Virus record (IMG/VR): IMGVR_UViG_2721755676_000001
Strand: one strand, 5' to 3'
Length of the DNA: 64,000 nt
DNA from: a virus
Lineage: Duplodnaviria; Heunggongvirae; Uroviricota; Caudoviricetes
In this document: in pieces, positions 1-64,000 of the stretch
Layout: each line of letters begins with the position of its first letter
Numbering within the stretch: position 1 is the stretch's first letter
Position numbers and translations under genes: made by a program
Notes under the pieces: model-generated
The model's input: the letters and a program-made list of their open reading frames with translations, nothing else
Databases searched by the model: none
Told to the model about the DNA's origin: nothing

Positions 1-155
1 GTGCCGCTCGAAAGGTTGGTGCGACGGTAATGGTGGCGACGACTCACGAAGACCTGAAGAACGCGCTGCGCCCGGATATGCAGATCACCAAGCACTACAA
101 AGAACGCGTGAAGGTGGAATATCACAATGGTAGTCATGATGAGGTCCATTCATGA
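1..155 (+). CDS. hypothetical protein, 3' fragment (5' end outside window)
   Basis: Frame open from window edge to TGA at 153-155; stop overlaps the next ATG (ATGA). Confidence 0.3.
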   Translation, partial: AARKVGATVMVATTHEDLKNALRPDMQITKHYKERVKVEYHNGSHDEVHS

Positions 156-1042
156 CGGACATCATCATTAAACGCTACCGCCCTGAAGAGTTCCCGCGTC
201 ATCTGGACTTTCTGGAGCGAATGACTGTTACAAAGGGAACTGTAGAGGACTGGCACGCTCTTAAGTCGCTTCACTACAAAACAGACGGCAAACCTTTCGC
301 GCCAACTTACTATCGCTGCGAACTTGATGACCGTCTGGTGGGCGTCGTGGTTATGGCTTACCCGAAACTACTGCTGGCACCTCGCCACCGCATGTTTCCT
401 AAGTTGAAACCAACCACTAATACCACCGTGGCTAACCAGTACTGGGGTCGGTACGTGAATAACAACTTTGCGGTGATCAGTCGCTCAGTTGTGGATACTC
501 AGTATCGTGGCGTAGGCGTCTCTTATCGAATGATTAACCTGGTTAGCAGGATGCATGACCGGCCAATCATTGAGATCCAGTCCTCGATGAGCAAATACAA
601 TCCCTTCGCCATGAAAGCAGGGTTTAAGTTCATCCGCCCTGAGCGACCGAAGAGCTATGAAAGTGCACTGCGTGTATTCCAGCGCCATTTCCGTTCCGAC
701 CCGGGTGATAACGAGGCGATCGTCAAAGAGTTGTTCGCAATGAGCGAGTCTCGTCGTCGCCGTGCACTGCGTGATCTGGTGGCGGACTACCACAAGAACA
801 GTTCCCTGGCAAAAGCTGGGCGGAATCGTGGCACGACGATTCAGGACATTGCCGACAGTCTGGTGGACGAGGCCAGCATTGTGAAGCTGCTCAAGGACAT
901 TCACAATCTGAGCTTTACGTCTCCGTTGTATGGTGTGTATCGAAACCCTGACTTTGGTCGTCGACTGCCTGACACGCTGCCACTGCTGGCATTCGACAAA
1001 CAACCTTTGGATAAACCGTTAGAAATTGCTTTGCCGGCATAA
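152..1042 (+). CDS. GNAT-fold acetyltransferase-like protein (putative)
   Basis: ORF with upstream GAGG; motif QYRGVGVSYRMINLV resembles GNAT motif A (Q/R-x-x-G-x-G/A); function otherwise unknown. Confidence 0.5.
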   Translation: MTDIIIKRYRPEEFPRHLDFLERMTVTKGTVEDWHALKSLHYKTDGKPFAPTYYRCELDDRLVGVVVMAYPKLLLAPRHRMFPKLKPTTNTTVANQYWGRYVNNNFAVISRSVVDTQYRGVGVSYRMINLVSRMHDRPIIEIQSSMSKYNPFAMKAGFKFIRPERPKSYESALRVFQRHFRSDPGDNEAIVKELFAMSESRRRRALRDLVADYHKNSSLAKAGRNRGTTIQDIADSLVDEASIVKLLKDIHNLSFTSPLYGVYRNPDFGRRLPDTLPLLAFDKQPLDKPLEIALPA

Positions 1043-1051
1043 GGATTTGCC

Positions 1052-1318
1052 ATGACGTTAACCGATAAACAAAAGGACATCATCAAAACGCTCAATCTCG
1101 GTTATGAGCGAGGTCATCTACTTGACCTGGACGAATTGCTTGAAGTTTTGCCGTACAAGACAACCAAGCAAAGTATCCAGTTCTCAATTCGCGCTCTGAT
1201 AAAAAAGGGGCTGGTGGAGAAAGGGCATACGCGCCAACGCAGTGACAATCGCTATCACCGCCGAACTCTTGGGTTAACCACTTTAGGTCGAGCCAAAGCG
1301 AAGTTACTGGTGATGTAA
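1052..1318 (+). CDS. hypothetical small basic protein
   Basis: ORF with AAGGA RBS 8 nt upstream; same strand as neighbours. Confidence 0.55.
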   Translation: MTLTDKQKDIIKTLNLGYERGHLLDLDELLEVLPYKTTKQSIQFSIRALIKKGLVEKGHTRQRSDNRYHRRTLGLTTLGRAKAKLLVM

Positions 1319-1342
1319 TCGGTCTGGGAGCTTATTTAAAGA

Positions 1343-1397
1343 CCTGCTTCTGTATATATAAATAATAAGTAACTTATTAAATATATACGGAAGCAGG
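1343..1397. repeat. 55-bp near-palindromic element, copy 1 (17-bp inverted arms CCTGCTTCTGTATATAT / ATATATACGGAAGCAGG around AT-rich core AATAAGTAACTTATT)
   Basis: Read directly; near-identical second copy at 34357-34409. Confidence 0.8.
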
Positions 1398-1513
1398 CTT
1401 CGTAAGACATGCCAGACCTAATTAAACACCCCAGAAAACAAGTTGGTTAGCAGATGCAGTAAACAAGTTGTTTTAGAGCGCATGGACGCGCTCTGTGTGT
1501 TTTAGAGGGATCT

Positions 1514-2146
1514 ATGACGGTCGAAAAAGACGAGGTAAAAACTCGCCTGACACCAGCGGAGTGGGCCGAAGCTGAAGCCAAATGGACGTCAGGCGAATAT
1601 ACACTCTCAAAGCTGGAGGAAGAGTACGGCATTCGTCGTGAAACACTCTCCAGACATTTCAAAAAGCGAGGATTAGAGAAAGGCGCGGACTCTGTTGGGA
1701 AGATGGTTCGTGAGTCTCTTAAATCTGACGCAGAGCTTCGCGCTAAAGCCCGTGCGGAAAAGATAGAAGAACGTCGTACACGTTATGACGGCTGGGCGTA
1801 TGCGTTGGGGCAGATGGTGATGGTCGAAGTCACTACGGCCAAACGTGAGGGTAAGCCTTTAGGGGCGATTGAGGATTCTCTCAAGAGCTTACAGAGAGCC
1901 AGTAATACCCTTGCAAAATGCTTTGAAGTTTCGTCCAAAGCATTGGGCATGGATCATGCGGAAAATGACGAGGAAGAAATTCCGAACCTGGTATTTGGTG
2001 AGCTTACGCCTTCCCAGGTGGCGAAATTACGTCAGGAAGACGACGAGCCTGAAATCATCGATGACGAATTGCTTGAGACGTTGGAAGAAGAAGCTCTAAG
2101 CGAATTTGATGCGACAGATGATGGAAGTGAAGGGGAGGACGAATAA
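1514..2146 (+). CDS. putative terminase small subunit
   Basis: Immediately upstream of and stop-start overlapping the large terminase; acidic C-terminus; GAGGGA RBS; assignment by synteny only. Confidence 0.45.
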   Translation: MTVEKDEVKTRLTPAEWAEAEAKWTSGEYTLSKLEEEYGIRRETLSRHFKKRGLEKGADSVGKMVRESLKSDAELRAKARAEKIEERRTRYDGWAYALGQMVMVEVTTAKREGKPLGAIEDSLKSLQRASNTLAKCFEVSSKALGMDHAENDEEEIPNLVFGELTPSQVAKLRQEDDEPEIIDDELLETLEEEALSEFDATDDGSEGEDE

Positions 2147-3402
2147 TGGCAATCCCGTCCTCGCTCAGTCTTGTGCAACTGCATTCTGGACAGATGAAAG
2201 TCTTCCAGTCTCCGCATCGATTTAAAGTTGTTTGTGCTGGTCGACGCTGGGGAAAATCCCGGTTGTCGATCTCCACTATTATTCGTGCGGCGGCAAAGGA
2301 AAAAAAGCAAAGGGTCTGGTATGTCGCTCCTACTTACCAGATGGCTCGCCAGATTTTGTGGGACGATCTACAGGAAGTTCTGCCTCGTAAGTGGGTTAGG
2401 AAAAAGAACGACACCACGATGACAATCGTGTTGAAGAACGGTTCGGAGATCGCCCTCAAAGGTGCTGATAAGCCTGACACTCTGCGCGGCGTAGCGTTGC
2501 ATTTTGTAGTGCTTGATGAATTTCAGGATATGAAGGCTGACACCTGGTACAAGGTGTTACGACCTACTCTTTCATCGACACGCGGCGGTGCACTGATCAT
2601 TGGTACGCCAAAAGGCTTCTCGGAATTTCACAAACTGTGGACTATAGGCCAGAACGTAGAGCTGCAAAGAAAGGGACAGTGGAAGAGCTGGCAGTTTGTA
2701 ACTGCCGATTCTCCGTTTGTGCCTACGGCGGAAATTGAAGCTGCTAAGAACGATATGGACCCGAAATCGTTCGCTCAGGAGTACCTGGCGAGCTTTGAGA
2801 ACATGTCCGGGCGCGTTTACTACCCGTTCGATCGTAACGTGCATGTAAAACTGCTTCAGTTCAACCCTCGGTTGCCTATATGGGTAGGGCAGGACTTCAA
2901 CATTGACCCGATGTCTTCCGTAATTTTGCAACCTCAGCCAAATGGTGAGCTATGGGCAATTGATGAATTGGTGCTCTTTTCCTCTAACACGGCAGAAGTT
3001 TGTGATGAGCTTGAGAGACGCTTCTGGCGCTGGAAATCACAGGTAACGGTATTTCCAGATCCGGCAGGTGCTTATCGCCAACATGCTCGTGGGGAGTCTG
3101 ACGTAGACATATTCAAAGAGAAGGGATTCTTACGTGTCGATTATTCGAAAAAGCACCCGCCAATTGCGGATCGTGTTAATGCTGTTAACCGAATGCTGAT
3201 GTCCGCATCTGGAGATATCCGGCTGTATATCGATCCGAAGTGCAAGCATTTGATTGATTCACTGGAAAAAGTCATCTACAAGCCTGGAACACGAGATATG
3301 GATAAGACAGGTGGCATTGAGCATAGTGCAGACGCATTGGGCTATCCAGTACATCGTAGGTATCCAGTCAAAAACCGTGTTATTCTTGGTGGTTCTCGAT
3401 AG
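2146..3402 (+). CDS. terminase large subunit
   Basis: Walker A-like VVCAGRRWGKS and Walker B-like VVLDEF near N-terminus, nuclease-like C-terminal half; position before portal. Confidence 0.85.
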   Translation: MAIPSSLSLVQLHSGQMKVFQSPHRFKVVCAGRRWGKSRLSISTIIRAAAKEKKQRVWYVAPTYQMARQILWDDLQEVLPRKWVRKKNDTTMTIVLKNGSEIALKGADKPDTLRGVALHFVVLDEFQDMKADTWYKVLRPTLSSTRGGALIIGTPKGFSEFHKLWTIGQNVELQRKGQWKSWQFVTADSPFVPTAEIEAAKNDMDPKSFAQEYLASFENMSGRVYYPFDRNVHVKLLQFNPRLPIWVGQDFNIDPMSSVILQPQPNGELWAIDELVLFSSNTAEVCDELERRFWRWKSQVTVFPDPAGAYRQHARGESDVDIFKEKGFLRVDYSKKHPPIADRVNAVNRMLMSASGDIRLYIDPKCKHLIDSLEKVIYKPGTRDMDKTGGIEHSADALGYPVHRRYPVKNRVILGGSR

Positions 3403-3417
3403 GTAAGTAATTATCTA
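3398..3417 (+). promoter_or_regulatory. junction motif GATAGGTAAGTAATTATCTA (TAAGTA family; stop codons in all three frames)
   Basis: Read directly; 14 of 20 bp identical to site at 6821-6840. Confidence 0.4.
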
Positions 3418-3428
3418 AGGTTATTCAA

Positions 3429-5003
3429 ATGGAATTGAACGACAAACAAATTAAGGATCTGGTGGCGCGACGCCACCCGGAATACGAAAAGAAAAAAGAA
3501 CATTGGGACTTCCTCGCCAGCACTTACGCTGGCGGGCGTGGTTGGTTTACAGACAATATCTTTCGTTACTTTAAAGAGGGAGATCAGGAGTTTAAGGAGC
3601 GTGTTGAGCGTGCCTATCGCTTCAACCACACTCGTGAGGTGGTAAACCTCATCAACAAATATCTCTTTAAAGAAGACATTCATAGAAATATCGAAGAGGC
3701 ACCAGAGCAGATCCGCAATTTCTGGAAACGTGCGACTCGCCAGAATGCCTCTATTGACTCATTTATGGCCGCCATTGATTTGCAGTCGTCTATTTACGGT
3801 CGCATATGGGTTGTTGTCGATAGCACGATGAGTGGTGATGTTGAGTCAGTAGCTGACGAGAAAAAGAAAGATGCTCGCGCCTACGCCTACTGGATTTCAC
3901 CTCAGCAAATGCTGGATGTGGCATGGGACGACGACGGGAATATGTTATGGGCGTTAATTGTGGAAGTCGCTCGCGATGACGCAGACCCTTTTACTTCTAC
4001 AGGTCAGGAATACCAACGTTATCGTCTGTGGACACAAAACGAGTGGTATCTGTTCCGTGAGGAAGTGAAGAAGGGGGCTGGTGGAGCAGGTCGTCGTCAG
4101 GCAAAAGTTATTTTAGAGGACAGCGGTGAGCATAATCTCGGCGTAGTTCCTGTGTTTCCTGTTGATTGTATTGGAGAAAGTGAATCACCGTATTTCAGCC
4201 CATCGTTGATCGATGATATCGCTTATCTTGATCGTGCGGTTGCAAACTATCTGTCAAACCTTGATGCCATTATTCAGGATCAGACATTTAGCCAGTTGGC
4301 TATACCGGTACAGTCGCTTTTACCTGGTGATGAAAACCACACTAAAGTGCTTGAAATGGGCACAAAGCGAGTCTTCACCTACGATTCTGAAGGTGGAAAC
4401 CAGCCGTTTTATCTGTCACCAGACCCGAAACAAGCTCAGATGATCATCACTACGATTAAGACGGTGATTAACGAAATCTACCATTCAGTTGGTGTAGCTG
4501 GTGAGCGAACGAAGCAGGACAACGCACAGGGAATCGATAATTCATCTGGTGCCGCAAAAATGTATGACTTCCAGCGTGTAAATAGCTTGCTTGTCACAAA
4601 AGCAGAGCGTCTGGAAAGGGCTGAACGCCAAATCATGCTACTGGTTGCGAAATGGATGGGGGTAGATCTGGACGAAGACCACTCTTTAATTGCGTATCCA
4701 GAAAGTTTCGATATTCGTGGCCTTACTGATGAATTTTCTGTTGCCGAGAAACTGTCATTACTTCAGGCACCGGACTCTGTACGTCGTCACCAGATGGAAA
4801 TGCTTATTGAGAAGATTTTCCCGAACATTACTGAGGCGATGAAAAAGGAATTTGATAAAGATCTCTTGAATTTTCCTCCAAAAAATGATCTAAATACCCT
4901 TGAAAATAAGTCAGTACTTACTTATGATCGTGGTGCAGCCCAAGAAAGCGGGCAAGATCAACCCCGAGGGAATGGGGACTCATCTACTCAAGAGAACGAG
5001 TGA
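3429..5003 (+). CDS. portal protein (putative)
   Basis: 524-aa ORF directly after large terminase, followed by scaffold and capsid; AAGG RBS. Confidence 0.7.
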   Translation: MELNDKQIKDLVARRHPEYEKKKEHWDFLASTYAGGRGWFTDNIFRYFKEGDQEFKERVERAYRFNHTREVVNLINKYLFKEDIHRNIEEAPEQIRNFWKRATRQNASIDSFMAAIDLQSSIYGRIWVVVDSTMSGDVESVADEKKKDARAYAYWISPQQMLDVAWDDDGNMLWALIVEVARDDADPFTSTGQEYQRYRLWTQNEWYLFREEVKKGAGGAGRRQAKVILEDSGEHNLGVVPVFPVDCIGESESPYFSPSLIDDIAYLDRAVANYLSNLDAIIQDQTFSQLAIPVQSLLPGDENHTKVLEMGTKRVFTYDSEGGNQPFYLSPDPKQAQMIITTIKTVINEIYHSVGVAGERTKQDNAQGIDNSSGAAKMYDFQRVNSLLVTKAERLERAERQIMLLVAKWMGVDLDEDHSLIAYPESFDIRGLTDEFSVAEKLSLLQAPDSVRRHQMEMLIEKIFPNITEAMKKEFDKDLLNFPPKNDLNTLENKSVLTYDRGAAQESGQDQPRGNGDSSTQENE

Positions 5004-5024
5004 TAAGTAACAAAAGGAATTTTT

Positions 5025-5912
5025 ATGAATCTGTGGCAAATGCTTTTGGCCCGTCGTGGTCTGATGGATGTCGCTGAAGCGCATGAGCGTGGAGGCGCTG
5101 GCGGTGTAGCTGCTGATAATGAGCAGAGCACACAAGATCCTGACAAACAGGGTGAACAAAAAGAGCAGCCGAAGGGCGATGACGAATACGCTGGGATGAC
5201 TCAGGAAGAGTTACTGGCCGAACTTCGTAAAACCAAGAAAGCTGGTGCTGAACTGCTGAAGGAGAACATGAAGCGCAAAGAGAAAGAGCGCACATTGGCC
5301 GATCAGCTTGCTCAGTACGGTGATATCGACCCGGCGCGTGCTCGCCAGCTTTTAGAAGCTGAACAGGCCGCAGAAAATGCACGTCGTGAGGCGGAGCAAG
5401 CTGAACTGGAGCGTCGTGGTGAGTTCGATGCTGTTAAAAAACAGATGATCGAAGCACACCAGGCAGAGCTGGCACAGCGTGACGAACGTTATACAGCACT
5501 GGAAAGTGAAAACGCATCACTGAAATCTCAATTAGTCGAGATGACCGTGGGCGCTTCCTTCAGTAACTCTCTCTTCCTACGTGACAAAGTTCTGATGACC
5601 CCGGCAAAAGCCCGCGTGATCTACGGTTCTCATTTTGAAGTGGGTGAAGACGGTAGCGTAGTGGGTTATGACAAACCGGCAGGTCATAAAGAACGAGCTG
5701 TTCTGGTTGACGGTGAAGGTAAGCCGTTGCCGTTTGAATCCGCGATTGAACGCATTGTGCGGGCAGATCCGGAAGCTGACGCATTGATGCGTAGCGAAGC
5801 CAAGCAGGGTGTAGGCTCACATTCCAAATCGACCTACACAATATCCCAACCGAAGAACAAGTCGACTATGGATAAGTTGGCCTCCGGTCTGGGGAAAATT
5901 GGACTTAAGTAA
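5025..5912 (+). CDS. scaffolding protein (putative)
   Basis: Highly charged Ala/Glu/Gln-rich coiled-coil-like sequence between portal and capsid genes. Confidence 0.55.
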   Translation: MNLWQMLLARRGLMDVAEAHERGGAGGVAADNEQSTQDPDKQGEQKEQPKGDDEYAGMTQEELLAELRKTKKAGAELLKENMKRKEKERTLADQLAQYGDIDPARARQLLEAEQAAENARREAEQAELERRGEFDAVKKQMIEAHQAELAQRDERYTALESENASLKSQLVEMTVGASFSNSLFLRDKVLMTPAKARVIYGSHFEVGEDGSVVGYDKPAGHKERAVLVDGEGKPLPFESAIERIVRADPEADALMRSEAKQGVGSHSKSTYTISQPKNKSTMDKLASGLGKIGLK

Positions 5913-5937
5913 CATCTAAATCAAAGGGAATTGATAG

Positions 5938-6813
5938 ATGCCATTACTGCGTGAAGAAGCTGAAAAGCTGTCTAACAACGAACTTGAACAGGGTGTGATC
6001 GAAACTATCATCGATCGCGATGACCTGTTTGCCATCCTGCCTTTTATGAAAATTAATTCAAAGGCATATCTGTACAACCGTGAAAAAACGCTGAGCGAAG
6101 CTACTTTCATTGATGTGAACGACACCATCACCGAAGGTGCAGCAACCTTCGAAGAGAAAGTTGCGAAGCTGCGCATTCTGGCTGGCGACGTTGACGTCGA
6201 CAAATTCCTGGCTACCACTATGGCTGATACCAACAACCAGCTGGCTATCCAGGTTCGTCAGAAAGTCAAAGGTCTGGCTCGTGCCTTCCGTCGCAATCTG
6301 ATTGTTGGCGACTCCACCACTAACAACAAAGCCTTCGACGGTATTCCGAAGCTGATGCATGACGATCAGAAGATCGACATCTCCGGCGCATCCATGACTT
6401 TCTCTATGTTCGACGAACTGGTCGACGCAGTTAAAGATCTGGGCGCAGACTGCATCATGATGCGTTCTGAGCATCTTCGCGCATATCGTGCGCTGCTGCG
6501 AACTGTAAACGTAGGCCCGTCCGAAATCATGATGGAAAACTTCGGTCGACCAATGCTGTGCCATAACGGCGTTCCGTTTATCGTAAACGACTTCATCCCG
6601 ACCGATGCTGGCAAAGCAAGCATCTACTGCCTGCATCTGTCAGAAGAGAACGGCGTTACTGGTCTGTATGGCGGCGACAACGCAGGTATCGTTGTTGAAA
6701 ACATTGGTACTGTACAGAACAAAGACGCAGTACGTACCCGTGTGAAGTGGTACTGCTCTCTGGCGAATAAGCACGATAAGGCTATCGCTGCACTGACCAA
6801 TGTAAAAATTTAA
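5938..6813 (+). CDS. major capsid protein (putative)
   Basis: 291-aa ORF after scaffold, followed by strong intrinsic terminator; synteny. Confidence 0.65.
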   Translation: MPLLREEAEKLSNNELEQGVIETIIDRDDLFAILPFMKINSKAYLYNREKTLSEATFIDVNDTITEGAATFEEKVAKLRILAGDVDVDKFLATTMADTNNQLAIQVRQKVKGLARAFRRNLIVGDSTTNNKAFDGIPKLMHDDQKIDISGASMTFSMFDELVDAVKDLGADCIMMRSEHLRAYRALLRTVNVGPSEIMMENFGRPMLCHNGVPFIVNDFIPTDAGKASIYCLHLSEENGVTGLYGGDNAGIVVENIGTVQNKDAVRTRVKWYCSLANKHDKAIAALTNVKI

Positions 6814-6820
6814 TCAGTGT

Positions 6821-6840
6821 GGTAGATAAGTAATTATCTA
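6821..6840 (+). promoter_or_regulatory. junction motif GGTAGATAAGTAATTATCTA (perfect dyad TAGATAA-GTAA-TTATCTA)
   Basis: Read directly; TAG/TAA/TAA in three frames. Confidence 0.4.
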
Positions 6841-6847
6841 TGTTTAA

Positions 6848-6873
6848 GGGTGGGCTATACGCCCACCCTTTTT
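6848..6873 (+). terminator. intrinsic terminator (GGGTGGGC-TATAC-GCCCACCC + TTTTT)
   Basis: 8-bp GC-rich stem, 5-nt loop, T-run; directly after capsid gene. Confidence 0.75.
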
Positions 6874-6886
6874 GTAGGAGCAAGAA

Positions 6887-7807
6887 ATGCCAGAACAAAA
6901 GATGAAGATTACGGAAGAGGCATTTTCGGATTTTACGGGGCATATGTGCCGCGCCGGATTTACCAATTCTATCTCCGATGAACCTTTAACCGAGCGGCAA
7001 CAAAGTCAGCTATCTGCTTGTTTGCAGGCGGTTCCCTTCTCCCAATCCGTAAACATAACTCCGGCTTCACCATCAGTTTTGGTTGGGAAAACTGTTCAAC
7101 TTAGTGCAGGTATTAGTATGGGTAAGAGTGCCAGTTCATTCACCTGGAAGTCAGCCAATGATCAAATTGCAACCGTTAACGGCACTGGATTAGTAACTGG
7201 CGTAGCCCCAGGCAAAGTAAAAATTACTGCAACTGATCAGGAAACCCAGCTTTCCGCTTCAGTGGAAGTCACCGTAAATCCGGTAGCCGTTCAATCCGTA
7301 ACGGTAACGCCAGAATCAACGTCTGTTGAGAAAGGGAAATCAGTCAGTCTGAAAGCGAATGTTCAGCCGTCAAATGCGACGAATAAGGCTGTTACCTGGT
7401 CTTCCAAAAATGAAGATAAGGCAACGGTAGACCAGAGCGGGAACGTAACTGGTGTAGAAGTTGGCACTGCGACGATTGAGATCGTTTCCCAAGATGGTAG
7501 CAAAAAGGCAACTGCAACGGTGGAAGTAACTGCGCCTGTTGTGGCTGTTACAGGCGTCGAAATCGACCCAAATAGCACAACCGTTGAGGCAAACAAAACT
7601 GTTCAGCTGACCGCAAATGTCGAGCCGGCAGGAGCCACAAATAAAACCGTTACTTGGGAATCCAAAAATACCGAGTTTGCAACGGTGGACAGCGAAACCG
7701 GTGTTGTAACTGGTGTTGCGGCTGGCACTGCCACAATCGAGGTTACTACCCAAGATGGTAGCCACAAAGCGACAGCGACCGTAGAGGTCACTGCCGCACA
7801 GGAATAA
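6887..7807 (+). CDS. Ig-like (Big_2-type) repeat protein, probable head decoration/fibre
   Basis: Three tandem ~90-aa repeats ending in TVTGV..GTATIEV, characteristic of bacterial Ig-like group 2 domains. Confidence 0.7.
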   Translation: MPEQKMKITEEAFSDFTGHMCRAGFTNSISDEPLTERQQSQLSACLQAVPFSQSVNITPASPSVLVGKTVQLSAGISMGKSASSFTWKSANDQIATVNGTGLVTGVAPGKVKITATDQETQLSASVEVTVNPVAVQSVTVTPESTSVEKGKSVSLKANVQPSNATNKAVTWSSKNEDKATVDQSGNVTGVEVGTATIEIVSQDGSKKATATVEVTAPVVAVTGVEIDPNSTTVEANKTVQLTANVEPAGATNKTVTWESKNTEFATVDSETGVVTGVAAGTATIEVTTQDGSHKATATVEVTAAQE

Positions 7808-7813
7808 CCGACA

Positions 7814-7835
7814 TTGGGCGGCGAAAGCCGCCCAA
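7814..7835 (+). other. stem-loop with GAAA tetraloop (TTGGGCGGC-GAAA-GCCGCCCAA), no T-run
   Basis: Read directly; between Ig-like gene and next RBS. Confidence 0.35.
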
Positions 7836-7851
7836 GAGGAGAGAAAGCGTT

Positions 7852-8286
7852 ATGAAACCAGCAAAAATTGTTTTATTAGAACCGCAATTTTCCGGTTATT
7901 CGGGAATGCTGTGCGGCGTTCAGTTCGAGAACGGGGTATCCGTAGCGGAGTTGCCTTTTATCGATCAGCAGAGGATTTGTGCTTCAATGCGAGCGTCAAC
8001 AGTAGAGGGCAAAAATGTCTCTCCGTCTGCCGCATACAGTGATCGTGGTGAATTGACAGCAGACCTGATTACCGAGCCAGCAGCGCCTGACATTGTGCCA
8101 ATGAAACGTGGAACACCAGATGAACCGGCCAAACAGATCCAGGCTTTCACACGAGAAGAGCTGGAGTCAATTGCAGACAACGAAGGTATTGCCGGTCTAC
8201 GAATTATTGGTAATCAGGTTGGTGTCAAAGCGAAAGGAATTGTCGAAATGATTGACGGCATCCTGAAAGCACAAGGCGGTGAGTAA
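7852..8286 (+). CDS. hypothetical head-associated protein
   Basis: ORF with GAGGAGAG RBS; stop-start overlap with next gene. Confidence 0.5.
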   Translation: MKPAKIVLLEPQFSGYSGMLCGVQFENGVSVAELPFIDQQRICASMRASTVEGKNVSPSAAYSDRGELTADLITEPAAPDIVPMKRGTPDEPAKQIQAFTREELESIADNEGIAGLRIIGNQVGVKAKGIVEMIDGILKAQGGE

Positions 8287-9119
8287 TGGCGCAGATCGAC
8301 TCGTATCGTAGCGGTGAAGCTGTTTCCCTTTCATTTGCCTTCAACGTGCTGGATATCGAATCTGCTACCTACACAGTAAAGGACAGCACCGGGGCTATTC
8401 TCGTTGATGGCGAGCCGCTAGAAATTACCAGCGGTCAAATGTCGATCCCGGTTGTCGTGTCGGCTGAATATAACCAGCTCTCTGAGAAAGAGCGAGATCT
8501 GCGGTACGTCATTGTGAAGGCTGTTGCATCGGGTCTGACGCATGAAGAGCGGCAAATGTATGTTCTGCTGAATAGTTTTGAACTGTCGATACCAGAACAG
8601 TCGTTTGCAACTGTCGCTGATGCTCAAATGCAGGCGATCGATATGCTGAATGGGGACACTTTGCTGTCGGATGGTGAAGGCTTAATGCGCAAGCGTCTCA
8701 TTGAGGCTACCAGACGAATTAAAACTTTACCGTTCTCAATCCGCAAAATTCTACGTATCGACTTTGACCGATACGATCGCTCTCAAAATATGCTGAATGT
8801 GTATGACATTCCGTGGGGAGCAGATGGAGCGTACCGGCATGATTTAGTCGATTGGGAAAAGATGACGCAGGAGAAGTTTGAAGAGTTCCCTGACTACTTC
8901 AAAGAAGCGTTGATGCTTGCCGTTGTCAACGAAGCGTGTGAGATCGCAAATGGCAATGATGTAGCCGCAGCACGAGAGGATGGCATTTTGTCAGAGTCCA
9001 TCGGTGAAACAACCAACATGTACCGTACCGGTAAAGCTGCAAACGTGCATGTGGCTCGTAGTACCTGGCGCTTGCTGGTCAGTTACATCAACAACCGTAT
9101 GATTGTTCGCCGTGCGTAA
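8286..9119 (+). CDS. hypothetical protein (head-tail connector region)
   Basis: ORF translationally coupled to upstream gene; synteny. Confidence 0.5.
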   Translation: MAQIDSYRSGEAVSLSFAFNVLDIESATYTVKDSTGAILVDGEPLEITSGQMSIPVVVSAEYNQLSEKERDLRYVIVKAVASGLTHEERQMYVLLNSFELSIPEQSFATVADAQMQAIDMLNGDTLLSDGEGLMRKRLIEATRRIKTLPFSIRKILRIDFDRYDRSQNMLNVYDIPWGADGAYRHDLVDWEKMTQEKFEEFPDYFKEALMLAVVNEACEIANGNDVAAAREDGILSESIGETTNMYRTGKAANVHVARSTWRLLVSYINNRMIVRRA

Positions 9120-9198
9120 CGCCAGTCGCATTATTTACTTTTGGTCGAAAGGTTTTTTGGCCAGTAATGAGAGCGACCGACAACAACAGGGAGAGAGC

Positions 9199-9543
9199 AT
9201 GAATATTTCATGGCAAACAGAAATTGCGATATACCGATTTGGCGCAAAGAATGTTTACGGCGAGGCGCAATTGCAATTCGTCAGGAAGACGAATGTCGGC
9301 GTGGTTAAGTTCGAACAGAGTAATGAGAAATCGTCAGTTCGTGCTGATAGCTCTGGTAGTCGTGGTAAGGCGAGCCTGGAACTGTTTGATGCTGTGTTAG
9401 TTGTCCCTTTGGAAGCGGCTGTACAACTTGATGATGTACTGATCCTTGAAGGTCAAAAATTAAAGGTGTCCAGTGTTCATCGCCGCTGGGGGCTACGAGG
9501 AAGACCAGGGCATCTTGAAGTGGGGGCGAATATATGGGTCTGA
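9199..9543 (+). CDS. hypothetical protein (start trimmed to ATG with GGGAGAG RBS)
   Basis: Track ORF 9103-9543 overlaps previous gene; internal ATG at 9199 has a strong SD. Confidence 0.45.
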   Translation: MNISWQTEIAIYRFGAKNVYGEAQLQFVRKTNVGVVKFEQSNEKSSVRADSSGSRGKASLELFDAVLVVPLEAAVQLDDVLILEGQKLKVSSVHRRWGLRGRPGHLEVGANIWV

Positions 9544-10007
9544 AATACGATGCGCATCAGTTCAAACGTGCGGGGAATAGACTCAATAACAGCCAGAAAG
9601 CATTTAAGCGATATCTTATTCGGGACATGGAAAAGCTGGCGCGTTTGGTTGAGCGTCTCAGCCGTGCAATGGCCCCGCTGGAAACCGGATCTCTGGAGAC
9701 AGCCATCTTTGCCAGGGTGATTAAAGAAGGTTATTCAGGGCTGCGCATTGAGCTTTCTGTGTCTGGAGCAAAACCACGTCAGGGGCATCCGGGCGTAGAA
9801 GTCGGTGACTATGCTAAGTACATGGAGCTGGGTAAATACCGACTCGGTTATCTTTCTCGAATGAAGAACGTGACAAACCCACCAATTGCCGGTGTTAAAC
9901 CTCGTGTTGGGCCACACTTTCTGGAAAGAGCGGTGGAAATTAGCGAGAAGCAGTTCTCAGAAGCGATTCTTGAGGCTGCCAGAAAAGCCGGTTTTACGAG
10001 AGGTTAA
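9534..10007 (+). CDS. hypothetical protein (possible tail completion protein)
   Basis: ORF in head-tail joining region; synteny only. Confidence 0.45.
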   Translation: MGLKYDAHQFKRAGNRLNNSQKAFKRYLIRDMEKLARLVERLSRAMAPLETGSLETAIFARVIKEGYSGLRIELSVSGAKPRQGHPGVEVGDYAKYMELGKYRLGYLSRMKNVTNPPIAGVKPRVGPHFLERAVEISEKQFSEAILEAARKAGFTRG

Positions 10008-10008
10008 T

Positions 10009-10392
10009 GTGTTTATTGAAGCGTTTGCAAGTTTGATGCAGAAGGCAAAGATTGGCACGGTCGGGACTGACATTTTCTGTCACTACTTGCCTGCCAATGT
10101 GAAATCTGGCGTCCTGCTTATTAACCCAAATACCGGTATCAGCATCGATCATGAGCTACAGGGCTTTTACCACGAATCATTCACAATAATTGTGCGTGGT
10201 TCGTCAATTACTACGACGGTTGAGAAAGCCAATAAAATCATTGAGATGTTTCCAGTAGAGGAAACGGAATCTGGTGGTGTTTATTTTCGACTGGTACGAC
10301 CGATGGCGATGCCAATCATTTATCCCAAAAATGATGGAGCATTAATAGAAGCAGGCATTCCTGTTGAATTTGCTGGCTATTTATTGAATTAG
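10009..10392 (+). CDS. hypothetical protein (possible tail terminator), GTG start
   Basis: In-frame GTG at 10009 preceded by GAGAGG; longer track ORF from 9886 would overlap previous gene by 120 nt. Confidence 0.4.
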   Translation: MFIEAFASLMQKAKIGTVGTDIFCHYLPANVKSGVLLINPNTGISIDHELQGFYHESFTIIVRGSSITTTVEKANKIIEMFPVEETESGGVYFRLVRPMAMPIIYPKNDGALIEAGIPVEFAGYLLN

Positions 10393-10466
10393 GTTAATCG
10401 GTAGGTATATACTTACTGTTAGCGCAATGAATGCGTAGAATTAACGGAAAAAGGAGTTTTCCATCA

Positions 10467-11213
10467 ATGTCTAATACCCATGTAAAAAACATCAAACTTG
10501 GTGCCTGTAAGGTGTCGTTTGGTGGTGTGGATTTGGGTTACACCAAAGGTGGTGTTCAGGTTGAAATCGCAACCGAAACGCTGAAAGTGACCGTAGACCA
10601 GCTGGGCCAGACCACGATCTCCGAGCTGATCCAGGGCCGTAACATCACCATTACTGCGCCGCTGGCTGAATCCGTGTTGAAAAACATGGTCGATCTGATG
10701 CCAGGTTCCACGCTGAGTTCTGGCGAAGATATCGTAACCATCACGTCTGCGCAGGGAGTGAACCTGATCGACGTTGCGAAAGAGTTGGTGCTGACCCCGC
10801 AGGATGCGACGGATTATGTTCTGACCATCCCTAAAGCAGCAACCGCGGGTAACTTCACCATGACCTACCAGTCTGACGACGTTCGCGTGTTCTCAGTTGA
10901 GTTTTCCGCTTACCCGGACGACGCTGGCGTGTTGGGGAAAATGAGCCTCCCAAAGCCGGTTGAGAGCGTCACGCTGACCCCGTCTTCACCGACCGTAAAA
11001 GTGGGCACTAAAGTTCAATTGAGCGCAACCTTCACCCCGGCCGATGCAACCAATAAGACTGGCGTGTGGAGCTCTGATGCGACTGATAAAGCGACCGTAG
11101 ATCAGAACGGACTGGTAACTGGTAAAGCTGTCGGTTCAGCCAATATCACCTTCACAACTAATGACGGTGCCAAGAAGGCGACCAAAGCCGTCTCTGTAAC
11201 TGCCGCAAGCTAA
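10467..11213 (+). CDS. major tail protein with C-terminal Ig-like domain (lambda gpV-like architecture)
   Basis: ATG at 10467 with AAGGAG 10 nt upstream; C-terminal Big_2-like segment; position before G/GT chaperones and tape measure. Confidence 0.7.
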   Translation: MSNTHVKNIKLGACKVSFGGVDLGYTKGGVQVEIATETLKVTVDQLGQTTISELIQGRNITITAPLAESVLKNMVDLMPGSTLSSGEDIVTITSAQGVNLIDVAKELVLTPQDATDYVLTIPKAATAGNFTMTYQSDDVRVFSVEFSAYPDDAGVLGKMSLPKPVESVTLTPSSPTVKVGTKVQLSATFTPADATNKTGVWSSDATDKATVDQNGLVTGKAVGSANITFTTNDGAKKATKAVSVTAAS

Positions 11214-11228
11214 ATTGTGATAACCCAA

Positions 11229-11248
11229 GAGGCCCATGGATGGGCCTC
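11229..11248 (+). other. stem-loop GAGGCCC-ATGGAT-GGGCCTC after major tail gene (no T-run)
   Basis: Read directly. Confidence 0.3.
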
Positions 11249-11274
11249 TGTATGAGTTTAAAAGGATTTAAACC

Positions 11275-11592
11275 ATGACCAAATTACTCGATCTCGACTC
11301 CATTCTGCCGCCGAAAAAAAGCATCAAATTTGGTGGCAAAGAATATCCCATCGTTGAAATGACCGTCGGCCTCTTTGTTTCCATCAAGCAGATGGAAGGC
11401 AAAGATCTCATGAACATGACTCCTGTTGAGCAAGTGACAGCTTATGCAGATCTGGTTCGTAAGGTTATCCCTTCAGTACCTGACGAAGTTCTTGAAAAAC
11501 TGACTGTTCCGCAACTCCAGCAGATCTTCACCTTCGCTATGGAAGTGATTGATGAAGAAAACGAAAAAGCGGCTGGCGAAGGGGCAAAGTAA
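11275..11592 (+). CDS. tail assembly chaperone (lambda gpG-like)
   Basis: 105-aa acidic ORF between major tail and tape measure genes; AAGGA RBS. Confidence 0.6.
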   Translation: MTKLLDLDSILPPKKSIKFGGKEYPIVEMTVGLFVSIKQMEGKDLMNMTPVEQVTAYADLVRKVIPSVPDEVLEKLTVPQLQQIFTFAMEVIDEENEKAAGEGAK

Positions 11593-11672
11593 TTTCCCGC
11601 GATGAATCCGGGACAAGGACCGTCTCAATAGATCTCGGATTCTATTTCAGTCGTGTAGTTGCTCACTACGCC

Positions 11673-11942
11673 GTGTCGCCATTAGAGCTACTGAACGTTC
11701 CTCTCACGATGTTCTGGATGCTCAGTCGCAATATAGACCGTCTGCGTGCGGAAGAGGATGTCCGCAACTTACAAGTCGCTCGTGCGTCCCAGGCGGATGG
11801 CGAGGCTGTGAAGGCGTTCATGGAGGGTTTGCAACTCAGGATTGGAAGACCAGTCGTAACAGATAAAGTCTACGATCCAAGCCAGGATAAGGCAGACCCT
11901 GACGCCAAAGAGCAACTGATGCAAATATTTGGCAGAGGATGA
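11673..11942 (+). CDS. tail assembly chaperone frameshift extension (gpT-like; frame open from 11556)
   Basis: ORF in the -1 frame relative to the G-like gene; -1 frame is open from 11556 and overlaps the G gene's last 36 nt; ends just inside tape measure start. Confidence 0.5.
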   Translation: MSPLELLNVPLTMFWMLSRNIDRLRAEEDVRNLQVARASQADGEAVKAFMEGLQLRIGRPVVTDKVYDPSQDKADPDAKEQLMQIFGRG

Positions 11943-11949
11943 CAAGGGA

Positions 11950-14900
11950 ATGTCACAAAACGTAGAGTTTATCCTGTCGCTGGAAGACAAACAGTTTACA
12001 GCGTCAATCGATCGTGCGGGGAAACTGCTTACTCGATTTGGTGAGCAGGTAACAAAGCCTGCTCAAAAAATCCAAACCTTTGAACGCTCTTTGGGTTCGG
12101 TCGCCCGTATCATTGGCGTTCTGGAAAGCAAGCTCGATTCTACGGCAGATAAACTACAGGATGTAGCTGCCGGTTTTGAGCTTGCTTCAGATGCTACGCG
12201 TAAAATGCGTGGCAACATCACCAGCCTCAATTCTGGTCTTAAAGCCCTGATTGAGCGCGTCGATACGACAACTTCTTCAGTAGATAAACTCACCGCGTCA
12301 TTACGTAAAGTGCAATCAGAGCTAAATGATTTCTCTGATTGGGCGACCTATGCAAGCAAAAGCGCAAGCCGCTTTGGTACGGAGGTCAAAGAAGCCTCTG
12401 CGTCCGTGAGTGGCATGAATACGCGCCTTAATACCACGACGAAGCGACTCAGTAATTGGGGTGTCACAACGAGTCAGGCTGCCGAGGGACTGAAAAAGGT
12501 TCGTGAGCAGATGGACGAAGTTATCGGACGTCAGCAACTGATTAGCAAGCCGGTACGCGTTCGTACATCTGGAAGTGGCGATGGTGGCAGCGGGCGGCGT
12601 AGCGGCTCTGGCCATAGCGATAAAAGTAACGAAGGAGGTATGTTCTCTGGCCTTCGTGGCAACATTTTCCTGCTTGGCGAGATCGGAGATGCAGCCAGAA
12701 CGGTTACTGACATCATGTTTGGGTGGCAGAAGCCTATTGTTGAAGCTGCGGCCGAAATGGAACGTATGCGGGTGATGCTTCGAGGGTTGAATAAGGAGAA
12801 GTCCAACCCGGGCCAGGCTGCCGCTGATGATATGAAGTACATCGTAGACATGGCTCAAAATGCGCCGTTCGCGATGCAGGCGTTAACAGATTCCTTCGTG
12901 AAGTTTCGTTCTGCTGGCTTAGATCCAACCGATGGCTCTCTGAAGGCGCTGGTGGACTCCGTTGCTCGTTTTGGTGGTGATAGTGAGCTGTTGAAACGTG
13001 CGGCTGTGGCCGTTCAGCAGATGTCCGGTAAGGGCGTCGTGTCAATGGAAGAGCTACGTCAGCAATTAGGTGAAGCCGTTCCTAACGCGATGCAGGCAAT
13101 GGCAGACGCCGCAGGCATCACTATGGGGGAACTGACTAAAGCCGTTGCCAGCGGTACGGTTGAGGCAAAACAGGCGTTGTCTCTGATGTTTGTTGGTCTG
13201 CGTGCGGAGAATGAGAACGCAGCGAAAGACATGATGCAAACCTACACAGGTGCGCTGGCGCAACTTCAGACGTCATTCACGTTATTTGCTGATCGGGTTG
13301 GTCAGGCCGGATATCTGGATTCTCTATCGAAGGGGATGAAAGAACTGGCTTCAATCATGAATAGCGCCGAAGGGATTTCGTTTGCCAATTCTTTAGGTTC
13401 GGGGTTAACAACGGCAATCGATGGGTTGCGTCAGCTTGCTCAATGGTTAGCAAAGAACCAAGAGCTGGTAATTAATCTCGGTAAGGTCGTGGCCGCGATG
13501 GTTGCGTTCAAACTGATGCGAGCATGGATCATGGGGGTAGTTGGCGCTGGGAGCCAGATGGTTAGCACCTTTGCCACGATGGCGACCGCCATACAGACTC
13601 CATTTAACCTCGGCGCTACAGCAGTAACTCGATTCAATCGTGCGGCACGTATGGGGCTGGCTCCGATCCCCTCTCTTATTTTCGCCATCCGTGGGGCGAT
13701 TACGGGGCTTAAAGGCGCTTTTGCTGGCCTGACTGCGTTTATTGCGGCGAATCCGATAGGTTTTGTTTTCACTGCTGCAATGACCGCTGTTGCTGGCTTA
13801 ATCACGTATATGACCATGCTTCGTAGCGAAACTTCAAAGGTCGTTGACGAGATTAGGAAAATACCAGAAGCGATGACGGCGGCTAAACGTGCACAGATGG
13901 CCGAGTATAAAGCGCGTCTTGAGCAACAAATCACGCAAAAGGAACAAGAGTTAAAATCTGGCGAAAAGGTGGTTTATGGGCCGGGTATGGCCGGAACTAC
14001 AGTAAAGATTAATCATGATGAACGTAAGCGAATAGAAAATGAGCTAAATGAACTTCGTAAGAAACGCGATAAAACCAATGAAACTATTGCCAGAGGGGAT
14101 TTGGCTGTAGCCAAACGTCTGGCAAAAGAGACGGCAGAATCCCAGATAGAGAAAATACTCGAAGAGAATAGAGACTTTGCGGCAACGTTCGTGAAAGCTC
14201 GTCAGGAGGCTCTGGAGAAAATCCAGAAAATCAAGGATGACGGTTCACTTTCGGATGACGAAAAGAACAAGCTATTGGCACCGTTACGTGAAACGGTAAA
14301 CAAAAGCTATCTGGAGCCTGCGCAAAAACTGGTTGATTCACTTTCTTCTCGTAAGAATGCGACCGAGAAGCAAATCGCGACTCTTAATGATCAGCTTGAA
14401 AAAGCGAAAAAGGAAGGAAATACCGAGCAGATTCAGAAACTGCAAGGAAGTATTCGTGGCTATCAGGAGCATTTGGAAGTCGTTGCTCAGGAACTGACTC
14501 AGGCAGAGTTTAAGAGGGATAACGCGGCCAAAAGTGGTAATGGCTTAGTGTCAATCAATGGAGATGTTCTGGGGTTAGGTACAACTGATAAAGCTGCTCA
14601 GAAGGCGCTGGCGCAATATATGCGAAACCAGATGGATTCTGCGACTTATCAGCGTACTTTGCCTGACGGCACTCCGATGATGGACTTCGAAGGTAAGCCG
14701 ATTATTGGGCCTAAACAACTCAAGACGCAGCTTAATTTGCAGAAAGCATCCAGCGCCAGCTCTCTGGAGAAAATGAGCGATGAAGAGCGTGCCGCAGCCA
14801 TTGCTGCACTAACTAAAGCTCGTGAACAGGATGCAGCAGCTGCCGAGAAAGCAGCCCAACGATCAGCTAACGCCTCGCAGCGTGCGGCCAAGAAGGAACA

Positions 14901-16506
14901 GGCAGCGCAACAGAAACTGGCAGCCGGATACCAGAAGGCTCTGGACAAAGCCGATCAGCTTATGGGGCAAATGGGTGAAAGCTCTAAGGCTACGGTATCG
15001 TTTGATCAGTCTCTTCGCGATACAACGAAATCGCTGACAGATTTGGCTAATGCGGTTCCTAACGAGTTCATCACTCAAGAGATGATCGACAAGGCGAAAA
15101 AACGTCTTGAAGACCTCAAAAATGCGACACCTGAATATCGCGAGATGTTTAATCGCCGCAATGTTGAGCAGATGATCTCCACTTGGGCACCGGAGGCGGA
15201 TTCCATTATTAGTGCTGGCTATACGCCGTCTCGCGAAGAGAAAGTTGCTGATTTCGAAGACACCTACAACCGCAATCTCAAAGCGTTGATAGAACTTCGT
15301 GATAAGGCGTCTGATCCTAAAGTTGTGGCGCTTTATACAAAGAAAATCAATCAACTGATTGCTGCTGGCAATACCGCGCTTATTAAAGAGACGGGGACTG
15401 CGACGCAGAAGTTGGCACTGGAATACGAAAACCTGGCAGAGCAGATCGAAAGCACCTGGACTGATTTGTTTAGTGGCTTAACTGATGTCCTGACTGATTT
15501 CGTTATTAACGGGAAGATGAGCTTCTCCAGCCTATCTCAGTCCATTTTGAAAGATATCACCAATATGGTCGTGAAGTCGCAGATCACGCTGCCTCTAATG
15601 AACATGTTGGGGATGGGAACCACCGCAGCTGGTAGTTCACAGAGTGGTAATTTGCTGACCGGGGTTGCTTCCGCCGTTGCCAATCAAGGGGTACGAATGG
15701 GCAACACTGTTAACGGCGACAAGTCGGTAGGAGAAGCCACGAAGGAGACGTCCAGTTCGGTAACTGGATTGGGGCAAACAACACAGCAGACCACCAGCGC
15801 AATTGGCACTGCAACAAATGCGATTGGTAGCTGGGTATCAGGGCTATTTGATAGCACTGAAGCCAAAGATGCCGAGACAAAAGCCGTGAAGGACTCCATC
15901 TTCTCGATGCAGAACCTCAGCTCTGTTACCGGCGCGCTGTCTGCCGCGTTTGCAATGCTTGGAGCTAATGCTTCCGGCTCTGGTAATAAGTGGTTGAGTT
16001 TTGGAGCAACGGTTGCATCTGGTCTTGTTTCAGCTTGGGCTGGCGGTGGTTTCGACAGCGTGACATCAAGCTCTGCTAAAACCGCAACCAGCAGTGTGGC
16101 TGACGGAACTAAAGGCATTCCTGCAATCCCGAAGTTTGCAAATGGAGGAATATTCGGAAAAGACGGCGTGATCCCGCTCCGTGCATACCAGAAAGGCGGT
16201 ATTGCTAACTCGCCTCAATTAGCGTTGTTTGGGGAAGGTTCTATGAATGAGGCGTATGTTCCATTGCCTGATGGCCGAACAATCCCTGTAACGCTCAGTA
16301 CCGATGGTATGAGTGGAGGCGGAAATGTTCTTTCTCCTGTATCAATTGAGATCAACGTCCATAGTGACGGTAGCACGACAGAATCCGGCGATACAGAAAG
16401 CATATGGAACAATGCCGCTCAACGGATGAAAGCAATCGCGCTTGAGACTATCGCTCAAGAGAAACGCCCTGGCGGATCACTCAACCCAAACACTCAACGT
16501 AACTAA
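11950..16506 (+). CDS. tail tape measure protein
   Basis: ~1500-aa mostly helical/coiled-coil protein after G/GT chaperones; ATG at 11950 (track ORF starts at TTG 11929). Confidence 0.85.
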   Translation: MSQNVEFILSLEDKQFTASIDRAGKLLTRFGEQVTKPAQKIQTFERSLGSVARIIGVLESKLDSTADKLQDVAAGFELASDATRKMRGNITSLNSGLKALIERVDTTTSSVDKLTASLRKVQSELNDFSDWATYASKSASRFGTEVKEASASVSGMNTRLNTTTKRLSNWGVTTSQAAEGLKKVREQMDEVIGRQQLISKPVRVRTSGSGDGGSGRRSGSGHSDKSNEGGMFSGLRGNIFLLGEIGDAARTVTDIMFGWQKPIVEAAAEMERMRVMLRGLNKEKSNPGQAAADDMKYIVDMAQNAPFAMQALTDSFVKFRSAGLDPTDGSLKALVDSVARFGGDSELLKRAAVAVQQMSGKGVVSMEELRQQLGEAVPNAMQAMADAAGITMGELTKAVASGTVEAKQALSLMFVGLRAENENAAKDMMQTYTGALAQLQTSFTLFADRVGQAGYLDSLSKGMKELASIMNSAEGISFANSLGSGLTTAIDGLRQLAQWLAKNQELVINLGKVVAAMVAFKLMRAWIMGVVGAGSQMVSTFATMATAIQTPFNLGATAVTRFNRAARMGLAPIPSLIFAIRGAITGLKGAFAGLTAFIAANPIGFVFTAAMTAVAGLITYMTMLRSETSKVVDEIRKIPEAMTAAKRAQMAEYKARLEQQITQKEQELKSGEKVVYGPGMAGTTVKINHDERKRIENELNELRKKRDKTNETIARGDLAVAKRLAKETAESQIEKILEENRDFAATFVKARQEALEKIQKIKDDGSLSDDEKNKLLAPLRETVNKSYLEPAQKLVDSLSSRKNATEKQIATLNDQLEKAKKEGNTEQIQKLQGSIRGYQEHLEVVAQELTQAEFKRDNAAKSGNGLVSINGDVLGLGTTDKAAQKALAQYMRNQMDSATYQRTLPDGTPMMDFEGKPIIGPKQLKTQLNLQKASSASSLEKMSDEERAAAIAALTKAREQDAAAAEKAAQRSANASQRAAKKEQAAQQKLAAGYQKALDKADQLMGQMGESSKATVSFDQSLRDTTKSLTDLANAVPNEFITQEMIDKAKKRLEDLKNATPEYREMFNRRNVEQMISTWAPEADSIISAGYTPSREEKVADFEDTYNRNLKALIELRDKASDPKVVALYTKKINQLIAAGNTALIKETGTATQKLALEYENLAEQIESTWTDLFSGLTDVLTDFVINGKMSFSSLSQSILKDITNMVVKSQITLPLMNMLGMGTTAAGSSQSGNLLTGVASAVANQGVRMGNTVNGDKSVGEATKETSSSVTGLGQTTQQTTSAIGTATNAIGSWVSGLFDSTEAKDAETKAVKDSIFSMQNLSSVTGALSAAFAMLGANASGSGNKWLSFGATVASGLVSAWAGGGFDSVTSSSAKTATSSVADGTKGIPAIPKFANGGIFGKDGVIPLRAYQKGGIANSPQLALFGEGSMNEAYVPLPDGRTIPVTLSTDGMSGGGNVLSPVSIEINVHSDGSTTESGDTESIWNNAAQRMKAIALETIAQEKRPGGSLNPNTQRN

Positions 16507-16511
16507 CTATC

Positions 16512-16533
16512 GACTGCCCCGACCGGGGCAGTC
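16512..16533 (+). other. stem-loop GACTGCCCC-GACC-GGGGCAGTC after tape measure gene (no T-run)
   Basis: Read directly. Confidence 0.3.
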
Positions 16534-16548
16534 TCACAAGGATGTGAG

Positions 16549-16884
16549 ATGGAAAGACAAACGTTTAATTGGTATCCAGATTACGAATCTGAAAAGAGCG
16601 TAAAACCGAATGTAACGGTACTTAATTTTGGTGATGACTACGAGCAGCGACAGGCTCAAGGTCTTAATCGTATTAAAGAAGAATGGTCGTTAACCTTTAC
16701 CAGGTCATACAACGAAATTAATGCAATCGATGATTTCCTGACTGAGCGATCAGGTGTTGAATCGTTCTATTGGGTTAATCCAAGAGGCAAGCAGATTGTA
16801 GTTGTATGTGACAGTCATACGGTCAAGCGATATCAGGGGTACTGTGTCTTAACTGCTACATTCAGACAAGTATTTGAGGCTTAA
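16549..16884 (+). CDS. minor tail protein (lambda gpM-like)
   Basis: 111-aa ORF first after tape measure, as in lambda M-L-K-I-J order. Confidence 0.7.
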   Translation: MERQTFNWYPDYESEKSVKPNVTVLNFGDDYEQRQAQGLNRIKEEWSLTFTRSYNEINAIDDFLTERSGVESFYWVNPRGKQIVVVCDSHTVKRYQGYCVLTATFRQVFEA

Positions 16885-16890
16885 GCATCT

Positions 16891-16913
16891 GGATAAGTAA
16901 GTACTAATTTACT
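16891..16913 (+). promoter_or_regulatory. junction motif GGATAAGTAAGTACTAATTTACT
   Basis: Read directly; TAA in all three frames. Confidence 0.4.
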
Positions 16914-16966
16914 ATCATTGTGGCGCTGACAGGATGTTAGCGCCTACTTATTTCAAGGATGAAACA

Positions 16967-17665
16967 ATGGGAATTAAAGCTGATATTCAGAGCTTATCTC
17001 CCTCTGCACTCATTGAGTTGTTCGTACTGGATATGTCGAACACAACTTCAGGGGGGAAGCTATTCTTCCACGCCGGAACAAACGAACTGATGCAACCGGT
17101 CGTCTGGCAAGGAGTGACATACGAGCCGTGGCCAATCAAAGCATCAGGCTTTGACAAAACTGGCCAGGGAACGTTGCCACGTCCAAAAATTCAGGTATCG
17201 AACTTTGCCGGAACCGTCTCTGCGGAAGTTCAGGCGAACGACGATCTTGTTGGCTGCCGCATTATTCGCAAGATGACGCTGGCTCGCTTCCTCGATGCCG
17301 TTAATTTTAAAGATGGTAATCCAACAGCAGATCCAAACCAACATTTCCCGGATGAAATGTGGTTTATCGAACAGAAAACGCTCGAAACTCATCAGGTTGT
17401 CGAGTTTGAGTTGTCCAGTGTGTTCGATTTGATGGGGGTGCAACTGCCGTATCGTCAGATCATTAAAAACACCTGCCCGTGGAAATACCGAGGGCCAGAA
17501 TGCGGCTATACCGGTCCATATTTCGACAAAAATAACCAGCAGACGTCTATGTCTGGTGCTGATTACTGCACAAAACGTTATGACGCCTGTAATGCGCGTC
17601 GGAATTATTTTGCCAACGGAGTGATCCATTTTGGCGGGTTTATTGGAGCTACGCGATATGGGTAA
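16967..17665 (+). CDS. minor tail protein (lambda gpL-like)
   Basis: Cys cluster CPWKYRGPECGY in C-terminal part, as in gpL-type proteins; ATG 16967 with AAGGA RBS. Confidence 0.75.
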   Translation: MGIKADIQSLSPSALIELFVLDMSNTTSGGKLFFHAGTNELMQPVVWQGVTYEPWPIKASGFDKTGQGTLPRPKIQVSNFAGTVSAEVQANDDLVGCRIIRKMTLARFLDAVNFKDGNPTADPNQHFPDEMWFIEQKTLETHQVVEFELSSVFDLMGVQLPYRQIIKNTCPWKYRGPECGYTGPYFDKNNQQTSMSGADYCTKRYDACNARRNYFANGVIHFGGFIGATRYG

Positions 17666-18455
17666 TAAAGCAATCCCTGAGCTTGGCTCTGATGTTATGC
17701 AGCAAATCTATCTCTGCGCCATAAATCGCTACCCTAATGAAGCGTGTGGCTTTCTGGTGAGAACTAATGGCGACAAATATCGCTTTATGGAAGCGCGAAA
17801 TGTTTCGGAGAACCCGCAGAACACTTTTGTAATGCACGTTGACGACATTATGGCGGCAGAGGATGCGGGTGATGTTATCGCAATCTGGCATTCACATACT
17901 GATGAATCAGCAGAAGCATCTGATGCCGATCGTGCAGGCTGTGAAGCGACGGAAGTTCCGTGGATGATTCTGGCTATTCGCAAGAATGTTGAGGGAGATG
18001 CCCCTTTCCATTTTAGCGAGATGAATGTGATCACACCTGATGGTTTCGAAATGCCATACCTGGGTAGACCGTATGTATTTGGCGTATTCGATTGCTGGAT
18101 GTTGTGTCGGGACTATTTGAAGCGTGAGTTTAACGTCGAACTAAACCCGAACGCACACCTGCATATTCCATCGTGGTACACCGGCGATAACGACATTCTC
18201 GATCAGAACTACCGTAACGAGGGATTGGTGCGTCTTGCGCCCGGAACAGAGCCTCAACGTGGGGACGTATTCTTTATCCAATACGGAAAAATGCCTGACC
18301 ACTGTGCGGTTTATATCGGCGATGGAATGATTCTTCATCACCAGATCGACCGCCTTAGTTGTCGTGCTTATTACGGCGGGATGTATCAGAAACATACGAC
18401 GCATCACTTGCGTCACAGAGACTTGCTCAAGGGAGATGAGACGTGTCTGAGTTAG
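17658..18455 (+). CDS. tail assembly protein (lambda gpK-like; JAB/MPN plus NlpC/P60-like)
   Basis: JAMM-like H-S-H-x7-S-x2-D (IWHSHTDESAEASDAD); ATG 17658 with GGAG RBS overlapping L stop. Confidence 0.75.
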   Translation: MGNKAIPELGSDVMQQIYLCAINRYPNEACGFLVRTNGDKYRFMEARNVSENPQNTFVMHVDDIMAAEDAGDVIAIWHSHTDESAEASDADRAGCEATEVPWMILAIRKNVEGDAPFHFSEMNVITPDGFEMPYLGRPYVFGVFDCWMLCRDYLKREFNVELNPNAHLHIPSWYTGDNDILDQNYRNEGLVRLAPGTEPQRGDVFFIQYGKMPDHCAVYIGDGMILHHQIDRLSCRAYYGGMYQKHTTHHLRHRDLLKGDETCLS

Positions 18456-19036
18456 TTCATGTGCAGCTTGGCGGCCCTATGGCCAAACATTTTGGCCGCC
18501 ACTGGCATCTAAAGGTGCGCAATACAAAACAGGCTCTGGATTTAATTGAGGCCAACAAGCCTGGGTTTAAAGCATGGATGAAGCGCAACATCAAAACCTA
18601 TGACAGATACCACATCCAGATCACCAATAAACAGGGCCACAAGTGGTCTGTGGACGAGAGTGAATATCAGATGATGGGGCAGTCTGACAACATAGCCAAA
18701 ATCCGCATTACCCCTGTTCCGCGAGGAAGCGGCGGTTCTGCTTTTGGGTGGTTTCAGACGGTAGTAGGAGCCGCTTTGTTGGTTGTATCGGCGGTAATGA
18801 TGCCCGCTCTTGCGCCTCTCGGTTTGTCACTGATGATGGGCGGTATAGCGCAAATCATATCTCCGCAAGCCACTAACGAAAGTGTGAGGCAGGCGGATAA
18901 CTCGAACTCTTATTACTTTGATGGACCTCAAAACACAACAAACCAGGGGAACCCTGTACAGCTTATCTATGGCGAGGAAATTTTAGTTGGCTCACAGGTC
19001 GTGAGTTCTTCTATCACCATCGACCAGCTTATGTAA
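18443..19036 (+). CDS. tail assembly protein (lambda gpI-like)
   Basis: GTG start with GGGAGA RBS; hydrophobic/Gly-rich C-terminus; position between K and J. Confidence 0.65.
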   Translation: MSELVHVQLGGPMAKHFGRHWHLKVRNTKQALDLIEANKPGFKAWMKRNIKTYDRYHIQITNKQGHKWSVDESEYQMMGQSDNIAKIRITPVPRGSGGSAFGWFQTVVGAALLVVSAVMMPALAPLGLSLMMGGIAQIISPQATNESVRQADNSNSYYFDGPQNTTNQGNPVQLIYGEEILVGSQVVSSSITIDQLM

Positions 19037-19047
19037 TCAAGGATTTT

Positions 19048-22000
19048 TTGGACATGGAACAGTTCAAGAAGAAAAAATTACCGCTTCTTATTGCCGGTGC
19101 TGGTGGCAAGAAAAGTAAAAGCTCCAGCCGTACCCCGGTTGAAGCTGATGATACTGTCAATTCTCGTGCTATGGCAGCCATCCTCGACCTTCTTGGCGAG
19201 GGGGTTATCGGTGGCCTGGTAAATGGCGCAAAGTCGATCTTCATCGACGATTTACCGATCTTGAATGAAGATGGCTCTTCCAACTTCAGCGGTATTACAT
19301 GGGATTTTCGTGACGGCTCACAAGACCAGACGCCAATGGCTGGTTTTGATTTTGTTGAAACGCCTAAGTCCGTAAATATTCAGCTTAAAAAAACACACGA
19401 CGTTACGGTTTCAATCGATAACGATGAAGCTGATCGCGTTCGTGTCATCATGAAATTCCCCTCTTTACGTAGCGTTGATAAAAGCTCTGGCGATACAAAT
19501 GGCACTACGGTGAAGTACAAATTCCAGATCGCCAACGCAGACGCAACATTTTCTGATGTAGTGGCAGAAGGTGAGAAAAGCGTTGATATCACGCTAACGG
19601 CAAAGAAAACCGGCGTGTATTACCGTAGCTATGAGCTGAAACTGCCTAAGCCTGGTCGTGCATACAAGGTTAGGGTGATTCGTCTTACAGATGATAATAG
19701 TAGCCAGTACCTCTACAACGACACATGGGTTGATTCCATCGGTGAGATTGTCGACACGCCAATGAACTACCCTAACTCTGCTCTTGTTGGCTTGAAGGTC
19801 AATTCAGAGCAGTTTGGTAGCACAATGCCTTCCCGTTCGTATTTGGTGCGCGGTATCAAAATCCGAGTACCGTCAAACTACAACGAATACACCAATACTT
19901 ATGTCGGCGTATGGGACGGTACTTTTAAGCTGTTGTCTTCTTCAAACCCTGCGTGGATTCTCTACGATTTGCTTACCAATACTCGGTATGGTCTTGGGCA
20001 ATTTGTGTCGGAATCCATGATTGACCTCGGCCAGCTCTACCAGATTGGTCGATATTGTGACGAGGAGGTCGATGATGGCTTTGGGGGTAAAGAGAAACGT
20101 TTTGCAATCAATACGCAGATCACTAGCCGACAGGATGCATACCGATTAATTCAGGATATTGCCGGTGCATTCCGCGGCATGGTGTTTTGGGCTGGTGGCA
20201 TGGTTAACATCATGCAGGATAGCCCATCAGATCCGGTAATGATGTTTACCAACTCCAACGTCAAAGATGGACTGTTTACCTATAAAGGTTCTGCGCGTAA
20301 AGATCGCCCATCCGTTGCGCTCGTAACCTACAACAACAAGGAGGACGGTTATAAGCAAAATATCGAGTACGTTGAAGATCAGGACGCAATGCGCCGTTAT
20401 GGTGAGCGTAAAACAGAAGTCGTAGCATTTGGATGTACAAGCCGAGGCCAGGCTCACCGAGTTGGTTTGTGGCTTTTGTATACCGCCAGAATGGAGTCGG
20501 ATGTAATTACATTTACTGCCGGCTTAGACGCCTCATTTCTGATGCCTGGTGAAACCGTTCTGATTCAGAACAAATATCGTGCAGGTAAACGTAACTCCGG
20601 TCGAATTGTGGAGTTTACCAAAAACAGCATCACTCTCGATGCGCCTGTGTCGTTAGCTAAAAGCGGCAGCTTTATTCGGATATTGAATCAGGAAGGCAAA
20701 ATCGTTGAACGCGATGTTCTTGAAACTGGCGAAAACATAACAAAGGTTACGTTTTCAAAAGCCCTGTCGTCAGCGGAAACGCCTGTTTTGAACGGTGTCT
20801 GGACAATTACAGAACCAGATCTCGAACCTATGCGCGTTCGCATCGTTAACATCGCACAGGGGGAAACGCCGGGTAGCTTTGACATCACCGCTGTTGAGAA
20901 CAATCCGTCTAAATATGAGGCAATCGACAATGGTGCAACGCTGATCCCGCAGAATACGACGGTATTGGACCCAACTTACTCCAAGCCATCTAATCTGCAA
21001 ATCACTGAAGGGACTTATCTCTCAAGCCCGGGCAACCTGTCAGTAAAACTGACTGCAACATGGGAAGGGAAGTCTCCAGAGTATTGGATCAGTTGGCGAC
21101 GTTCTGATGAAAACAATGTATCGAACTGGCAATCGGCGCGTGTAACCGAAGAGCAATACGAAATCGTTAATGTCGCGGAGAATGGACGCTACGACTTCCA
21201 GCTGTATGCGGTTTCATTCAACGGTAAAAAAACAGAGATTATCAGTACCGTTTATCAGGTGTTGGGCACAATGACACCGCCTGATGCCCCAACGTCATTA
21301 ACGGCCGTTGGAGACTATCGTAATGTGATACTGAATTGGGTTAATCCAGATTCGGTAGACCTTGATCACATTAATGTTTACGCATCCCAGACCAACAATC
21401 TGGATACGGCGAAACTGATCGCAGAGTCTGCAAGCACCACCTTTACACATGCTGGTCTTGGGGATAGCGAAACGTGGTATTACTGGGTTCGAGCATCGAA
21501 CAAGCGAGGTATGTTAAGCCCTCCGAACTCAAACTTGGGTACAGAGGCGACAACTCGCGATGTACTGTCGTTCCTGGCTGGCAAAATTACATCTTCCGAG
21601 CTTGGTCAGGCTCTGCTTGAGGACATCAACAGCAAAGCCTCTCAAGAAGCAGTTGACGAGTTAAATGAGCATATCAACCAGAGCGTCGAATCTTTAGAGG
21701 GGGCGGTAAACGACGTTAAGGAAGATATAGCTGAATTAGATAAGCAGTTCAGCGATAACCTCGCGGATTTTGAAATAAAATTCAACGAGCGTAGCGATGC
21801 TTTGGAGAACGCACAAACCGAGCTTAAAGGTGAGGTTTCGGCAACGATTGACAAGGTCAATGAAGCGTTTGAAAAAATTGATGCTACTGATGCTGCAATT
21901 GTTGAAATCGAAAACACCGTATCTGAACACGATAAAGCTCTCGCTAATACAGTCGAGGCAATAAAGGCTGCAAGAGATGAAGCGGCGGCTCTTATTGCTA

Positions 22001-23778
22001 AGGAAAGCGAGGCTCGTGTTGAAGGCGATGCTGCAAACGCTAAACAACTGGAAGTGTTGCAGTCAACGGTAGAGGAAAGCTCCGCTGCCGTTGAAGAAAT
22101 GAAAAAGACGGTTGCAGAGGTCGATCGTGCCAGTGCAGAACTGACTACGAACATTGAGGCGTTAGCCAAAACAAATATTGACCTGGCTCTTCGTCAAGAT
22201 GAAGACCAGCACAAGCAGATGGTCAATAACGCGAAGATCGCAACAACACAGAAAACCTTTGCTGATGATATGTCTGCAATGGCCACGAAGGTTGAGGAAA
22301 TTCGCGTAGAAATTGGCGAAGACATTAAGGCCAGTATTCTGGAAGAGTCCACCGCTCGTGCCGATGGCGATGAAGCGTTGGCAAAGCGTGTCACTCAGCT
22401 GCAATCTAAGTTTGAAGGAGATATCAGCGCGGCGATTAGTACAGAGCAGGAGGCTCGTACATCTGCCGATGAAGCTCTGACGACACAAATCACTCAGCTT
22501 GAGTCGAAAGTAAGCAACGATATCGTCGCAGCTATTAAGGAAGAGCAAGAAGCCCGAGCAACGGAAGATTCGGCTCTGGCAAGCCAGATCACCCAACTTC
22601 AGGCAAAGGTTGATGATGATATTTCTGCTGCAATACGTAGTGAGCAGGAGGCCCGAGCAAGCGGGGACTCTGCGTTAGCCAAACAAATAAACCAGCTTCA
22701 GTCAAAGGTTGACGGTGATATATCCGCTGCCATCACTCAGGAGCAGGAGGCCAGAGCAAGTGCTGACCAGGCGCTCTCACGAGAAATTAACAGCCTGCGA
22801 GCACAAACCGGAACTGATATTGCCGCAGCGGTTGCTGTAGAGACAAAAGCAAGGACTGATGCCGATAGTGCATTGTCTACCCAGATTACGTCTCTTACAG
22901 CAAAAGCTAATGATCTCAAGGCGTCTCTTGCCAGAGAAACAACGGCTCGTGCAGATGGTGATACCGCTTTAACAAAAGAGGTTTCAAGTTTAAAAGCACA
23001 GACAGCGAAAGATATTAGTGCGGCCGTTGCAGTTGAAACGCAGGCTCGAACTGATGCTGACTCGGCGTTGTCGTCTCAGATCACCAAGCTGACCTCTCAA
23101 TACAAAGAGGATATTAAAGCGGCTGTAGCAACCGAAACGAAAACACGTACAGAGCAAGATGCTGCATTGGCGACTCAAATCACAAACTTAGAGTCTCAAA
23201 CGGCAGCCAACATTTCCGCGGCGGTCACAACTGAAACGACAGCGAGAACGCAGGCAGATAATGCTCTGAGTGGGCGAATCGATACTCTGAAAGCAGAGGT
23301 GAATGGAAATACCGCGACAATTCAACAGCAGGCAACAGCTATTGCTGATACCAACAAAAAAGTGTCAACCGCGTGGACGTTGAAAATGGAGACTTCAACG
23401 AGCGGAGGGCAGAAGTATGTTGCCGGTATTGCGCTTGGTATTGACACCACTGGGCTATCTCAGTTTTTGGTTCAGGCGGACAGGTTTGGTTTGGTCAACT
23501 CTGTTAACGGGAAGATCACAACGCCATTTGTTATCGAAAACAGTATCGCCTATATGAATGGAGCGTATATCAAGGATGGCACAATCACCAATGCAAAAGT
23601 AGGCGATCTGCAATCTACCAATTTTGTTAGCGGTAGATCTGGATGGCGATTCGGCAAAAATGGAACGCTTGAGATCAACGGTAATAGCGGCGGCAATGGG
23701 CGATTGGTTATAAATGGTCAGCGGATTGACGTTTATGACGATAACAACGTCTTACGAGTAAGAATTGGCCGTCTGTGA
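19048..23778 (+). CDS. central tail fibre / host specificity protein (lambda gpJ-like)
   Basis: Recognisable gpJ-type blocks (YPNSALVGLKVNSEQFGS, VPSNYN, GVWDGTFK, FGCTSRGQAHRVGLWL, KYVAGIALGIDT..LSQFLV) recalled from lambda J. Confidence 0.9.
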   Translation: MDMEQFKKKKLPLLIAGAGGKKSKSSSRTPVEADDTVNSRAMAAILDLLGEGVIGGLVNGAKSIFIDDLPILNEDGSSNFSGITWDFRDGSQDQTPMAGFDFVETPKSVNIQLKKTHDVTVSIDNDEADRVRVIMKFPSLRSVDKSSGDTNGTTVKYKFQIANADATFSDVVAEGEKSVDITLTAKKTGVYYRSYELKLPKPGRAYKVRVIRLTDDNSSQYLYNDTWVDSIGEIVDTPMNYPNSALVGLKVNSEQFGSTMPSRSYLVRGIKIRVPSNYNEYTNTYVGVWDGTFKLLSSSNPAWILYDLLTNTRYGLGQFVSESMIDLGQLYQIGRYCDEEVDDGFGGKEKRFAINTQITSRQDAYRLIQDIAGAFRGMVFWAGGMVNIMQDSPSDPVMMFTNSNVKDGLFTYKGSARKDRPSVALVTYNNKEDGYKQNIEYVEDQDAMRRYGERKTEVVAFGCTSRGQAHRVGLWLLYTARMESDVITFTAGLDASFLMPGETVLIQNKYRAGKRNSGRIVEFTKNSITLDAPVSLAKSGSFIRILNQEGKIVERDVLETGENITKVTFSKALSSAETPVLNGVWTITEPDLEPMRVRIVNIAQGETPGSFDITAVENNPSKYEAIDNGATLIPQNTTVLDPTYSKPSNLQITEGTYLSSPGNLSVKLTATWEGKSPEYWISWRRSDENNVSNWQSARVTEEQYEIVNVAENGRYDFQLYAVSFNGKKTEIISTVYQVLGTMTPPDAPTSLTAVGDYRNVILNWVNPDSVDLDHINVYASQTNNLDTAKLIAESASTTFTHAGLGDSETWYYWVRASNKRGMLSPPNSNLGTEATTRDVLSFLAGKITSSELGQALLEDINSKASQEAVDELNEHINQSVESLEGAVNDVKEDIAELDKQFSDNLADFEIKFNERSDALENAQTELKGEVSATIDKVNEAFEKIDATDAAIVEIENTVSEHDKALANTVEAIKAARDEAAALIAKESEARVEGDAANAKQLEVLQSTVEESSAAVEEMKKTVAEVDRASAELTTNIEALAKTNIDLALRQDEDQHKQMVNNAKIATTQKTFADDMSAMATKVEEIRVEIGEDIKASILEESTARADGDEALAKRVTQLQSKFEGDISAAISTEQEARTSADEALTTQITQLESKVSNDIVAAIKEEQEARATEDSALASQITQLQAKVDDDISAAIRSEQEARASGDSALAKQINQLQSKVDGDISAAITQEQEARASADQALSREINSLRAQTGTDIAAAVAVETKARTDADSALSTQITSLTAKANDLKASLARETTARADGDTALTKEVSSLKAQTAKDISAAVAVETQARTDADSALSSQITKLTSQYKEDIKAAVATETKTRTEQDAALATQITNLESQTAANISAAVTTETTARTQADNALSGRIDTLKAEVNGNTATIQQQATAIADTNKKVSTAWTLKMETSTSGGQKYVAGIALGIDTTGLSQFLVQADRFGLVNSVNGKITTPFVIENSIAYMNGAYIKDGTITNAKVGDLQSTNFVSGRSGWRFGKNGTLEINGNSGGNGRLVINGQRIDVYDDNNVLRVRIGRL
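22342..23305 (+). repeat. ~10 tandem 99-bp (33-aa) coding repeats inside the gpJ-like gene (unit ~ EQEARAsADsALstQItqLqsKvddDISAAI)
   Basis: Periodic protein sequence read from translation. Confidence 0.8.
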
Positions 23779-23807
23779 TGGTGGAAAAAAAATTTTATAT
23801 CGGTAAA

Positions 23808-23831
23808 AATAGGTAAGTATCTACTTAATAG
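23808..23831 (+). promoter_or_regulatory. junction motif AATAGGTAAGTATCTACTTAATAG
   Basis: Read directly; upstream of side tail fibre gene. Confidence 0.35.
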
Positions 23832-23871
23832 CGGGCAAGGATAGCCCGCCAAATCAAGGAGCATATTCAAC

Positions 23872-26800
23872 ATGTGGTACAGGGAAGGTACTATCACATT
23901 TACACAGGGCAGCAATACTCTGGTTGGGGCAGGGACAGCCTGGAACGTAACAGCTAATGGTGTGTTGCCGGGGATGATCGTCATTGGCCCCGACAATAAG
24001 CTGTATGAGATCAAGCGCGTAACCAGTGATACGAACATTGTTCTCTCAGAACCTTATACCGGCGAAACTCAGTCTGAAGTTCCGTGCCGAATCATTACGA
24101 CCTATGAAGGCGACTTAACACAGTTTAGCGCGCGCTTTACTGCGCTAATGTCGCGTATGTCGGCTGATTCCAAGTCCATACGCAGTTGGTTGACTGCGCT
24201 GGATGAGGTGACAATCGAGCGTGAAGACGGTACAGAAGTGACCGTTAAGCCGCTAATGCAGATCGCCAACGAGCACAACGAAAACGTTGAGTGGTATAAA
24301 AATAACACTGACGCGATTGATGCTGCTGGCGACAAAGCTCGTGAGGCGGCGGCCAGTGCTGCCGCAGCAGCAAAAAGCGCCAATGCCGCTGGAGAAAAAG
24401 CCTCTCAAGCGTCTCAAAGTGCATCCGCTGCGGCATCCTCACAAAGTGCCGCAAGTGCGAGTGCAACTGCTGCGAAAAAATCTGAAACGAATGCTGCAGC
24501 GTCACAAAAATCTGCAGCCACTTCTGCATCCACCGCGACCACGAAGGCGTCAGAAGCTGCCACCTCAGCCCGGGATGCGGCGGCCTCAAAAGAGGCAGCG
24601 AAATCATCAGAAACGAACGCATCCTCAAGCGCCAGTAGTGCCGCTTCCTCGGCAACGGCGGCAGGAAATTCCGCGAAGGCGGCAAAAACGTCCGAGACGA
24701 ACGCCAGGTCTTCTGAAACGGCAGCGGGACAGAGCGCCTCAGCTGCGGCAGGCTCAAAAACAGCGGCTGCGTCGTCTGCCAGTGCCGCGTCAACAAGTGC
24801 CGGGCAGGCCTCAGCCAGTGCCACCGCCGCCGGAAAATCGGCAGAAAGTGCCGCATCGTCTGCTTCAACAGCCACAACGAAGGCTGGCGAAGCCACTGAA
24901 CAGGCCAGCGCAGCAGCGAGGTCTGCTTCCGCAGCGAAGACATCCGAAACGAACGCGAAAGCGTCGGAAACCAGCGCAGAATCCTCAAAAACGGCTGCCG
25001 CATCGTCCGCCAGTTCGGCGGCGTCATCGGCATCATCGGCGTCTGCTTCAAAAGATGAGGCGACCAGACAGGCGTCAGCAGCGAAGGGCAGCGCCACGAC
25101 GGCATCCACGAAAGCAACAGAGGCGGCAGGCAGTGCGACGGCAGCATCTCAGAGCAAAACTGCTGCTGAATCCGCTGCGACTCGTGCGGAAGCTGCTGCT
25201 GATCGTGCTGAAGAGATTGCCGGTGCAGTTGCGATGGAAGACGCAAGCCTTACAACTAAAGGTGTTGTGAAACTTAGCAGTGCTGTCGACAGCACCAGTG
25301 AATCGCTGGCCGCAACGCCAAAAGCAGTTAAAGCAGCCAATGACAATGCGAATAGCAGGGTGCCATCTAACCGAAAAGTTAACGGTAAAGCACTGACTGC
25401 GGATATCAAATTAACGCCGAAAGATATTGGTACTTTAAATTCAGTAACGATGTCTTTCTCTGGCGGGGCAGGGTGGTTCAAACTGGCTACGGTTACCATG
25501 CCACAAGCGAGTTCCATCGTTTACATCGCATTGATTGGTGGCGCTGGTTACAACGTCGGCTCCCCACATCAGGCAGGCATTTCAGAACTGGTTCTACGAG
25601 CAGGCAATGGAAACCCCAAAGGGATTACAGGTGCTTTGTGGAAGCGTACAGCTGTCGGATTAACGAATTTCGCCTGGATCAACACATCCGGCGATACATA
25701 TGATATTTACGTTGAGATTGGCAATTATGCGACTCGTGTAAATATCCATTGGGATTGTACTGCAAATGCGACAGTTTCTATTTATACCTCGCCAACATAT
25801 TCAGCGAGTAAGCCTTCCAGCGTTACCGATGGTGTTGTTTATACGATGTATAGCACACATCAGAAACCGACGCCGTTAGATATTGGAGCACTGCCAACAA
25901 CCGGAGGAACAGTTTCAGGTCCGTTGTCTGTTACAGGTGGATTAACTGGTTCATTGAATGGTAATGCAAGTACAGCCACGAAATTGCAGACGGCAAGATC
26001 TATCGGTGGAGTTGTTTTCGACGGTTCTGCAAATATTAACCTTCCAGGTGTAAACACTACGGGTAATCAGAACACCACTGGTAATGCTGCAACTGCTACA
26101 AAACTTCAGACTGCAAGAAAAATATCCGGTGTTCCATTTGATGGTTCTACTGATATCACTTTAACCGCTGCGCATGTTGCCGCTTTCGCAAGAAGGGCAA
26201 CAGGGTCATATGCGGATGCTGATGGTGGCGTGCCGTGGAATGCTGAATCTGGTGCTTACAATGTAACTAGAACAGGCGACAGTTATATTCTTGCCAACTT
26301 TTATACCGGTGTAGGTAGTTGCCGGACCCTGCAGATGAAGGCGCATTACAGAAATGGAGGTCTGTTCTACCGTTCCTCAAGAGATGGCTATGGTTTTGAA
26401 AGTGGTTGGGAGCAGGTTTACACGACTGGATTTATGCCTCAGCCGGCTGATATAAACGCGCCAACCGCTGCCGCTGGATGGTTAAATAGTGGTAACGGAA
26501 CGGCATTTACGACTGCTCAATTTATAACTTGGCTAAATAATCAGGGGGCATTTACAAACAAACATTGGATCGCACGGTGCTCATGGGCTTACGCCAACAA
26601 TAATTATATAGACGACACTGGTTGCGGTAGGATCGATCTATCTGGTTCCGTGATTGAGGTGTTTAGTAATAAGGCAACAAGCCACTACACTATTCGTGTT
26701 ACAACGACAACAACATCGGGTCATGGTGGTGTTAACAATGCGGAATTTATTTATGTGTACAATGGAAGTGATTATGCACCAGGCTGGCGTCGTTCTTATA

Positions 26801-28170
26801 ACACTAGAAACAAACCAACAGCTTCTGATGTAGGAGCATTATCGCTTTCTGGAGGAGCGTTAACTGGCGGATTAACTGCTGCTGGCGAGATTATTTCAAA
26901 ATCGGCGAATGGTCTGCGCATTGCCTACGGAAACTACGGATTCTTTATCCGAAACGATGGTTCAAGCACATACTTCATGTTGACCGATTCGGGTAACAGC
27001 CTGGGAACCTATAATAGTTTAAGGCCGCTTATCATTAACAATGCCAATGGTGCTGTTAGGATCGGTAATGGACTCAATGTTACTGGCGGCATCAATGGTA
27101 GTTTGAACGGTAATGCTTCAACAGCTACGAAGTTGCAAACAGCGAGAAACATCAATGGTGTTAAGTTTGATGGTTCAGGCGATATCAACATTAATACATT
27201 GGTATCTCGTGGCCGAGTTACGGCGTTAAGCGGCTCTACTCAAGGCACTGCTGGCATTCAAATGTATGAGGCGTACAACAATAGCTACCCGACCACGTAT
27301 GGCAACGTATTGCACATGAAAGGTGCGAGTGCTGCTGGTGAGGGCGAGTTGCTTATTGGCTGGAGTGGTACGAGCGGTGCACATGCGCCAGTTTTCATTC
27401 GCTCACGAAGAGATAACACAGGTGCAGCATGGTCAGCGTGGGCGCAGGTATATACCGCTAAGGATTCAATCCCTGGTGTGAATACAACTGGTAATCAGAA
27501 CACTACTGGTAATGCCGCAACCGCCACAAAATTGCAGACAGCAAGGAAAATTGCTGGTGTGGCGTTTGATGGCTCTGCCGATATAACTTTGACTGCGGCT
27601 AACCTTAATGCTTACACGAAAACAGAGGTAGCAAACCTTCTAAGCTCCTATGCAAGCAGATCATCACTGACAGGCTATAGTGGCAACCTGGATATTGTTG
27701 CTGAAACACTGGTTGTCAAATCAGGCGGTAGTGGAGGGTTTGCTATATGGGATATTGGCACAACTACTAGCGGTGCCAATATGTACATTGATCCAAACCC
27801 AGGTATCAATACAGTTTGGCGTTCAACGTCTTCAAGGCGCTATAAAAAGGATATTGAAACATTACAAGATCGATATGCTGATGAACTTTTGTCATTAAGA
27901 CCTGTTTGGTATCGTTCAATTTGTCGAGGTGACCGAAAGGATTGGGGGTATTACGGCCTTATTGCTGAAGAGGTTGGTGAGATTGCCCCGCAATATGTCC
28001 ATTGGCGTGAACCAACAAATAATGATTCTCCAGAAGATATTTCCTCAAATGGTATGGTCGCTGAAGGAGTGATGTATGAGCGTTTGGTTGTACCACTCAT
28101 TCATCATATTCAGCAATTGACCAAAAGGGTTGAGGAGCTTGAAACGAAGTTAAATTCACCTAAAGAATAA
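23872..28170 (+). CDS. side tail fibre protein (Stf-like) with C-terminal intramolecular chaperone (peptidase S74-like) domain
   Basis: Long Ala/Ser/Thr-rich segment (ASEAATSARDAAASKEAAKSSETNASSSA...) as in lambdoid Stf; repeated NTTGNQNTTGNAATATKLQTARKI modules; C-terminal SSRRYKKDIETL..GYYGLIAEEV; AAGGAG RBS. Confidence 0.85.
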   Translation: MWYREGTITFTQGSNTLVGAGTAWNVTANGVLPGMIVIGPDNKLYEIKRVTSDTNIVLSEPYTGETQSEVPCRIITTYEGDLTQFSARFTALMSRMSADSKSIRSWLTALDEVTIEREDGTEVTVKPLMQIANEHNENVEWYKNNTDAIDAAGDKAREAAASAAAAAKSANAAGEKASQASQSASAAASSQSAASASATAAKKSETNAAASQKSAATSASTATTKASEAATSARDAAASKEAAKSSETNASSSASSAASSATAAGNSAKAAKTSETNARSSETAAGQSASAAAGSKTAAASSASAASTSAGQASASATAAGKSAESAASSASTATTKAGEATEQASAAARSASAAKTSETNAKASETSAESSKTAAASSASSAASSASSASASKDEATRQASAAKGSATTASTKATEAAGSATAASQSKTAAESAATRAEAAADRAEEIAGAVAMEDASLTTKGVVKLSSAVDSTSESLAATPKAVKAANDNANSRVPSNRKVNGKALTADIKLTPKDIGTLNSVTMSFSGGAGWFKLATVTMPQASSIVYIALIGGAGYNVGSPHQAGISELVLRAGNGNPKGITGALWKRTAVGLTNFAWINTSGDTYDIYVEIGNYATRVNIHWDCTANATVSIYTSPTYSASKPSSVTDGVVYTMYSTHQKPTPLDIGALPTTGGTVSGPLSVTGGLTGSLNGNASTATKLQTARSIGGVVFDGSANINLPGVNTTGNQNTTGNAATATKLQTARKISGVPFDGSTDITLTAAHVAAFARRATGSYADADGGVPWNAESGAYNVTRTGDSYILANFYTGVGSCRTLQMKAHYRNGGLFYRSSRDGYGFESGWEQVYTTGFMPQPADINAPTAAAGWLNSGNGTAFTTAQFITWLNNQGAFTNKHWIARCSWAYANNNYIDDTGCGRIDLSGSVIEVFSNKATSHYTIRVTTTTTSGHGGVNNAEFIYVYNGSDYAPGWRRSYNTRNKPTASDVGALSLSGGALTGGLTAAGEIISKSANGLRIAYGNYGFFIRNDGSSTYFMLTDSGNSLGTYNSLRPLIINNANGAVRIGNGLNVTGGINGSLNGNASTATKLQTARNINGVKFDGSGDININTLVSRGRVTALSGSTQGTAGIQMYEAYNNSYPTTYGNVLHMKGASAAGEGELLIGWSGTSGAHAPVFIRSRRDNTGAAWSAWAQVYTAKDSIPGVNTTGNQNTTGNAATATKLQTARKIAGVAFDGSADITLTAANLNAYTKTEVANLLSSYASRSSLTGYSGNLDIVAETLVVKSGGSGGFAIWDIGTTTSGANMYIDPNPGINTVWRSTSSRRYKKDIETLQDRYADELLSLRPVWYRSICRGDRKDWGYYGLIAEEVGEIAPQYVHWREPTNNDSPEDISSNGMVAEGVMYERLVVPLIHHIQQLTKRVEELETKLNSPKE

Positions 28171-28182
28171 ACAACTTCAATC

Positions 28183-28205
28183 GGGGCTGGAGCTAAACCA
28201 GCCCC
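28183..28205 (+). other. stem-loop GGGGCTGG-AGCTAAA-CCAGCCCC after tail fibre gene (no T-run)
   Basis: Read directly. Confidence 0.3.
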
Positions 28206-28230
28206 TGCTTAAAAGTATAAGGATATATTT

Positions 28231-28485
28231 ATGAGCTATGGTGCACAGGTTTGGTCGCCATCAAGACAGGAGATGGTCAATGCGTTGGCCCCTGTTTATT
28301 ACCTCGATTATTTTACTCCCTCTGGTTCAGGAAGTAGAACATATGAGGTTGAGGCGGGATTGGGAATCGACTATTACATAATGGACGTAACCAATGGAAA
28401 GTACACAAGTCTTACGGTTTCTGGAAATACCATTTCGTGGTCTGGAGCTAGTGGTAATTTAAACATATTGGTTTTTCAAAAATAA
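28231..28485 (+). CDS. hypothetical protein (AT-rich cargo gene)
   Basis: ORF with AAGGA RBS; visibly lower GC than flanking structural genes. Confidence 0.5.
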   Translation: MSYGAQVWSPSRQEMVNALAPVYYLDYFTPSGSGSRTYEVEAGLGIDYYIMDVTNGKYTSLTVSGNTISWSGASGNLNILVFQK

Positions 28486-29093
28486 TGTACGGAAGCAAGA
28501 TATATCGATCTGACGGGAAGGTCTGGATGTCTCCTTCTTTGTCTCCTATCGTTTTTCAGAGAAAGCAGGTTGTTTCTTTGTCCGGCGGGACAGAGTTTAA
28601 CACCAAAATATCTCCAGATCGTTCACCGATTATTTTTGTTGCCTATTCGAAAGCTGTTTCATTAATAGCCAACAGAATAGTGCGTAACAACCAGGTGATT
28701 TACAGTTTCGGAGGTCGGGGTAGCGACTCTAGTGCCACGATATACGTATTTTCGAAAGGTATAGCCAAAAAAGAAACTTGGGGCATGAGTTTTTTCAATG
28801 CACAAGGGGGGGAAATCTATAATACGGCAAATATCCCACTTTCATTTACCTTTCTTAATAATACGGAGTGGAACAGCTCTGGAGGGCATGTTTTTGATTA
28901 CCCTCCAGCGATAATCCCAACATATGCGAATGTGTTCGCTGTTCCAGTACCGGGCGGAGCCATGACAATGGTTTATGGATATGCGGCGTATGGAAATACT
29001 GTTAGCTCGATATTCGTAAACCAACTTAATGGCGGCCATAGTTTTAGCGTAAATGGCAGAGTACCGGTAATAAATAGAAATCTGTATAACTGA
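28485..29093 (+). CDS. hypothetical protein (AT-rich cargo gene)
   Basis: ORF start overlaps upstream stop (TAATG). Confidence 0.5.
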   Translation: MYGSKIYRSDGKVWMSPSLSPIVFQRKQVVSLSGGTEFNTKISPDRSPIIFVAYSKAVSLIANRIVRNNQVIYSFGGRGSDSSATIYVFSKGIAKKETWGMSFFNAQGGEIYNTANIPLSFTFLNNTEWNSSGGHVFDYPPAIIPTYANVFAVPVPGGAMTMVYGYAAYGNTVSSIFVNQLNGGHSFSVNGRVPVINRNLYN

Positions 29094-29100
29094 TGAGTAA

Positions 29101-29334
29101 ATGATGAAAAGATTATTTCTAACAATAGCTGTTGTTCTCTCTCTTACTGGCTGCCAGAAATTGCCGACACCTATATGTTATGGTGAAGCTATCATTGGTG
29201 GACAGGAGACAGTCATACCCATATATGCTGTTAAAAAAGTGAACGACTATACCTTATACAAAGCGGGTAGCATCTATAACTGGCGATGGGTTGGAGTAGG
29301 TGCTTTCTCATCAATCGGTTGCAATGCTGAATGA
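29101..29334 (+). CDS. small lipoprotein (candidate Cor/Llp-like superinfection-exclusion protein)
   Basis: Signal peptide with lipobox LSLTGC; 77 aa; located directly after tail fibre genes. Confidence 0.5.
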   Translation: MMKRLFLTIAVVLSLTGCQKLPTPICYGEAIIGGQETVIPIYAVKKVNDYTLYKAGSIYNWRWVGVGAFSSIGCNAE

Positions 29335-29354
29335 TAGGTAAGTACACACCTACA
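29334..29354 (+). promoter_or_regulatory. junction motif GATAGGTAAGTACACACCTAC
   Basis: Read directly; ~50 nt upstream of lysis cassette. Confidence 0.35.
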
Positions 29355-29403
29355 ACAAAAGGGTGAAATGTGATATAAATCCGCCATCCCGATTTGACTT
29401 TTC

Positions 29404-29739
29404 ATGGAGGAAAACATGTCGAACGAGATGGCGGGCGTTACAACAGAGCAAGTTGAGCGTATTGCCGCGATCGTTGCTCGGGAGGTTGTTGGCAAATTAG
29501 GTAAAGAGCTACGTGAAGAAATTGGCCAGGAGGTCAATGATCAGCTGAAAACCTACTTTGGTGATATGACCCCGGCGCAACATAGTATTCAACACTCCAA
29601 TCTGGACAAACTCCTTAACCGGTTAGATTCCATCTCAAGTGGGTTCTTTGGCGGCATTGTTTCTAAAATAACGTCGTTCATTATTACCGCACTGCTTTTG
29701 GGGTTAGCCGCGTATGGCGTAAAAAGTGGACTGCAATAA
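29404..29739 (+). CDS. membrane protein, putative holin (single C-terminal TM helix)
   Basis: GGAGG RBS; hydrophobic ITSFIITALLLGLAAYGV; first gene of lysis-like cassette; assignment by position. Confidence 0.4.
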   Translation: MEENMSNEMAGVTTEQVERIAAIVAREVVGKLGKELREEIGQEVNDQLKTYFGDMTPAQHSIQHSNLDKLLNRLDSISSGFFGGIVSKITSFIITALLLGLAAYGVKSGLQ

Positions 29740-29752
29740 CAGGAGATCAAGG

Positions 29753-30445
29753 ATGAAGACTCCGAGAGGCATTCGTAATAATAACCCCGGTAATCTTGAT
29801 AAAGGATCACCGTGGCAAGGTCTGGTTGCGAATCCAGACGAACCGCGCTTTTGCACGTTTAAAGACCCTGTTTGGGGGATTCGTGCGCTGGCGGTGACTC
29901 TAATTACCTACCACGATAAACGTCGCGCAAAAGACGGCTCAAGTATCGATACCATTCGTGAAGTTATTGAACGCTGGGCACCGCCGAATGAAAACAATAC
30001 TGACGCCTACATTAATGAGGTGTCTAAAGCCGTTGGTGTAACCGCAGACATGATCATCGATCTGCATGATTACGACATCCTTCGACCTTTGGTTGAGGCA
30101 ATCATTCGCCACGAGAATGGCCGAGGCCCGCTAAAAACGCTGAACACCTGGTATGCGGCAGAAGTTATTGAGGAAGGTCTGCGTCGAGCTGGCGTTGTTA
30201 AGCCGGTGAAAACCGTGAAGGCTGTTCCTGTAACTAAAGAAACCGCAGGCGCAACTGTTACAGCAGGTATTGGTCTGGCGCAGCTGGCCGATGTTATGCC
30301 GCAGGTTTCCGCTGCTATGGATAAAGCACAAGGTCATATCTCTAGCGGGGATACAGTACGCATCATCTTCGGTATTGCCACTATTGTTGTGGCAGGATTC
30401 ATTGCCTGGTCGCAGGTAAGAAAACACCAGAAAGGGATGGTCTAA
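29753..30445 (+). CDS. putative endolysin / cell-wall-active protein with C-terminal membrane anchor (family not recognised)
   Basis: ATG 29753 with CAGGAG RBS; conserved-looking N-terminal GIRNNNPGNL block; C-terminal TM IIFGIATIVVAGFIAW; sits between holin-like and spanin genes. Confidence 0.4.
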   Translation: MKTPRGIRNNNPGNLDKGSPWQGLVANPDEPRFCTFKDPVWGIRALAVTLITYHDKRRAKDGSSIDTIREVIERWAPPNENNTDAYINEVSKAVGVTADMIIDLHDYDILRPLVEAIIRHENGRGPLKTLNTWYAAEVIEEGLRRAGVVKPVKTVKAVPVTKETAGATVTAGIGLAQLADVMPQVSAAMDKAQGHISSGDTVRIIFGIATIVVAGFIAWSQVRKHQKGMV

Positions 30446-30446
30446 T

Positions 30447-30698
30447 ATGCTAGGCAGCCTGATGACAAAGCTAAAAGTTGCTTTGATTACGCTGGCTGCC
30501 GTTCTTTTCGTTCTGGTCGGCGCTTACACGATGGGCGGAAATGCGGCGCGACGAGCAATGGAAGAGAAGGCAAAACAGGAAGACAGGAAACGACTTCAAA
30601 GCACAGTGGATGTCAAAAATGAAACGGTTAATGAAGTGCGGCAAAAAGATGCCTCTGGTGTTCATCGCGAGCTGTTTGATAAATGGGTGCGTGATTAA
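30447..30698 (+). CDS. i-spanin (Rz-like), N-terminal TM plus charged helical periplasmic part
   Basis: N-terminal TM VALITLAAVLFVLVGAY followed by charged region; o-spanin-like lipoprotein ORF overlaps in another frame. Confidence 0.6.
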   Translation: MLGSLMTKLKVALITLAAVLFVLVGAYTMGGNAARRAMEEKAKQEDRKRLQSTVDVKNETVNEVRQKDASGVHRELFDKWVRD

Positions 30699-30846
30699 GA
30701 CGCAGGCTCCAGGCGTGCTATTCTGCGATGCTGCAAATCCTATCTATGTGAGTAGAGAGGATTTTATGACTGAGGAAACGGAGCGACAGTTGCTTATCCA
30801 CAATACGATAGGTGAAAGGCTGTGTGAGTGGGGGCACCTGAACTGA
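30619..30846 (+). CDS. o-spanin (Rz1-like lipoprotein), overlapped architecture
   Basis: Starts inside i-spanin in the +1 frame and extends beyond it; MKRLMKCGKKMPLVFIASCLINGC has signal peptide and lipobox-like NGC; start codon uncertain (30610/30619/30631). Confidence 0.45.
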   Translation: MKRLMKCGKKMPLVFIASCLINGCVIKTQAPGVLFCDAANPIYVSREDFMTEETERQLLIHNTIGERLCEWGHLN

Positions 30847-31070
30847 GTCGATGATTGATGAGTGGTCTCAGTTTACCTTTTATCCTAAAGATGGCATCTT
30901 CACTCATATACACGCCTGTTCACTCAAGCTCATGTTGAATCATTTAGTAATTTGATGTAGATTTATTAGGCATCCACGTAAGTGGGCACATACAGGCTAC
31001 GCATCCTCGTAGCCTTCAACCCCGAGAGGGGTGCCGCAATGACACTTGTGTTAACGGCTAAGGTGGATAT

Positions 31071-31490
31071 ATGCTAAATTATCATGACAATACGCGTTCT
31101 ATGCAGACGATCCGCACCAATACTGCGGTCATCGACAGCTTTCCTATGCGTATTCACAACAGTGAAGACGCAGTAGAAGTGCGACGTATGTTGTGCCGTG
31201 AATCAGCTAACCGCCAGCACTTCATCGTCACTTTTAAGAGCGATGTGGCGCGTGCCGAAAAGATCTCTAATTCTACGTCACTGGTTAAACCGTTGGCCGA
31301 GGTTGTCGCTAACGGTAAACGAACCTCTTTTGTTTTAGATGTTGCTGAACAATATCCTGACTTGAAGTGTTTAGATCGTGATATTTCTTCACGAATCAAA
31401 CAAGTTGTAGAGTCTTTTATGAAGAAATTCTGTAAAATCGATGATATGGAACCATCAACGGCACAGAATACTTCATGGCACCATCTCTAA
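31071..31490 (+). CDS. hypothetical protein (first gene of two-gene cargo operon)
   Basis: AAGGTGGA RBS; preceded by 220-bp AT-rich non-coding region. Confidence 0.5.
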   Translation: MLNYHDNTRSMQTIRTNTAVIDSFPMRIHNSEDAVEVRRMLCRESANRQHFIVTFKSDVARAEKISNSTSLVKPLAEVVANGKRTSFVLDVAEQYPDLKCLDRDISSRIKQVVESFMKKFCKIDDMEPSTAQNTSWHHL

Positions 31491-32248
31491 TTGGTCAGGC
31501 GAACAGATTAATCCCTGAAATAGAAGACTACAGCAAGGTCTTGTCTGAAATGCCGAGAGCGACGAGAATTATCGCTCTCGGTGAGTTCTATTTTATCTCC
31601 CGAGGTTTCGATCTAATTCGATTTACCGAATACGAGCTTGTTGATTCGGCCTATGAACGCTGTATTGTTGGCGAGTGTCTTGAGTCATGTGATCCTGATT
31701 ACCAAGAGCAGGAAGTTAAGCGACTCAAACGTGCTGGTTACACACCTCTTGAGATAGGAGCAGAAATTGAATCCTACAAGTTGCATGTGGGGCAGCCAGT
31801 CCAAACAGTCTTCCGCGTGGCCTACTGCGAGTTTCCAATCAAGGATAAATCTGGAGTAAAAGTCAGCGCCAAGCAGATTAGAGGGGTTTTTACTCATGCT
31901 GATTATATGGGATTAGGCATCGCAAGTTTTGCTTACCTTTATCTCGTAGATAAGTATCAGTACTTGGTTTGCGATACGTTACAGACGGTAAAAGGCGCAA
32001 CTCTTTGGGCTGTGAGTATGCGCAAACATGGACTGGTCGAAATTTACGATACGAAGAACGAAAATTTTATAGAGGAATTGGGTGAGGATGCCTGTGGCGT
32101 AAGTGGTTTTATTCCGTGGGATATCGGTAAGTCTGACGGAGGCCAGATGCGAAGACGTGAAGAGTGGGGGACTAATAAAATCAATCTCACCCCAGGTGCT
32201 TGTACTCATATAGTGAACATTCTGACTAAACGATCTATGAATCAATAA
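31475..32248 (+). CDS. hypothetical protein, possible GNAT-like fold
   Basis: Overlaps upstream gene by 16 nt; segment IRGVFTHADYMGLGIASFAYLYLV weakly GNAT-like; followed by intrinsic terminator. Confidence 0.45.
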   Translation: MAPSLIGQANRLIPEIEDYSKVLSEMPRATRIIALGEFYFISRGFDLIRFTEYELVDSAYERCIVGECLESCDPDYQEQEVKRLKRAGYTPLEIGAEIESYKLHVGQPVQTVFRVAYCEFPIKDKSGVKVSAKQIRGVFTHADYMGLGIASFAYLYLVDKYQYLVCDTLQTVKGATLWAVSMRKHGLVEIYDTKNENFIEELGEDACGVSGFIPWDIGKSDGGQMRRREEWGTNKINLTPGACTHIVNILTKRSMNQ

Positions 32249-32249
32249 A

Positions 32250-32269
32250 CCCGCTACGGCGGGTTTTTT
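32250..32269 (+). terminator. intrinsic terminator (CCCGC-TACG-GCGGG + TTTTTT)
   Basis: GC stem plus 6-T run immediately after stop at 32248. Confidence 0.7.
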
Positions 32270-32397
32270 GTTATTAAGCCCCCCCTATGTACCTATCATT
32301 AAACCTTTACACCGCAGCCGTAGGCATTTAGGCTATATCACATATAAGAAAACAAGTTGTTTCAGACGATAATTATATACGCAAAGGGAACTCTCCA

Positions 32398-33066
32398 ATG
32401 ACCAAGATCTTTGTGGTTGGCGGCACAAAGGGCGGGCCTGGCAAATCCACCGTTGCCCAGCAAATTGCCGTTTGCCTGAAAGTCAAAAAGAAGAAGAAGG
32501 TTTATATTACCGATATAGATATTCAGCGCACGACAACGAGCTGGTGTGAAGACCGTCGACAGAACGAAGACCTTGAGCTGATTCCTTTTGCATACGTTCA
32601 GGATGACATCATTAAGCACCTAAAATCGCTTCAGGGTAGAGCTGAGTTTGTAGTGGTAGATGCTGGTGGCTTCGACTCCGAAATTCAGCGACAAGCGATG
32701 CTGATGGCTGACGTTATCATTATCCCGCTGCGTCCTAAGCGTCGTGATTTGAAATCTTTACGTGACATCGATCCTATTATCGACAATGTTCGCAATGTAA
32801 ACGATAAAGTGAAGGTCCGCGCGGTCATGAACCAGTGCCCGGCTTTGCCATCACAAGTGTCTCGCATTCTGGCGGCTAAAGAGATTGTTGAGACGTTTGG
32901 AATCGAGTCTGCGCCAGTCAATCTATATAACCGCAACGTCTATGATGATGCGGAAGAGTCTGGTCGTTCTATCTTTGAAATGACCGGTAGCGAGCGCGAC
33001 AAAAAGGCGGAAGCCGAGTTTGAAGAATTTGTAGATTATCTGTTGAGTCTGGAGGAAGAAGAATAA
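32398..33066 (+). CDS. ParA/MinD-family partition ATPase (small type Ib-like)
   Basis: Deviant Walker A GGTKGGPGKST at N-terminus; 222 aa without N-terminal HTH; AAAGGGA RBS. Confidence 0.8.
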   Translation: MTKIFVVGGTKGGPGKSTVAQQIAVCLKVKKKKKVYITDIDIQRTTTSWCEDRRQNEDLELIPFAYVQDDIIKHLKSLQGRAEFVVVDAGGFDSEIQRQAMLMADVIIIPLRPKRRDLKSLRDIDPIIDNVRNVNDKVKVRAVMNQCPALPSQVSRILAAKEIVETFGIESAPVNLYNRNVYDDAEESGRSIFEMTGSERDKKAEAEFEEFVDYLLSLEEEE

Positions 33067-33425
33067 TGTCCATGAAAATGGGTGACCTAGCAAAGCGCAA
33101 AGAGCCTGATGCACCGGCTAAGAACACAACTCCTTTGCGCCAACCAGTCAGACCACAGGGACGCCCGACTCGTGGCAAAGAGAAAATTAAAAGCCGCACA
33201 ATGTCACTGGAGGACGAATACTTCGAACTGCTGGAGATGATGAAGTTCATCCCTCGCTTCGAGAAGTTCACTCGTTCTGACGTGATTCGAGCAGCCATTT
33301 TCCATCTGGCAGAGAAGTCACCGCAGGAAATCGAGGACATCGTGAAATTGAATGAGGCGATCACCGCTGCCGATGTCACGATGCGTACCGATGAAATCAA
33401 ACGAGAGTTGATGAAGAAAGGTTAA
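33066..33425 (+). CDS. small ParA partner protein (putative ParG/ParB-like centromere-binding protein)
   Basis: 119-aa basic protein translationally coupled (TAATG) to the ParA-like gene; role inferred from synteny. Confidence 0.45.
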   Translation: MSMKMGDLAKRKEPDAPAKNTTPLRQPVRPQGRPTRGKEKIKSRTMSLEDEYFELLEMMKFIPRFEKFTRSDVIRAAIFHLAEKSPQEIEDIVKLNEAITAADVTMRTDEIKRELMKKG

Positions 33426-33430
33426 AAATC

Positions 33431-33461
33431 ATGCATTGGCGCGTACATTGCGCCAATGCAT
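33431..33461. terminator. 12-bp perfect stem-loop (ATGCATTGGCGC-GTACATT-GCGCCAATGCAT) between convergent genes; possible bidirectional terminator
   Basis: Read directly; no strong T-run. Confidence 0.45.
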
Positions 33462-33477
33462 AACTACAGTGTCAGCT

Positions 33478-34245
33478 TTATGCCGCGCTAACACTATGTT
33501 CAGTCCTAACCACCCCAACCTTCACAAAAGGGCTACCGTAGCTTGGTGGCTTCTTGATTAATTTGCCTACATACAGTTTTCTAATATGCTCATCGGCTAT
33601 TCTGCCAACAAATTCATAACGTTTTGTGTCGGGGCCAAGAGCTATATCCCTTGTAAAGTACTGCTGAGAACCGGCTTTGACCCAGCATTCAATCTGATAA
33701 ACTTCCATTATCAGCCCACCATATGTAGCGTAGGCATATTTGAGATTCTCGTCTCTTGGAACCTTTGCCCATACGCCACGCGTAGCTTCATATAATGCCA
33801 GAGCGGACATTCCTGACTTGTAGGTGCTGTTTAGCAGGAAGGCAAGACCGGCGTGCTCAGGAGCAATTTCAGTTTCCTCTTGCAGCACTAAGTGATGGTA
33901 GGCGTCCAGTGATATTCTGCCCATCATGGAACCACTTCCTCGTACCTTATTCGTAAGCTCTCCGACCCCCATAAGGTCGATGCATGTCGCCTCAACAAGT
34001 TTGGCTGTGGTTTCATCCATACCATGACGAAGTATATCTATGCCTAATTTTTTATTAGCCAAAAGTTCTTTGATCCGCATGGATTTGGGAGAGTCATCGG
34101 GATACTTGATGTGATCGAGACAACGAGTCGATTTGCCTTTTCCTATGTAAAACGGTCTTTTCATCTTGTCTTCTGTATCATAGAGACAGTAAACATAGTA
34201 TTTAGCCTTATCCAATGATCTCGCGTATACCGATAAATCGTCCAT
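33478..34245 (-). CDS. GIY-YIG domain endonuclease (homing-endonuclease-like)
   Basis: N-terminal YYVYCLYD...PFYIGKGK matches GIY-x10-YIG; lone minus-strand gene among plus-strand genes. Confidence 0.75.
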   Translation of the reverse strand: MDDLSVYARSLDKAKYYVYCLYDTEDKMKRPFYIGKGKSTRCLDHIKYPDDSPKSMRIKELLANKKLGIDILRHGMDETTAKLVEATCIDLMGVGELTNKVRGSGSMMGRISLDAYHHLVLQEETEIAPEHAGLAFLLNSTYKSGMSALALYEATRGVWAKVPRDENLKYAYATYGGLIMEVYQIECWVKAGSQQYFTRDIALGPDTKRYEFVGRIADEHIRKLYVGKLIKKPPSYGSPFVKVGVVRTEHSVSAA

Positions 34246-34356
34246 TATTGCATCTCTTTGCTACTGACTAATGCGTTCTATTTTACACATAAGTTTTTAA
34301 TCAATTTAACAGGCTCAAAGTGTAGAGCTTCTGGGCGTCTAAGACGACAAGTTATG

Positions 34357-34409
34357 CCTGCTTCTGTATATAAATAATAAGTAACTTATTAAATATATAC
34401 GGAAGCAGG
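34357..34409. repeat. 53-bp near-palindromic element, copy 2 (identical to 1343-1397 except one TA unit)
   Basis: Read directly; lies in divergent intergenic region before replication module. Confidence 0.8.
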
Positions 34410-34492
34410 TCTTTTAAAAGACACCACCAGAACAACTCCCTTCCGTTTCCACTTCCAAAAACTGCCACCAGTCGCTATCATCCGCTCATTGT

Positions 34493-34510
34493 GATAAGTA
34501 AGTAACTACC
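34493..34510 (+). promoter_or_regulatory. junction motif GATAAGTAAGTAACTACC
   Basis: Read directly; TAA in three frames; 16 nt upstream of ATG 34526. Confidence 0.4.
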
Positions 34511-34525
34511 AACTAGGTGAGCCAC

Positions 34526-35266
34526 ATGAGCCAAATCTTTTTCGATACCATCGACAACGACCAGTACGACTTCATGACAGAGTGGAATACCGCTGTTATG
34601 GACAAGTGGGTCGCTGAAAACATTGGTTTGTCGCGCTGTAAAGACGAGGCTGAACTCTTCGAGACGAAGTGGTTTGATTACCGCGACATGCATCCTCTCA
34701 TGGCCACCTGTCTTTTTACGGAGGCATACAAACGTCAGTACTCAAATATCATGCTGACGCACGGTCGCGAACACTTTGAAACAGCTCCGTTCACCACCGG
34801 GTTAAAACGCCTGCCTTATCAGGAGTTGTCGACTGCCAATAAAACGTCGCTATGGAAAGCACGCCAGTTTGCGGATCGCTATTGCTGCTCATACGACTAC
34901 TTTATCTCCACCGTTCTTTCCGCAGCTGCACGACGGCTGTGGGACAAGCTGCCGCGCCCACAGCATTTATGGCAGCCAGAACTGATTGAGATATTTGAAG
35001 AGAAATTAGCCAGACGCGCAACAACCCGTCTGGATGACTCTCTGGTTAGCTTTAAGCATATGGGAGACATGCAGTTCAACCCGATTCAGGAAAGCTATTT
35101 TGAGTGGATTCTGGAGCGTTTGCGCACCATCCCTCGCAGCAAGCGCATACGCGCAATTTTCTCCGCTATCTGGCTAATGGAAATCGTTCCAGAGCGCCTT
35201 ATTTCCGCCCACTTTCCAGAAGAACTGGAAGAAGCACGGCGGTTTATTGATCCCCTATCTAATTAA
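34526..35266 (+). CDS. hypothetical protein (first gene of replication module)
   Basis: ATG 34526 with AGGTGA 5 nt upstream (track ORF begins at GTG 34517). Confidence 0.55.
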   Translation: MSQIFFDTIDNDQYDFMTEWNTAVMDKWVAENIGLSRCKDEAELFETKWFDYRDMHPLMATCLFTEAYKRQYSNIMLTHGREHFETAPFTTGLKRLPYQELSTANKTSLWKARQFADRYCCSYDYFISTVLSAAARRLWDKLPRPQHLWQPELIEIFEEKLARRATTRLDDSLVSFKHMGDMQFNPIQESYFEWILERLRTIPRSKRIRAIFSAIWLMEIVPERLISAHFPEELEEARRFIDPLSN

Positions 35267-35309
35267 CTAATACTAGAAAACAATTTGTTTAAAAAACAAA
35301 GGAAAGCAC

Positions 35310-36650
35310 ATGACCGAACTTTGCCATACAGGACGCGGGCTGTCCGAAGAGTTTGATGAAGATTTCCAGAACAGACTGACGGCATATTTTTGTCGTGATC
35401 ACGAGTTTCTTACTCGTGCGGGAGATCTGGTTGTGCCTAGCCAATTTGCCAATGCGGCCAATGCCATATTGGTTAATATGGTTTCGGGCTATTACCGTAT
35501 GTACAAGAGCGCGCCCTCTTCATCTGCAATTCTGGATATGCTTAAGCGTGCGAAACGCGATAAGACTATCCGTGAGGAACTATTCGCCGATGTTGTTGCT
35601 GCGTTTAAGCGCATTCTTGCAGAAAAATTGTCCGATACCTCGTACATGGTTGACCAGGTATCAACCTTCGCAAAAAGTGTAGCGTTTGATGATGCTCTGA
35701 TTAAGGCTGCTGAACTGAAAGAGAAAGGCGACTTTCACGGGGCGATGGCAATCATGGCCAAGGTTCAGCAGATTGGATCGAACGAAGCGACCGGAATCTA
35801 TGACTACTACACCTCCGCAAGTGAGCGATTGAAAGCGCGTGAATATGAGGCTTCAGAGGAGTATGTACCAAACAGTATTACAACTGGACTCCCTCTTCTC
35901 GATAGGTTGCTGTACCAAAAAGGCTGGGCAAAGCGCGAAATGGTGCTCTTCATGGGGTTCGCTAAATCCGGTAAATCGACCGCAATGGGTGAGTTTTCCA
36001 TAAACGCAACACTTGCTGGCTACAATGTTCTGTATCTCTCGCTGGAGGTTCACACCACCATTTTATCCGACCGTTTTGATGCAAGATTGTCGGAGACGGA
36101 AATGTCCAAGCTGGTGGAACGGCGCGATGAGGTTCATCGTAAGTTGGCAGAGTTGGGAGCCACGAAGGGGATTGGTAGTTTGTGGGTGGTTGAGCGTCCG
36201 TCAGGAAGTATGTCACCGGCAGATCTGGACCGTATGCTTAACAGCATGAAAGCCAATGGCATGGTGCCTGACATGGTTGTTGTCGACTACGCAGATTTGA
36301 TGCGTGCCAGTTATGATCTTCGTGATGATCGCGCCAACATTCGTAGTATCTACACCGATTTACGTGCTCTTTATGACAAGCATAACGTTGCTGGGATCAC
36401 GGCATCGCAGACAAACCGTGAAGGTGGCGCGTCAGAAGTTGCCACAATGATGCACGCTGCCGACAACATCGAAAAAGTACGTATTGCTGACCTGGTAATA
36501 ACGATCAACAAAACCGAAGAAGAAGAAGCGAAAGGAGAGGCTCGTCTCTACTTTGCTGGTTCACGTAACCAGCAGGGAGGGATCAGCATTCGCGTTAAAC
36601 AAAACCTCGAACAAATGCGCTTCATTGAGCGAATCTTAGACGTTACCTAA
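35310..36650 (+). CDS. replicative DNA helicase (DnaB-like)
   Basis: Walker A MGFAKSGKST and Walker B VVVDYADLM in C-terminal RecA-like domain; AAAGGAAAG RBS. Confidence 0.8.
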   Translation: MTELCHTGRGLSEEFDEDFQNRLTAYFCRDHEFLTRAGDLVVPSQFANAANAILVNMVSGYYRMYKSAPSSSAILDMLKRAKRDKTIREELFADVVAAFKRILAEKLSDTSYMVDQVSTFAKSVAFDDALIKAAELKEKGDFHGAMAIMAKVQQIGSNEATGIYDYYTSASERLKAREYEASEEYVPNSITTGLPLLDRLLYQKGWAKREMVLFMGFAKSGKSTAMGEFSINATLAGYNVLYLSLEVHTTILSDRFDARLSETEMSKLVERRDEVHRKLAELGATKGIGSLWVVERPSGSMSPADLDRMLNSMKANGMVPDMVVVDYADLMRASYDLRDDRANIRSIYTDLRALYDKHNVAGITASQTNREGGASEVATMMHAADNIEKVRIADLVITINKTEEEEAKGEARLYFAGSRNQQGGISIRVKQNLEQMRFIERILDVT

Positions 36651-36655
36651 AAAAT

Positions 36656-36680
36656 AAGCGTGGAGAACACCTCCACGCTT
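36656..36680 (+). other. 10-bp stem-loop (AAGCGTGGAG-AACAC-CTCCACGCTT) right after helicase stop
   Basis: Read directly; contains the GTG that the ORF track uses as primase start. Confidence 0.4.
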
Positions 36681-36731
36681 GATTCATTGGTGAAACAACT
36701 TTTCTTTTGCCAAACCACAAAAGAAAAACAC

Positions 36732-37913
36732 ATGAGCCTTTATGTTATATCAACATTTAGGTTGGTCACAATATTGCCTGTTAAAAGTGGAATTATCGTG
36801 AGCGAGCTGAAAGAGCTAATTACCGAATTAGATTTTGAACAATGGTTGGATACTGAAGGTATCGTTTATCGACGTGGAGGCGTGAGTACTCGCGGTCGTG
36901 AAGTGAATATCAAGGAGTGTCCGGTATGTGGCAGCTCCAACTGGAAGGTATATTTCAATCTGACCAGTGGCGTCGGTAAATGCTTCGCTGGTGATCATCC
37001 CGAAGAGATTCAGTTCAATAAGCTGGTCTTCCTCAAGCACTACAGCGGCAAATCACGACGACAGTTCGAGGAATATGTGCAGAACGCCCTTCTTTCCCAG
37101 GGGTGGGCACCAAAGAAAGAAGAGCTAGTGCTTGCAAGCACAGTCGAGTTAGAGGGGCCAGTTGCACTCCCTCGTCATTACGAGCTTCCTATAGATGGCC
37201 GTCTTCCAGACTATCTGGTTGAACGAAACATATCGCCTGAAATGGCAAAGTATTTTGACCTACGATACTGCGTCGAAGGCAAGTACGCCTATGTAGATCC
37301 GTATACAGATCAGGTTAAAGGACAGATATTCGATATGCGAATACTGATACCGGTTTACGATCTGGATGGGGTAATGAAGACATTTCAGGGACGAGACATT
37401 ACCGGTACAGCAGAACGCCGCTACCTCTTTCCTATGCAACTTCCAGCTTCAGGTAAGTTTCTCTACAACGGCCATAATGCAGTCGGCAAACAGACTGTAG
37501 TTGTCTGTGAGGGGGCGTTCGATGTTATGGGGGTTAAACGAGCTATTTTTGACGAAGAAACATTACGTGATTACGTGGAACCAATAGGAACGTTCGGGAT
37601 GCATCTATCTGGTAACACCACTCAGGATGCAGAAGATCAGTTAGGCGCGTTCCTGACGCTCAAGGCGCGTGGGTTACGTAATGTGATCATGATGTGGGAT
37701 AGTGAAAAGCAAGCTATACGCAACACTATGGCCGCAGCCAGGCGACTGACCAGTATCGGTCTTAATGTCAAAGTTGCGTGTTTGGGTGAGGAAGGACTCG
37801 ACCCGGGCGGTGCAACGCCAGAACAAATTATCAAAGCCTATTATCGGGCAAAACCGTATACCAAACAGTTGGAGTTGCAAAGCAAGGTTTTGGGCATTAA
37901 GGCTCTATCATAA
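36732..37913 (+). CDS. DNA primase (zinc-finger plus TOPRIM)
   Basis: Zn-ribbon CPVCGSSNWKV...GKCFAGDH; TOPRIM-like VVVCEGAFDVMG and MMWDSEKQA; start uncertain (36732 ATG or 36798 GTG). Confidence 0.7.
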   Translation: MSLYVISTFRLVTILPVKSGIIVSELKELITELDFEQWLDTEGIVYRRGGVSTRGREVNIKECPVCGSSNWKVYFNLTSGVGKCFAGDHPEEIQFNKLVFLKHYSGKSRRQFEEYVQNALLSQGWAPKKEELVLASTVELEGPVALPRHYELPIDGRLPDYLVERNISPEMAKYFDLRYCVEGKYAYVDPYTDQVKGQIFDMRILIPVYDLDGVMKTFQGRDITGTAERRYLFPMQLPASGKFLYNGHNAVGKQTVVVCEGAFDVMGVKRAIFDEETLRDYVEPIGTFGMHLSGNTTQDAEDQLGAFLTLKARGLRNVIMMWDSEKQAIRNTMAAARRLTSIGLNVKVACLGEEGLDPGGATPEQIIKAYYRAKPYTKQLELQSKVLGIKALS

Positions 37914-37927
37914 CAATCACCTTTAAA

Positions 37928-37949
37928 ATAAGTAGATGATTACTTATCT
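37928..37949 (+). promoter_or_regulatory. dyad motif AATAAGTAGATGATTACTTATC (ATAAGTA / TACTTAT arms)
   Basis: Read directly; upstream of 37989 gene. Confidence 0.35.
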
Positions 37950-37988
37950 TTCTGTGAGAATACTTTCATCTGTTAGCTAGGAGTTGGT

Positions 37989-38771
37989 ATGAAAGACGAA
38001 ATTCAGAAATTAGCCTGCGACATCATTGATAAAACTGGTTTAGAAATCAGCGAGAGCAATCGGCTAGACATCATTGAAAAAGCCGTAAAAACAGCAATGG
38101 ATCATATCGCCACTCGTTTGGTCGAGATCCCGCTACCGGGGCTACCTTATCTGAAGGTTAAGTTACACGTATGGGGTGAACCTTCTTGTGCACGGCGTTC
38201 TGCATTAGTTGTTTTTATTAGCAAAGAAAACCCGATCAGTCTTAAAGTGCAGGTTGGGGCATGGATGGATGGCAAAGTGATCTACACAAATACCGTTTTT
38301 TGTGCGTCAAATGACAGTATTATTGAAGAGGCTATTCAAGAATCACTTCTAACTATGCATAGCTTATTTTTGCTGGAAGACAAGCAAAACTACGAAGAGT
38401 ACTTGCGGTCGATAAAAGGTGAGAGAACATTGTCACTTAAAGCCGATTTCGTTACCCCGACAAACCTGTTGGAAGTCTTGCTTAATAAAGGGGCTAATGA
38501 TGCCGTAAATGTAATCAGAGAGAGTGAGTATGCGTCTCTTTGCGACATGTGCAAAAGCCAGTTGGATCTGGTGCATATCGTTATTGATGCTGGGAAGGCA
38601 TGTGATGGCGTAATGGCGGAGTTTGCTGGGAAGATGGTCAGGATTGCTAACGAATTACCGATGATAGAGCAAGAGGCTAAATCATACGCCACCAATCATG
38701 TCACAGAGCTTCTTGTCCCCTATCGCTTAGAAAGCGATCAGCGCAAGATGATTAGCTGGGGAAGTTGGTAA
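37989..38771 (+). CDS. hypothetical protein
   Basis: ORF with AGGAG RBS. Confidence 0.55.
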   Translation: MKDEIQKLACDIIDKTGLEISESNRLDIIEKAVKTAMDHIATRLVEIPLPGLPYLKVKLHVWGEPSCARRSALVVFISKENPISLKVQVGAWMDGKVIYTNTVFCASNDSIIEEAIQESLLTMHSLFLLEDKQNYEEYLRSIKGERTLSLKADFVTPTNLLEVLLNKGANDAVNVIRESEYASLCDMCKSQLDLVHIVIDAGKACDGVMAEFAGKMVRIANELPMIEQEAKSYATNHVTELLVPYRLESDQRKMISWGSW

Positions 38772-38826
38772 GCTCTCAGTGTGTCGTTTTTTACGCAAAT
38801 AATGATAGGTAAGCACAAGATTATTT

Positions 38827-39309
38827 TTGGCGGTAATTGTGAAAGCTGATTTGTCAAAAATCCCCTCTATTTCAGGAAATAATGGTTATTCACTTCGTTG
38901 TGAGGAAGTAAAGATAAACGGTGAGTCGGCATATTGCAGCTACTCCGTTTGCCAGCACACCATTCTTGCCTTCAAAGAAAACCGTCTTCCTCGAACTTCA
39001 TTCCAGTCGTGCGCAACCGCTATCAAAGCAGGCAAATGCAAGGCGTTAAAAATGATGGTTGAAGAGATTCGTAAAGGAGAATCTCTGTATTTCGAAGATA
39101 TGACCGCGCTCATTAAGGAGGTTGAAGAACGGAATAAACAAGCCAGAACTTTAAAACGAAAACGTGACAGTGTAACGATTAATAGCATGGTTAAGAAGAG
39201 CACCACATCACAAACAGCGATCACTGACGTGTATGCGGCGTTGCTTGAAGAAACAACAAAAGAAACACATGAGCAAATCGATCAACATATGGAGGTAAAA
39301 CAACAATGA
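38827..39309 (+). CDS. hypothetical Cys-containing protein (start uncertain, TTG/GTG)
   Basis: ORF with no in-frame ATG near 5' end; stop overlaps ligase start. Confidence 0.4.
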   Translation: MAVIVKADLSKIPSISGNNGYSLRCEEVKINGESAYCSYSVCQHTILAFKENRLPRTSFQSCATAIKAGKCKALKMMVEEIRKGESLYFEDMTALIKEVEERNKQARTLKRKRDSVTINSMVKKSTTSQTAITDVYAALLEETTKETHEQIDQHMEVKQQ

Positions 39310-40628
39310 AAAAGTTGATCGCACTTAAGCATAAGCTGGACGAAATGAAAGCTATGGGAACCAATGCAAAAAAAGAGGCATTGGCCAACATGGATGACTT
39401 TGAACAAAGCATGGTTTCATTGATGCTCAACCCTTTCATCCGTTTTGGGGTAAAGAAATACAAAGTGGCAGAGCCGCTTAGTGAGTCCATCCCAAGTGAC
39501 GAAAAAGCCATTGATGTACTGAATAAGCTGGCCTCTCGCGAGCTAACGGGGAACGCAGCAATAGCAGCTGTTGAGTCTATCGTGGCGTCAATGTGCGCCG
39601 ATGGGCAGGACGTGTTCCGTCGTTTCCTCTTAAAAGACCCGAAAGCAGGTGTTGGGATTAGCCTATGCAACAAGGTTTTTGAAAATCCCATTCCGAAATT
39701 CGAGGTGCAGCTGGCGTCAACGTATAAAGAAAAAGGCGACAAATACCCCTTCAAGCCAAATCCTAAAGCAAAATGGCCGATGATTGGCAGTCTTAAGCTC
39801 GATGGTTTGCGAGTAATTTGCGAGGTTATTGTTGACGAGGAAGAGGTTAACTTCCTTTCTCGTACTGGTAATCCAATCACGTCTCTCGATCACCTAAAGC
39901 CAGCCATGCTCGAATTAGGCAAACTTTCAGGCCACAAACACATCTTCTTCGATGGCGAAGGAACTGCCGGTTCATTTAACCAGTCCGTATCTGCATTGCG
40001 CAAAAAGAACGTGCAGGCAATTGGCGCTATTTATCATATTTTCGACTTCTTCCTACCGGAATGGCGAGCACAGGCTAAATCCAAAGAGTATGCAAAGACA
40101 GGTATGAAGCTGAAAGAGCGCCTGGCTATGCTGGTGGCGTTGTTCAAAAACGATCGCAGTGAAGGCTACACACAAGACATTCACCTGCATCCGTTCTATA
40201 TCATCCATAGCCACGAAGACTTCATCGAACGCTTCATGAAACGCCTGGACGATAACGAAGAAGGGGAGATGGGCAAAGATCCGAACTCTGTTTACGAGTT
40301 TAAACGTACCCGCAGCTGGTGGAAGTTAAAAGACGAAGATTCAGAAGATGGTGAAATTATCGACTTTGAGCCGGGCGATCCGGACTCTGGTTTTGCCAAC
40401 ACGCTTGGAAAAATTGTTATTCGCCTTGAAAACGGTGTGATTGTTCGTGCGAGCGGCATTAAGCATAAATATCTGGACGAGATCTGGAACAACAAAGAGA
40501 AGTACCGTGGTCGTATTGTCGAGGTTCATTGTCACGAGAAAACACCTGATGGCAGCTTACGCCACCCACGACTGAAATGGCCGCGTTGCTTACGCGATAC
40601 CGAAGATCGAATCGGAGATAAAGAATGA
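39306..40628 (+). CDS. ATP-dependent DNA ligase
   Basis: Adenylation motif KLDGLR (KxDGxR); size ~440 aa; GGAGG RBS. Confidence 0.7.
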   Translation: MKKLIALKHKLDEMKAMGTNAKKEALANMDDFEQSMVSLMLNPFIRFGVKKYKVAEPLSESIPSDEKAIDVLNKLASRELTGNAAIAAVESIVASMCADGQDVFRRFLLKDPKAGVGISLCNKVFENPIPKFEVQLASTYKEKGDKYPFKPNPKAKWPMIGSLKLDGLRVICEVIVDEEEVNFLSRTGNPITSLDHLKPAMLELGKLSGHKHIFFDGEGTAGSFNQSVSALRKKNVQAIGAIYHIFDFFLPEWRAQAKSKEYAKTGMKLKERLAMLVALFKNDRSEGYTQDIHLHPFYIIHSHEDFIERFMKRLDDNEEGEMGKDPNSVYEFKRTRSWWKLKDEDSEDGEIIDFEPGDPDSGFANTLGKIVIRLENGVIVRASGIKHKYLDEIWNNKEKYRGRIVEVHCHEKTPDGSLRHPRLKWPRCLRDTEDRIGDKE

Positions 40629-40840
40629 TCGTATTAAGTAAAAGGGAGAAAGAAACGCTTCATGAAATCAGTAAGTGGCCGGAGTTCCCTGAGTACTGGA
40701 AGCCTAAAACGCGAGCTAAGTTAGAGCGTTTAGGGTTGGTTGCAAACGTTTCTGAAACGTGGTGCTCGGCCAACTACCAGTTAACTGATAAAGGGAAAGT
40801 ATTGCTACAGCAATTAGTAGAATCAGGAGTGTTAAAATGA
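40625..40840 (+). CDS. hypothetical small protein
   Basis: Translationally coupled (ATGA overlaps) with ligase and next gene. Confidence 0.5.
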   Translation: MIVLSKREKETLHEISKWPEFPEYWKPKTRAKLERLGLVANVSETWCSANYQLTDKGKVLLQQLVESGVLK

Positions 40841-40989
40841 TTCCATACATCTCATTAGCTTTTATGGGTGGCTTCCTTATCGGCTTCGGCATCTGTCGTG
40901 ATTTAATTAAGCAGGAACTTAAAACCAAAACACTGTGCATCGGAAAGCGTGTGTATCGGGTAGTTCATGAAACAAAGGTTAGAAAATGA
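40837..40989 (+). CDS. small membrane protein (50 aa; not in ORF track)
   Basis: ATG 40837 overlaps upstream stop, stop overlaps next ATG at 40986; hydrophobic LAFMGGFLIGFGI. Confidence 0.4.
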   Translation: MIPYISLAFMGGFLIGFGICRDLIKQELKTKTLCIGKRVYRVVHETKVRK

Positions 40990-41276
40990 GCAATTTAACT
41001 TCTTGGGACTGGTGGTTGGCCACCTATTTCTTAGCGGCCGGAGTCGCATTCGCCTTTTACGTAGGTCAGTTAGTCGTAAAACTGCTGCTGATTAAATTTG
41101 CCAGTCATAAACGTATCGATGATGGTCTGTGGCGTCTTGGCACCCTGGTGGAAACTCGCTACGGGCAACTTAAGGAGAACGAAACCATTACTATCCAAGC
41201 GAAACGGTTCACTGCCACCATCACAAGAACACCTAGTCGTAGAGTGGCATTGATCAAAAAAGTCACAACCGAATAA
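40986..41276 (+). CDS. small membrane protein
   Basis: N-terminal TM WWLATYFLAAGVAFAFYVGQLVV; coupled to upstream ORF. Confidence 0.5.
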   Translation: MSNLTSWDWWLATYFLAAGVAFAFYVGQLVVKLLLIKFASHKRIDDGLWRLGTLVETRYGQLKENETITIQAKRFTATITRTPSRRVALIKKVTTE

Positions 41277-41285
41277 AAACATATT

Positions 41286-41313
41286 GATAAGTATTTACTT
41301 ACTTATCTTTTAT
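41286..41313 (+). terminator. stem-loop GATAAGTA-TTTACT-TACTTATC followed by TTTTAT (weak terminator; also a TAAGTA-family site)
   Basis: Read directly. Confidence 0.4.
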
Positions 41314-42054
41314 GTATAAGATGACTTTGTTTTCGTTGAGACGCGACTGTTTGAACTTAAATACAAGTGCAAACGAAGAAGTCTATCTGGCAGTAGCCTA
41401 ATAAGCCAAACACCAGCGAGGTCAGTTTCCAGCCTCGTTACCGAAATGGGACACACTGAGCGAGTGTGATTGCAGAACGCAGGAGGGAACATGAATGTTC
41501 CCTCCGATGAAGTAACAGAATGGGCGGTTGGTATATTTTCAACTCCATATGACTCCCGGATTCTTAGCCACTGACCGCCCATCCTGTTACGTCATTTTGT
41601 TCAATTATGTCGTTTATACTGGGTTAAAAAGCGGCGACGTAGCCCGGCTGGTATGGTTAGCCAGCACACAACGTTGAGGCCATTACATTTTTATCAATTC
41701 TAAGGTTCTATTCACAGAGATACCGGCGAGCGTTGATATGTAACATGTTGGGCAAACATTCAATCGGAGTAGTGGCCTCAACGTTGTGAAGACAGGATTG
41801 TTGTGTAGGTTTAACCACTGTTGCCATTGGTGCCTGTTTTCACAACAAATGATTCCATACATCACATTGTATAAATTACAAAGTAGGTGCTGTCCTCAGA
41901 AACATCATCTACTTAAAGATTTTGCCTTCTACTATTGAGCGAAGTCGAAAGCGTCTGGCACTAACGAAAAGTGCAAGTAGCGGTGCGTTTCCTGGCAGAA
42001 ACTAAACCGTTGCGATTGGCACTGTTGAGTAATAAATACTGGCAGTGCTGAATT

Positions 42055-42126
42055 GATGGTGTAGCTCAGCGGTAGAGCAGTTGGCTGTTAACCAACTGGT
42101 CGGTGGTTCGAATCCACCCACCATCG
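42055..42126 (+). tRNA. tRNA-Asn (anticodon GTT)
   Basis: Cloverleaf folded by hand: acceptor GATGGTG/CACCATC, anticodon loop CTGTTAA, T-arm GGTGG-TTCGAAT-CCACC, discriminator G then CCA. Confidence 0.85.
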
Positions 42127-42134
42127 CCAATTTA

Positions 42135-42218
42135 GGGGAGTTAGTCCGTAGGGGCAGCGGAGTAGACTGTAAATCTACTGTCATGGCGACTCGGGTGGTT
42201 CGACTCCATCACTCCCCA
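42135..42218 (+). tRNA. tRNA-Tyr (anticodon GTA), long variable arm
   Basis: Acceptor GGGGAGT/ACTCCCC, anticodon stem GTAGA/TCTAC with loop CTGTAAA, long variable arm, TTCGACT T-loop, CCA encoded. Confidence 0.8.
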
Positions 42219-42225
42219 CCAAATT

Positions 42226-42298
42226 GCCGGTTTAGCTCAGTTGGTAGAGCGCCTGCCTTGTAAGCAGGATGTCAGCGGTTCGAGTCCGCTAACCGGCA
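42226..42298 (+). tRNA. tRNA-Thr (anticodon TGT)
   Basis: Acceptor GCCGGTT/AACCGGC, D-arm GCTC-AGTTGGTA-GAGC, anticodon loop CTTGTAA, T-arm AGCGG-TTCGAGT-CCGCT, CCA encoded. Confidence 0.85.
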
Positions 42299-42525
42299 CC
42301 AATACAACGATAAGATCATTACGGTTAATCGTCGTTCATGTGCACAATGACTGGTCGAAAGGTAGTGATCTTACCGTTGTGGTGGATTCGCAGACTGATG
42401 CGATAGCTTTCTTGGATGTTAGGGAAATGCGGCCGCAAATCTTCCCTTTCGCGAGCGGTGATCGTCCGTAGTCCTAATTGGCTGCACCGTATGCCGGAGA
42501 TTCAGTACCGGCCACCACAACGGCC

Positions 42526-42609
42526 GGAGAGTAGGGAGCATGGTGCTCAAGCGGTCTTGAAAACCGTCCCATTGCGCAAGCGATGATGGTTCGATTCCAT
42601 TACTCTCCG
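42526..42609 (+). tRNA. tRNA-Ser (anticodon TGA), long variable arm
   Basis: Acceptor GGAGAGT/ACTCTCC, anticodon loop CTTGAAA, long variable arm, T-loop TTCGATT, discriminator G, CCA encoded. Confidence 0.7.
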
Positions 42610-42789
42610 CCAGACACAGCGTTGAGCGGTTTGGCCTTTTAATCACCCAGATTAAGACTCCGCTAACATAAACCAGACCGCTCAACGCTGTGATAGACAA
42701 TTACGGCAGACGTTCTTAACCATAGCTTGCTAACATCCTAGCAACACTTTTTTCAGCGCAAAATTCAAAGGGGCTTCGGCCCCTTTTTG

Positions 42790-43686
42790 TTAATGATTAT
42801 CTAGGTATGCTATTAACTCATTTTTAATGATAAGTGAATATTCTAAAATCTCACCTAGTAAATATTCTGCTTTTTTAAAATGCCAACCCATATAGCCTAA
42901 TTTTTCTGAAGGTCCTTCTAACAACATTATAATATCGCTGTCTTTCTCTTTGGCAATGTATTGTCTTATTTCTATCTCAAAATTATTTCTTGTCTTCCCA
43001 CTTATTGATGATTCATCCAAAACTTTAGTTATAAACTTTTCCGTGTCGATGAACTTTCCTGCATTATGCACAATTGTATGTCTTAGCAGCTCAATTAAAG
43101 TGATCTCGAAACGATAGTTTTTACCTATCTTGTTATTTATTTCTACGTCTCTAAAATTGGGTAACTTTCTTCTAAATACTTTCAGGATTTTTTTTGGTGC
43201 TTTATTATTTCTTTTTATCGCATTGTAGTAGGTTTCCATGTCTCCATTTTGTTCGATCTGAACATTTTTAAATTCACTAGGTTGCCAAAAATGGTCATGA
43301 ATACTCACTGTATGGGCATATATTTTCTTAATATAGTCTTCAAACAATTCATATGCTTCGGTTATAACCCATTGATACTGTTTATTTTTTAACACTTCAC
43401 ATAACTTTATCTTCTCTGAAAGATCTGTTCTAGTATGCCCAATTCCAAATGTTGAACCTGTATATGGATTTGAGCATGTATGGTTTGCTAACGTTGTCCC
43501 GCATGTTAATGGGAAAGTATTATTAGCATCTAGATTTTGTACGTTTTCAAGTGTATGCTTAAATCGCTTTATGTTGTCTTTCGTTGTAACATTTATATGA
43601 CCTAACAAGTCACAACGTAAAATTATTTCATTTCTTAAATCAGTGAATATTTTTTCGACAAAAGAACCTGATGGGTTTTCAATCAT
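42790..43686 (-). CDS. hypothetical AT-rich protein with HEPN-like R-x4-H motif (candidate abortive-infection/defence protein)
   Basis: 298-aa minus-strand ORF, Lys/Asn/Ile-rich, AGAGG RBS; motif RHTIVH; directly flanks tRNA cluster. Confidence 0.5.
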   Translation of the reverse strand: MIENPSGSFVEKIFTDLRNEIILRCDLLGHINVTTKDNIKRFKHTLENVQNLDANNTFPLTCGTTLANHTCSNPYTGSTFGIGHTRTDLSEKIKLCEVLKNKQYQWVITEAYELFEDYIKKIYAHTVSIHDHFWQPSEFKNVQIEQNGDMETYYNAIKRNNKAPKKILKVFRRKLPNFRDVEINNKIGKNYRFEITLIELLRHTIVHNAGKFIDTEKFITKVLDESSISGKTRNNFEIEIRQYIAKEKDSDIIMLLEGPSEKLGYMGWHFKKAEYLLGEILEYSLIIKNELIAYLDNH

Positions 43687-43861
43687 CTAAACCTCTACGA
43701 AAATCTTACCTATAAGACAGTCCTTAATGTAATCTGTTTTCTCCACTACTTCAAATTACCTCACAATCTATTGATAGGTGACTACCTACTTACATACAAA
43801 GTTGATTTATAGTATAGTCCCTCTGTTGCGTATTAGTATTTTAAAAGGCATCTGTTAAGTT

Positions 43862-44107
43862 ATGACGATCACTATCTACGGACGAGATAACTGCTCATAC
43901 TGCAAACGTGCGGTCGAGCTGGCGAAGCAACTAAAGGGACATGGCTACGGTGATTATAAGTACATCGACATCACCACTGCCGGTATCGATAAGGAAAAAC
44001 TTAGCGAAATTGTTGGAAAACCGGTAGAGACTATCCCCCAGGTGCTGATCGATGGCCAGCCGATTGGCGGATACACAGAGATGGCATCTTTCGTAAGTTT
44101 CTTATAA
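43862..44107 (+). CDS. glutaredoxin (NrdH/Grx-like)
   Basis: 81 aa with CSYC active site near N-terminus and glutaredoxin-like C-terminal GG motif. Confidence 0.8.
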   Translation: MTITIYGRDNCSYCKRAVELAKQLKGHGYGDYKYIDITTAGIDKEKLSEIVGKPVETIPQVLIDGQPIGGYTEMASFVSFL

Positions 44108-44144
44108 GTAAAGGCCACATCTTTGTATATATAGTACATATAAC

Positions 44145-44170
44145 AAAAAAGGCCCATGTGGGCCTTTTTC
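44145..44170. terminator. bidirectional intrinsic terminator (AAAAAA-GGCCC-ATGT-GGGCC-TTTTT)
   Basis: GC stem flanked by A-run and T-run between convergent genes. Confidence 0.65.
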
Positions 44171-44198
44171 ATAACTTCTAGCTAATCACTACAGAGGC

Positions 44199-44335
44199 TT
44201 AAAGACCACTTCACCCTTGCGTTCAGCTTCAGCTTTAGCAGTCATGAATCGTTTGATCATTTCGACTTTGCTAGCATGGATAGTTTTAAAATCAATCTTC
44301 CCTTTGTTTTGGGTAGTGTTGTGTTCGTATCGCAT
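44199..44335 (-). CDS. hypothetical small protein (45 aa; not in ORF track)
   Basis: Minus-strand ORF ATG 44335 to TAA 44199, overlapping the 3' end of the upstream minus-strand gene by 44 nt. Confidence 0.25.
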
Positions 44336-44846
44336 AGGAAGCTCCGTCATTTAAATAAGTTAGGCCACGCTCTTGTGTAAATCTCTTCACATATCTCTTG
44401 TATGTGGCCATCAGTTCTTCGCGTTCTGCCGCAAAGAATAAAATCTGTATGCCTTCATTGTCGGCAACTTTGAGCATTAAGTCAACTAAAGTACCGTAAA
44501 GGTATTGAAGTTCACCTAAAGTAAGATTAAAAGACCCTTCGGGTTTGGCAAATACGTTAATTGGCTCTTCCGCTCCAAGAGCAGCATTCTGGAGCTGTTC
44601 TTGCTGCCTGTCAAGTTGAATCATGTCCACAAAACTAACGACAGATACACACAACCCATAAACATCAGCACCTAACATATTATGCATAGTTTCTGCGGCA
44701 ACAGGATCTAAAGAAGGAGGGCAAAAGACTAAACGGTATCTAGCCTTACGAGCTTCATTGCCAGAGAAAACAAAGTCTATATCTAAATATGACAGATCAC
44801 CCGGCAATGAAGCCAAACCAGGTGTAACCAACTTATGCAAGTGCAT
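44292..44846 (-). CDS. hypothetical protein
   Basis: 184-aa minus-strand ORF divergent from the recombinase gene. Confidence 0.5.
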   Translation of the reverse strand: MHLHKLVTPGLASLPGDLSYLDIDFVFSGNEARKARYRLVFCPPSLDPVAAETMHNMLGADVYGLCVSVVSFVDMIQLDRQQEQLQNAALGAEEPINVFAKPEGSFNLTLGELQYLYGTLVDLMLKVADNEGIQILFFAAEREELMATYKRYVKRFTQERGLTYLNDGASYAIRTQHYPKQRED

Positions 44847-44985
44847 CTGTCTCGAATCCCTCTTTATTAGTATAAGTTGTCTTATTGTACCCTACCAAAC
44901 GTTTATATGCATTGTTATGTATTATTTTGATTTTCAATATTACCTCCTAGAACGAAGGGTAGATTTCAAAAAACGCATCCTTAAT

Positions 44986-45012
44986 GATTCCATACCTACT
45001 ATGTATGGAATC
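44986..45012. repeat. perfect 10-bp inverted repeat GATTCCATAC-N7-GTATGGAATC in recombinase upstream region
   Basis: Read directly. Confidence 0.7.
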
Positions 45013-45113
45013 ATTAGTGAAAATGAGTTACTTTTACTCTTGATCCTATAAGAATCTATGCCTAATATACTGTTTACTTATACAGTGAATCGGCGTAACT
45101 CGGTGATTGTCAT

Positions 45114-46217
45114 ATGAAAAATAGCTTTGACAGAGCACGCGCTGCGGAGAACACCTCAAAAGAGGCGATAGAGTATCTCGAAAGAGCATCTCAAATGCAG
45201 GCCGTTATGATCTCCCAGGTCAGCAATGACATGAGATTCTCGGACGCATTCATGTTATTCACTCGCTTATCTCTGCTGATAACCAGACGTCGGCCAGAGA
45301 TCGCTGTTCATTGTATTTTGATACATGTTTTGCCGCACATTGCCGATGTAAAAGTAAGTGACATTAATAGGTTCATGGTGAACCAACTGGTCAACCCACT
45401 AATACTGGATGGCAAAATTGTTATGGGCCGCCGCGTTTTCTCTCTGATGAAGCAGTTCCTTAGCTGGTGCGCCTTCCAGGGGATGATAGACGTGTCACCG
45501 TTAAACGATATGTCACTAAACAAAGTTGCCGGTGGCGCAAAGCCCACACCTCGCGAGCGGAAGCTGACCGACGCAGAGGTATGGGTGTTCTGGAATATAT
45601 GGGACTACTTCAATGTGTGCGCTGGTACAAAATGGGCGGCCAGGCTGTGTCTTGTATCCGCAAGACGACCTGACGAAGTACTGCGGGCTAAAAAAAGTGA
45701 GTTCAATCTTAAGCGTGGGGTTTGGAATCAAGGCAAGAGGAACAAATCTGCCCGTGAGCATTCTCTGCCTTTAAGCTCATTAATGCGCACTTGTATTGAA
45801 GAGTTGTTCGAATATGGTAAAGACAGCCAGTGGCTCGTGCCTTCGAATAAAAAAATCGGGAAAGACCTTCCTATGTCTAAAGTGGCAATAGCCCAGGCAT
45901 TACGTCGTATTCTGGAACGACCAGAACTGATGGAGCTTGAGCCATTTACACCCCGAGACTTGCGCCGTACTGCGCGTAGTTACTTCCCAGCATTAGGCAT
46001 AAGCCAGGAGGTATCACGCAAAATCATGAACCACAGTCTTGAGGGGATAGATCGAGTCTACGACCGGCACGATTATATGGACGAGATGCGAGACGCCTTA
46101 GAAAGTTTCTCGACGTACATCGCATCAATCGTAGAGCAACCGGATTTAGACGAAATTGACCACAAATTCAAGGGAGATCGTCTATCAACAGAGCTTATTC
46201 GTGTAAATTTTTCATAG
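45114..46217 (+). CDS. tyrosine recombinase / integrase family protein
   Basis: C-terminal catalytic-region pattern TPRDLRRTARS...IMNHSLEGIDRVYDRHDY (R, H, Y positions); upstream Arg ARRPDEV; GGTGA RBS. Confidence 0.65.
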   Translation: MKNSFDRARAAENTSKEAIEYLERASQMQAVMISQVSNDMRFSDAFMLFTRLSLLITRRRPEIAVHCILIHVLPHIADVKVSDINRFMVNQLVNPLILDGKIVMGRRVFSLMKQFLSWCAFQGMIDVSPLNDMSLNKVAGGAKPTPRERKLTDAEVWVFWNIWDYFNVCAGTKWAARLCLVSARRPDEVLRAKKSEFNLKRGVWNQGKRNKSAREHSLPLSSLMRTCIEELFEYGKDSQWLVPSNKKIGKDLPMSKVAIAQALRRILERPELMELEPFTPRDLRRTARSYFPALGISQEVSRKIMNHSLEGIDRVYDRHDYMDEMRDALESFSTYIASIVEQPDLDEIDHKFKGDRLSTELIRVNFS

Positions 46218-46598
46218 AGACTTTATGGCCTCAACAACCTTTTGTGATGCGCCTTTCTCTTTACCGAATCGCTCGTTATATGCAGCAAGAACCTGTTTTT
46301 CGTCCTCGTTAAGAGGAGCGGTGCCTTCTTTGTATAAAAATGCTGCGAGTTCAGGTTGGCGTTCTTCCAGCACCATCATCATAAGACGACTTGGCTCAAT
46401 ACCCAGCGCCAGCGCCAACGGACGAACCTTATCGATAGGCAAAGGAATTTTGCCACTTTTAATTAAAGAAAGGTTGTTGGCATTTTTATAACCAATAAGT
46501 CTGGCTATTTGGGCCTGACTCATAGGTGAGGATTCAATCAGCCCTGCGATAAAAGCAGCATAGCGACTTTCTATAAATTCAATCTTGTTGTCAGACAT
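46212..46598 (-). CDS. XRE-family helix-turn-helix transcriptional regulator (putative repressor)
   Basis: HTH-like MSQAQIARLIGYKNANNLSLIKSGK; convergent with recombinase gene; AAAGG RBS. Confidence 0.7.
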   Translation of the reverse strand: MSDNKIEFIESRYAAFIAGLIESSPMSQAQIARLIGYKNANNLSLIKSGKIPLPIDKVRPLALALGIEPSRLMMMVLEERQPELAAFLYKEGTAPLNEDEKQVLAAYNERFGKEKGASQKVVEAIKSL

Positions 46599-46626
46599 TG
46601 TTACAACCTTTGCGCGTTCAATTCTC

Positions 46627-46640
46627 TCTGGTAAGTGCTT
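46627..46640. promoter_or_regulatory. perfect 14-bp palindrome GGTAAGTGCTTACC (candidate operator) upstream of the XRE regulator gene
   Basis: Read directly; 29 nt upstream of the regulator start codon; shares GTAAGT half-site with the genome-wide motif. Confidence 0.5.
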
Positions 46641-46848
46641 ACCGATATTACATCAAAGGTTAGGGTTGTAAAGCTATTATCATTTTTTCGATAGGCACTT
46701 AAAAGACCGGTTAAAGGCCATTGCACGGAGAAAAATTAGCCCAAAACAGGTAAGAAAATTAACTTGCATATGATATGAATGTATTCAGTATTGATATAAA
46801 TTTTAGTAGTATTCCTTACCATAGTATAAGTTAGAATGGATTGATTGA

Positions 46849-47061
46849 ATGAACACCACTATTTCCAGCCTAATCGCTCTTGAGATCGGACACGTACAGA
46901 AATTAGCTGATGAGTGTGTAGCTGACATCCTCACCGATCTACCGAATGAGCAGATTCAGGTTGGTGTGAATGACACAACTGGCTTTATATTCGAACTTAA
47001 CAACAAACGCTTCACGCTTCTCAATATCGGCTCCGGGTCTTTAGCCGTCAGAATCTGTTAA
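46849..47061 (+). CDS. hypothetical small protein divergent from the repressor (Cro-like position)
   Basis: 70-aa ORF preceded by TATAAGTTAG; followed by stem-loop at 47074-47106. Confidence 0.35.
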   Translation: MNTTISSLIALEIGHVQKLADECVADILTDLPNEQIQVGVNDTTGFIFELNNKRFTLLNIGSGSLAVRIC

Positions 47062-47159
47062 CCCCTCTTCTCCCTGCGCGAATGGCTTAGTTCCCTGTTC
47101 GCGCAGTGCTACATTAAACACACTAGTAAATAATTTGTTTTCATAACAAAGGATTAGCC

Positions 47160-49268
47160 ATGTCTAAAAAACGTTCCATCAAAGAGGTTCAGGACTTCCG
47201 TGACAGTGTAAAACGAGTAGTCGCTCTCCTTTCAGGTAAAAACATCCCTGTTGCAGAACGAGGGGACGACGCTTATGTACGCTATAACGATGATGGAGAG
47301 CCAATTCTCGTAAACATCCCATCAATCCCGGATAACGCAACACCGGCATTGATGAATGCTGTGCGCGGATTTCTCGATCATGAGGTTGCTCACATTTTGT
47401 TTACCGATATTCGTGTGTCCAACAAAATGAGAGAAAAAGGACGCGTTCCTTCCTGGTCGCTATGGAATGCCTTAGAAGACGTGTTCATCGAGCGAAAAAT
47501 GGGTCAGGTCTTTAACGGAACAAGACGTAATCTGATGGCAACTCAGCGCCTTATAATCGAAAAAGTCTTTAAACCAAAGGCTTCAGAGGCTATTGCTTAT
47601 TGTGGCAAAGATCAGCGCGCGCTTTTTCTAAACTTCTTTCTCTGTCCGGTTGTAAGAGCCTGGGATGGCCAAGCACCGTTCGTAGATTTCATGGATGAAC
47701 ATTGGCCTGTCATTGAGAAACCAATTTCATTATTAAAAGAACATGGTATCGATGTGGCCGTGCGTAACATGTCTTGCACCGAGGATTGTGTAAAGGTGGC
47801 TGCGACCATAGCTAAGATCCTCAAAGACACTGAAAGTGAAAGCAAAGGTAAGGAGTCAGCTCCGGGAAAAACTTCCGATCCTTCAGACGCTGACCAGACG
47901 GATGCCTCTGGAGAAAACAATGAAGACAACGAAGATCATGAGACTCCCTCAGTGTTAGATAATCACAAATCTATCAAATCAGAATCACATAGTAAGTACA
48001 AACATGATAATAACGACAGTGATGATTCAGATAATTCTGAATCATCAGAAACAATATTCGATGATACAGAAAATGATAAAGAGGTATCAGATTCTGATGC
48101 TTCTGATAACGCGGCGTCAGAATCATTAACCGCTGACCACGAAAAAAGAAAAACGACAGAAGACGGCTCTTCAGATATCCCAACTCCGTCAAAAATGAGT
48201 CTGGAAGAGGCTTTAGAGGAGCTGGATAGCATAGAAGATGAAGTCGGAGGCATGACAGAAGATGCTCTATCCGAAACGATTAAAAGCGAGTTAACAGAAA
48301 GCTCGAAAAGCGAATACAGGCCATACAATCGCTCATACGACTTCATCGGCTCGATTGATCAGGCAGAAGCCCATATCAAACGGCTTATTAAAACATTCTC
48401 CGATATTGATTTGGGAGGATATCCAATCAGCCGCTATCGCATCGTTCCTGAAGGCAACCAGCTCTTCGACAAATATATTGAAAAGCATCTTTCGTCAGGT
48501 GTTTCGTCGACGCTGGCAAAAGACCTGGAGCGAGCAATAGCAAGCAGAAACAGAGTTCAGTTTATACCGGGCCAGCGTCGGGGGCGCATTCATGGTTCTA
48601 GTATCTACAGATTAGCAATGAATGATGCTCGCGTGTTTCGTAAAAAAGAAGAATCTAAAGCCGTTAACGCCTGTGTTCAACAAGTGATTGATTTATCAGG
48701 TTCAATGAGTGGTATAACGATTAAACTGGCTCTTGCAAGTGCATATACCATCGCCGATGCCCTTGATCGAATAAATGTTCCCAACATTATCACCGGCTTC
48801 ACTACATTTGGTAGTCATATGGCGGCAGGAGAACTTAAGGCTGTCAAGTATGAGTTCTCTCGCTTTGAATCTTTAATGCTACCTATCATCAAAAATTGGA
48901 ATGAAAAGGTAAATTCTCGCGAAGTTCGCTCACGTATGGGGTGCGTAGGCTACACATTCCCACTTCTTAATAACGTGGATGGTGAAAGCATAGCCAGCCT
49001 TGCATCGTTATTTTCCGGTCGCATGGAGGACAGGAAGATCATGCTTGTTCTGAGTGATGGCGCGCCGTGGGCTGTTGGGAGAGGTTTTGACGCTCATTTG
49101 CGTTCAGTTGCGAAGCAAATTGAAACGCAGACTGATATTGATTTGATGGCAATTGGCATCATGACTGACGCACCGGAGAAATTTTACTCAAATCATGCCC
49201 TGGTAACGAGCGTTGATAGTCTTGGTTCATCTGTAGTTACTGAACTATCTCGTATCATTTTAAAGTGA
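47160..49268 (+). CDS. CobT-like protein with C-terminal von Willebrand A domain
   Basis: MIDAS motif VIDLSGSMSG in C-terminal domain; long acidic Asp/Ser/Glu-rich linker; paired with downstream AAA+ ATPase. Confidence 0.7.
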   Translation: MSKKRSIKEVQDFRDSVKRVVALLSGKNIPVAERGDDAYVRYNDDGEPILVNIPSIPDNATPALMNAVRGFLDHEVAHILFTDIRVSNKMREKGRVPSWSLWNALEDVFIERKMGQVFNGTRRNLMATQRLIIEKVFKPKASEAIAYCGKDQRALFLNFFLCPVVRAWDGQAPFVDFMDEHWPVIEKPISLLKEHGIDVAVRNMSCTEDCVKVAATIAKILKDTESESKGKESAPGKTSDPSDADQTDASGENNEDNEDHETPSVLDNHKSIKSESHSKYKHDNNDSDDSDNSESSETIFDDTENDKEVSDSDASDNAASESLTADHEKRKTTEDGSSDIPTPSKMSLEEALEELDSIEDEVGGMTEDALSETIKSELTESSKSEYRPYNRSYDFIGSIDQAEAHIKRLIKTFSDIDLGGYPISRYRIVPEGNQLFDKYIEKHLSSGVSSTLAKDLERAIASRNRVQFIPGQRRGRIHGSSIYRLAMNDARVFRKKEESKAVNACVQQVIDLSGSMSGITIKLALASAYTIADALDRINVPNIITGFTTFGSHMAAGELKAVKYEFSRFESLMLPIIKNWNEKVNSREVRSRMGCVGYTFPLLNNVDGESIASLASLFSGRMEDRKIMLVLSDGAPWAVGRGFDAHLRSVAKQIETQTDIDLMAIGIMTDAPEKFYSNHALVTSVDSLGSSVVTELSRIILK

Positions 49269-49363
49269 ACAAAACAGCCTTTACGATAAGTAACCACTTA
49301 CGATATATAATGATATATTTATATAAGAAGTTGAACGCTCATTAGAGAACAAAGGAAAAACGC

Positions 49364-50599
49364 ATGACGACTACTGCACTGCAAAATGAAAAAAATCCTT
49401 CTGATTACCTTGTTTGCAAGTGGTGCGGCAAATCATTTCACTATTTTAAGTCCCATGTAGCCAATGGTAATTGCGAGGGCATTCCTGAGTCAGTAAAAGA
49501 TGCCGATCCTGACACCGTACTGAAAATGTACACAACGCAGTTTCCAGATGAACCAACGCTATCGAAAAAGGCACTTGATGCAATTCAAGCTAAACGTGCC
49601 GAGCAAAAAAGCGAAATGGCCAAATCTTCTGGCTTGACCAGTAGCCCTGGCTACACAGGCACAGTTGAGTACAAGACAGATCTGGTCGCAGCTCACGAAC
49701 TGCTAAACGTAACAGTGGAAGAACTCGGAACAAAACGTGGGACGCCGCTCATGGTTAGCGTCAACGTCAATACGCCGTATCCAGAGTTCGTTCCCGAAGT
49801 GAAGAAAGGCTACGTATATGGCGACTTCGAACTGATCAAAGATATTTTCATGATGCTTGAACTTGGCATACCTGGCTATTTGTGGGGTCATGCAGGAACA
49901 GGCAAATCGTCATTGCCTACACAGCTATGTGCTTTGCTCAATCGTCCGTTGATCCGTGCCCAACATACAGCATCAATGGAAGAGGCACATGTTACGGGGC
50001 AAATTCTGGCGCGTGATGGCTCTACGTATTTCGAACCTGGCTTGCTTGCGCTCGCAATGAAGCATGGCTGGGTTTACCTCGCGGATGAATACGACTTTGC
50101 GTTTCCACAAATTCTTGGCGTGTATCAGCCAGTGCTGGAAGGTGAAGCGTTGGTCATCAAAGAGGCAACTCCAGAATGGCGTCGCATTACTCCGCATGAA
50201 CGGTTTGCTTTCATTGGCACTGGCAACACGAACGGATCTGGTGATGAAACCGGCTTGTACCAGGGTACAAACATCCAGAACGCCGCGAACTTTTCGCGTT
50301 TTGGCATCGTTTCGAATGTGAAATACATGAGCAAAGACGCAGAGATCAACATGTTGACAAATGCAGGCATCGTGGATGAATACGCTGAAAAGATGGTTAA
50401 GTTTGCCGGTATCGTTCGCGATGGATACGAAGAACACCTCATTAGTCAGCCAATTGGCCCTCGTGAACTTTTGTTGTCGGCCAAGATTGGAATGATGCGA
50501 GGCGACTTTGTGACAGGTATTGAGCGTTCTTTCATTAACAAACTCCCTTCAGCTTCTGCACAAGCGGCTCGTGAAGTTGTTCAAAAAATATTTGGTTAA
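49364..50599 (+). CDS. CobS/MoxR-like AAA+ ATPase
   Basis: Walker A GHAGTGKSS, Walker B VYLADEYD; AAAGGAAA RBS. Confidence 0.75.
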   Translation: MTTTALQNEKNPSDYLVCKWCGKSFHYFKSHVANGNCEGIPESVKDADPDTVLKMYTTQFPDEPTLSKKALDAIQAKRAEQKSEMAKSSGLTSSPGYTGTVEYKTDLVAAHELLNVTVEELGTKRGTPLMVSVNVNTPYPEFVPEVKKGYVYGDFELIKDIFMMLELGIPGYLWGHAGTGKSSLPTQLCALLNRPLIRAQHTASMEEAHVTGQILARDGSTYFEPGLLALAMKHGWVYLADEYDFAFPQILGVYQPVLEGEALVIKEATPEWRRITPHERFAFIGTGNTNGSGDETGLYQGTNIQNAANFSRFGIVSNVKYMSKDAEINMLTNAGIVDEYAEKMVKFAGIVRDGYEEHLISQPIGPRELLLSAKIGMMRGDFVTGIERSFINKLPSASAQAAREVVQKIFG

Positions 50600-50601
50600 T
50601 C

Positions 50602-50805
50602 GTGCGTAAAGGATGTTTCGGCTCTCTTATCGCTGCTTCTGAAACTGGTAAGGCTTGTCTGGTGTGTCCAGACAAGCCCGATTGTCACCAATCAGCAAAA
50701 GAAGTTGCGATTTCGATGCATGGGAAGTTCGTAGGCTTCCCCAATGACAAAATCAAAAAAACCAGAAAGGTAAAAACACATGAAGGCACTGATGGTTCGA
50801 ACTGA
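50602..50805 (+). CDS. hypothetical small Cys-rich protein
   Basis: 67-aa ORF with C-x13-C-x2-C-x5-C pattern; overlaps polymerase start. Confidence 0.35.
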   Translation: MRKGCFGSLIAASETGKACLVCPDKPDCHQSAKEVAISMHGKFVGFPNDKIKKTRKVKTHEGTDGSN

Positions 50806-53800
50806 CTTCTCACTTGGGGAGTCGGCTCTAAAAGCAGAAAACGCGGTGAAGATTGCCAGAGAAGCTGGCTACACCGCTGTAATTTCAGCAGATAGCATGA
50901 ATATTGCGAGCGTTATTCCACTACAACGTGCCGCTGGTGACGACATGGCGGTTATTTGTGGTGTGAAACTAAACATTGTTGATGATCCCACATACGAGCA
51001 CCGGGCTAAACTTGCTAAAGAATCTATGAGATGTATGGAATCATTAGAGCGAGGACGTAACTACTCGTTTACCGCTCTAATTAAAAATGAGAAAGGATAT
51101 CGCGACATCTGCGAACTAATGACGGCGGCCAACACACGAGAACAGTTCTACTTTGTACCGCGTCTCTCGCTCGAACAGTTGGTTTCTACATATGCCAAAG
51201 GCAACATCATCCTGCTTACTTCCGACATCGGTAGCGTGTTCCAACGCAACGATTTTGCAAAAATCATAAGCACACTGATTACAGCGGGTGGAAAAGACAA
51301 CTTCTATAGTGTGGTTTATCCGCACCCTACCCCATTCTACGACCAGATTAACGTCCGGGCGATGAAAGTCGCCAGCGCATTGAAAATAGAGCCAGTGGCG
51401 TTCTATCCCGCTTATTACGAATCGATCGACGATGCAGACATTAAAGACATTGCGCACATGGTTACGAACAACATCAAAATCGACCAGCCGCATCGTCTGC
51501 GTATCCCCCACCAGCGAGATAACGCCGTCAATGGTCGCCGCCATCTCCTTGAGGCGCTTAAAGCCTTCTCCGTTCGCATGGATGTGCCGGTAACAGCTGC
51601 AATGGCCTCAACAACGCAGGATACCATTATCGATGCCTGCACATGGCGCTGGCATGAATTGCCGCCAGCACTGCCAAAGATGGCAGACGACGAGCCTGCA
51701 ACGCTGATGAAACTGGCTGTTGCAGGGCTGCGTAAACGTCTTACCACAAAAGAGTTTGGCTACACACCACCTGCTTCTGAGAACAGGGTTTATGTTGAGC
51801 GGCTAAAGTACGAAATGGACACGCTGACTCGCCTGGGATTCTGTGGTTACTTCCTGATGGTGCGCGATCTGATGAATCATAGTTGTGAAACTGGCATTCC
51901 CGTTGGGCCTGGTCGTGGTTCCTCTGCCGGTTCTCTGGTGGCGTGGTGCATAGGCATAACCAACGTCGACCCAATCCGTCACGGTCTTCTGTTTGAGCGT
52001 TTCATCAACCCTGAGCGTCTCGACTTGCCGGATGCGGACTTGGACTTCAGCCAGGCACGTCGCCATGAGGTGATCGAGTATCTGAATGAACGCTACGGCG
52101 AAGATTACGTTGCAGGCATTCCGAACTTCACCTACCTGGGCGCAGCCTCTGCACTACGTGACACCGCTCGTATTTATGGTGTGGAGTCCGCAGATATGGC
52201 GGTATCAAAAGAGCTGAAGAACGTCGAGGATGATAGCCTTCCATTGGAAGAGCTGCGCGAACAACTGGCAAGTCTCGACAAATACGCAACAAAATATCCT
52301 GATGCATTCAATGCAGCCTGCAAGTTACAAAGTCTTATGCGTGGCTTTGGTAGACATGCGGCAGGGATGATCGTAGCAGGTGTTCCTCTGACAGAACGTA
52401 CACCGGTTGAACGCCGTGGTGACGCGCGTTGTATCGCATTTGACAAGCGTTACTGCGAGGCTATGGGCCTAATTAAACTGGACGTACTTGGTCTGGCAAC
52501 TCTCGATTTGCTCGATAGTGCAAAACGCTACATAAAAGAGAACACAGGTGAAGATATCAATCTTGATGCCATTTCTCTTGAAGATCGCAAGGTGCTGGAT
52601 GGTTTTGCTGCTGGGTACACTCAAGGTGTTTTCCAGCTTGAATCAGGCCCAATGCGCAAGCTGCTTAAAGATTTAGGTGGTGGAATTGAGCCAATGAGCT
52701 TTAAAACGGTTGTTGCTACGACTGCGCTCTTCCGGCCGGGGCCAATTCAGTCAGGCATGTTGGATGACTATGTTTCTGTAGCCAAAGGCTTTATGACGCC
52801 GGAATCATTACACCCCGTTCTTGATGAACTTACCGCAGAAACAAATGGCGTGATTCTCTATCAGGAACAGACGATGAACGCGACTCGATTGCTTGCTGGC
52901 TTCACAATGGCTGAAGCTGACGGCGTTCGTAAAGCGATCGGCAAAAAAGACATGGAAAAAATGAAGAGCATGGGCGAGAAGTTCATCGTTCAGGCTCAAG
53001 CTGGCTGGATAGACGTTGAGCTGGAAGATGGCACTACACAGCGCATTCACCGTGCGGAACATTTTAAATGCGAAGACGGAACTCTGAAAACTGTCGAAGA
53101 GGCACTTGAGTACGGCGCAAAACTACCTATAAACGCAGTACGCGTTACAGCGTCACATCCAGGGCTATCAGAGATGAAAGCGAAGGAGATCTGGACCGCA
53201 TTCGAAAAGAATGGTGCCTACCAGTTCAACAAATCACACTCTGTTGCTTACTCCTTAATCAGTTATCAATCTATGTGGTTGAAAACTCATTATCCCGCGG
53301 AGTTCTTCGCTGCTGCTCTCACTATTCTTGGCGAAGATAAACACCAGGGGCTGGTTAAAGATGCGCTGACCTATGGTATTCGCGTATTGCCACCAGACGT
53401 TAACGTGTCATCTAACCGAATCGAGATCCGCACGCTTGAAGATGGCAGCCAGGTGCTGTATGCGCCCTTCTCTGCTGTGAAAGGGTGTTCTGAGAATGGC
53501 TGCCAAGCCATCATGAGAGCGCGAGAAAAAGTTGGCGGCAAATTCGAGTCACTGGCGCAATTCGAAGAAGCTGTCGAGAAACGTGCCTGTAATAGTCGAG
53601 TGCGCGAATCGCTGCAAAAAGTAGGGGCGTTTGCATCCATCGAGCCAGGCAGTCTGCCAGCAACTGATCCAGAGCGCCTACGCGACCAGGCTGAATTGAT
53701 GGGAAACCTTGTCATAGATGCAGTTAAAGCCTCACGTCCGTTTGAGATGAACCCCAAACGTTCGGCTGAAATTAACGTACTCATGACGCGGATGGCGGCT

Positions 53801-54298
53801 GAAATGGGCTTAGGTGATGAACTAATCCGCCCCAGCATTGGTATTAAGCCGAAAATCATGATCATTCTGGACAATGCGAACGGCAATGATGCTCGAACCG
53901 GTTACTTTATGGAGAACGGATACGACGACTTTAAGGCCAAGCTATTGACGGCTGGAGATTTACGCATGGGCGATCTCTATGTCACAGGTGTTTGCAAGAA
54001 GGTTAAAGACAAAGAAAAAGACTACACCAAAGACGAGATCGGCCAGTTCACCGACTTTATGCGTGAAGAGATCAATCTGGTGCGTCCGACCTATGTGCTG
54101 ACGTGTGGCAGCCGGGCAACTTCATTGTTTAACAACAAAAACAAGCCATCCGATTTGGTCGGCAGGAAGGAGTATCTTCCAGACCTTGACGTTACTGTCT
54201 TTTACGGGTTTAACCCCAACATTCTTTACTTCAGACCTGAAGAGGGAGAACGACTAGAAGCGATATTAGCCGACGTAGCAGAAACCATTAAGACGTGA
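50780..54298 (+). CDS. DNA polymerase III alpha subunit-like (DnaE-type) replicative polymerase
   Basis: N-terminal PHP-like domain; block GYFLMVRDLMNHSCETGIPVGPGRGSSAGSLVAWCIGITNVDP...LLFERFINPER closely matches the conserved DnaE polymerase core. Confidence 0.9.
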   Translation: MKALMVRTDFSLGESALKAENAVKIAREAGYTAVISADSMNIASVIPLQRAAGDDMAVICGVKLNIVDDPTYEHRAKLAKESMRCMESLERGRNYSFTALIKNEKGYRDICELMTAANTREQFYFVPRLSLEQLVSTYAKGNIILLTSDIGSVFQRNDFAKIISTLITAGGKDNFYSVVYPHPTPFYDQINVRAMKVASALKIEPVAFYPAYYESIDDADIKDIAHMVTNNIKIDQPHRLRIPHQRDNAVNGRRHLLEALKAFSVRMDVPVTAAMASTTQDTIIDACTWRWHELPPALPKMADDEPATLMKLAVAGLRKRLTTKEFGYTPPASENRVYVERLKYEMDTLTRLGFCGYFLMVRDLMNHSCETGIPVGPGRGSSAGSLVAWCIGITNVDPIRHGLLFERFINPERLDLPDADLDFSQARRHEVIEYLNERYGEDYVAGIPNFTYLGAASALRDTARIYGVESADMAVSKELKNVEDDSLPLEELREQLASLDKYATKYPDAFNAACKLQSLMRGFGRHAAGMIVAGVPLTERTPVERRGDARCIAFDKRYCEAMGLIKLDVLGLATLDLLDSAKRYIKENTGEDINLDAISLEDRKVLDGFAAGYTQGVFQLESGPMRKLLKDLGGGIEPMSFKTVVATTALFRPGPIQSGMLDDYVSVAKGFMTPESLHPVLDELTAETNGVILYQEQTMNATRLLAGFTMAEADGVRKAIGKKDMEKMKSMGEKFIVQAQAGWIDVELEDGTTQRIHRAEHFKCEDGTLKTVEEALEYGAKLPINAVRVTASHPGLSEMKAKEIWTAFEKNGAYQFNKSHSVAYSLISYQSMWLKTHYPAEFFAAALTILGEDKHQGLVKDALTYGIRVLPPDVNVSSNRIEIRTLEDGSQVLYAPFSAVKGCSENGCQAIMRAREKVGGKFESLAQFEEAVEKRACNSRVRESLQKVGAFASIEPGSLPATDPERLRDQAELMGNLVIDAVKASRPFEMNPKRSAEINVLMTRMAAEMGLGDELIRPSIGIKPKIMIILDNANGNDARTGYFMENGYDDFKAKLLTAGDLRMGDLYVTGVCKKVKDKEKDYTKDEIGQFTDFMREEINLVRPTYVLTCGSRATSLFNNKNKPSDLVGRKEYLPDLDVTVFYGFNPNILYFRPEEGERLEAILADVAETIKT

Positions 54299-54423
54299 TC
54301 CCATAAACATGGCCTCTATGGCCATGTTTTCTCTTATCCCCTCATATCCCCTATCCTCGAACTCCTTGCCTTATCATCACAATGATATAATCAATATAAG
54401 ATGATAAGTAAAAAGGAAAGCAC

Positions 54424-54855
54424 ATGATCACCGATATTTACGAGAAAATAATGTCTGATCTCGAGTTTGACCGAGACAATCTGGAGGAAGTCTGGCGTAG
54501 ACAACCCCGCCTTTTAATGGAGTATGGCTCAAAACTCGCTCATGCAGAAAGAAGTGTCGCAGAGGCAAAACTTAACCTTGAAGCTGTTGAAGCAAAGCTA
54601 TACGACACAGAGCGTAAGAACTTGAGTATGAACGGCATTAAGTTCAACGAATCTGTACTGGACGCTAAGGTTAAAACAAACCCACAGTATCTGTCTAAAA
54701 GGCAGAAGTTGGATGAAGCACGGCACATCGCAGACATATACAAACATGCTGTCGCCGCCTTTTCGCATCGCCGAGACATGATCGTTCAGGCGTCAAAGAT
54801 GGCCATCGTTGAATTAGAGCGATTAGGCTCTGAACGCTTTATTACTCCCCGTTGA
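54424..54855 (+). CDS. hypothetical helical protein (speculatively a recombination mediator)
   Basis: 143-aa ORF with AAAGGAAAG RBS; no secure motif. Confidence 0.45.
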   Translation: MITDIYEKIMSDLEFDRDNLEEVWRRQPRLLMEYGSKLAHAERSVAEAKLNLEAVEAKLYDTERKNLSMNGIKFNESVLDAKVKTNPQYLSKRQKLDEARHIADIYKHAVAAFSHRRDMIVQASKMAIVELERLGSERFITPR

Positions 54856-54860
54856 TTTTT

Positions 54861-54889
54861 GATAGATAATAAGTAAGTACTGATCTATC
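54861..54889 (+). promoter_or_regulatory. dyad motif GATAGATAATAAGTAAGTACTGATCTATC
   Basis: Read directly; 7-bp inverted arms GATAGAT/ATCTATC around TAAGTAAGTA core. Confidence 0.4.
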
Positions 54890-54972
54890 ATTTAACAGCT
54901 CGAAAGAGCCACGAATGAACGAAAGCCCAACGCGCATAGCGCCATCGGCCAAATCACAACAAGGAGAAACAC

Positions 54973-56001
54973 ATGTCTAAGACATTACTTGATTTGCTTA
55001 ACAAAACTCGTGAAGACATTGCCGCCAAACGTGGTAACAACGTTGATCTGACTCGCTTAAAAGACGGCGTCAACTATATCCGCATCTTCCCGAATAAAGA
55101 CGACCCAAACGGTAAGTTCTTCCAGACTTTCGGTATGCACTACGTTAAGTATCAGAACGAGGAAGGTAAAGAAGCAACCAACGCTTATATTTGTGAGCAA
55201 CATACTCACGGTCGCGCTTGTCAGCTATGCGAAATGGTGATGGAAGGTCGCGCTCGTCACAAGGGTAACAAAGCAATGGAAGAACGCATCGGTCAAATGC
55301 GTGCCACTCCTCGCTACCTGGTCAACGGCATTCTTTCTGCTCGTGAGGATTTCGCAGATGCTGAGAAATGCCAGTTAATCGAGCTGCCGTCTACTGTATT
55401 CGATGATATCTGCAAAGCAATCACCGAAGACATCGCTGATGATATCGGCAATCCACTGAGCAAAGAGGAAGGCTACGCATTCCTGATTAAACGTACTGGC
55501 TCTGGTCGCGATACCAAATATGACGTCTCGCCTAAGCGTAAAGTCTACAAAGGCGATATCGAAGATAAATTCTGGAATACCCAGCATGATCTGATCGCAT
55601 ACGCAAATCAGGCTGATGAAACTCGTCTTCTGTCGACAGTTCGCACTATGGGTCGTCTGATTGGCATCGCTGCACCAACTGCCGCAGCATCTGCACCAGC
55701 AATTTCCTCAACCGCGAAAACATCGGCTGCGGCACTACCTGGATTTGGCTCTGTCACTGGTCATACGGAGGGTGCGACGGCTGTAGCTACCGCTCATACC
55801 CCAGCTTCTGAACCAACCAGTCTGGTTGATGAAGAAATCCTCCGTGCCGTTGAAACTGAATTTAAACCAGAAGCAAGTTCCGCTGCCGTTGCAGTATCAG
55901 TCAAAGAGTCTGAAGCAGTCGCAGCGACATCTGTAGCAGCCGCATCTGCGACGGAAGATGAAGGTCTGGATGACCTACTGAGAGAGCTGGACTCTCTGTA
56001 A
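54973..56001 (+). CDS. putative single-stranded DNA-binding protein (gp32-like zinc-binding type)
   Basis: Cys/His cluster CEQHTHGRACQLCEM; acidic C-terminal tail EDEGLDDLLRELDSL; position in replication module. Confidence 0.5.
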   Translation: MSKTLLDLLNKTREDIAAKRGNNVDLTRLKDGVNYIRIFPNKDDPNGKFFQTFGMHYVKYQNEEGKEATNAYICEQHTHGRACQLCEMVMEGRARHKGNKAMEERIGQMRATPRYLVNGILSAREDFADAEKCQLIELPSTVFDDICKAITEDIADDIGNPLSKEEGYAFLIKRTGSGRDTKYDVSPKRKVYKGDIEDKFWNTQHDLIAYANQADETRLLSTVRTMGRLIGIAAPTAAASAPAISSTAKTSAAALPGFGSVTGHTEGATAVATAHTPASEPTSLVDEEILRAVETEFKPEASSAAVAVSVKESEAVAATSVAAASATEDEGLDDLLRELDSL

Positions 56002-56017
56002 TCCCATTACGTGACCA

Positions 56018-56046
56018 GTAAGGCGTCTACGGACGCCTTACTTTTT
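56018..56046 (+). terminator. intrinsic terminator (GTAAGGCGTC-TACG-GACGCCTTAC + TTTTT)
   Basis: 10-bp stem plus T-run directly after SSB-like gene. Confidence 0.75.
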
Positions 56047-56061
56047 GGAAGGAATGTACCG

Positions 56062-57006
56062 GTGAATTATCTCTTCGTAGATGGCAATAGCCTGGGTTAT
56101 TACCACCAACAATCTGACAAATTGCACAACGGCGAAATGGAAGTACAGGCTGCTTTCGGCTTTGTTAAGAACGTCCGTCGTTATGCCTCCATCCTCCATG
56201 CCCGACCTATGATTCTTTGGGATGGATTTAGTGACAAGCGTCGCGACTTTTACCCGGACTACAAAGCAAATCGCGACGACGATCCTGATATGAAAAAGAT
56301 GAAGGAAGGCTTTGCTATCCAGAAGCCATACATCCTCAAAATGATGACCGCGCTTGGAGTTACCCAACTCATTGCAAAAGATGCAGAAGCGGATGATCTG
56401 GCCGGGCTGCTGGTATCCCGCATGGCAGCGCAGCCAACCGTTGAACACATCTATCTGTTAACAGGCGATAGCGACTGGCTTCAGTTAGTTCGCGAAAACG
56501 TAAGCTGGGTAAGCCTGCGTGAAGACGCCAAAAACAAGCAGGTTAATTTTGAGCAATTTGCGGAGCTGACAGGATTCGCTACTCCTCGCGCATTTTTGGA
56601 AGCAAAAGCATTACAAGGCGATAAATCGGACAACATTAGCGGTGTTGGTGGCATTGGTGCTGGCGGTGCGAAAGAGCTGCTGCATGAATGGGGAAGTGTC
56701 GCAACGATGGTACGCGGCATCAACGACGGCTCAATCGTGGTTGACAAAGGACGCCATAAGACCGCCTTCAACAAACTAGCGAAGAATGCCTTCAACGAGA
56801 AAACAGGCTGTCGAATGCTCGAAGCGTTCAAGAGAAACATCACGCTAATGAACCTGATTGAGACGAAGTTTCCGCCTACCGAAATCGAAACAATCAAAGG
56901 CAATCGTGACGTGAAAGCATTCGAGCAACTGTGCTACGAGCTGAATTTCCGTTCGTTCCTTGAAGACCTTGAAGTGTTTGTTCTTCCATTCGAAAGGTAT
57001 TGCTAA
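56062..57006 (+). CDS. 5'-3' exonuclease / flap endonuclease (Pol I N-terminal domain-like)
   Basis: N-terminal LFVDGNSLGYY and H3TH-like GDKSDNISGVGGIGAGGAKELL; GTG 56062 with GGAAGGA RBS (track ORF start at 56011 lies inside the terminator). Confidence 0.75.
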   Translation: MNYLFVDGNSLGYYHQQSDKLHNGEMEVQAAFGFVKNVRRYASILHARPMILWDGFSDKRRDFYPDYKANRDDDPDMKKMKEGFAIQKPYILKMMTALGVTQLIAKDAEADDLAGLLVSRMAAQPTVEHIYLLTGDSDWLQLVRENVSWVSLREDAKNKQVNFEQFAELTGFATPRAFLEAKALQGDKSDNISGVGGIGAGGAKELLHEWGSVATMVRGINDGSIVVDKGRHKTAFNKLAKNAFNEKTGCRMLEAFKRNITLMNLIETKFPPTEIETIKGNRDVKAFEQLCYELNFRSFLEDLEVFVLPFERYC

Positions 57007-57272
57007 TGCTTAAATCGATTATCAATGGCGCTACAACCACCCCTGCCCAACTGGCAAAAGAGATTGTCTTTTATCACGGTGAGTACGCTGTCATCGCACT
57101 GCCGTCAATTCTAGGCGCTGCCGGAATGAAAGCGACAGATCGCGAGTTTGGATTAGTCAGCGAGCAGGTCGTAAAAATCCTCGCTCGTGTATCCAGACTC
57201 CTTAACCACGATGCGATTGTATTCGACGAATCCGCCGCTTTAAAACGAATCAACGAAACAAAAGGAGCCTGA
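57006..57272 (+). CDS. hypothetical small protein
   Basis: ATG overlapping upstream stop (TAATG); AAGG RBS. Confidence 0.45.
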   Translation: MLKSIINGATTTPAQLAKEIVFYHGEYAVIALPSILGAAGMKATDREFGLVSEQVVKILARVSRLLNHDAIVFDESAALKRINETKGA

Positions 57273-57274
57273 TC

Positions 57275-58348
57275 ATGGCAAAAGGAAAATCCGCACTGGC
57301 ACTTGCTCTGAAAAAGAAAATCGGTAGCAACGACGAAATTCAGAAAGTAACTCATTGGATTGATACAGGCTTTCCACCGTTAAACAAAGCTATTTCTGGT
57401 CGTTACGATGGCGGCTTCCCATGTGGTCGTATCGTCGAAGTATTCGGTCCTCCAAGTGCAGGGAAAACGTTCCTTGCAACAGCAGCGATGATCTCCGCTC
57501 AAAAACAAGATGGTCTGGCGGTATTCCTCGATCATGAAAACAGTTTTGACGTTGGCCTGGCTGTAGCCAATGGCCTGAACGCAGATGAGGATGACGGTCA
57601 GTGGGTCTACAAACAGCCGGATACCTTCGAAGACTCCGTAGAGCTGATCGGCACAATCCTCAAGCTGGTGCGCGACGAAGAGCTTATTCCGGAAACAGCC
57701 CCTATCTGCATCGTAGCCGACTCTCTGGCGTCGATGGTTCCGAACTCGAAGGCTGAGAAGTTCGACAAGATGGCAGAAGGCACTGCGAAGGACAAAGATC
57801 AGCTGAACATGAACGACAACACGGCGCTGGCGCGCGCGACAAGTGCGAACTTCCCTACTCTGGCGCTTTGGGCGCGTAAGTACAACGCGTGCATCATCTT
57901 CTTGAACCAGGTGCGTACCAAAATTGGTGTGATGTTTGGCGATCCGACTACGTCTCCGGGTGGCGACTCTCCGAAGTTCTACGCGTCGGTGCGCATCCGT
58001 CTGGGTGCATCCGTCATGAAGGATGGCAAAGAGAAGATCGGACAGGACGTTGGCGCCGAGTGCATTAAAAACAAAGTCGCGCCTCCGTTTGGCAAATGCT
58101 CATGGAAATTCTACTTCGACCCGACTCGCGGGCTGGACGTCGTCGAGTCTCTGGTTGAATACATGCTGGAGGAAGGATACCTGCCCAAGAGCGCCAGCGG
58201 GCGTGTGGAAATTGGCGAGAAGAAATACACCAAATCACAGATCGTCGAGATGTACCGGGAGAAGCCATTAGCTGAAATCATTGCTGCGTTACAGGCAATA
58301 GATGACAGGCGCGAGAAGACATCACCGACAGATGAATTAGAAGATTAA
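57275..58348 (+). CDS. RecA-family recombinase (RecA/UvsX-like)
   Basis: Walker A GPPSAGKT, Walker B ICIVADSLAS, RecA-like FLNQVR block; AAAAGGAG RBS. Confidence 0.85.
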   Translation: MAKGKSALALALKKKIGSNDEIQKVTHWIDTGFPPLNKAISGRYDGGFPCGRIVEVFGPPSAGKTFLATAAMISAQKQDGLAVFLDHENSFDVGLAVANGLNADEDDGQWVYKQPDTFEDSVELIGTILKLVRDEELIPETAPICIVADSLASMVPNSKAEKFDKMAEGTAKDKDQLNMNDNTALARATSANFPTLALWARKYNACIIFLNQVRTKIGVMFGDPTTSPGGDSPKFYASVRIRLGASVMKDGKEKIGQDVGAECIKNKVAPPFGKCSWKFYFDPTRGLDVVESLVEYMLEEGYLPKSASGRVEIGEKKYTKSQIVEMYREKPLAEIIAALQAIDDRREKTSPTDELED

Positions 58349-58353
58349 TTTTC

Positions 58354-58378
58354 AGGCGTCCGAATGGACGCCTTTATA
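58354..58378 (+). terminator. putative terminator (AGGCGTCC-GAAT-GGACGCCT + TTATATCTT)
   Basis: 8-bp stem, weak U-tract. Confidence 0.5.
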
Positions 58379-58438
58379 TCTTGAAAATATATAAGCACTT
58401 ACTTTTCATCTACATACAATAGCCACATAGGAAAACAC

Positions 58439-58639
58439 ATGATCAAACTCTATCTGATGGCAGTGGCTACAGGTATATCTGTAGTTTTCATCTACTGTTT
58501 GCTGGTTCCGTCGCTGATCTCGGCTAAAAGCGATATTGCCGTAATGCTTGGAATCATTGTTGCTTTTGGCGCTCCTGTTATCGGCTTTAATGTTGGTCGT
58601 AACTTTCTGAAGTCACTAATTAATTCGAAGGGGAAGTAA
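58439..58639 (+). CDS. small two-TM membrane protein
   Basis: 66 aa with two hydrophobic segments; AGGAAAA RBS. Confidence 0.45.
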   Translation: MIKLYLMAVATGISVVFIYCLLVPSLISAKSDIAVMLGIIVAFGAPVIGFNVGRNFLKSLINSKGK

Positions 58640-58642
58640 GTA

Positions 58643-58834
58643 ATGAAGAAAGGTTTACTGGCAGTGATCGTGGCTGCTGTTTGCACAATGGGTCTTACAG
58701 GCTGCGATCGTGTTGAGCCTGGGTACGTTGGCATCAAAGTAAACAAATTGGGTGAAGACAAAGGTATCGGTGAAGTTGTCGGCGTTGGCCGTCAGTGGAC
58801 TGGTCTGAATACCGAGCTGTACACCTCTCTTTAA
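58643..58834 (+). CDS. small lipoprotein (short or truncated)
   Basis: Signal peptide with lipobox LTGC; only 63 aa; GGGGAAG RBS. Confidence 0.45.
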   Translation: MKKGLLAVIVAAVCTMGLTGCDRVEPGYVGIKVNKLGEDKGIGEVVGVGRQWTGLNTELYTSL

Positions 58835-58847
58835 GTCATCTTAAATG

Positions 58848-58895
58848 ACTCTGAGGTGTCTGTTAAACCTGTGGCGATTCAGTCTATTAAACCTG
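58848..58895. repeat. tandem direct repeat, 2 x 24 bp (GTCTGTTAAACCTGTGGCGATTCA / GTCTATTAAACCTGTGGCGATTCA)
   Basis: Read directly; one mismatch between units. Confidence 0.85.
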
Positions 58896-59066
58896 TGGCG
58901 ATTCACTTTATGGTGTCATAAACTTAAATCTAGCGCCGGGTAGAACAAGTTAATCGAACGATGTAGCGGCCATTTAGGCGTTACAGAAAGAACAGAATTT
59001 TAAATTTATAGTGAAGCCGTTGCAGCAACTTTGTGGGGTGCAACCAACACTGAACAGGAAAAGAAA

Positions 59067-61496
59067 ATGGATCATAGTGTACATAACAAGCTCATCTCAT
59101 TTATATGGAACATTGCCGACGACTGTTTACGTGATGTGTACGTTCGCGGTAAGTACCGCGATGTGATTTTACCTATGGTGGTATTACGACGTTTAGATAC
59201 GTTACTTGAACCCACCAAAGAAGCCGTGCTTGAAGAGGTCAAGTTCCAAAAAGAAGAGATGCAAGCCACGGAGCTTGATGATGAACCATTGAAGGCGGCT
59301 AGTGGTTATGTTTTTTACAATACATCTAAATGGACCCTGAAATCCCTGTTCAACACCGCAACGAATAACCAACAGATATTACTCGCCAACTTTGAAGAGT
59401 ACCTGCTTGGCTTTAGCGATAATGTTAAAGAAATCATTGAATGCTTTAACCTCAAGTCGCAAATTCGTCACATGGCCTCAAAGCAAGTCCTTCTTGATGT
59501 CGTCGAAAAGTTTGTTTCCCCTTACATCAACTTAACTCATGAAACGATCGAAGACCCAGATGGCAACAAGATGCCAGCCCTTACTAACCTGGGTATGGGG
59601 TACGTGTTCGAAGAGTTGATCCGTAAGTTCAACGAGGAGAATAACGAAGAAGCCGGTGAGCACTTTACACCTAGGGAAGTGATTGAGCTGATGACACACT
59701 TGGTTTTTGACCCAGTGAAAGAGCAGCTACCATTGACCATGACCGTTTACGACCCTGCGTGTGGTAGCGGTGGTATGCTCACTGAATCTCAAAACTTCAT
59801 TGAAGAGAAATACCCGAACGACAGCCGAGATATTTACCTTTACGGCAAAGAGATCAATGACGAGACCTACGCGATTTGTAAATCGGACATGATGATCAAA
59901 GGTAACAACCCTGAGAACATCAAGGTAGGCTCAACCTTGTCTACCGACGAGTTTGCGGCTTCTCGCTTTGACTTTATGTTGTCTAACCCGCCATACGGTA
60001 AGAGTTGGGCGTCTGAACAGAAGTACATTAAAGACGGCAGCGATGTGATTGACCCGCGTTTTAAGGTTAGCCTGAAAGACTATTGGGGAAATCTCGAAGT
60101 GGTGGATGCCACGCCACGTTCGAGTGATGGCCAGCTGCTTTTCTTAATGGAGATGGTCAACAAGATGAAAGATCCGAGCGTAAGTCCATTAGGCAGCCGG
60201 ATTGCCTCTGTTCATAACGGCTCATCGCTCTTTACCGGTGATGCGGGCGGTGGCGAAAGTAATATTCGTCGCTTCATCATTGAAAACGACATGCTAGATG
60301 CCATCGTTCAGTTACCTAATAACCTGTTCTATAACACTGGCATTACCACTTACATTTGGGTGTTGAACAACAATAAACCTGAGGCGCGTAAAGGTAAGGT
60401 GCAATTAATTGATGCCAGCTTGCTCTACCGTAAGTTGCGCAAGAACTTAGGTAACAAAAACTGCGAATTTGCGCCTGAGCACATCACGGAAATTACCGAT
60501 ACTTACCTCGCGTGTAAGGATGTTGAAAGAGCACTGGATGCAAACAATGATCCTGTTGGCATCGCCAGTAAGGTATTCAGCAATGACGATTTTGGCTACT
60601 ACAAAGTCACTATCGAGCGCCCAGATCGCCGCAAAGCCAAGTTTACTCAAGATGCCATAGCCCCACTGCGTTTTGATAAGCAACTTAGTGAAGTGATGGA
60701 GTACGTGTACGCAGAGCACGGCGAACGTGTTTACGAAAAAACTGGCTACGGGTCAGATCAGAAAAAGAGCTTCTTAAAATCCATCGAGAAAGACATTCTT
60801 TCTTGGTGTGAAGATAACGACATCAGTCTCAATGCTAAGGCTAAGGCCAAACTGCTTGATGTGAAACACTGGCTGGCGCTAAAAGCATTGCTTGAAACTG
60901 CACAAACGCTGATGGCTGACATCGGTAGCATTGAATTTGATGACTTCAATAGCTTTAAAACCCAAGTTGATAAATCGCTAAAAGCCCATGCTATTAAGCT
61001 TTCAGCACCTGAGAAAAATGCCATTCTTCACGCGGTGAGCTGGTATGACGAAACCGCCAAGAAAGTGGTTAAAAAGGTAGTTAAATTAACGGGTGATAAA
61101 TTAAACGACCTGCTGGAGCGCTATGAGTGTGAAGTCGCTGACTTGCCAGATTTTGGTTATTACCCCGTTCCTTCAGCAGAAGGCGGTAAAAAAGGCGAGT
61201 ATATCACTTACGAGACCAATTCAGACCTGCGAGATACAGAATCTGTTCCATTAAAGCAAAGCATTTACCAGTACTTCCTAGATGAAGTGAAGCCTCATGT
61301 CGATGAAGCATGGATAAACCTAGATACGGTAAAAATTGGCTATGAAATCAGCTTCAATAAGTATTTCTACCGTCATAAACCGCTGCGTAGTTTAGAAGAG
61401 GTTGCAACCGACATCATCAACCTAGAACAAAAAGCCGAAGGTCTCATTGCGCAGATATTGGGTGTTAAAGTGGCGGAAGCTCAGGGAGAAGCGTAA
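59067..61496 (+). CDS. hsdM: Type I restriction-modification system methyltransferase subunit (HsdM), long form
   Basis: N6-adenine methyltransferase motif IV NPPYG (MLSNPPYGKSW) and SAM-binding region DPACGSGGML; followed by HsdS; ATG 59067 with AGGAAAAG RBS. Confidence 0.85.
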   Translation: MDHSVHNKLISFIWNIADDCLRDVYVRGKYRDVILPMVVLRRLDTLLEPTKEAVLEEVKFQKEEMQATELDDEPLKAASGYVFYNTSKWTLKSLFNTATNNQQILLANFEEYLLGFSDNVKEIIECFNLKSQIRHMASKQVLLDVVEKFVSPYINLTHETIEDPDGNKMPALTNLGMGYVFEELIRKFNEENNEEAGEHFTPREVIELMTHLVFDPVKEQLPLTMTVYDPACGSGGMLTESQNFIEEKYPNDSRDIYLYGKEINDETYAICKSDMMIKGNNPENIKVGSTLSTDEFAASRFDFMLSNPPYGKSWASEQKYIKDGSDVIDPRFKVSLKDYWGNLEVVDATPRSSDGQLLFLMEMVNKMKDPSVSPLGSRIASVHNGSSLFTGDAGGGESNIRRFIIENDMLDAIVQLPNNLFYNTGITTYIWVLNNNKPEARKGKVQLIDASLLYRKLRKNLGNKNCEFAPEHITEITDTYLACKDVERALDANNDPVGIASKVFSNDDFGYYKVTIERPDRRKAKFTQDAIAPLRFDKQLSEVMEYVYAEHGERVYEKTGYGSDQKKSFLKSIEKDILSWCEDNDISLNAKAKAKLLDVKHWLALKALLETAQTLMADIGSIEFDDFNSFKTQVDKSLKAHAIKLSAPEKNAILHAVSWYDETAKKVVKKVVKLTGDKLNDLLERYECEVADLPDFGYYPVPSAEGGKKGEYITYETNSDLRDTESVPLKQSIYQYFLDEVKPHVDEAWINLDTVKIGYEISFNKYFYRHKPLRSLEEVATDIINLEQKAEGLIAQILGVKVAEAQGEA

Positions 61497-62818
61497 TGGA
61501 GCGTTTAGCATTGATGCCGAAATATGAGGATTATGTAGATTCTGGAGTTGAATGGTTAGGGGATTTACCGAGCCATTGGGACGCAGTAAAAATGAAGTTT
61601 CTTTTCAAAGATACGTCGATGAAAAACAAGCCTAACGAAACTTTATTATCTGTTACACAAAGTCAAGGTGTTGTTCCCAGAGAGTGGGTAGAAAACAGAA
61701 TGGTTATGCCATCTGGCAATCTAGAAAGCTTCAAGTTCATTGCAAAAGGTGACTTTGCTATAAGCCTTCGTTCCTTTGAAGGTGGTTTGGAGTATTGTCA
61801 TCATGATGGAATCATAAGCCCTGCTTATACGGTGTTAAAAACTAAGAAAGATTATCTACTTGCAGGATATTACAAATATTTGTTTAAAAGTCAGACTTTT
61901 ATTTCAGAGTTACAAACATCGATTGTAGGGATTCGTGAAGGAAAAAACATCAGTTATGAGGAGTTGCAATATTCACTTCTTCCTATTCCGGCTGAAGAAG
62001 AACAAACCCGTATCGCCAACTTCCTCGACAAGAAAACCGCTCTAATCGACGAAGCGATTTCGATCAAAGAGCAGCAAATTAGCCTGCTGAAAGAGCGTAA
62101 GCAGATCATCATCCAACAGGCGGTGACCCAAGGGCTTGATCCCAATGTGCCAATGAAAGACTCCGGTGTGGATTGGATTGGTAAGATTCCAGCGCATTGG
62201 GACGTTAAGAGGTTAAAATATCTTGGTAAATCGATCATTGGGTTAACTTATTCGCCAAATGATTTAAGTGATGAAAAAGGCGGAACTCTAGTTGCGCGAT
62301 CATCAAACTTATACGAAGGGAAGTTTAAGTATGGTGAAAAGGAAAATGTTTATATCAATTGCTTTATTCCTGAGCACTTAAAGCTTAAAAAAGGTGATAT
62401 TTTGATATGCTCCAGGAATGGAAGTCGAGACCTAATTGGCAAGTGTGCATTTGTATCTGACGCTGATGAGGGAAACAGCTTCGGGGCCTTTACTACGGTA
62501 TTCAGATCTAAACACAATGAGTATTTATTTTGCATTCTAAATAGTGATGTTTTCAAAATGTTATCAGGGACATTTCTTACATCAACAATTAATCAGCTTA
62601 CAGTGGGGAATCTTAATAGCATTTTTGTGCCTTTCCCCCCTTCTAAAAATGAACGAGATGGAATTATTACGTACATTAACAGATTAAATGGTGATGTTGA
62701 GCGAGCTATAGAGTATCAAAAAATAAAAATCGAAAAGCTTAAAGAATATAAAACCACCCTGATCAACAGCGCCGTGACAGGAAAAATCAAGATCACCCCA
62801 GAAATGGTTGAGCAATAG
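61496..62818 (+). CDS. hsdS: Type I restriction-modification system specificity subunit (HsdS)
   Basis: Two target-recognition-domain halves separated by conserved helical spacers (EEQTRIANFLDKKTALID and NERDGIITYINRLNGDVE); coupled to hsdM (TAATG). Confidence 0.85.
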   Translation: MERLALMPKYEDYVDSGVEWLGDLPSHWDAVKMKFLFKDTSMKNKPNETLLSVTQSQGVVPREWVENRMVMPSGNLESFKFIAKGDFAISLRSFEGGLEYCHHDGIISPAYTVLKTKKDYLLAGYYKYLFKSQTFISELQTSIVGIREGKNISYEELQYSLLPIPAEEEQTRIANFLDKKTALIDEAISIKEQQISLLKERKQIIIQQAVTQGLDPNVPMKDSGVDWIGKIPAHWDVKRLKYLGKSIIGLTYSPNDLSDEKGGTLVARSSNLYEGKFKYGEKENVYINCFIPEHLKLKKGDILICSRNGSRDLIGKCAFVSDADEGNSFGAFTTVFRSKHNEYLFCILNSDVFKMLSGTFLTSTINQLTVGNLNSIFVPFPPSKNERDGIITYINRLNGDVERAIEYQKIKIEKLKEYKTTLINSAVTGKIKITPEMVEQ

Positions 62819-62827
62819 GAAGCGAAT

Positions 62828-63991
62828 ATGTTCACGGTAAATCATCAGACCAACAGGATTAGTCCGGTTAAGACGAAGAGATTCAGTGAGTTGGGCTTTA
62901 CTGAGCGCAAAAATCTTCAGGAATGGTTGGCACACGAGCCTTCCGCACTGGGTGAAGAGCTGCTGATTATTCAAAAAGAGTTCGATGGCTTTGATGACAC
63001 CCGTGAACGCTTAGATTTACTGGCACTGGATAAAGATGGCAACTTGGTCATTATTGAAAACAAGCTGGACGACAGTGGCCGCGATGTGGTGTGGCAGGCG
63101 CTTAAATATGCCTCCTACTGCGCAAGTTTAACCAAAGCGCAAATCGTTGAAATTTACCAGCAGTACTTAGACCGCTATGAGCCTGTAACAGGAGAGGTTG
63201 ACTTGTTTAATACCCCTGCAAGTGCCTCTGCTAGAATATGTGAGTTTTTGGATGCGCCCGATCTCGATGAGTTAAAGCTCAACCTGGGTAACAGCCAGCG
63301 CATTATGTTAGTTGCGGCAAACTTTCGCAAAGAAGTGACCAGCACCGCGCTGTGGTTATTGGGTCAAGGCATTAGCATTGCCTGCTTCAAAATCACGCCT
63401 TATTCACTGGGTGAACAGCTACTGATTAATATTGACCAGATCATTCCAACGCCAGAAGCGAAAGAGTTGATGATCGGCATTAATGCCAAGGAAGCGGAAG
63501 AAAAAACCACCGAAGTGGTACTAAAAAACCGCCATACCGTGCGTCGCGAGTACTGGGAGCGTGCCTTAGAGGCGTTTCAGAAAAGCTCTTGCCAACTCTA
63601 TAACAACATTAGCCCAAGCAAAGATCATTGGTTATCAGCAGGCTCAGGGCTAAGTGGATGTCCGTATAACCTGATATTTCTGCAAAAAGAGCTTCGAGTA
63701 GAGCTTTGGATCAGCCGTGGGGTTACCGAAGAGAATAAATACCTTTTTGATTTGTTGAGTCAGTCCAAACAAGACATTGAGCATACTTTTGGTGCAGAAC
63801 TTGAGTGGATGAGGCTGGATGAGAAGAAATCTTGCCGTATCCAGTTTTCGACCAAAGCTGACGGGTTTAACAAAGAGACTTGGCCCCAAGCGGTTGCGTG
63901 GCACTTAGAGCAGATGACAAAGTTAGAAAAAGCCTTAAAAGGACCGCTGCAAAAAGCGGCTGAGGCAATGAAACAGAAGAATTTTGATTAA
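62828..63991 (+). CDS. hypothetical protein with PD-(D/E)xK nuclease-like N-terminal motif, embedded in R-M locus
   Basis: Motif LDLLALDKDGNLVIIENK resembles D...E-x-K restriction-endonuclease-fold signature; AGGAAG RBS; sits where accessory genes often lie between hsdS and hsdR. Confidence 0.45.
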   Translation: MFTVNHQTNRISPVKTKRFSELGFTERKNLQEWLAHEPSALGEELLIIQKEFDGFDDTRERLDLLALDKDGNLVIIENKLDDSGRDVVWQALKYASYCASLTKAQIVEIYQQYLDRYEPVTGEVDLFNTPASASARICEFLDAPDLDELKLNLGNSQRIMLVAANFRKEVTSTALWLLGQGISIACFKITPYSLGEQLLINIDQIIPTPEAKELMIGINAKEAEEKTTEVVLKNRHTVRREYWERALEAFQKSSCQLYNNISPSKDHWLSAGSGLSGCPYNLIFLQKELRVELWISRGVTEENKYLFDLLSQSKQDIEHTFGAELEWMRLDEKKSCRIQFSTKADGFNKETWPQAVAWHLEQMTKLEKALKGPLQKAAEAMKQKNFD

Positions 63992-64000
63992 GGGAACTTA

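Follow-up and report, generated by a model that had tools for sequence, protein, structure and literature searches.

Does a partition-like gene pair in a tailed phage that also encodes a tyrosine recombinase reflect maintenance as an extrachromosomal prophage, and on which DNA site would such a pair act? The window analyzed here is the whole 64,000-nucleotide stretch of phage DNA containing this locus. An earlier note, based on the sequence alone, had described a ParA/MinD-type ATPase with a deviant Walker A motif, and a coupled basic partner of 119 aa, and had suggested that the element served by this type Ib-like pair is maintained as an extrachromosomal prophage. Both open reading frames are read directly from the window, exactly as they had been described (Table 1), and the core reading is supported by the evidence below. 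We consider it likely that the pair is the par module of an SSU5-family phage-plasmid and that the partner acts on an upstream cis site, as in type Ib systems.

Table 1. Positions of the features discussed, in window coordinates.
Feature	Position	Strand	Description
parA	32398-33066	+	222 aa; small Walker-type partition ATPase with deviant Walker A (KGGPGKST), without N-terminal HTH domain
Partner gene	33066-33425	+	119 aa; presumed centromere-binding protein; alternative start 33072
Ultra-conserved non-coding block (66 bp)	32300-32365	+	Directly upstream of parA; putative par promoter/operator and best centromere candidate
Putative -35, TTTACA	32306-32311	+	Followed by a 17-nt spacer and -10 TAGGCT (32329-32334)
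Two TAGGC repeats, 8-bp phased	32321-32325, 32329-32333	+	Inside the 66-bp block
13-bp palindrome, AAACAAGTTGTTT	32350-32362	+	Inside the 66-bp block
Intrinsic terminator of upstream gene	32247-32266	+	Left edge of par transcription unit; same hairpin in SSU5 and PhiR41_1
Hairpin, perfect 12-bp stem	33431-33461	-	T-run on minus strand; folding energy -22 to -25 kcal/mol
GIY-YIG gene	33478-34245		Convergent with the par genes
Two palindrome copies	1436-1448, 1461-1473	+	Upstream of terminase operon (ORF 1514); conserved in pMT1 and E. coli relative
Palindrome copy, AAACAATTTGTTT	35278-35290	+	20 nt upstream of DnaB-like helicase gene
Palindrome copy, AAATAATTTGTTT (1 mismatch)	47128-47140	+	Upstream of cobT-like/AAA/Pol III alpha operon; orthologous site kept in pMT1
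Tyrosine recombinase	45114-46217	+	Pfam Phage_integrase, 2.9e-10; only a weak integrase-domain match in NCBIfam
Weak-HTH regulator	46212-46598		Adjoins tyrosine recombinase
88-aa ORF	1052-1318		
55-bp palindromes	1344-1398, 34357-34409		Both confirmed in sequence
Tandem repeat, 24 bp x 2	58858-58905		Confirmed in sequence

The family of the element is directly apparent from DNA comparison. The window shares 98–99% identity with Escherichia phages PhiR41_1, CMS-2020a, and Cyrano and approximately 83% with Salmonella phage SSU5, all of which are established phage-plasmids, and it aligns collinearly with E. coli plasmid NZ_CP083480.1 over positions 151–58822 (79–99% identity). Its gene content and order are those of SSU5/pHCM2, that is, siphovirus structural genes, lysis, par, helicase/primase/ligase, cobT/cobS/Pol III, and recombination genes. 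The window is a member of the SSU5 phage-plasmid family, in which phages of E. coli and Salmonella persist as plasmids of approximately 110 kb. The par region was present in 736 PLSDB plasmids, 702 of which are non-mobilizable plasmids of this size, and in 263 of 5,426 complete E. coli genomes (4.8%), where it occupied 300 places, every one of them on a plasmid. The earlier note had named exclusive chromosomal integration among the findings that would speak against its reading; in these complete genomes, not one of the 300 places was chromosomal. Additionally, Cyrano, at 98% identity, is a plasmid with approximately 5.5 copies per cell by qPCR and also makes virions (PMC9928086). The plasmid locations and the Cyrano qPCR establish extrachromosomal maintenance for the SSU5 family; the window has neither ends nor host flanks, and this state belongs to the family rather than being readable for the element itself. 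The lifestyle inference was correct but already known, and with the plasmid lifestyle established, it brings no new biology. SSU5-type phage-plasmids occur commonly in clinical Enterobacteriaceae. Their par region is present in hundreds of Klebsiella, Enterobacter, and Salmonella plasmids; the elements carry resistance genes, and their repB and parA regions already serve as typing markers.

The autonomous replication gene set that had been claimed alongside the pair was borne out in part. Replication genes are present, but they form a phage-type replisome (DnaB-like helicase, primase, ligase, Pol III alpha, gp32-like SSB, 5'-3' exonuclease, and RecA), and no RepB homolog was found in the 64-kb window. 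In relatives, the plasmid initiator RepB (IncFIB-type replicon) is encoded beyond the part that is homologous to the window, and because the window does not extend to repB, its absence is not counted against membership of the SSU5 supergroup. The tyrosine recombinase was located as well; it is transcribed in Cyrano lysogens (approximately 50 units) and could possibly be a multimer-resolution or integration enzyme. Were it an integrase, the element might be an ordinary integrating prophage carrying the ParA pair as a remnant. The recombinase and the neighboring HTH regulator would fit such a prophage, as would a preprint describing S. Agona chromosomes with an integrated plasmid fragment that bears the SSU5 repB and parA region. 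However, the lack of any chromosomal copy among the 300 places, the 736 plasmid records, the plasmid state of Cyrano, and a pair that is intact, conserved, and transcribed leave this explanation almost no probability, and for the SSU5 family it is effectively already refuted. A possible dimer-resolution role for the recombinase, as the earlier note had suggested, would be consistent with the lack of any chromosomal copy.

ParA has the makeup of a type Ib ATPase, taken here as a protein of approximately 200–230 aa with a deviant Walker A motif of the form xKGGxxK[ST] and without an N-terminal DNA-binding domain. Its N-terminus is MTKIFVVGGTKGGPGKST, with K11 as the signature lysine and K16 as the P-loop lysine of the deviant Walker A; the motif K11-G-G-P-G-K16-S-T starts at residue 11 and therefore leaves no space for an HTH domain. 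The protein passes the Pfam thresholds for MipZ, AAA_31, CbiA, and ParA, and it matches PHROG 164, "ParA-like partition protein" (4e-51). Its best PDB relatives, both at E 1.2e-10, are the 206-aa ParF of TP228, with which residues 9–199 align, and a second chain deposited as ParA (5u1g). Some records carry the PGAP name "division plane positioning ATPase MipZ" for this protein.

MipZ is the best Pfam match by E-value, and the score against NCBIfam ParA_partition (115.7 bits) falls below the 180-bit equivalog cutoff; moreover, the literature searched holds no stabilization assay or other functional test of this pair. These points could suggest a ParA/MinD/MipZ-type positioning or regulatory module, acting, for example, in the placement of phage replication or assembly or in interference with host division. 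We regard such a module as very improbable. MipZ covers only the N-terminal half of ParA, whereas the similarity to plasmid ParF and ParA is full-length, and the gene order, the small basic coupled partner, and the toxin–antitoxin and replication neighbors are as usually found at plasmid par loci. The element is a low-copy plasmid, and the annotation of the complete relative contains no other ParA-type partition pair. In relatives, ParB/Srx-domain genes lie near terminase, outside the window, without an adjacent ParA-type ATPase; Yersinia pMT1 keeps these genes beside its own type Ia parAB. Cyrano CYRAN_99 ("MinD-like") was considered as a second ParA and rejected, as it is an ApbC/Mrp-type protein encoded outside the window. 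Furthermore, the pair is expressed in lysogens: in Cyrano, parA and the partner gene are transcribed at similar levels (approximately 50 and 89 units), the next gene reaches approximately 55 units, and the adjacent helicase-operon genes reach 6–21.

The partner gene lies directly downstream of parA in one operon, as in type Ib loci, and adjoins the ParA gene in 796 plasmid records. Their coupling is seen directly in a 1-nt overlap, in which the stop TAA and the start ATG share one base (TAATG); in relatives, PGAP places the partner start 6 nt later. The whole protein has a pI of 9.6, and its first 47 residues (pI 11.4, 13 K/R) are predicted to be disordered (AF2, pLDDT < 55). In alignments of relatives, the N-terminal motif MGDLAK(R/K) is invariant, and a conserved IKSRTMS-EDEY segment is followed in AF2 models by four helices (48–59, 70–82, 86–97, and 101–118). 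The family is very narrow, with 25 relatives in one search and 18 representatives among 1.84 billion proteins. A homologous ParA–partner pair resides on a 30-kb Acinetobacter plasmid, where the partner of the plasmid ParA is homologous to the one described here (hhalign probability 91.6%, E 8e-7). A weak, sub-threshold match links the partner to the aCcr1 family (E 2.3e-4), which we take to be ribbon-helix-helix (RHH), and an RHH fold is plausible for the partner; similarity to ParG was undetectable by sequence or fold search. Two other identities were rejected. The partner is not a RelE/ParE toxin, as its ortholog CYRAN_29 is annotated: no RelE/ParE-fold toxin domain was matched in Pfam, NCBIfam, or PDB, and the gene to which it is coupled is parA rather than an antitoxin gene. 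Nor is it a ParB/Spo0J (type Ia) centromere-binding protein, given that Pfam gave no match to the ParB N-terminal (Srx-like, ParBc) domain or to an HTH domain. The partner family is tiny and unannotated, apart from being mislabeled as a toxin in that one genome.

Orthologous genes occupy the same position, between lysis and the helicase/primase operon, in SSU5 (SSU5_033/034), pHCM2, Cyrano (CYRAN_28/29), and PhiR41_1, with ParA proteins 83–100% identical to the one here (tblastn) and the same 66-bp block upstream. The flanks differ. A KacAT toxin–antitoxin pair lies upstream in Cyrano, Enterobacter, and pCAV, whereas the window has two ORFs without assigned function instead, and the downstream GIY-YIG gene of the window has no counterpart in SSU5, Cyrano, or pJN2-26. 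The ParF/ParG/parH system of TP228, which provides the best solved relative, likewise combines a small ParA without an HTH domain with a small downstream partner, helical toward its C-terminus and with a flexible basic tail at its N-terminus, both of which are predicted features of the partner here; on this likeness, a cis site that overlaps the promoter is to be expected in front of the operon. ParG has 76 aa, whereas the partner here has 119 and two extra C-terminal helices, and the ACTC-box array of parH is lacking. The upstream block is unlike the long repeat arrays of parH or pTAR, an observation that speaks against a centromere there. The type Ia systems P1 ParAB-parS and the P7-like ParAB of pMT1 perform the same task, segregating a low-copy plasmid prophage, but with a large ParA that has an HTH at its N-terminus (401 aa in pMT1) and a ParB/Spo0J-type partner (323 aa in pMT1), whereas the pair here is of the small-ParA type. 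pMT1 shares much of the SSU5 backbone, yet its par pair is unrelated in sequence to this one.

By analogy with ParF/ParG of TP228 and delta/omega of pSM19035, ParA-ATP dimers would coat the nucleoid. As in other type Ib systems, a small partner dimer would bind the cis site on the prophage, and its flexible basic N-terminal tail, with MGDLAK[R/K], would stimulate ATP hydrolysis by ParA. The approximately five plasmid copies would be moved apart so that both daughter cells inherit the element, and the same partner binding would repress the par promoter. Within the 66-bp block, the partner may recognize either the TAGGC repeats, which are specific to par, or the 13-bp palindrome.

In type Ib systems, the centromere precedes the operon and is built from direct and inverted repeats (PMC5016525); for this par locus, no mapped centromere was found in the literature searched. 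The 66-bp block is identical at 60–64 of 66 positions in SSU5, Klebsiella pJN2-26, Enterobacter, Buttiauxella, and E. coli LR46 elements. This corresponds to 91–97% identity across genera versus 50–62% at the third-codon positions of parA (binomial P 1e-8 to 1e-15), and, to judge from these identities, strong purifying selection acts on the block. Breakpoints of homology that recur at 32246, 32291, and 32302 place it inside a mobile par module, and no other non-coding DNA always accompanies both par genes. Because of this constant association and the strong selection, the par cis site lies most probably inside the block. No extended repeat array was found upstream of parA, the block holding only the two TAGGC repeats and one palindrome; TAGGC-N3-TAGGC was found nowhere else in the window or in the complete relative. 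A sigma-70 consensus scan of 32150–34600 returned no promoter at threshold. We infer that TTTACA-17-TAGGCT is the par promoter because it is conserved and positionally equivalent to GATAAT at other palindrome-bearing promoters.

Other centromere candidates did not withstand comparison with relatives. The 55-bp palindromes and the tandem repeat near 58848, both proposed in the earlier note, are real. However, the 55-bp palindromes, which form hairpins of approximately -30 kcal/mol at operon boundaries, do not co-occur with the par pair: the helicase-side copy is missing in pair-bearing Cyrano, pJN2-26, Enterobacter, pCAV, and others, and pMT1, without the pair, still has one copy. The tandem repeat is unique to this element, being missing from the close relative and pMT1, and is located exactly where collinearity stops and type I R-M cargo starts. 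The hairpin downstream of the partner gene was likewise rejected; it is single-copy in the window and lies beyond the recurrent module breakpoints (the homology of relatives often ends at 33421–33429), and its T-run fits a GIY-YIG terminator. It is probably the terminator of the convergent GIY-YIG gene and part of a variable cassette rather than of the par module. The centromere and the partner protein are the still uncharacterized parts of an otherwise familiar module, and the invariant block and the genome-wide palindrome provide concrete targets for binding, incompatibility, and curing studies.

The 13-bp palindrome AAACAAnTTGTTT recurs at many operon starts, with 5 copies in the window against 0.37 expected (none of 100 shuffles reached 5) and 16 in the complete relative against 0.46. 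It is always intergenic, just downstream of a -10-like hexamer, and in all relatives its arms are invariant and its centre free. The approximately 16 operon starts include those of par, helicase/primase, cobT–Pol III, nrdAB, terminase, and many accessory genes. Such a distribution raises the alternative that the partner is a global regulator binding this sequence at par and approximately 15 other operon starts, which together would form a dispersed centromere. In delta/omega of pSM19035, KorB/IncC of RK2, and SopAB of N15, the centromere-binding protein acts on several short repeats or palindromes and is also a transcriptional regulator. The 16 promoters here share the dispersed layout of delta/omega, of KorB/IncC (12 O_B sites), and of SopAB, whose four separate IR centromere sites offer a precedent in a phage-plasmid; unlike the partner, KorB and SopB are ParB proteins with an HTH, and the ParA proteins they work with are of other subtypes. 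The half-site spacing of approximately 7 bp resembles the paired arrangement of omega heptads, and one copy sits inside the ultra-conserved par block. In Moellerella pW18-2-b, the complete palindrome shows no enrichment, and the par promoter and two other sites have just the AAGAAAACAA half; the par promoter there keeps rearranged half-sites (ATTGTTT-N12-AAACAAT), and the partner keeps its KSRT-S strand.

Nevertheless, we hold a global regulator to be unlikely. pMT1 has no homolog of the pair, yet retains six palindromes at orthologous promoters; this natural knockout is not decisive, as pMT1 is a recent derivative and decay may have lacked time. The palindrome-bearing operons also vary widely in expression in Cyrano lysogens, with par on and cobT and helicase near background. 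The HTH regulator beside the recombinase and the 88-aa ORF are other candidate binders. If the partner did act in this way, a partition protein would also silence phage operons genome-wide in the plasmid state and mark the element for ParA. Such a protein, an RHH-type equivalent of N15 SopB/IR1-4 or RK2 KorB/O_B, would tie segregation to the lysis–lysogeny program.

The reading we prefer, a par module with its cis site in the upstream block, leaves room for either motif as the target. What speaks against a par-specific role of the palindrome is that it also occurs at no fewer than 15 further promoters and is retained in pMT1 despite the missing pair; it may belong to another regulator. The copy upstream of the helicase gene was found in all 11 relatives (SSU5, Klebsiella, Enterobacter, Kluyvera-type, and pCAV) whose locus reaches that gene, a count that leaves out L011, whose locus ends before it, and the central base of this copy varies among relatives.

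Both genes of the par pair described in the earlier note, a small ParA ATPase with a deviant Walker A motif and a coupled basic partner, were confirmed, with coordinates as listed in the table. Their coupling consists of a TAATG in which the parA stop and the partner ATG have one base in common; in relatives, PGAP places the partner start at an ATG 6 nt further downstream. The N-terminus of ParA (MTKIFVVGGTKGGPGKST) carries the signature lysine, and the protein scores above the Pfam gathering cutoffs for MipZ, AAA_31, CbiA and ParA, matches PHROG 164 ("ParA-like partition protein") at 4e-51 and reaches 115.7 bits against NCBIfam ParA_partition, below the 180-bit equivalog cutoff. Among solved structures, those of ParF (TP228) and of a second chain, deposited as ParA (5u1g), come nearest, each at E 1.2e-10; their alignments span nearly the full length, while that of MipZ is confined to the N-terminal half. 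Two annotation matters concern this protein: PGAP has named it "division plane positioning ATPase MipZ" in several RefSeq E. coli plasmids, which we list as a problem, and the Cyrano "septum site-determining protein" CYRAN_99 is the counterpart of an ApbC/Mrp-type gene, not of ParA.

The 5 kb surrounding the pair are 98-99% identical to Escherichia phages PhiR41_1, CMS-2020a and Cyrano (pLF82) and 83% identical to Salmonella phage SSU5, and the order tail fibre, lysis genes, par, helicase, primase, ligase is common to all five. From 151 to 58822 the window is collinear with E. coli plasmid NZ_CP083480.1, a complete relative; collinearity with the relatives stops at the latter position, within a truncated SPFH-like ORF. 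Besides terminase and structural genes, the window encodes a tyrosine recombinase with a weak-HTH regulator beside it, cobT/cobS-like proteins, Pol III alpha, a gp32-like SSB, a 5'-3' exonuclease and RecA, together with type I restriction-modification (R-M) cargo and four tRNAs. The replication genes claimed earlier as an autonomous set are present, but they amount to a phage-type replisome, and RepB, the plasmid initiator of the relatives, is not in the 64-kb window.

Features of the window
Feature	Position	Strand	Remark
13-bp palindrome AAACAAnTTGTTT	1436-1448, 1461-1473, 32350-32362, 35278-35290, 47128-47140		
55-bp palindromes	1344-1398, 34357-34409		
Conserved core upstream of parA	32300-32365		66 bp
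parA	32398-33066	+	222 aa
Partner gene	33066-33425	+	119 aa
Interval between par pair and helicase operon	33426-34300		
Perfect hairpin	33431-33461		
LEM-3-like GIY-YIG nuclease gene	33478-34245	-	
tRNA cluster	42055-42612		Asn, Tyr, Thr, Ser
Inverted repeat	42615-42692		20-nt arms, 95% complementary, 38 nt apart
Tyrosine recombinase	45114-46217		
Weak-HTH regulator	46212-46598	-	128 aa
Regulator and divergent ORF, region	46212-47061		
Divergent ORF	46849-47061		70 aa
Collinearity end, tandem repeat and type I R-M cargo, region	58640-63991		
24-bp x2 tandem repeat	58858-58905		
hsdM	59031-61496		
hsdS	61496-62818		
DUF4268 protein	62828-63991		

Phage-plasmids related to SSU5 form with it a recognised supergroup (PMC7969092), and Cyrano was measured at 5.5 copies per cell and makes virions (PMC9928086). 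Database searches with the par region (32200-33600) found it in 736 PLSDB plasmids, 702 of them non-mobilizable and the listed records typically 105-125 kb, and in 263 of 5,426 complete E. coli genomes, where all 300 places were on plasmids and none was chromosomal. Chromosome-only integration, the alternative to the extrachromosomal prophage suggested earlier, does not describe this family, for which plasmid occurrence and the Cyrano copy number bear the suggestion out. Because the window contains neither element ends nor host flanks, we infer the state of its own copy rather than see it. A preprint describes S. Agona chromosomes with an integrated plasmid fragment that carries the SSU5 repB and parA region, phage genes being absent. 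The lifestyle inferred earlier, that of a phage-plasmid with a type Ib-like ParA pair, is correct, though already known: lifestyle, family and ParA annotation stand in the literature and GenBank, and genomes nearly identical to the window have been published. What is worth keeping is a centromere search narrowed to a 66-bp candidate block, a partner family that is uncharacterised and mis-annotated, and a genome-wide promoter-proximal palindrome, with the par promoter as one member, whose sequence was not found described in such a context among the 8.0 million papers searched.

Activity of the pair was assessed from the supplementary table of published LF82 lysogen transcriptomes (mean normalised values). 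parA stands at about 50 units, the partner at about 89 and the gene after it, CYRAN_30, at about 55, against about 6, 21 and 11 for adjacent helicase-operon genes; these levels indicate that the par operon is on in the plasmid state, as expected of a maintenance function. The pair is a conserved, transcribed and translationally coupled small ParA and basic partner on an element whose relatives are always plasmids, and it is probably the functional par system of this element. By analogy with type Ib systems, ParA-ATP would bind the nucleoid, partner dimers on the upstream block would recruit it, the N-terminal tail of the partner would trigger ATP hydrolysis, and the ParA gradient so formed would separate plasmid copies; partner binding would also autoregulate the promoter. 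In the same table, the HTH "putative repressor" next to the Cyrano recombinase reaches about 96 units. Its ortholog in the window overlaps the recombinase gene end. Opposite it, beyond an AT-rich spacer of 250 bp that lacks the 13-bp palindrome, lies a divergent ORF of 70 aa; the arrangement is a possible immunity switch.

The partner has a pI of 9.6 (11.4 for residues 1-47), belongs to no Pfam family and is a member of PHROG 5111, labelled "unknown function". Its family is tiny, with 25 relatives and 18 cluster representatives among 1.84 billion in word-indexed and exhaustive searches; tblastn among plasmids matched 796 records, adjoining the ParA gene in phage-plasmid-sized plasmids. In the alignment, the N-terminal MGDLAK(R/K) motif is invariant, the linker is variable and of low complexity, the stretch PQGRPTRGK is basic, and the segment I(K/R)SRT-S-E(D/E)E(Y/F) is strictly conserved; after that segment come helices and a helix start of the form (T/S)RSDV-RAA. 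AlphaFold2 predicted disorder at 1-47 and four helices (48-59, 70-82, 86-97, 101-118), and with a deeper alignment reached a mean pLDDT of 70 (core 73-92). This modelled layout appears to agree with that of type Ib centromere-binding proteins, in which a flexible tail with an ATPase-activating basic residue precedes a beta1-alpha1-alpha2 ribbon-helix-helix (RHH) fold (PMC5016525). The searches run gave no significant link to any RHH family: the match to the aCcr1 family was sub-threshold (E 2.3e-4), and in hhalign CopG and omega fell in the expected register at probabilities below 3%. The family is homologous (hhalign probability 91.6%) to the partner of a ParA (46% identical) encoded by an Acinetobacter plasmid of 30 kb, so this ParA clade was paired with such a partner before the phage-plasmids arose. 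The label "RelE/ParE putative toxin" on the Cyrano ortholog CYRAN_29 (OV696614.1; 6776-7135 of locus L002) was supported by no search. On the 30-kb plasmid pNDM-GJ01 of Acinetobacter towneri (1-150 of locus L007), five or six 22-bp iterons (GGAAAACGTCCATTTAGATCAA) precede the distantly homologous ParA-partner pair; they could be its centromere or Rep iterons, and hint at how the cis-site looks in the sister family.

In hundreds of relatives, homology breaks off recurrently at the same limits, which set the module at about 32291/32302 through 33421-33429, within which the roughly 107 bp upstream of parA are the sole non-coding DNA. Their 66-bp core is identical at 60-64 of 66 positions in Salmonella, Klebsiella, Enterobacter, Buttiauxella and E. 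coli elements, compared with only 50-62% identity at parA third-codon positions (P 1e-8 to 1e-15). The constraint extends over the spacer between a putative -35 (TTTACA) and a putative -10 (TAGGCT), where an ordinary promoter needs no conserved sequence. Overlapping the putative -10 is a TAGGC-N3-TAGGC repeat with 8-bp phasing, found only at the par locus in the window and the complete relative and present in shifted form in the divergent par promoters of three relatives (L012, L013, L014); a 13-bp palindrome (AAACAAGTTGTTT) lies between the putative -10 and the ribosome-binding site. We give the location of the centromere within this core a little less than an even chance. In E. hormaechei p4-20710, the DNA separating the par promoter block from the kacAT toxin-antitoxin genes contains about 11 tandem CAGTTTT heptamers, at roughly 60-130 of the 360 nt that precede parA; the array is absent from the other relatives examined.

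The centromere candidates put forward earlier did not hold. The 55-bp palindromes do not co-occur with the pair: the helicase-side copy is absent from the pair-bearing Cyrano, pJN2-26, Enterobacter and pCAV elements, and one copy remains in Yersinia plasmid pMT1, which is without the pair. Near-identical and AT-rich with GC clamps, they fold at about -30 kcal/mol and lie upstream of the terminase and helicase operons; the complete relative has three copies, pMT1 and SSU5 one each, and they may act as insulator or terminator, ori or pac. The tandem repeat is missing from a 98%-identical relative and from pMT1; placed exactly where collinearity ends and the R-M cargo starts, it may mark the insertion junction. 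The perfect hairpin downstream of the pair was also rejected, being unique and outside the recurrent homology breakpoints of the module; it resembles a terminator, that of the GIY-YIG gene convergent with the pair.

The 13-bp palindrome is dispersed well beyond par. Allowing at most one mismatch, the window holds five copies against 0.37 expected, a count reached by none of 100 shuffles. Two of them precede the terminase operon, and one each parA, the helicase gene and the cobT-Pol III operon. NZ_CP083480.1 holds 16 against 0.46 expected, making it by far the commonest 6+6 palindrome there, and all copies except one share an architecture: a -10-like hexamer (GATAAT, TATTAT, TAGGCT), 12-14 nt ending in AAGA, the palindrome, 15-40 nt and a start codon. 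The operon starts concerned include terminase, par, helicase, cobT-Pol III, nrdAB and accessory genes, among which lysogen expression varies widely. At the parA and helicase sites, the arms stay the same throughout the relatives examined, pCAV-type elements among them, and only the central base changes, a pattern typical of a dimeric-protein site; the palindrome looks like a dispersed operator of some regulator. The dispersed layout is similar to the four IR centromere sites of phage-plasmid N15, and may be likened to the KorB O_B sites of RK2, the omega sites of pSM19035 and the C1 operators of P1. That the partner also binds all these copies is improbable: pMT1, whose ParAB is of type Ia and which lacks any homolog of the pair, keeps six palindromes at orthologous promoters, which argues against dependence on the partner, although the argument is weakened by the recent derivation of pMT1. 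In pW18-2-b, a distant element from Moellerella, the palindrome is not enriched, and the par promoter keeps its half-sites in a different arrangement.

Several further features accompany the backbone. In SSU5-type elements the terminase region is directly preceded by two adjacent ParB/Srx-domain genes and an ABC-ATPase-like gene (NZ_CP083480.1 99756-101104, beyond the window), which pMT1 keeps at 50023-51389; all three probably have no part in partition by the small ParA. The tRNA cluster sits in a low-GC region, with an inverted repeat directly after tRNA-Ser. The GIY-YIG gene, which has its own hairpin terminator and separates the par pair from the helicase operon, behaves as a mobile or homing-type cassette: some relatives keep it, and SSU5, Cyrano and pJN2-26 have other ORFs in its place.

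Follow-up and report, generated by a model that had tools for sequence, protein, structure and literature searches.

We found that positions 41327–42054 of the window, the 64,000-nt stretch of Caudoviricetes DNA analyzed here (IMG/VR record IMGVR_UViG_2721755676_000001), are a non-coding, structured RNA feature of the plus strand, supported by helices kept through compensatory and wobble changes, and that its first ~155–170 nt (41327–41495) form a tmRNA-like module that is an imperfect inverted repeat of the resume region of host tmRNA. The explanation we favor, at a little short of an even chance, is that the region is the structured leader of a plus-strand non-coding RNA operon and acts as an anti-tmRNA that would cover the tag template of the host and possibly supply one of its own. 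From these sequence features, we infer a phage RNA acting on the host tmRNA-SmpB system.

The predicted operon would run from the structured leader through four tRNAs to a terminator (Table 1). In the near-identical Cyrano phage-plasmid, the tRNA part is transcribed in lysogens, with CYRAN_40 at 15 times background (PMC9928086). The AT-rich box upstream of the leader is a putative RNA promoter, and a consensus promoter scan gave it no score. In Felixounavirus and Webervirus, a TTGACA-17-TATAGT or TTGACA-17-TAGATT sequence lies in front of the module and stops 7 nt short of its conserved 5′ end, and in these genera, where consensus promoters exist, the antisense arm lies at the 5′ end of the predicted primary transcript. 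The remaining 560 nt of the region are lineage-specific structured RNA, probably providing spacing and processing signals for the module and tRNAs.

Table 1. Coordinates of predicted elements in and downstream of the structured leader
Feature	Coordinates	Strand	Pairing or sequence	Remarks
Putative promoter (AT-rich box)	41284–41320	+	AAGTATTTACTTACTTATC ... TATAAG (41315–41320)	Conserved in SSU5-like relatives
5′ antisense arm	41329–41348	+	GUUUUCGUUG (41329–41338) and GCGACU (41343–41348)	Complementary to host tmRNA
mRNA-like region	41363–41404	+	Resume codon GCA at 41369; tag ANEEVYLAVA 41369–41398; stops TAA TAA 41399–41404	Read off the sequence; tag variation in 128 loci
Hairpin, tmRNA helix 5-like	41388–41408	+	UGGC/GCCA, stop codons in loop	
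Pseudoknot a	41417–41451	+	Stem 1 CGAGG/CCUCG 41417–41421/41433–41437; stem 2 UUCCA/UGGGA 41427–41431/41447–41451	
Pseudoknot b	41452–41480	+	Stem 1 CACACU/AGUGUG 41452–41457/41463–41468; stem 2 GCG/CGC 41460–41462/41478–41480	Stem 2 short in the window's lineage
Hairpin (11-bp palindrome)	41482–41505	+	41482–41492/41495–41505	Compensatory changes
Long helix	41507–41595	+	22-nt arms 41507–41528/41574–41595; variable apical loop	Wobble-preserving changes
Helix	41605–41614/41633–41642	+		Nearly invariant, single wobble change
Hairpin	41647–41652/41660–41665	+		One G-C to A-U double change; changes between C-G and U·G
20-bp stem	41667–41788	+	CACAACGUUGAGGCCAUUAC/GUAGUGGCCUCAACGUUGUG, 41667–41686/41769–41788, around 82 nt	Three compensatory pairs
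Hairpin	41783–41846	+	GUUGUGAAGACAGG/CCUGUUUUCACAAC, 41783–41796/41833–41846	GUUGUG common with the preceding stem; from inverted-repeat search
16-mer	41848–41863	+	AATGATTCCATACATC	Invariant among SSU5-like relatives
3′ segment ending at tRNA-Asn	41865–42054	+	Hairpins GCACU/AGUGC 41958–41974; GCGG stem from 41980; lineage-specific hairpin 42018–42049	Less conserved; one stem with two double changes
Downstream part of predicted unit	42055–42786	+		
tRNA-Asn, -Tyr, -Thr	42055–42301	+		
Stems	42299–42385 and 42374–42523	+		
tRNA-Ser	42526–42612	+		
Stem following tRNA-Ser	42615–42692			
Terminator	42767–42786	+		

The plus strand of 41327–42054 folded to −254.7 kcal/mol, compared with −195.6 ± 8.8 kcal/mol for dinucleotide shuffles (z −6.7, 0/20), and the minus strand to −231.9 kcal/mol (z −7.0), leaving the plus strand 23 kcal/mol more stable. 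All three inverted repeats described in the initial annotation were found, namely the perfect 11-bp palindrome, the GGGCGGT/ACCGCCC arms, which are the inner part of 22-nt arms (91% complementary, 45-nt spacer), and a 20-nt repeat (82-nt spacer) whose single "mismatch" is a U·G wobble on the plus strand; additional helices lie at 41605–41642, 41647–41665, and 41783–41846. The region is conserved in hundreds of SSU5-like phage-plasmids, and the helices were kept among 19 SSU5-like sequences: the palindromic hairpin showed compensatory double changes at five pairs, with a loop of variable length, the 20-bp stem at three pairs, and the long helix only changes between G·U and G-C or A-U, with breaks almost absent. 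The deeper-branching L015 group added two more compensatory pairs to the long helix (ACAGAAUGGG/CCCAUCCUGU versus ACGAGAUGGG/CCCAUCUCGU). Such covariation argues for an RNA rather than a DNA function. In one relative (L107), the 5′ arm and interior of the 20-bp stem are deleted. The CACAAC...GUUGUG clamp of this stem also occurs 3′ of the module in the other phage families, and the arrangement of the hairpin at 41783–41846, which RNAalifold did not predict, recurs in lambdoid and Webervirus loci. Two further pairings were discarded as unsupported: a helix closing the module (41343–41350/41472–41481), invariant here and not preserved in other families, and long-range pairs between the 5′ end and 41949–41975, which are invariant or lineage-specific.

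The view that the region holds no convincing open reading frame was borne out. Neither minus-strand frame (41310–41582 and 41683–41865) matched a PHROG family, all flanking ORFs did, and relatives carry 1–2 nt indels within both frames. In Pfam, one frame matched nothing, and the other hit only Fumarate_red_C, below threshold (E 0.033, 14.7 bits, cut-off 24.2). The 16-mer AATGATTCCATACATC occurs four times in the window against zero expected and is possibly a protein-binding site; one of the copies, at about 45000, forms a 13-bp palindrome.

The module carries the elements of a tmRNA mRNA-like region, that is, an Ala resume codon, conserved upstream bases, a short tag ORF, and in-frame stops. 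The A residues at −6, −4, and −3 of the resume codon, comparable to A84/A86 of Escherichia coli tmRNA, are invariant across module loci, and the 15 tag peptides among 128 loci are 10 codons long in every case. Codons 1, 7, and 10 and the stop change only synonymously (GCA/GCT, CTG/TTG, GCC/GCT/GCG, and TAA/TAG/TGA), although most of the sample was gathered by a pattern fixing CTGGCNGTAGC, so that the LAVA end is biased and only three loci come from unbiased searches (an initial collection pattern, TGCAAACGANNNNNNTNTCTGGCNGTAGC, gave zero matches, and a looser one was then used). Codon 2 is AAC or AAT except for one AAA (Lys), positions 3–4 are D/E/N/S/T, and position 6 is Y or F. Across module loci, the variable middle codons leave pN/pS of the tag frame at only 0.71; in many sequences, the two alternative frames contain stops or miss a start. 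A +1 frame mini-ORF (ATG/GTG CAA ACG...TAG) was rejected: it lacks a start codon in Cba120 and in the SSU5 and Klebsiella types (CTG), and its middle residues change non-conservatively. The in-frame ATG at 41321 was likewise rejected as a start: in lambdoid types, a start codon is missing and the frame is interrupted by a TAG eight codons upstream.

Strong support was obtained for a helix-5-like hairpin and for two pseudoknots downstream of the tag; the module has neither PK1 nor a supported closing helix. The stop-codon hairpin was paired in 97.4% of cells, with changes between G-C and G·U and one double change (29 sequences). Pseudoknot a has six fully complementary stem 1 variants and three stem 2 variants, with double changes counted by the tool at three and two pairs, respectively (98.6%–100% paired). 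For pseudoknot b, seven stem 1 variants are each paired at 6/6 positions, and other families have GCCC/GGGC, GCCCUGA/UCAGGGC, GCCCAC/GUGGGC, or GGCGGGAG/CUCCCGCC as stem 2. Combined, hairpin and pseudoknots were 99.1% paired with double changes in 8 pairs (57 cells), matched by 0/500 shuffles, whereas slid controls were 25%–49% paired. We dismissed a pairing between the GUUUUCG motif and CGAAA in the pseudoknot linker, since the linker varies and the motif is constant.

The 5′ arm is the most invariant part of the module, with the module's own codons 3–6 variable. In the window, where it occurs once, it is complementary to nt 95–104 and 86–91 of host tmRNA, around the resume codon. Its best site across the whole of E. 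coli tmRNA was nt 85–105 (−21.2 kcal/mol), and nt 85–107 was the best site for 44 of 46 distinct arms; mean arm energy was −21.3 kcal/mol to the host versus −9.8 kcal/mol to the module's own resume region, with the host stronger in 46/46. In five other families, the arm aligned to the reverse complement of ssrA nt 68–106 (0/500 shuffles), whereas the arm of the window's lineage is the most diverged, its alignment to antisense ssrA covering only an 8-nt core (134/500 shuffles). Dinucleotide shuffles reached the observed duplex energy in 12/400 cases for the window (p about 0.03), 3/400 for L010, 6/400 for L127, and 0/400 for L021; the Felix, Cba120, and L015 arms gave no significance. A first duplex-energy test on 22-nt segments was also not significant, the signal coming from the complete arm only, and other complementary 7-mers between module and tmRNA were at chance level. 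By these comparisons, the arm would qualify family-wide as an antisense segment, conserved and complementary to a defined tmRNA site above chance; for the window's lineage, the case appears moderate.

The target site is invariant in most Enterobacterales. The tmRNA resume region deviates in Pasteurellaceae (GACGAACAAUAC) and some Yersinia (AAUAAUUGCAAACGACUCGCAA); plasmid pMT1 has an unchanged SSU5-type arm, and the hosts of the divergent L015 group (Enterobacter/Cronobacter) have standard tmRNA. In the predicted minimum free energy structure, the arm is paired in cis with the module's own codons 2–4, so that the inverted repeat might be self-structure and arm accessibility is uncertain.

In no module locus was a tRNA-like domain found (G3:U70 acceptor stem, A73, T-arm, CCA), and the module is therefore not a tmRNA. 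ARAGORN detected no tmRNA in the window, nor in 129 of the 132 loci scanned; its three calls were the E. coli ssrA control (L003) and two phage artefacts (Moogle and L109), "permuted tmRNAs" whose "5′ tRNA domain" lies inside a tRNA-Lys gene and whose 3′ domain carries G73 and lacks G3:U70. It was from such a permuted call that ssrA was reported in the Moogle genome paper (PMC4319497). A G3:U70 tRNA-like element in wV8 was considered as the missing domain and rejected, as it takes the place of tRNA-Arg(UCU), retains the anticodon loop of that tRNA, and does not occur elsewhere. Within 41277–42054, no T-loop was found except a degenerate UUCAACU in a variable loop, and none of the four window tRNAs has G3:U70. 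No separate acceptor piece was found upstream, where the module is preceded by the putative promoter in the window and by a promoter in Felixounavirus and Webervirus. The covariance-model search proposed in the initial annotation yielded no family above threshold in the region, an Rfam gathering scan of the whole window returning tRNAs only; at relaxed E-values, the only matches were weak, sub-threshold ones to tmRNA families, located at the tag (14–26 bits versus Rfam thresholds of 47–84). Y RNA-like (YrlA), GOLLD, ROOL, and other Rfam families gave no match in the window region at E ≤ 1, or in five related loci and Cba120 at E ≤ 1–5. A Y RNA identity for the long stems was rejected for want of a model match and because the T-arm geometry is wrong.

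Under the anti-tmRNA explanation, the order of the module (antisense arm, A/U-rich linker, own template, stop-codon hairpin, two pseudoknots) suggests how it may work. The arm would anneal to host tmRNA exactly at the ribosome resume site and mask the template of the host tag, in the way of the anti-ssrA oligonucleotides used in the laboratory; in vitro, release from stalled ribosomes is blocked by anti-tmRNA oligonucleotides (PMC3384345). At the PK1 side, the phage RNA would emerge from the duplex with the right 5′–3′ polarity, so that the phage template could pass to the rescued ribosome, and stalled proteins would receive a phage tag ending in LAVA instead of ALAA. This "tag-swap" step, in which the RNA docks at the resume site, hides the host template, and feeds its own so that ...YLAVA or ...LMAA replaces ...YALAA, is tentative, and we place it well below an even chance. 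We know of no precedent for template hand-over between two RNA molecules in trans-translation. A translocating ribosome might merely unwind the A/U-rich duplex of 10–16 bp.

Other explanations differ mainly in what they make of the tmRNA-like half. It could be an RNA stabilizer, or a sink for template-region factors (S1, RNase R), in a pure antisense inhibitor or decoy that blocks host tmRNA or triggers its cleavage, the phage tag never being translated. The complementarity of arm and host is identical under this reading and the anti-tmRNA explanation, antisense oligonucleotides alone suffice to block trans-translation in vitro, and no tRNA-like domain is available for template delivery. However, the tag is constrained at the peptide level, with variation purely synonymous at four positions and conservative at positions 3, 4, and 6, its 10 codons fixed, and its stops retained, the A at −4/−6, required in resume-codon choice, is invariant, and an RNA-level decoy does not predict the variation at wobble positions; we consider this reading unlikely. 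We see a distinctly smaller chance that the module is the coding piece of a genuine two-piece tmRNA, assembled by base pairing with an acceptor encoded elsewhere in the phage or with an odd tRNA-like element of the cluster. The families behind the weak Rfam matches are permuted and two-piece tmRNAs, in Moogle and L109 ARAGORN assembles a "permuted tmRNA" (tag ANDNVFLAVA), some Felixounaviruses have a D-armless tRNA-like gene (G3:U70, A73, CCA) about 50 nt past the module, and T-arm-containing stems adjoin it in Carvaje, some lambdoid loci, and Cba120. Yet the ARAGORN assembly is an artefact, the G3:U70 element occupies the tRNA-Arg(UCU) slot with that anticodon loop and is missing in sister phages, and the families share no tRNA-like partner: the window and other SSU5-like loci have ordinary tRNAs only, and HK620-type loci lack such a partner altogether.

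A leader whose only role is to help process, stabilize, or express the tRNA operon, with the tmRNA-like segment a relic of a captured ssrA fragment, would fit the constant location of the module with tRNAs or in a leader, the resemblance of the long stems (≥20 bp) to RNase III sites, and the lineage-specific 3′ 560 nt. A relic, however, would not remain about 75% identical across unrelated phage families, nor would its arm and resume motifs stay invariant, its 10-codon frame stay open, and its pseudoknots covary, and lambdoid copies have no adjoining tRNA, so this reading seems very doubtful to us. Extremely improbable is a DNA-level element, although inverted repeats are common at such sites and the dispersed 16-mer may bind protein. 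The initial annotation had listed an origin of replication and a recombination or packaging site beside a structured RNA, and only the last of these held up: no DnaA boxes lie in or adjoining the region, iterons and tandem repeats are absent, GC skew does not switch beyond the change in gene orientation, and there was no sign of a recombination or packaging site, while the helices covary with strand-specific G·U pairs and the phages that carry the 5′ module differ considerably in how they replicate and package their DNA.

Compared with known systems, the module resembles one-piece tmRNA (SsrA, RF00023) in its GCA resume codon, which follows A-rich sequence that includes A at −4 and −6, in a 10-codon tag that starts A-N-D/E, has Y/F at position 6, and equals ANDENYALAA in length, and in tandem stops in a hairpin loop followed by H-type pseudoknots. 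It differs in having no G3:U70 acceptor stem, T-arm, CCA end, or P2 helix, in an arm antisense to tmRNA in place of PK1, in only two pseudoknots, and in a tag ending in LAVA or LMAA rather than ALAA. The coding RNA of two-piece permuted tmRNAs (Alpha-/Betaproteobacteria and cyanobacteria; RF01850 and RF04321, the best weak Rfam matches, including the post-tag pseudoknot) is likewise without a whole tRNA-like domain. True two-piece tmRNAs, however, have the acceptor piece encoded beside a coding piece that begins with the 5′ acceptor strand, and the module is missing both. Stable non-tRNA RNAs co-transcribed with phage tRNA clusters, such as T4 species 1 and 2 RNAs, and the short pR′-tR′ leader RNAs of lambdoid phages (6S RNA, StxS) share the setting of the module (tRNA operon or Q-to-holin late leader), but to our knowledge have neither a sequence or structural relation to it nor a tmRNA-like tag frame. 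The synthetic anti-ssrA oligonucleotide of ribosome display and cell-free translation is, like the arm, antisense to the tag-template region, and the classic version presumably contains ...GTAGTTTTCGTCGTTTGCGACTA, nearly the lambdoid-type arm AGTTTTCGTCACGTTAGCGACT; it is, however, man-made DNA without a template, whereas the phage RNA is natural, imperfectly complementary, and equipped with a replacement template.

A survey of 543 RefSeq bacterial viruses found ssrA in eight mycobacteriophages only, with Bacillus phage G and DS6A added from outside the survey set and nothing reported for enterobacterial phages (Hudson et al. 2014, PMC4131195). Mycobacteriophage DS6A has a TLD-only fragment, indicating that phages can carry half a tmRNA, and a similar TLD-only molecule inhibits tmRNA, perhaps via SmpB titration (PMC4131195). 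The tmRNAs of mycobacteriophages and phage G are phage-borne like the module but complete; DS6A keeps little beyond the tRNA-like half, whereas the module keeps the opposite half (template and pseudoknots) and adds an antisense arm.

The module is common to six phage groups (SSU5-like, Felixounavirus, Kuttervirus, Webervirus, Carvaje, and lambdoid prophages), always beside tRNAs or, as in lambdoid copies, in the Q-holin late leader. It was present, and never annotated, in 349 of 5426 complete E. coli genomes, and was found in 772 plasmid records, including those of Klebsiella, Salmonella Typhi pHCM2, and Yersinia pestis pMT1, and in about 400 phage genomes, among them therapeutic candidates such as Felixounavirus and Kuttervirus. 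That the 5′ 170 nt are a tmRNA-derived module common to unrelated phages had escaped the initial annotation.

Trans-translation is the main bacterial pathway of ribosome rescue and quality control, and some phages depend on it. An RNA that is half antisense and half replacement template would, if confirmed, be a new viral route into host translation quality control. Among tmRNA derivatives it would form a new class, mirroring the DS6A TLD-only fragment, and with a tag swap, trans-translation would be reprogrammed in trans for the first time. The module would then also represent a widespread, unannotated RNA family of enterobacterial phages, phage-plasmids (pMT1, pHCM2), and STEC prophages, with consequences for annotation, as ARAGORN occasionally labels the module "permuted tmRNA", and for the reading of phage tRNA clusters. 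Should the tag swap prove wrong, the computed evidence for the tag frame, for the pair of covarying pseudoknots, and for the antisense arm would still stand, and these features merit an Rfam family.

The window is an SSU5-like phage-plasmid of E. coli, and its non-coding region upstream of the tRNA cluster (41277-42054) matches many E. coli plasmids at 99-100% identity and the phage-plasmid Cyrano at 98.8%, with versions at about 78-84% in Salmonella (SSU5, pHCM2), Klebsiella, Enterobacter, Citrobacter, Cronobacter and Yersinia pestis pMT1 (772 plasmid records in total). The initial annotation described three inverted repeats and no convincing ORF here, and proposed a structured non-coding RNA, a replication origin, or a recombination or packaging site. 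All three repeats are present essentially where reported, along with further ones, and the two minus-strand ORFs have no family match reaching threshold and are both broken by 1-2 nt indels in relatives. The plus-strand RNA (41327-42054) folds at -254.7 kcal/mol, versus -195.6 +/- 8.8 for shuffles (z -6.7), and is 23 kcal/mol more stable than its complement, as expected if G.U pairs matter. Among 19 non-redundant SSU5-like sequences, the inverted repeats are conserved through compensatory or wobble-keeping changes: double changes affect five pairs of hairpin 41482-41505, three of stem 41667-41788 and one of the small hairpin 41647-41665, while the 22-nt-arm helix 41507-41595 shows only G.U to G-C/A-U exchanges, in either direction. 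A deeper phage-plasmid group (plant-associated Enterobacter/Cronobacter) adds two compensatory pairs to this long helix. Such covariation, with the fold score, supports a structured RNA. An origin, packaging or recombination site is unsupported, because we found no DnaA boxes inside or near the region, no iterons or tandem repeats within it, and no GC-skew turn beyond that arising from the gene-orientation change after 42790.

Outside SSU5-like elements, BLAST relatives exist only for the first ~150 nt of the region (74-89% identity, about 400 phage genomes), whereas 41482-42054 is confined to SSU5-like elements. An IMG/VR pattern scan recovered at least 120 loci carrying this module, and an HMM built from representatives found one copy per locus, the single window copy lying at 41327-41495. 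The module is located inside the tRNA cluster of Felixounavirus, downstream of a perfect TTGACA-17-TATAGT promoter; upstream of tRNA-Ser/Arg/Met in Webervirus-like and Carvaje-like siphoviruses; and in the non-coding kilobase from the Q antiterminator gene to the holin gene in HK620 and lambdoid prophages, including those of STEC. It occurs in 349 of 5426 complete E. coli genomes (141 chromosomal places, 218 on plasmids), where PGAP annotates nothing except two ordinary protein CDSs under short partial matches.

The module contains a tmRNA-like tag frame, 41369-41404, reading GCA AAC GAA GAA GTC TAT CTG GCA GTA GCC TAA TAA (ANEEVYLAVA plus two stops), compared with ANDENYALAA plus two stops in E. 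coli tmRNA. In 128 loci, most of them collected with a pattern fixing part of the tag, the frame has 26 distinct DNAs and 15 peptides, and is 10 codons long without exception. Codon 1 is GCA/GCT, codon 2 AAC/AAT (once AAA), codon 3 D/E (once S), codon 4 D/E/N/T, codon 5 free, codon 6 TAT/TAC/TTT/TTC (V or M in the LMAA type), codon 7 CTG/TTG, codons 8-9 A-V or M-A, and codon 10 GCC/GCT/GCG, followed by TAA/TAG/TGA. Searches without a fixed tag end recovered ANDDVVLMAA and ANDDLMLMAA (STEC and other prophages) and ANDNTFLAVA (Cba120). The +1 frame has a start codon in some families only and non-conservative middle residues, and +2 has internal stops in 9 of 22 sequences. No canonical start codon was found upstream of the tag frame, and A is invariant at -6, -4 and -3 before the resume codon, matching E. 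coli tmRNA, whose A84 and A86 are reported to determine the resume frame (PMC2481249). In a C-terminal degron screen, terminal Ala-Ala was dominant and LVA a strong ClpX degron; AVA is absent from its main text (bioRxiv 10.1101/2024.01.29.576913).

Downstream of the tag, a UGGC/GCYA hairpin holds the stop codons in its loop and is followed by two H-type pseudoknots, whose variants were counted in 90 distinct sequences by a custom parse. In the first pseudoknot, stem 1 has six variants, each fully complementary; stem 2 has three in most families (CCAG/CUGG, CCGA/UCGG, CCAA/UUGG) and is shifted, of UUCCA/UGGGA type, in the SSU5-like group and that of related locus L015. In the second pseudoknot, stem 1 has seven variants with 6/6 paired in each, and stem 2 is wholly replaced in sequence with complementarity kept, such as GGCGGGAG/CUCCCGCC in Cba120. 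Across a 29-sequence alignment, 99.1% of cells in the post-tag helices are paired, 8 pairs and 57 cells have both sides changed, and the covariation score was reached by 0/500 shuffles (slid controls were 25-49% paired). An Rfam gathering scan of the 64-kb window returned no family other than tRNAs, and the only families with even weak, sub-threshold matches anywhere in module loci are tmRNA families, located at the tag.

ARAGORN called no tmRNA in the window. Of 132 loci, 129 were likewise without a call, and the other three are the E. coli ssrA control and two phage loci (Moogle and L109). We rejected the latter "permuted tmRNA" (tag ANDNVFLAVA), since its 5' tRNA domain is taken from within a tRNA-Lys gene and its 3' domain is a G73 tRNA-like fragment 560 nt upstream; this call accounts for the ssrA that the Moogle announcement reported from ARAGORN (PMC4319497). 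The tmRNA survey of Hudson et al. placed phage tmRNAs in mycobacteriophages and Bacillus phage G only, plus the TLD-only DS6A (PMC4131195). As no tRNA-like domain was found, the module is not a tmRNA by definition and keeps the template half.

Odd tRNA-like sequences lie near several modules. The Moogle fragment used in the ARAGORN call (L251, about 1478-1560) reads T-arm, 3' acceptor strand ACCCUUC, G, CCA, AACA, 5' acceptor strand GAAGGGU and D-arm-like sequence, and is either two degenerate tandem copies or a circularly permuted tRNA-like gene. Just downstream of the module in some Felixounaviruses only, a gene on which ARAGORN is silent replaces the canonical tRNA-Arg(UCU) (wV8, L005, about 2703-2786; also L022, L025, L035, L059, L087, L090, L119); it lacks a D-arm, has a long variable region, retains the same CUUCUAA anticodon loop on a stem that has changed in a compensatory way, and has an acceptor stem with G3:U70, A73 and encoded CCA, that is, alanine identity. 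Cba120 (L129, 769-2938) has a 2.1-kb gene-free region comprising the module, several very long hairpins and several tRNA-like pieces that have good T-arms and acceptor-like stems of 7 bp (e.g. GACGAGG...GUGUGGUUCGAUUCCACAC CCUCGUC), none called by ARAGORN or the Rfam tRNA model.

Invariance within the module is greatest at its 5' end, (U)AGUUUUCGU...GCGAC(U), and in every case with a consensus promoter this block lies at the transcript start. Its complement in E. coli tmRNA is nt 97-105 (codons 3-5, GAC GAA AAC U) and nt 86-91 (AGUC-GC, -4 to +2), and, as the block is antisense to the resume region, the module is an imperfect inverted repeat derived from tmRNA. Of 46 distinct arms, each taken whole, 44 have their best site on the full 363-nt tmRNA at nt 85-107, and mean duplex energy is -21.3 kcal/mol with the host versus -9.8 with the module's own resume region (host stronger in 46/46). 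Local alignment of the first ~40 nt with the reverse complement of ssrA scored 27-42 (0/500 shuffles) for lambdoid, Carvaje, Webervirus, Cba120 and Felixounavirus types, spanning ssrA nt 68-106 (one to nt 53), that is, the PK1 3' half, linker, resume codon and codons 1-5. Against dinucleotide shuffles, the duplex energy of the window arm was matched in 12/400 and that of three lambdoid or Webervirus arms in 0-6/400; for the arms of Felix, Cba120 and L015 the test was not significant, nor was a first one with 22-nt pieces. Divergence is greatest in the window arm, which has 10 + 6 bp (41329-41338 with nt 95-104; 41343-41348 with nt 86-91), and statistical support is strong for the family and only moderate for the window's lineage.

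The host target ATAGTCGCAAACGACGAAAACTACGC is identical in most of 120 Enterobacterales species representatives, and it is constant in the hosts sampled for arm-host covariation. The antisense half also stays fixed, whereas variation occurs in codons 3-6 and the -1 triplet of the module, a pattern that fits selection for pairing with host RNA and not with the module itself. For the arm alone, weak pairing with codons 2-4 of the same module is predicted, which suggests a possible strand-exchange switch and equally weakens the case for arm accessibility.

Features in and around the region (window coordinates unless a locus is named; L-numbers denote collected related loci)
Feature	Position	Strand	Context
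Three small genes with PHROG matches	end at 41276	+	5' neighbours of region
tRNA-Asn, tRNA-Tyr, tRNA-Thr	42055-42301	+	3' neighbours of region
tRNA-Ser	42526-42612	+	fourth tRNA of cluster
Rho-independent terminator	42767-42786		after tRNAs
Long stems	42299-42385, 42374-42523, 42615-42692; L004 2377-2461, 2628-2830; L130 1620-1880		flank module and tRNAs
AT-rich box AAGTATTTACTTACTTATC	41289-41307	+	upstream of module
AT-rich box, diverged copy	34493-34511	-	16/19 identical
16-mer AATGATTCCATACATC	40836-40851	+	overlaps start codon of 50-aa ORF at 40837
16-mer	41848-41863	+	
16-mer	45000-45015	-	perfect 13-bp palindrome (AATGATTCCATAC...GTATGGAATCATT), upstream of 184-aa ORF 44292-44846
16-mer	51030-51045	-	

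Beyond the module, 41482-42054 consists of covarying hairpins and a CACAAC...GUUGUG...CACAAC clamp (41667-41846), an arrangement also seen 3' of the module in other phage families and recurring about tRNA-Ser (42299-42523, 42615-42692); we read these as putative structures for the punctuation or processing of a polycistronic RNA. In several unrelated phage families there are long stems of conserved sequence (CACAAC / AGGUAAGAGCA ... UGCUCUUUCC / GUUGUGGUG ... CCACCACAAC), which enclose T-arm-like hairpins in some phages (Carvaje, L010) and resemble punctuation or processing modules shared by phage RNA operons. The tRNA set behind the leader (window 42135-42221 and related loci) varies among near-identical phage-plasmids, with tRNA-Tyr and tRNA-Ser present or absent and tRNA-Asn nearly constant. 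Y. pestis pMT1 (L252, 601-1125) retains the module (tag ANEDTYLAVA) and structured RNA as far as the equivalent of 41788, beyond which the sequence breaks off. Next comes caf1R of the F1 capsule locus, and tRNA-Asn with the remainder has apparently been lost. In Cyrano lysogens, CYRAN_40, a spurious ORF over tRNA-Thr/Ser, is transcribed 15-fold over local background (PMC9928086), which provides indirect evidence of expression, from a near-identical element. The AT-rich box (0.01 second copies expected) may be a phage-specific promoter element. The 16-mer (four copies, 0 expected) resembles a dispersed operator or another kind of protein-binding site; the 184-aa ORF corresponds in size and position to CYRAN_43, transcribed 723-fold over background in Cyrano lysogens (PMC9928086).

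We consider the module very probably a functional tmRNA-derived RNA, and we incline somewhat towards an action of the arm on host tmRNA. Antisense oligonucleotides against the same tmRNA part serve routinely to block trans-translation in cell-free systems (PMC3384345), so that masking of the host template by the annealed arm would be mechanistically plausible. The phage strand would exit the duplex at the PK1-proximal end, 5'-3', and reach the A(-4)-GCA resume site of the module through an A/U-rich linker of 15-35 nt; because this exit end, polarity and linker allow it, the phage template could be offered to a ribosome rescued by host tmRNA-SmpB. Such a tag swap, by hand-over of the phage template, is a tentative and rather doubtful proposal; if true, it would reconcile the lack of a tRNA-like domain with the constraint on the tag at the peptide level and the conservation of the resume determinants.

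Follow-up and report, generated by a model that had tools for sequence, protein, structure and literature searches.

Four tRNA genes and a structured RNA element in the tRNA cluster of an SSU5-like phage-plasmid

What does a small tRNA cluster do for the phage that carries it, and what occupies the long spacer before the last of its genes? We analyzed the whole stretch of 64,000 nucleotides around such a cluster (the window), which is an SSU5-like phage-plasmid with 99% identity to Escherichia phage CMS-2020a and a G+C content of mostly 44-50%. ARAGORN identified exactly four complete tRNAs in the whole 64-kb window, all on the plus strand, and assigned to them the anticodons Asn-GTT, Tyr-GTA, Thr-TGT and Ser-TGA. 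This reproduced the tandem of four on the phage gene strand that an earlier note on this DNA had described, and the encoded CCA that the note had claimed was read at the 3' end of all four. The start of the cluster at 42055 was also correct, but the CCA of the last tRNA runs to 42612 and not to 42609. Likewise, a spacer does precede the fourth tRNA, although its length is 224 nt (42302-42525) and not 225. All features of the locus are collected in Table 1.

Table 1. Positions of the tRNA genes and RNA elements of the cluster in the window
Feature	Position	Strand	Basis and remarks
X1 long hairpin	41667..41788	+	arms CACAACGTTGAGGCCATTAC and GTAGTGGCCTCAACGTTGTG, 82-nt loop; inverted repeat of 20 nt, 95% complementary
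Y1-like hairpin	41783..41846	+	GTTGTGAAGACAGG ... CCTGTTTTCACAAC; inverted repeat of 14 nt, 93% complementary
tRNA-Asn(GUU)	42055..42129	+	ARAGORN; G73; CCA encoded; Rfam tRNA model 75.5 bits
tRNA-Tyr(GUA)	42135..42221	+	ARAGORN; A73; long variable arm; CCA encoded; Rfam tRNA model 40.0 bits
tRNA-Thr(UGU)	42226..42301	+	ARAGORN; A73; CCA encoded; Rfam tRNA model 76.5 bits
X2 hairpin	42304..42380	+	19-bp stem 42304-42322/42362-42380 with one A.C mismatch, 39-nt loop; inverted repeat and fold
Y2 structured RNA element	42374..42523	+	family and subfamily covariation; homology
Y2 closing stem P1	42376-42384/42513-42521, extended by 42374-5/42522-3	+	
Y2 hairpin 1	42388-42392/42399-42403	+	loop GACUGA
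Y2 predicted loop-loop pairing	42394-42398/42502-42506	+	family covariation
Y2 core	42404-42492	+	variable, structured
Y2 last hairpin	42493-42497/42508-42512	+	
tRNA-Ser(UGA)	42526..42612	+	ARAGORN; G73; long variable arm; CCA encoded
X3 hairpin	42615..42692	+	arms CACAGCGTTGAGCGGTTTGG and CCAGACCGCTCAACGCTGTG, 38-nt loop; inverted repeat of 20 nt, 95% complementary
Intrinsic-terminator-like hairpin	42767..42786	+	AAAGGGGCTTCGGCCCCTTT then TTGTT; terminator scan

The tRNAs for Asn, Thr and Tyr matched the Rfam tRNA model RF00005 (gathering score 29) at E-values of 1e-15 to 6e-5. The discriminator bases, the G1-C72 and C2-G71 pairs that we read in tRNA-Thr and the long variable arms of tRNA-Tyr and tRNA-Ser match the E. 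coli tRNA identity sets. In alignments, tRNA-Tyr was 82% identical to the tRNA-Tyr of T5 and 71% identical to tyrU of K-12. Judged from their sequences, the four tRNAs appear to be of phage lineage, with those for Tyr and Ser closer to T5 tRNAs than to host ones. The general Rfam tRNA model gave no match to tRNA-Ser; owing to an unusual body, this tRNA scored 46.6 bits with the tRNA-Sec model RF01852 (gathering score 47). In its anticodon loop, CUUGAAA, the anticodon is nonetheless UGA, which is that of a tRNA-Ser. The D stem has 4-5 bp with a loop of 3-5 nt and carries compensatory changes relative to the Klebsiella and T5 copies, while the variable arm has 6 bp with a GCAA loop. A8 can pair with U76 and G60 can join the variable arm, so an 8-bp acceptor with a 4-bp T stem is possible; since the eighth acceptor pair shows no covariation among the sequences available, the fold may also be 7/5.

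The spacer before tRNA-Ser had been suspected in the earlier note to hold a degenerate fifth tRNA. ARAGORN called nothing in 42302-42525 and no model of the Rfam tRNA clan matched there at E<=10. We found instead a long hairpin, X2, followed by the 150-nt element Y2, which together belong to a family of X-Y units. X2 begins three bases past the CCA of tRNA-Thr and stands directly 5' of Y2, and its GUUGUG is common with stem P1 of the latter. Homologues of X2 adjoin tRNA arrays in lambdoid phages of Klebsiella, and the X family (114 unique members) shows compensatory changes. The Y scaffold is defined by P1, a GAAU-type junction, a hairpin 1 loop GNCUGA and a last-hairpin loop with UCAG(C/U), all of which are present in 42374-42523. 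Y2 differs at four positions from the 26-nt 5' consensus of the family, with no match within three mismatches; two of these differences form a compensated pair in hairpin 1 and one is compensated across the loop-loop pairing (A42394/U42506). The element was 97.6% identical over 165 nt to the segment just 5' of tRNA-Ser in P7 and D6, and 75% identical to Klebsiella phage BUCT_49532. When we scanned all 4227 families of Rfam 15, which include the prophage sRNAs AgvB, AsxR, STnc100 and Esr41, no covariance model matched the spacer at E<=10 and no family matched the X-Y units of 12 related loci at the gathering score. An exact-sequence search of a paper library for the conserved 16- and 17-mers returned no paper.

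At least 170 viral contigs carried the X-Y unit, and its 5' block of 30 nt was present in about one in four complete E. coli genomes and also in many phage-plasmids. The unit was located in tRNA operons, in the stretch from the Q antiterminator to the lysis genes, or behind a repressor gene, and was unannotated in the records inspected. The Y elements were collected by two fixed-pattern scans and not by a covariance model, so divergent members were probably missed; the pattern used first did not include the 3' block, and a 3'-anchored search recovered the 5' block. Pairing reached 94-95% in the 76 distinct Y scaffolds, and in 9-10 of the pairs both partners had changed (35-39 cells); none of 500 shuffles reached the observed value, and slid controls were 28-58% paired. 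For the loop-loop helix the pairing was 98.2%, as compared to 39.5% when the register was shifted by one. G.U pairs outnumbered A.C pairs (61 vs 16), which points to an RNA of the plus strand, also the strand of the tRNAs. Within the Y2 subfamily the core itself had eight compensated pairs. Covariation thus supports a structured RNA on the tRNA strand. At the collected loci an X hairpin lay directly upstream of 152 Y elements, and in the 21 of 120 contigs that had tRNAs within -700/+900 nt of the unit, these tRNAs were on its strand.

Several more specific identities for the unit were considered and rejected. Y did not qualify as a discrete terminated gene, as a terminator-like hairpin followed it within 250 nt in only 49 of 144 loci (34%). 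A tRNA-like 3' end was dismissed because CCA after P1 was not universal (18 of 86 elements). Pairing of the X loop with the Y core of the same element, in the manner of a P4-type immunity RNA, was discarded since the energies of cognate and non-cognate duplexes showed no difference (Mann-Whitney p=0.50). A hammerhead-like reading of CUGAUG failed because covariation places its U and G in the stem of hairpin 1.

The cluster is flanked by further elements. X1, upstream of the tRNAs, is a paralogue of X2 and is conserved with compensatory stem changes in the Klebsiella and SSU5 relatives. The Y1-like hairpin, which Cyrano and CMS-2020a have conserved, has GTTGTG in common with the 3' arm of X1; as the hairpins conserved in Y are missing from it, it is not a canonical Y. 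X3 lies directly 3' of tRNA-Ser and is kept in Cyrano, CMS-2020a and the Klebsiella phage-plasmids. The terminator-like hairpin further downstream is conserved in Klebsiella phage vB_Kpn_1825-KPC53, and the next ORF after it (42790-43686) is on the opposite strand. This hairpin is the likely end of the non-coding transcription unit. A sigma-70 scan of the plus strand from 41000 to 43000 gave no promoter for the tRNA cluster. A defence or anti-defence identity of the ORFs at 42790-43686(-) and 44292-44846(-) was rejected, as they had no Pfam or PADLOC match and their PHROGs matches were to families of unknown function only. The tRNA and X-Y content differed among the relatives: Cyrano is without tRNA-Tyr and X-Y, SSU5 has tRNA-Asn only, and the Klebsiella relatives have the order Asn-X-Y-Ser.

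From this layout, 41667-42786 would form a single untranslated RNA unit that ends at an intrinsic terminator and comprises one structured X-Y RNA together with four tRNAs that function in elongation. Maturation of the tRNAs would probably release the spacer, with RNase P cutting 4 nt past Y2, at tRNA-Ser, and with RNase III plausibly acting on the 19-bp stem of X2. The RNA so released would be compact and stable. Its conserved kissing-loop scaffold would either stabilise it or be recognised by a conserved host factor, and specificity would reside in the variable core.

How should the spacer then be read? Our tentative reading, to which we give somewhat less than an even chance, is that it is a gene of its own, a member of an undescribed and widespread class of phage ncRNA. 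Temperate enterobacterial phages would express such RNAs as parts of tRNA operons, of leaders of late operons and of immunity regions. Their action would be in trans, for instance by decoying or regulating some conserved factor of the host or of a defence system, and their specificity would come from the variable core. The Y scaffold would be tRNA-like by topology and not by sequence. Alternatively, X-Y may be nothing but a cis-acting spacer that serves processing and insulation of the transcript, through an RNase III stem and a fold that blocks Rho loading, and that has no function after cleavage. We hold this to be rather unlikely, though it deserves to be taken seriously: X-Y always sits in untranslated parts of polycistronic transcripts (tRNA operons, the Q-lysis leader, the post-repressor region), the X stem is 18-19 bp long, Cyrano manages without the unit, and GUUGUG has two CACAAC copies as alternative partners, as would suit a structure that switches upon processing. 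A mere spacer leaves unexplained, however, why loop and junction sequences are near-invariant across genera and why hypervariable structured inserts of up to ~160 nt, compensated within subfamilies, are retained.

The remaining two readings fare worse than a gene for a trans-acting RNA. We regard a role of the CACAAC/GTTGTG-flanked modules as DNA, whether as recombination sites, attC-like cassette boundaries or homing-endonuclease targets that shuffle tRNA genes, as quite improbable. It would suit the modular tRNA content of close relatives, the direct ACAACG repeats that flank X-Y, the single ACACAA at the Cyrano junction, a tyrosine recombinase gene 2.5 kb away, an HNH endonuclease gene in place of X in BUCT_49532 and the homing endonucleases within the T4 and T5 tRNA clusters. 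On the other hand, a site in double-stranded DNA would show neither the excess of G.U over A.C nor the constant orientation with tRNAs, and X-Y is found in phages with unrelated recombinases or none nearby. An integron attC or DNA cruciform was rejected on the same G.U excess and since CACAAC and GTTGTGG misfit the attC cores RYYYAAC/GTTRRRY. Sites of the attC type also form an imperfect palindrome and are served by an IntI integrase; the recombinase near the cluster matched only the general Phage_integrase family. DNA-level roles could be secondary consequences of a conserved RNA gene. The degenerate fifth tRNA, finally, we consider scarcely credible. A T-loop-like GGTTCGAnTCC was present in 13 of 114 X loops from relatives, that of D6 among them, as against ~0.8 expected, which suggests that tRNA remnants or mimics occur at that position elsewhere; the X2 loop of the window lacks this motif, and the spacer, empty to both tRNA searches, aligns with a family that has quite different conserved helices.

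We then considered what the tRNAs themselves would supply, and compared the codon usage of the window with that of 50 kb of E. coli K-12. ACA was used at 16.4 per thousand in the window vs 6.8 in K-12 (2.4-fold, third of 61 codons by ratio) and UCA at 14.9 vs 7.2 (2.1-fold, fifth by ratio), while ACU and UCU were enriched 1.8- and 2.0-fold, respectively. The counts thus fit the idea that the cluster compensates for codon usage in the case of Thr and Ser, but the Asn and Tyr codons were enriched only 1.3-1.4 fold. The tRNAs would sustain translation of phage genes, partly through extra capacity for Thr and Ser codons ending in A or U.

The earlier note had also proposed depletion of host tRNAs by anticodon nucleases as a reason for such clusters, and by analogy with published systems this may hold for Thr-UGU, Asn-GUU and Tyr-GUA, three of the four anticodons, which are published nuclease targets with rescue by phage copies. 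AriB, the nuclease of PARIS, cuts host tRNA-Lys(UUU), Thr(UGU) and Asn(GUU) between nt 40 and 41 in the motif UAAUC/A, the U39A change abolishes cleavage, and PARIS is neutralised by the Lys, Thr and Asn tRNAs of T5 together (PMC12409363). The main target of P2 Old is tRNA-Thr(UGU), with rescue by phage Thr(UGU) (PMC12445682), and PtuAB of retron-Eco7 degrades tRNA-Tyr, which phage Tyr rescues (PMC11555353); evasion of PtuAB by T5 was attributed to tRNA abundance. In the window, tRNA-Thr and tRNA-Asn share their anticodons with AriB targets, and both have lost U39 from the site U36-A-A-U39-C40/A41. The anticodon arm of tRNA-Thr is CCUGC CUUGUAA GCAGG, so that nt 36-41 read UAAGCA as compared to UAAUCA in the host and UAAGCA in T5; that of tRNA-Asn is GUUGG CUGUUAA CCAAC, with UAACCA at nt 36-41 as compared to UAAUCC in asnT of K-12. 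Each of the 19 copies of Thr(UGU) that were collected from phages has G39. The Asn tRNAs of P1, P7, D6 and SSU5 retain UAAUCA, and loss of U39 is therefore not general. Since U39 is absent from both, we infer that AriB should cut the window Thr and Asn tRNAs poorly, with the proviso that AriB requires further determinants outside the anticodon arm and nt 39 by itself cannot tell resistance. The third target anticodon, Lys-UUU, was absent from the ARAGORN calls; because the T5 Lys tRNA was reported to be required for bypass of the B185 PARIS system, the cluster by itself would not be expected to overcome it. Resistance of a phage tRNA-Thr to P2 Old goes with changes to the CNG motifs (nt 28-30 and 40-42) and with an anticodon stem of reduced length (PMC12445682). 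Neither feature was seen in the window tRNA-Thr, which retains CUG (nt 28-30), CAG (nt 40-42) and a stem of 5 bp and may therefore be sensitive to Old. A variant of the resistance type, GUCGC/GCGAA, was found in loci L010, L017 and L057, the first of which is a sister plasmid.

Codon supply alone could account for the cluster if the phage-plasmid, being A+T-richer than its host, uses codons that the host serves poorly and the overlap with nuclease targets is a coincidence. The ranks of ACA and UCA, the enrichment of ACU and UCU and the G+C content of the window argue for this, as do related temperate phages, which have tRNAs for Arg(UCU) and with a CAU anticodon (tRNA-Ile in the P7 record). 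AGA and AUA are classic rare codons of E. coli. Yet the enrichment of AGA, AGG, AAG and CGA equals that of ACA and UCA with no matching tRNA in the window, the weakly enriched Asn and Tyr codons are each read by a single abundant host isoacceptor, and the T5-like changes at position 39 of Thr and Asn are left unexplained, so we find codon supply as the sole explanation doubtful. The roughly twofold use of ACA and UCA, the target anticodons and the loss of U39 together support both codon supply and nuclease evasion, without separating the two. Our overall explanation, an untranslated unit of four working tRNAs that serve both ends and one X-Y RNA, seems to us about as probable as its opposite. 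The tRNA set would be a compact natural example of phage tRNAs mirroring the tRNA-cleaving defences that a phage meets, with two of the three targeted tRNAs changed at the published AriB site. It yields clear predictions: the Thr and Asn tRNAs of the window should escape AriB, and its Thr should remain a substrate of P2 Old. The X-Y family, with its near-invariant scaffold and hypervariable inserts, shares genomic slots with phage tRNAs; if trans-acting, it would add a new and common participant to conflicts of phages with their hosts or with one another, and it may help with the long-standing question of what the stable RNAs in the tRNA clusters of T4 and T5 are for.

These features have counterparts in known systems. 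(8/4) tRNA-Ser has been reported in bacteriophages (Mukai et al., PMC5389517). The window tRNA-Ser is like such (8/4) allo-tRNA-Ser and tRNA-Sec-like molecules in its long variable arm, G73 and long D stem with a small loop, and may be so in an 8-bp acceptor with a 4-bp T stem. It differs from them in its anticodon, UGA, which is an ordinary one for Ser and gives no hint of recoding. T5 has Thr, Asn and Tyr tRNAs with the anticodons of the window, UAAGCA in Thr and an Asn without U39 in both cases, and its tRNA-Ser1(UGA) has the same unusual body, layout and 8-bp acceptor option; according to the T5 record, Ser1 works as an amber suppressor once its anticodon is changed. Unlike the window, T5 is virulent and has 24 tRNAs, including the required Lys(UUU). 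Moreover, the T5 tRNAs are reported to neutralise PARIS and PtuAB (PMC12409363, PMC11555353), whereas resistance of the window tRNAs is deduced from their letters.

The rnaC and rnaD of T4 and, among others, the RNAI, RNAIII, RNA1 and RNA2 of T5 are, like X-Y, structured RNAs (~100-170 nt) encoded on the strand of the tRNA genes, either among these or behind them, and by annotation these stable-RNA regions also contain homing endonuclease genes. Homology of Y to rnaC/rnaD or the T5 tRNA region was rejected, as no motif was found there within 7 substitutions; rnaC has a tRNA-like T arm but an architecture unlike that of Y. X-Y further differs from the T4 and T5 RNAs in that it is also found at sites remote from any tRNA, namely in leaders of late operons and behind repressor genes, and in that it combines a conserved scaffold with a hypervariable core. 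In lambdoid prophages the Q-lysis slot holds X-Y alone, tRNAs alone or both, and in Klebsiella phage ST16-OXA48phi5.2 the order is Q, Asn-Phe-Thr-Arg, X-Y, holin. The window is not lambdoid, and no Q gene or late promoter was identified beside its cluster.

P1-like phage-plasmids (P1, P7, D6) have, upstream of ban, an operon with trnA-Asn, trnT-Thr, tciA/terB and a CAU-anticodon tRNA annotated as Ile. The window differs in its additional tRNA-Tyr, in C39 of tRNA-Asn where the P1 type has U39 (UAAUCA), in its 224-nt spacer, the counterpart of which in P7 and D6 measures ~450 nt and contains two X-Y units, and in its SSU5 backbone, which is unrelated to the P1-like phages. The Ser tRNA and the spacer RNA are unannotated in the P7 record. 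The two operons nevertheless agree in the tandem of Asn(GUU) and Thr(UGU), in the anticodon arm of Thr and in their residence in a temperate, plasmid-living phage, and in P7 and D6, as in the window, tRNA-Ser(UGA) is preceded by Y2.

We searched the whole 64-kb window with ARAGORN and identified exactly four tRNA genes, all intact, all on the + strand and all ending in an encoded CCA. An earlier note had read the same four genes from the sequence, and its anticodons and coordinates were borne out, with two small corrections: the cluster ends at 42612 rather than 42609, and the spacer between tRNA-Thr and tRNA-Ser is 224 nt rather than 225. The tRNA-Ser gene was below the reach of the general Rfam tRNA model and matched the tRNA-Sec model instead (gathering scores 29 and 47, respectively), and its anticodon loop CUUGAAA gives the Ser anticodon UGA. 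Its body is tRNA-Sec-like or (8/4) allo-tRNA-like, with a possible 8-bp acceptor and 4-bp T stem and a D stem of 4-5 bp with a small loop. This non-canonical layout is common to T5 Ser1(UGA), which the T5 record describes as an effective suppressor once its anticodon is changed; (8/4) tRNA-Ser has been reported from phages by Mukai et al. (PMC5389517). The record of P7 (AF503408) carries no annotation of the tRNA-Ser called by ARAGORN at 3051-3137, and that of D6 (MF356679) puts its three tRNA features on the other strand from the ARAGORN calls and remarks that tRNAscan-SE gave the Ser tRNA no amino acid. As tRNA clusters go, this one is ordinary and of a known kind.

Features of the tRNA cluster and its surroundings (window positions)
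Feature	Position	Strand	Basis or description
Palindrome	41482-41505		11 nt, perfect
Inverted repeat	41507-41528 with 41574-41595		22 nt
X1	41667-41788		paralogous X hairpin, upstream of the tRNAs
tRNA-Asn(gtt)	42055-42129	+	ARAGORN; Rfam tRNA model, 75.5 bits
tRNA-Tyr(gta)	42135-42221	+	ARAGORN; Rfam tRNA model, 40.0 bits
tRNA-Thr(tgt)	42226-42301	+	ARAGORN; Rfam tRNA model, 76.5 bits
X2	42304-42322 with 42362-42380	+	19-bp-stem hairpin; repeat analysis and alignments
Y2	42374-42523	+	closed by CCGUUGUGGUGG paired with CCACCACAACGG
tRNA-Ser(tga)	42526-42612	+	ARAGORN; Rfam tRNA-Sec model, 46.6 bits
X3	42615-42692		paralogous X hairpin, directly after tRNA-Ser
Terminator-like hairpin	42767-42786		intrinsic-terminator-like
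298-aa ORF	42790-43686	-	phrog_35492 (unknown function)
Tyrosine recombinase gene	45114-46217	+	Phage_integrase family
Regulator-like gene	46212-46598	-	128 aa, transcriptional-regulator-like
CobT-like gene	47160-49268

The spacer had been suggested to hold a degenerate fifth tRNA. Repeat analysis and alignments showed two modules there instead, a long-stem hairpin (X2) and, 3' of it, a structured element (Y2). The hexamer GUUGUG is common to the X 3' arm and the 5' strand of the Y closing stem and is complementary to two CACAAC copies. X hairpins, with a 13-bp inner stem and an ACAAC/GUUGU extension, were found 5' of 152 Y elements (114 unique); the stem showed many compensatory changes, and the loop ranged from 7 to 269 nt. 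A T-loop-like GGTTCGAnTCC occurred in 13 of the 114 unique loops, against about 0.8 expected by chance (arithmetic estimate), and the X2 loop of the window had no T-loop-like motif. These 13 loops, that of D6 (about 2605-2700) among them, contain the T-arm-like GGGTTCGAATCCC, and they may be tRNA remnants or mimics within the hairpin.

The 86 unique Y elements were 92-222 nt long, with conserved ends and a hypervariable core. The 5' end reads GUUGUGGUG-AAU-GCGCA-GGCUGA-UGCGC and the 3' end GCCGG-AGAUCAGCA-CCGGC-CACCACAAC. We measured pairing in 76 distinct scaffolds, each made of the 36-nt 5' end, a 4-nt linker and the 36-nt 3' end. Three helices were 94% paired with both-side changes at nine pairs (35 cells), a result matched by none of 500 shuffles, and slid controls were 28-58% paired. 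A loop-loop helix of GCUGA with UCAGC was 98% paired, with covariation at one pair (G-C 64, G-U 6, A-U 4), where the window copy has A-U. A caveat is that the search pattern fixed part of the Y 5' block, though not its pairing partners, the 3' block or the 3'-anchored sample. G.U pairs outnumbered A.C pairs 61 to 16, which indicates that Y is an RNA with the same polarity as the tRNAs (+ strand). The fold is conserved in the spacer of the window. In the subfamily of Y2 (window, P7, D6 and Klebsiella phage BUCT_49532) eight pairs were compensated, and the variable core holds five of these.

A degenerate pattern for the Y start matched at least 120 viral contigs. Among 133 Y 5' blocks drawn from the matched contigs, the window and eight related loci, 120 were accompanied by the conserved 3' block, which lay outside the pattern. 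A 3'-anchored pattern added 54 loci, with the 5' block in 44 of their 55 matches. With one genome per species, 37 matches had both blocks, mostly in Enterobacterales and elsewhere in two Aeromonas, one Marinobacterium, one Noviherbaspirillum-assigned assembly and a few further metagenome assemblies; 22 matches were without the 3' block, and the pattern by itself was estimated arithmetically to match about nine times by chance. Of 5426 complete E. coli genomes, 890 carried one 291-nt X-Y variant and 1331 the 30-nt 5' block (1006 chromosomal and 833 plasmid places), with no RNA annotation among the matches listed for either.

The unit occupies several genomic slots. In P22-like and lambdoid prophages its slot, which also houses tRNAs, has the Q antiterminator gene on one side and the holin or lysozyme genes on the other, and in P1-like and SSU5-like phage-plasmids it lies within tRNA operons. 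The largest cluster (26 contigs) has X-Y 3' of an S24 repressor gene. This commonest variant of the viral scan, at about 7930-8230 in contig L021 and in 25 similar ones, is just 3' of the S24 (LexA/CI-like) gene and 5' of a DUF2303 gene, adjoined by divergent CII(CP76)- and Ash-family genes, an immunity-region context that suggests expression in the lysogen. Genes for tRNAs were within -700/+900 nt of X-Y in 21 of the 120 contigs, always on the same strand; in a wider collection of loci, host loci included, the tRNAs found were Asn-GTT (23), Thr-TGT (20), Arg-TCT (16), Ser-TGA (15), CAT (14) and Tyr-GTA (6). In BUCT_49532 (MZ374361, 1863-2659), an HNH endonuclease gene is followed after 64 nt, on the same strand, by a Y element with 75% identity to that of the window, with no tRNA near and no proper X hairpin. 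The endonuclease gene occupies the usual X position, as if a homing endonuclease had inserted beside the conserved Y sequence.

Escherichia phage CMS-2020a (99.1% identity) and phage Cyrano (97.7%) matched the region, Salmonella phage SSU5 matched its upstream part at 80% identity, and more than 1000 PLSDB plasmids matched the region, mostly typed non-mobilizable, from E. coli, Klebsiella and Salmonella (sizes mostly about 70-140 kb among the matches listed). These matches make the window an SSU5-like phage-plasmid. A DNA ligase gene and small ORFs precede the cluster on the same strand. The last 750 nt or so before the tRNAs (41300-42054) hold no long ORF, are 80% identical to SSU5 over 41300-41800, contain the X1 and Y1 hairpins and gave only weak, non-significant tmRNA-like Rfam matches. 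The terminator-like hairpin is followed by the opposite-strand 298-aa ORF, which had no Pfam or PADLOC match and overlaps a bin of 33.8% G+C (43001-44000; most of the window is 44-50%). Because Cyrano has different genes at the position of 42790-44000, the region directly after the terminator is, by this comparison, a variable accessory slot. Further 3' are genes for glutaredoxin, a tyrosine recombinase with an adjoining regulator (homologues annotated integrase and putative repressor in Cyrano) and a CobT-like protein.

Cluster content is modular among close relatives: SSU5 has Asn only, Klebsiella relatives have Asn, a spacer and Ser, Cyrano has Asn-Thr-Ser without Tyr and with a Thr-Ser gap of 8 nt, and a second CMS-2020a isolate has the four tRNAs of the window with a 490-nt spacer. 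The unrelated P1-like phage-plasmids P7 and D6 have Asn, Thr, about 450 nt and then the window-type tRNA-Ser, and window 42364-42528 is 97.6% identical to the 165 nt 5' of that gene in both.

To account for the tRNAs we weighed codon supply and nuclease evasion. A crude ORF caller gave 49 ORFs (18,449 codons) in the window and, run in the same way on 50 kb of K-12, 45 ORFs (14,340 codons). The window was biased towards ACA (16.4 vs 6.8 per thousand, ratio 2.4, rank 3 of 61), UCA (14.9 vs 7.2, 2.07, rank 5), UCU (16.2 vs 7.9, 2.04, rank 7) and ACU (16.1 vs 8.9, 1.8, rank 8), and less so towards the two Asn codons together (47.3 vs 33.5, 1.4) and the two Tyr codons (30.8 vs 23.2, 1.3). In E. coli, cmo5U34 is present in both tRNA-Thr(UGU) and tRNA-Ser(UGA), which read codons ending in A, G or U. 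Codon supply is thus a good explanation for Thr and Ser and a poor one for Asn and Tyr. AGA, AGG, AAG and CGA were equally enriched, yet have no tRNA in the window.

As for nuclease evasion, AriB of PARIS cleaves three host tRNAs, Lys(UUU), Thr(UGU) and, less strongly, Asn(GUU), between nt 40 and 41 in the motif U36AAUC/A41; U39A abolishes cleavage, and PARIS is neutralised by T5 Lys, Thr and Asn in combination (PMC12409363). The main lethal target of P2 Old is tRNA-Thr(UGU), paired CNG motifs in the anticodon stem being required, and rescue comes from phage Thr(UGU) tRNAs in which the CNG motifs are altered and the stem is shorter (PMC12445682). The tRNA degraded by PtuAB of retron-Eco7 is tRNA-Tyr(GUA), with rescue by phage Tyr tRNAs (PMC11555353). 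Three of the four window anticodons are therefore those of known targets. We compared the window tRNAs with K-12 thrU, tyrU, asnT and serT and with the T5 tRNA region. The Thr anticodon arm is CCUGC-CUUGUAA-GCAGG, with UAAGCA at nt 36-41 as in T5 Thr (UAAUCA in thrU); the corresponding Asn sequences are UAACCA in the window, UAAUCC in K-12 and UAAGUU in T5. Tyr was closer to its T5 counterpart (82% identity) than to tyrU (71%). U39 is absent from both window Thr and window Asn, and we infer from this loss and from the anticodons that the cluster points to nuclease evasion. Three points qualify this reading. UAAUCA is kept in the Asn tRNAs of P1, P7, D6 and SSU5. In the B185 PARIS work tRNA-Lys(UUU) proved to be required, and ARAGORN found none in the 64 kb. 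Window Thr is predicted to be Old-sensitive because it keeps both CNG motifs. Another tRNA-Thr(UGU), in the sister phage-plasmid CMS-2020a of strain SCU-175 (1925-2000) and two further loci (L017, L057), has the anticodon arm GUCGC/GCGAA, with altered CNG motifs and a stem of only 4 bp, which fits the pattern described for P2-Old-resistant phage tRNAs; closely related plasmids would thus differ in the nuclease that their Thr tRNA should resist. Codon supply and nuclease evasion are compatible, and we ranked the combined reading first: the tRNAs would help to decode Thr and Ser codons that end in A or U and replace host tRNAs removed by defence nucleases.

The whole unit would be one transcript ending at 42786, from which X-Y would be released through tRNA maturation, Y probably being a stable scaffolded RNA with its specificity in the variable core. 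A terminator-like hairpin was found soon 3' of Y in only a third of loci, and the X loop and Y core of the same element showed no complementarity. Y as a CCA-ended RNA was rejected, since CCA follows the closing stem in only 18 of 86 elements. X-Y had no match among Rfam 15 families and was in no paper searched by exact sequence. The embedded RNA family appears not to have been described before and is what merits follow-up here. Comparison with the annotated stable RNAs of the T4 and T5 tRNA clusters showed no relationship. Several 'stable RNAs with unknown functions' are annotated between tRNA genes in T5 (10285-13950) and T4 (1409-1672), accompanied by HNH or GIY-YIG homing endonuclease genes, and T4 rnaC has a strong fold (z = -4.6) with a tRNA-like T arm at its end. 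These RNAs of T4 and T5 are the nearest known analogues of X-Y in kind.
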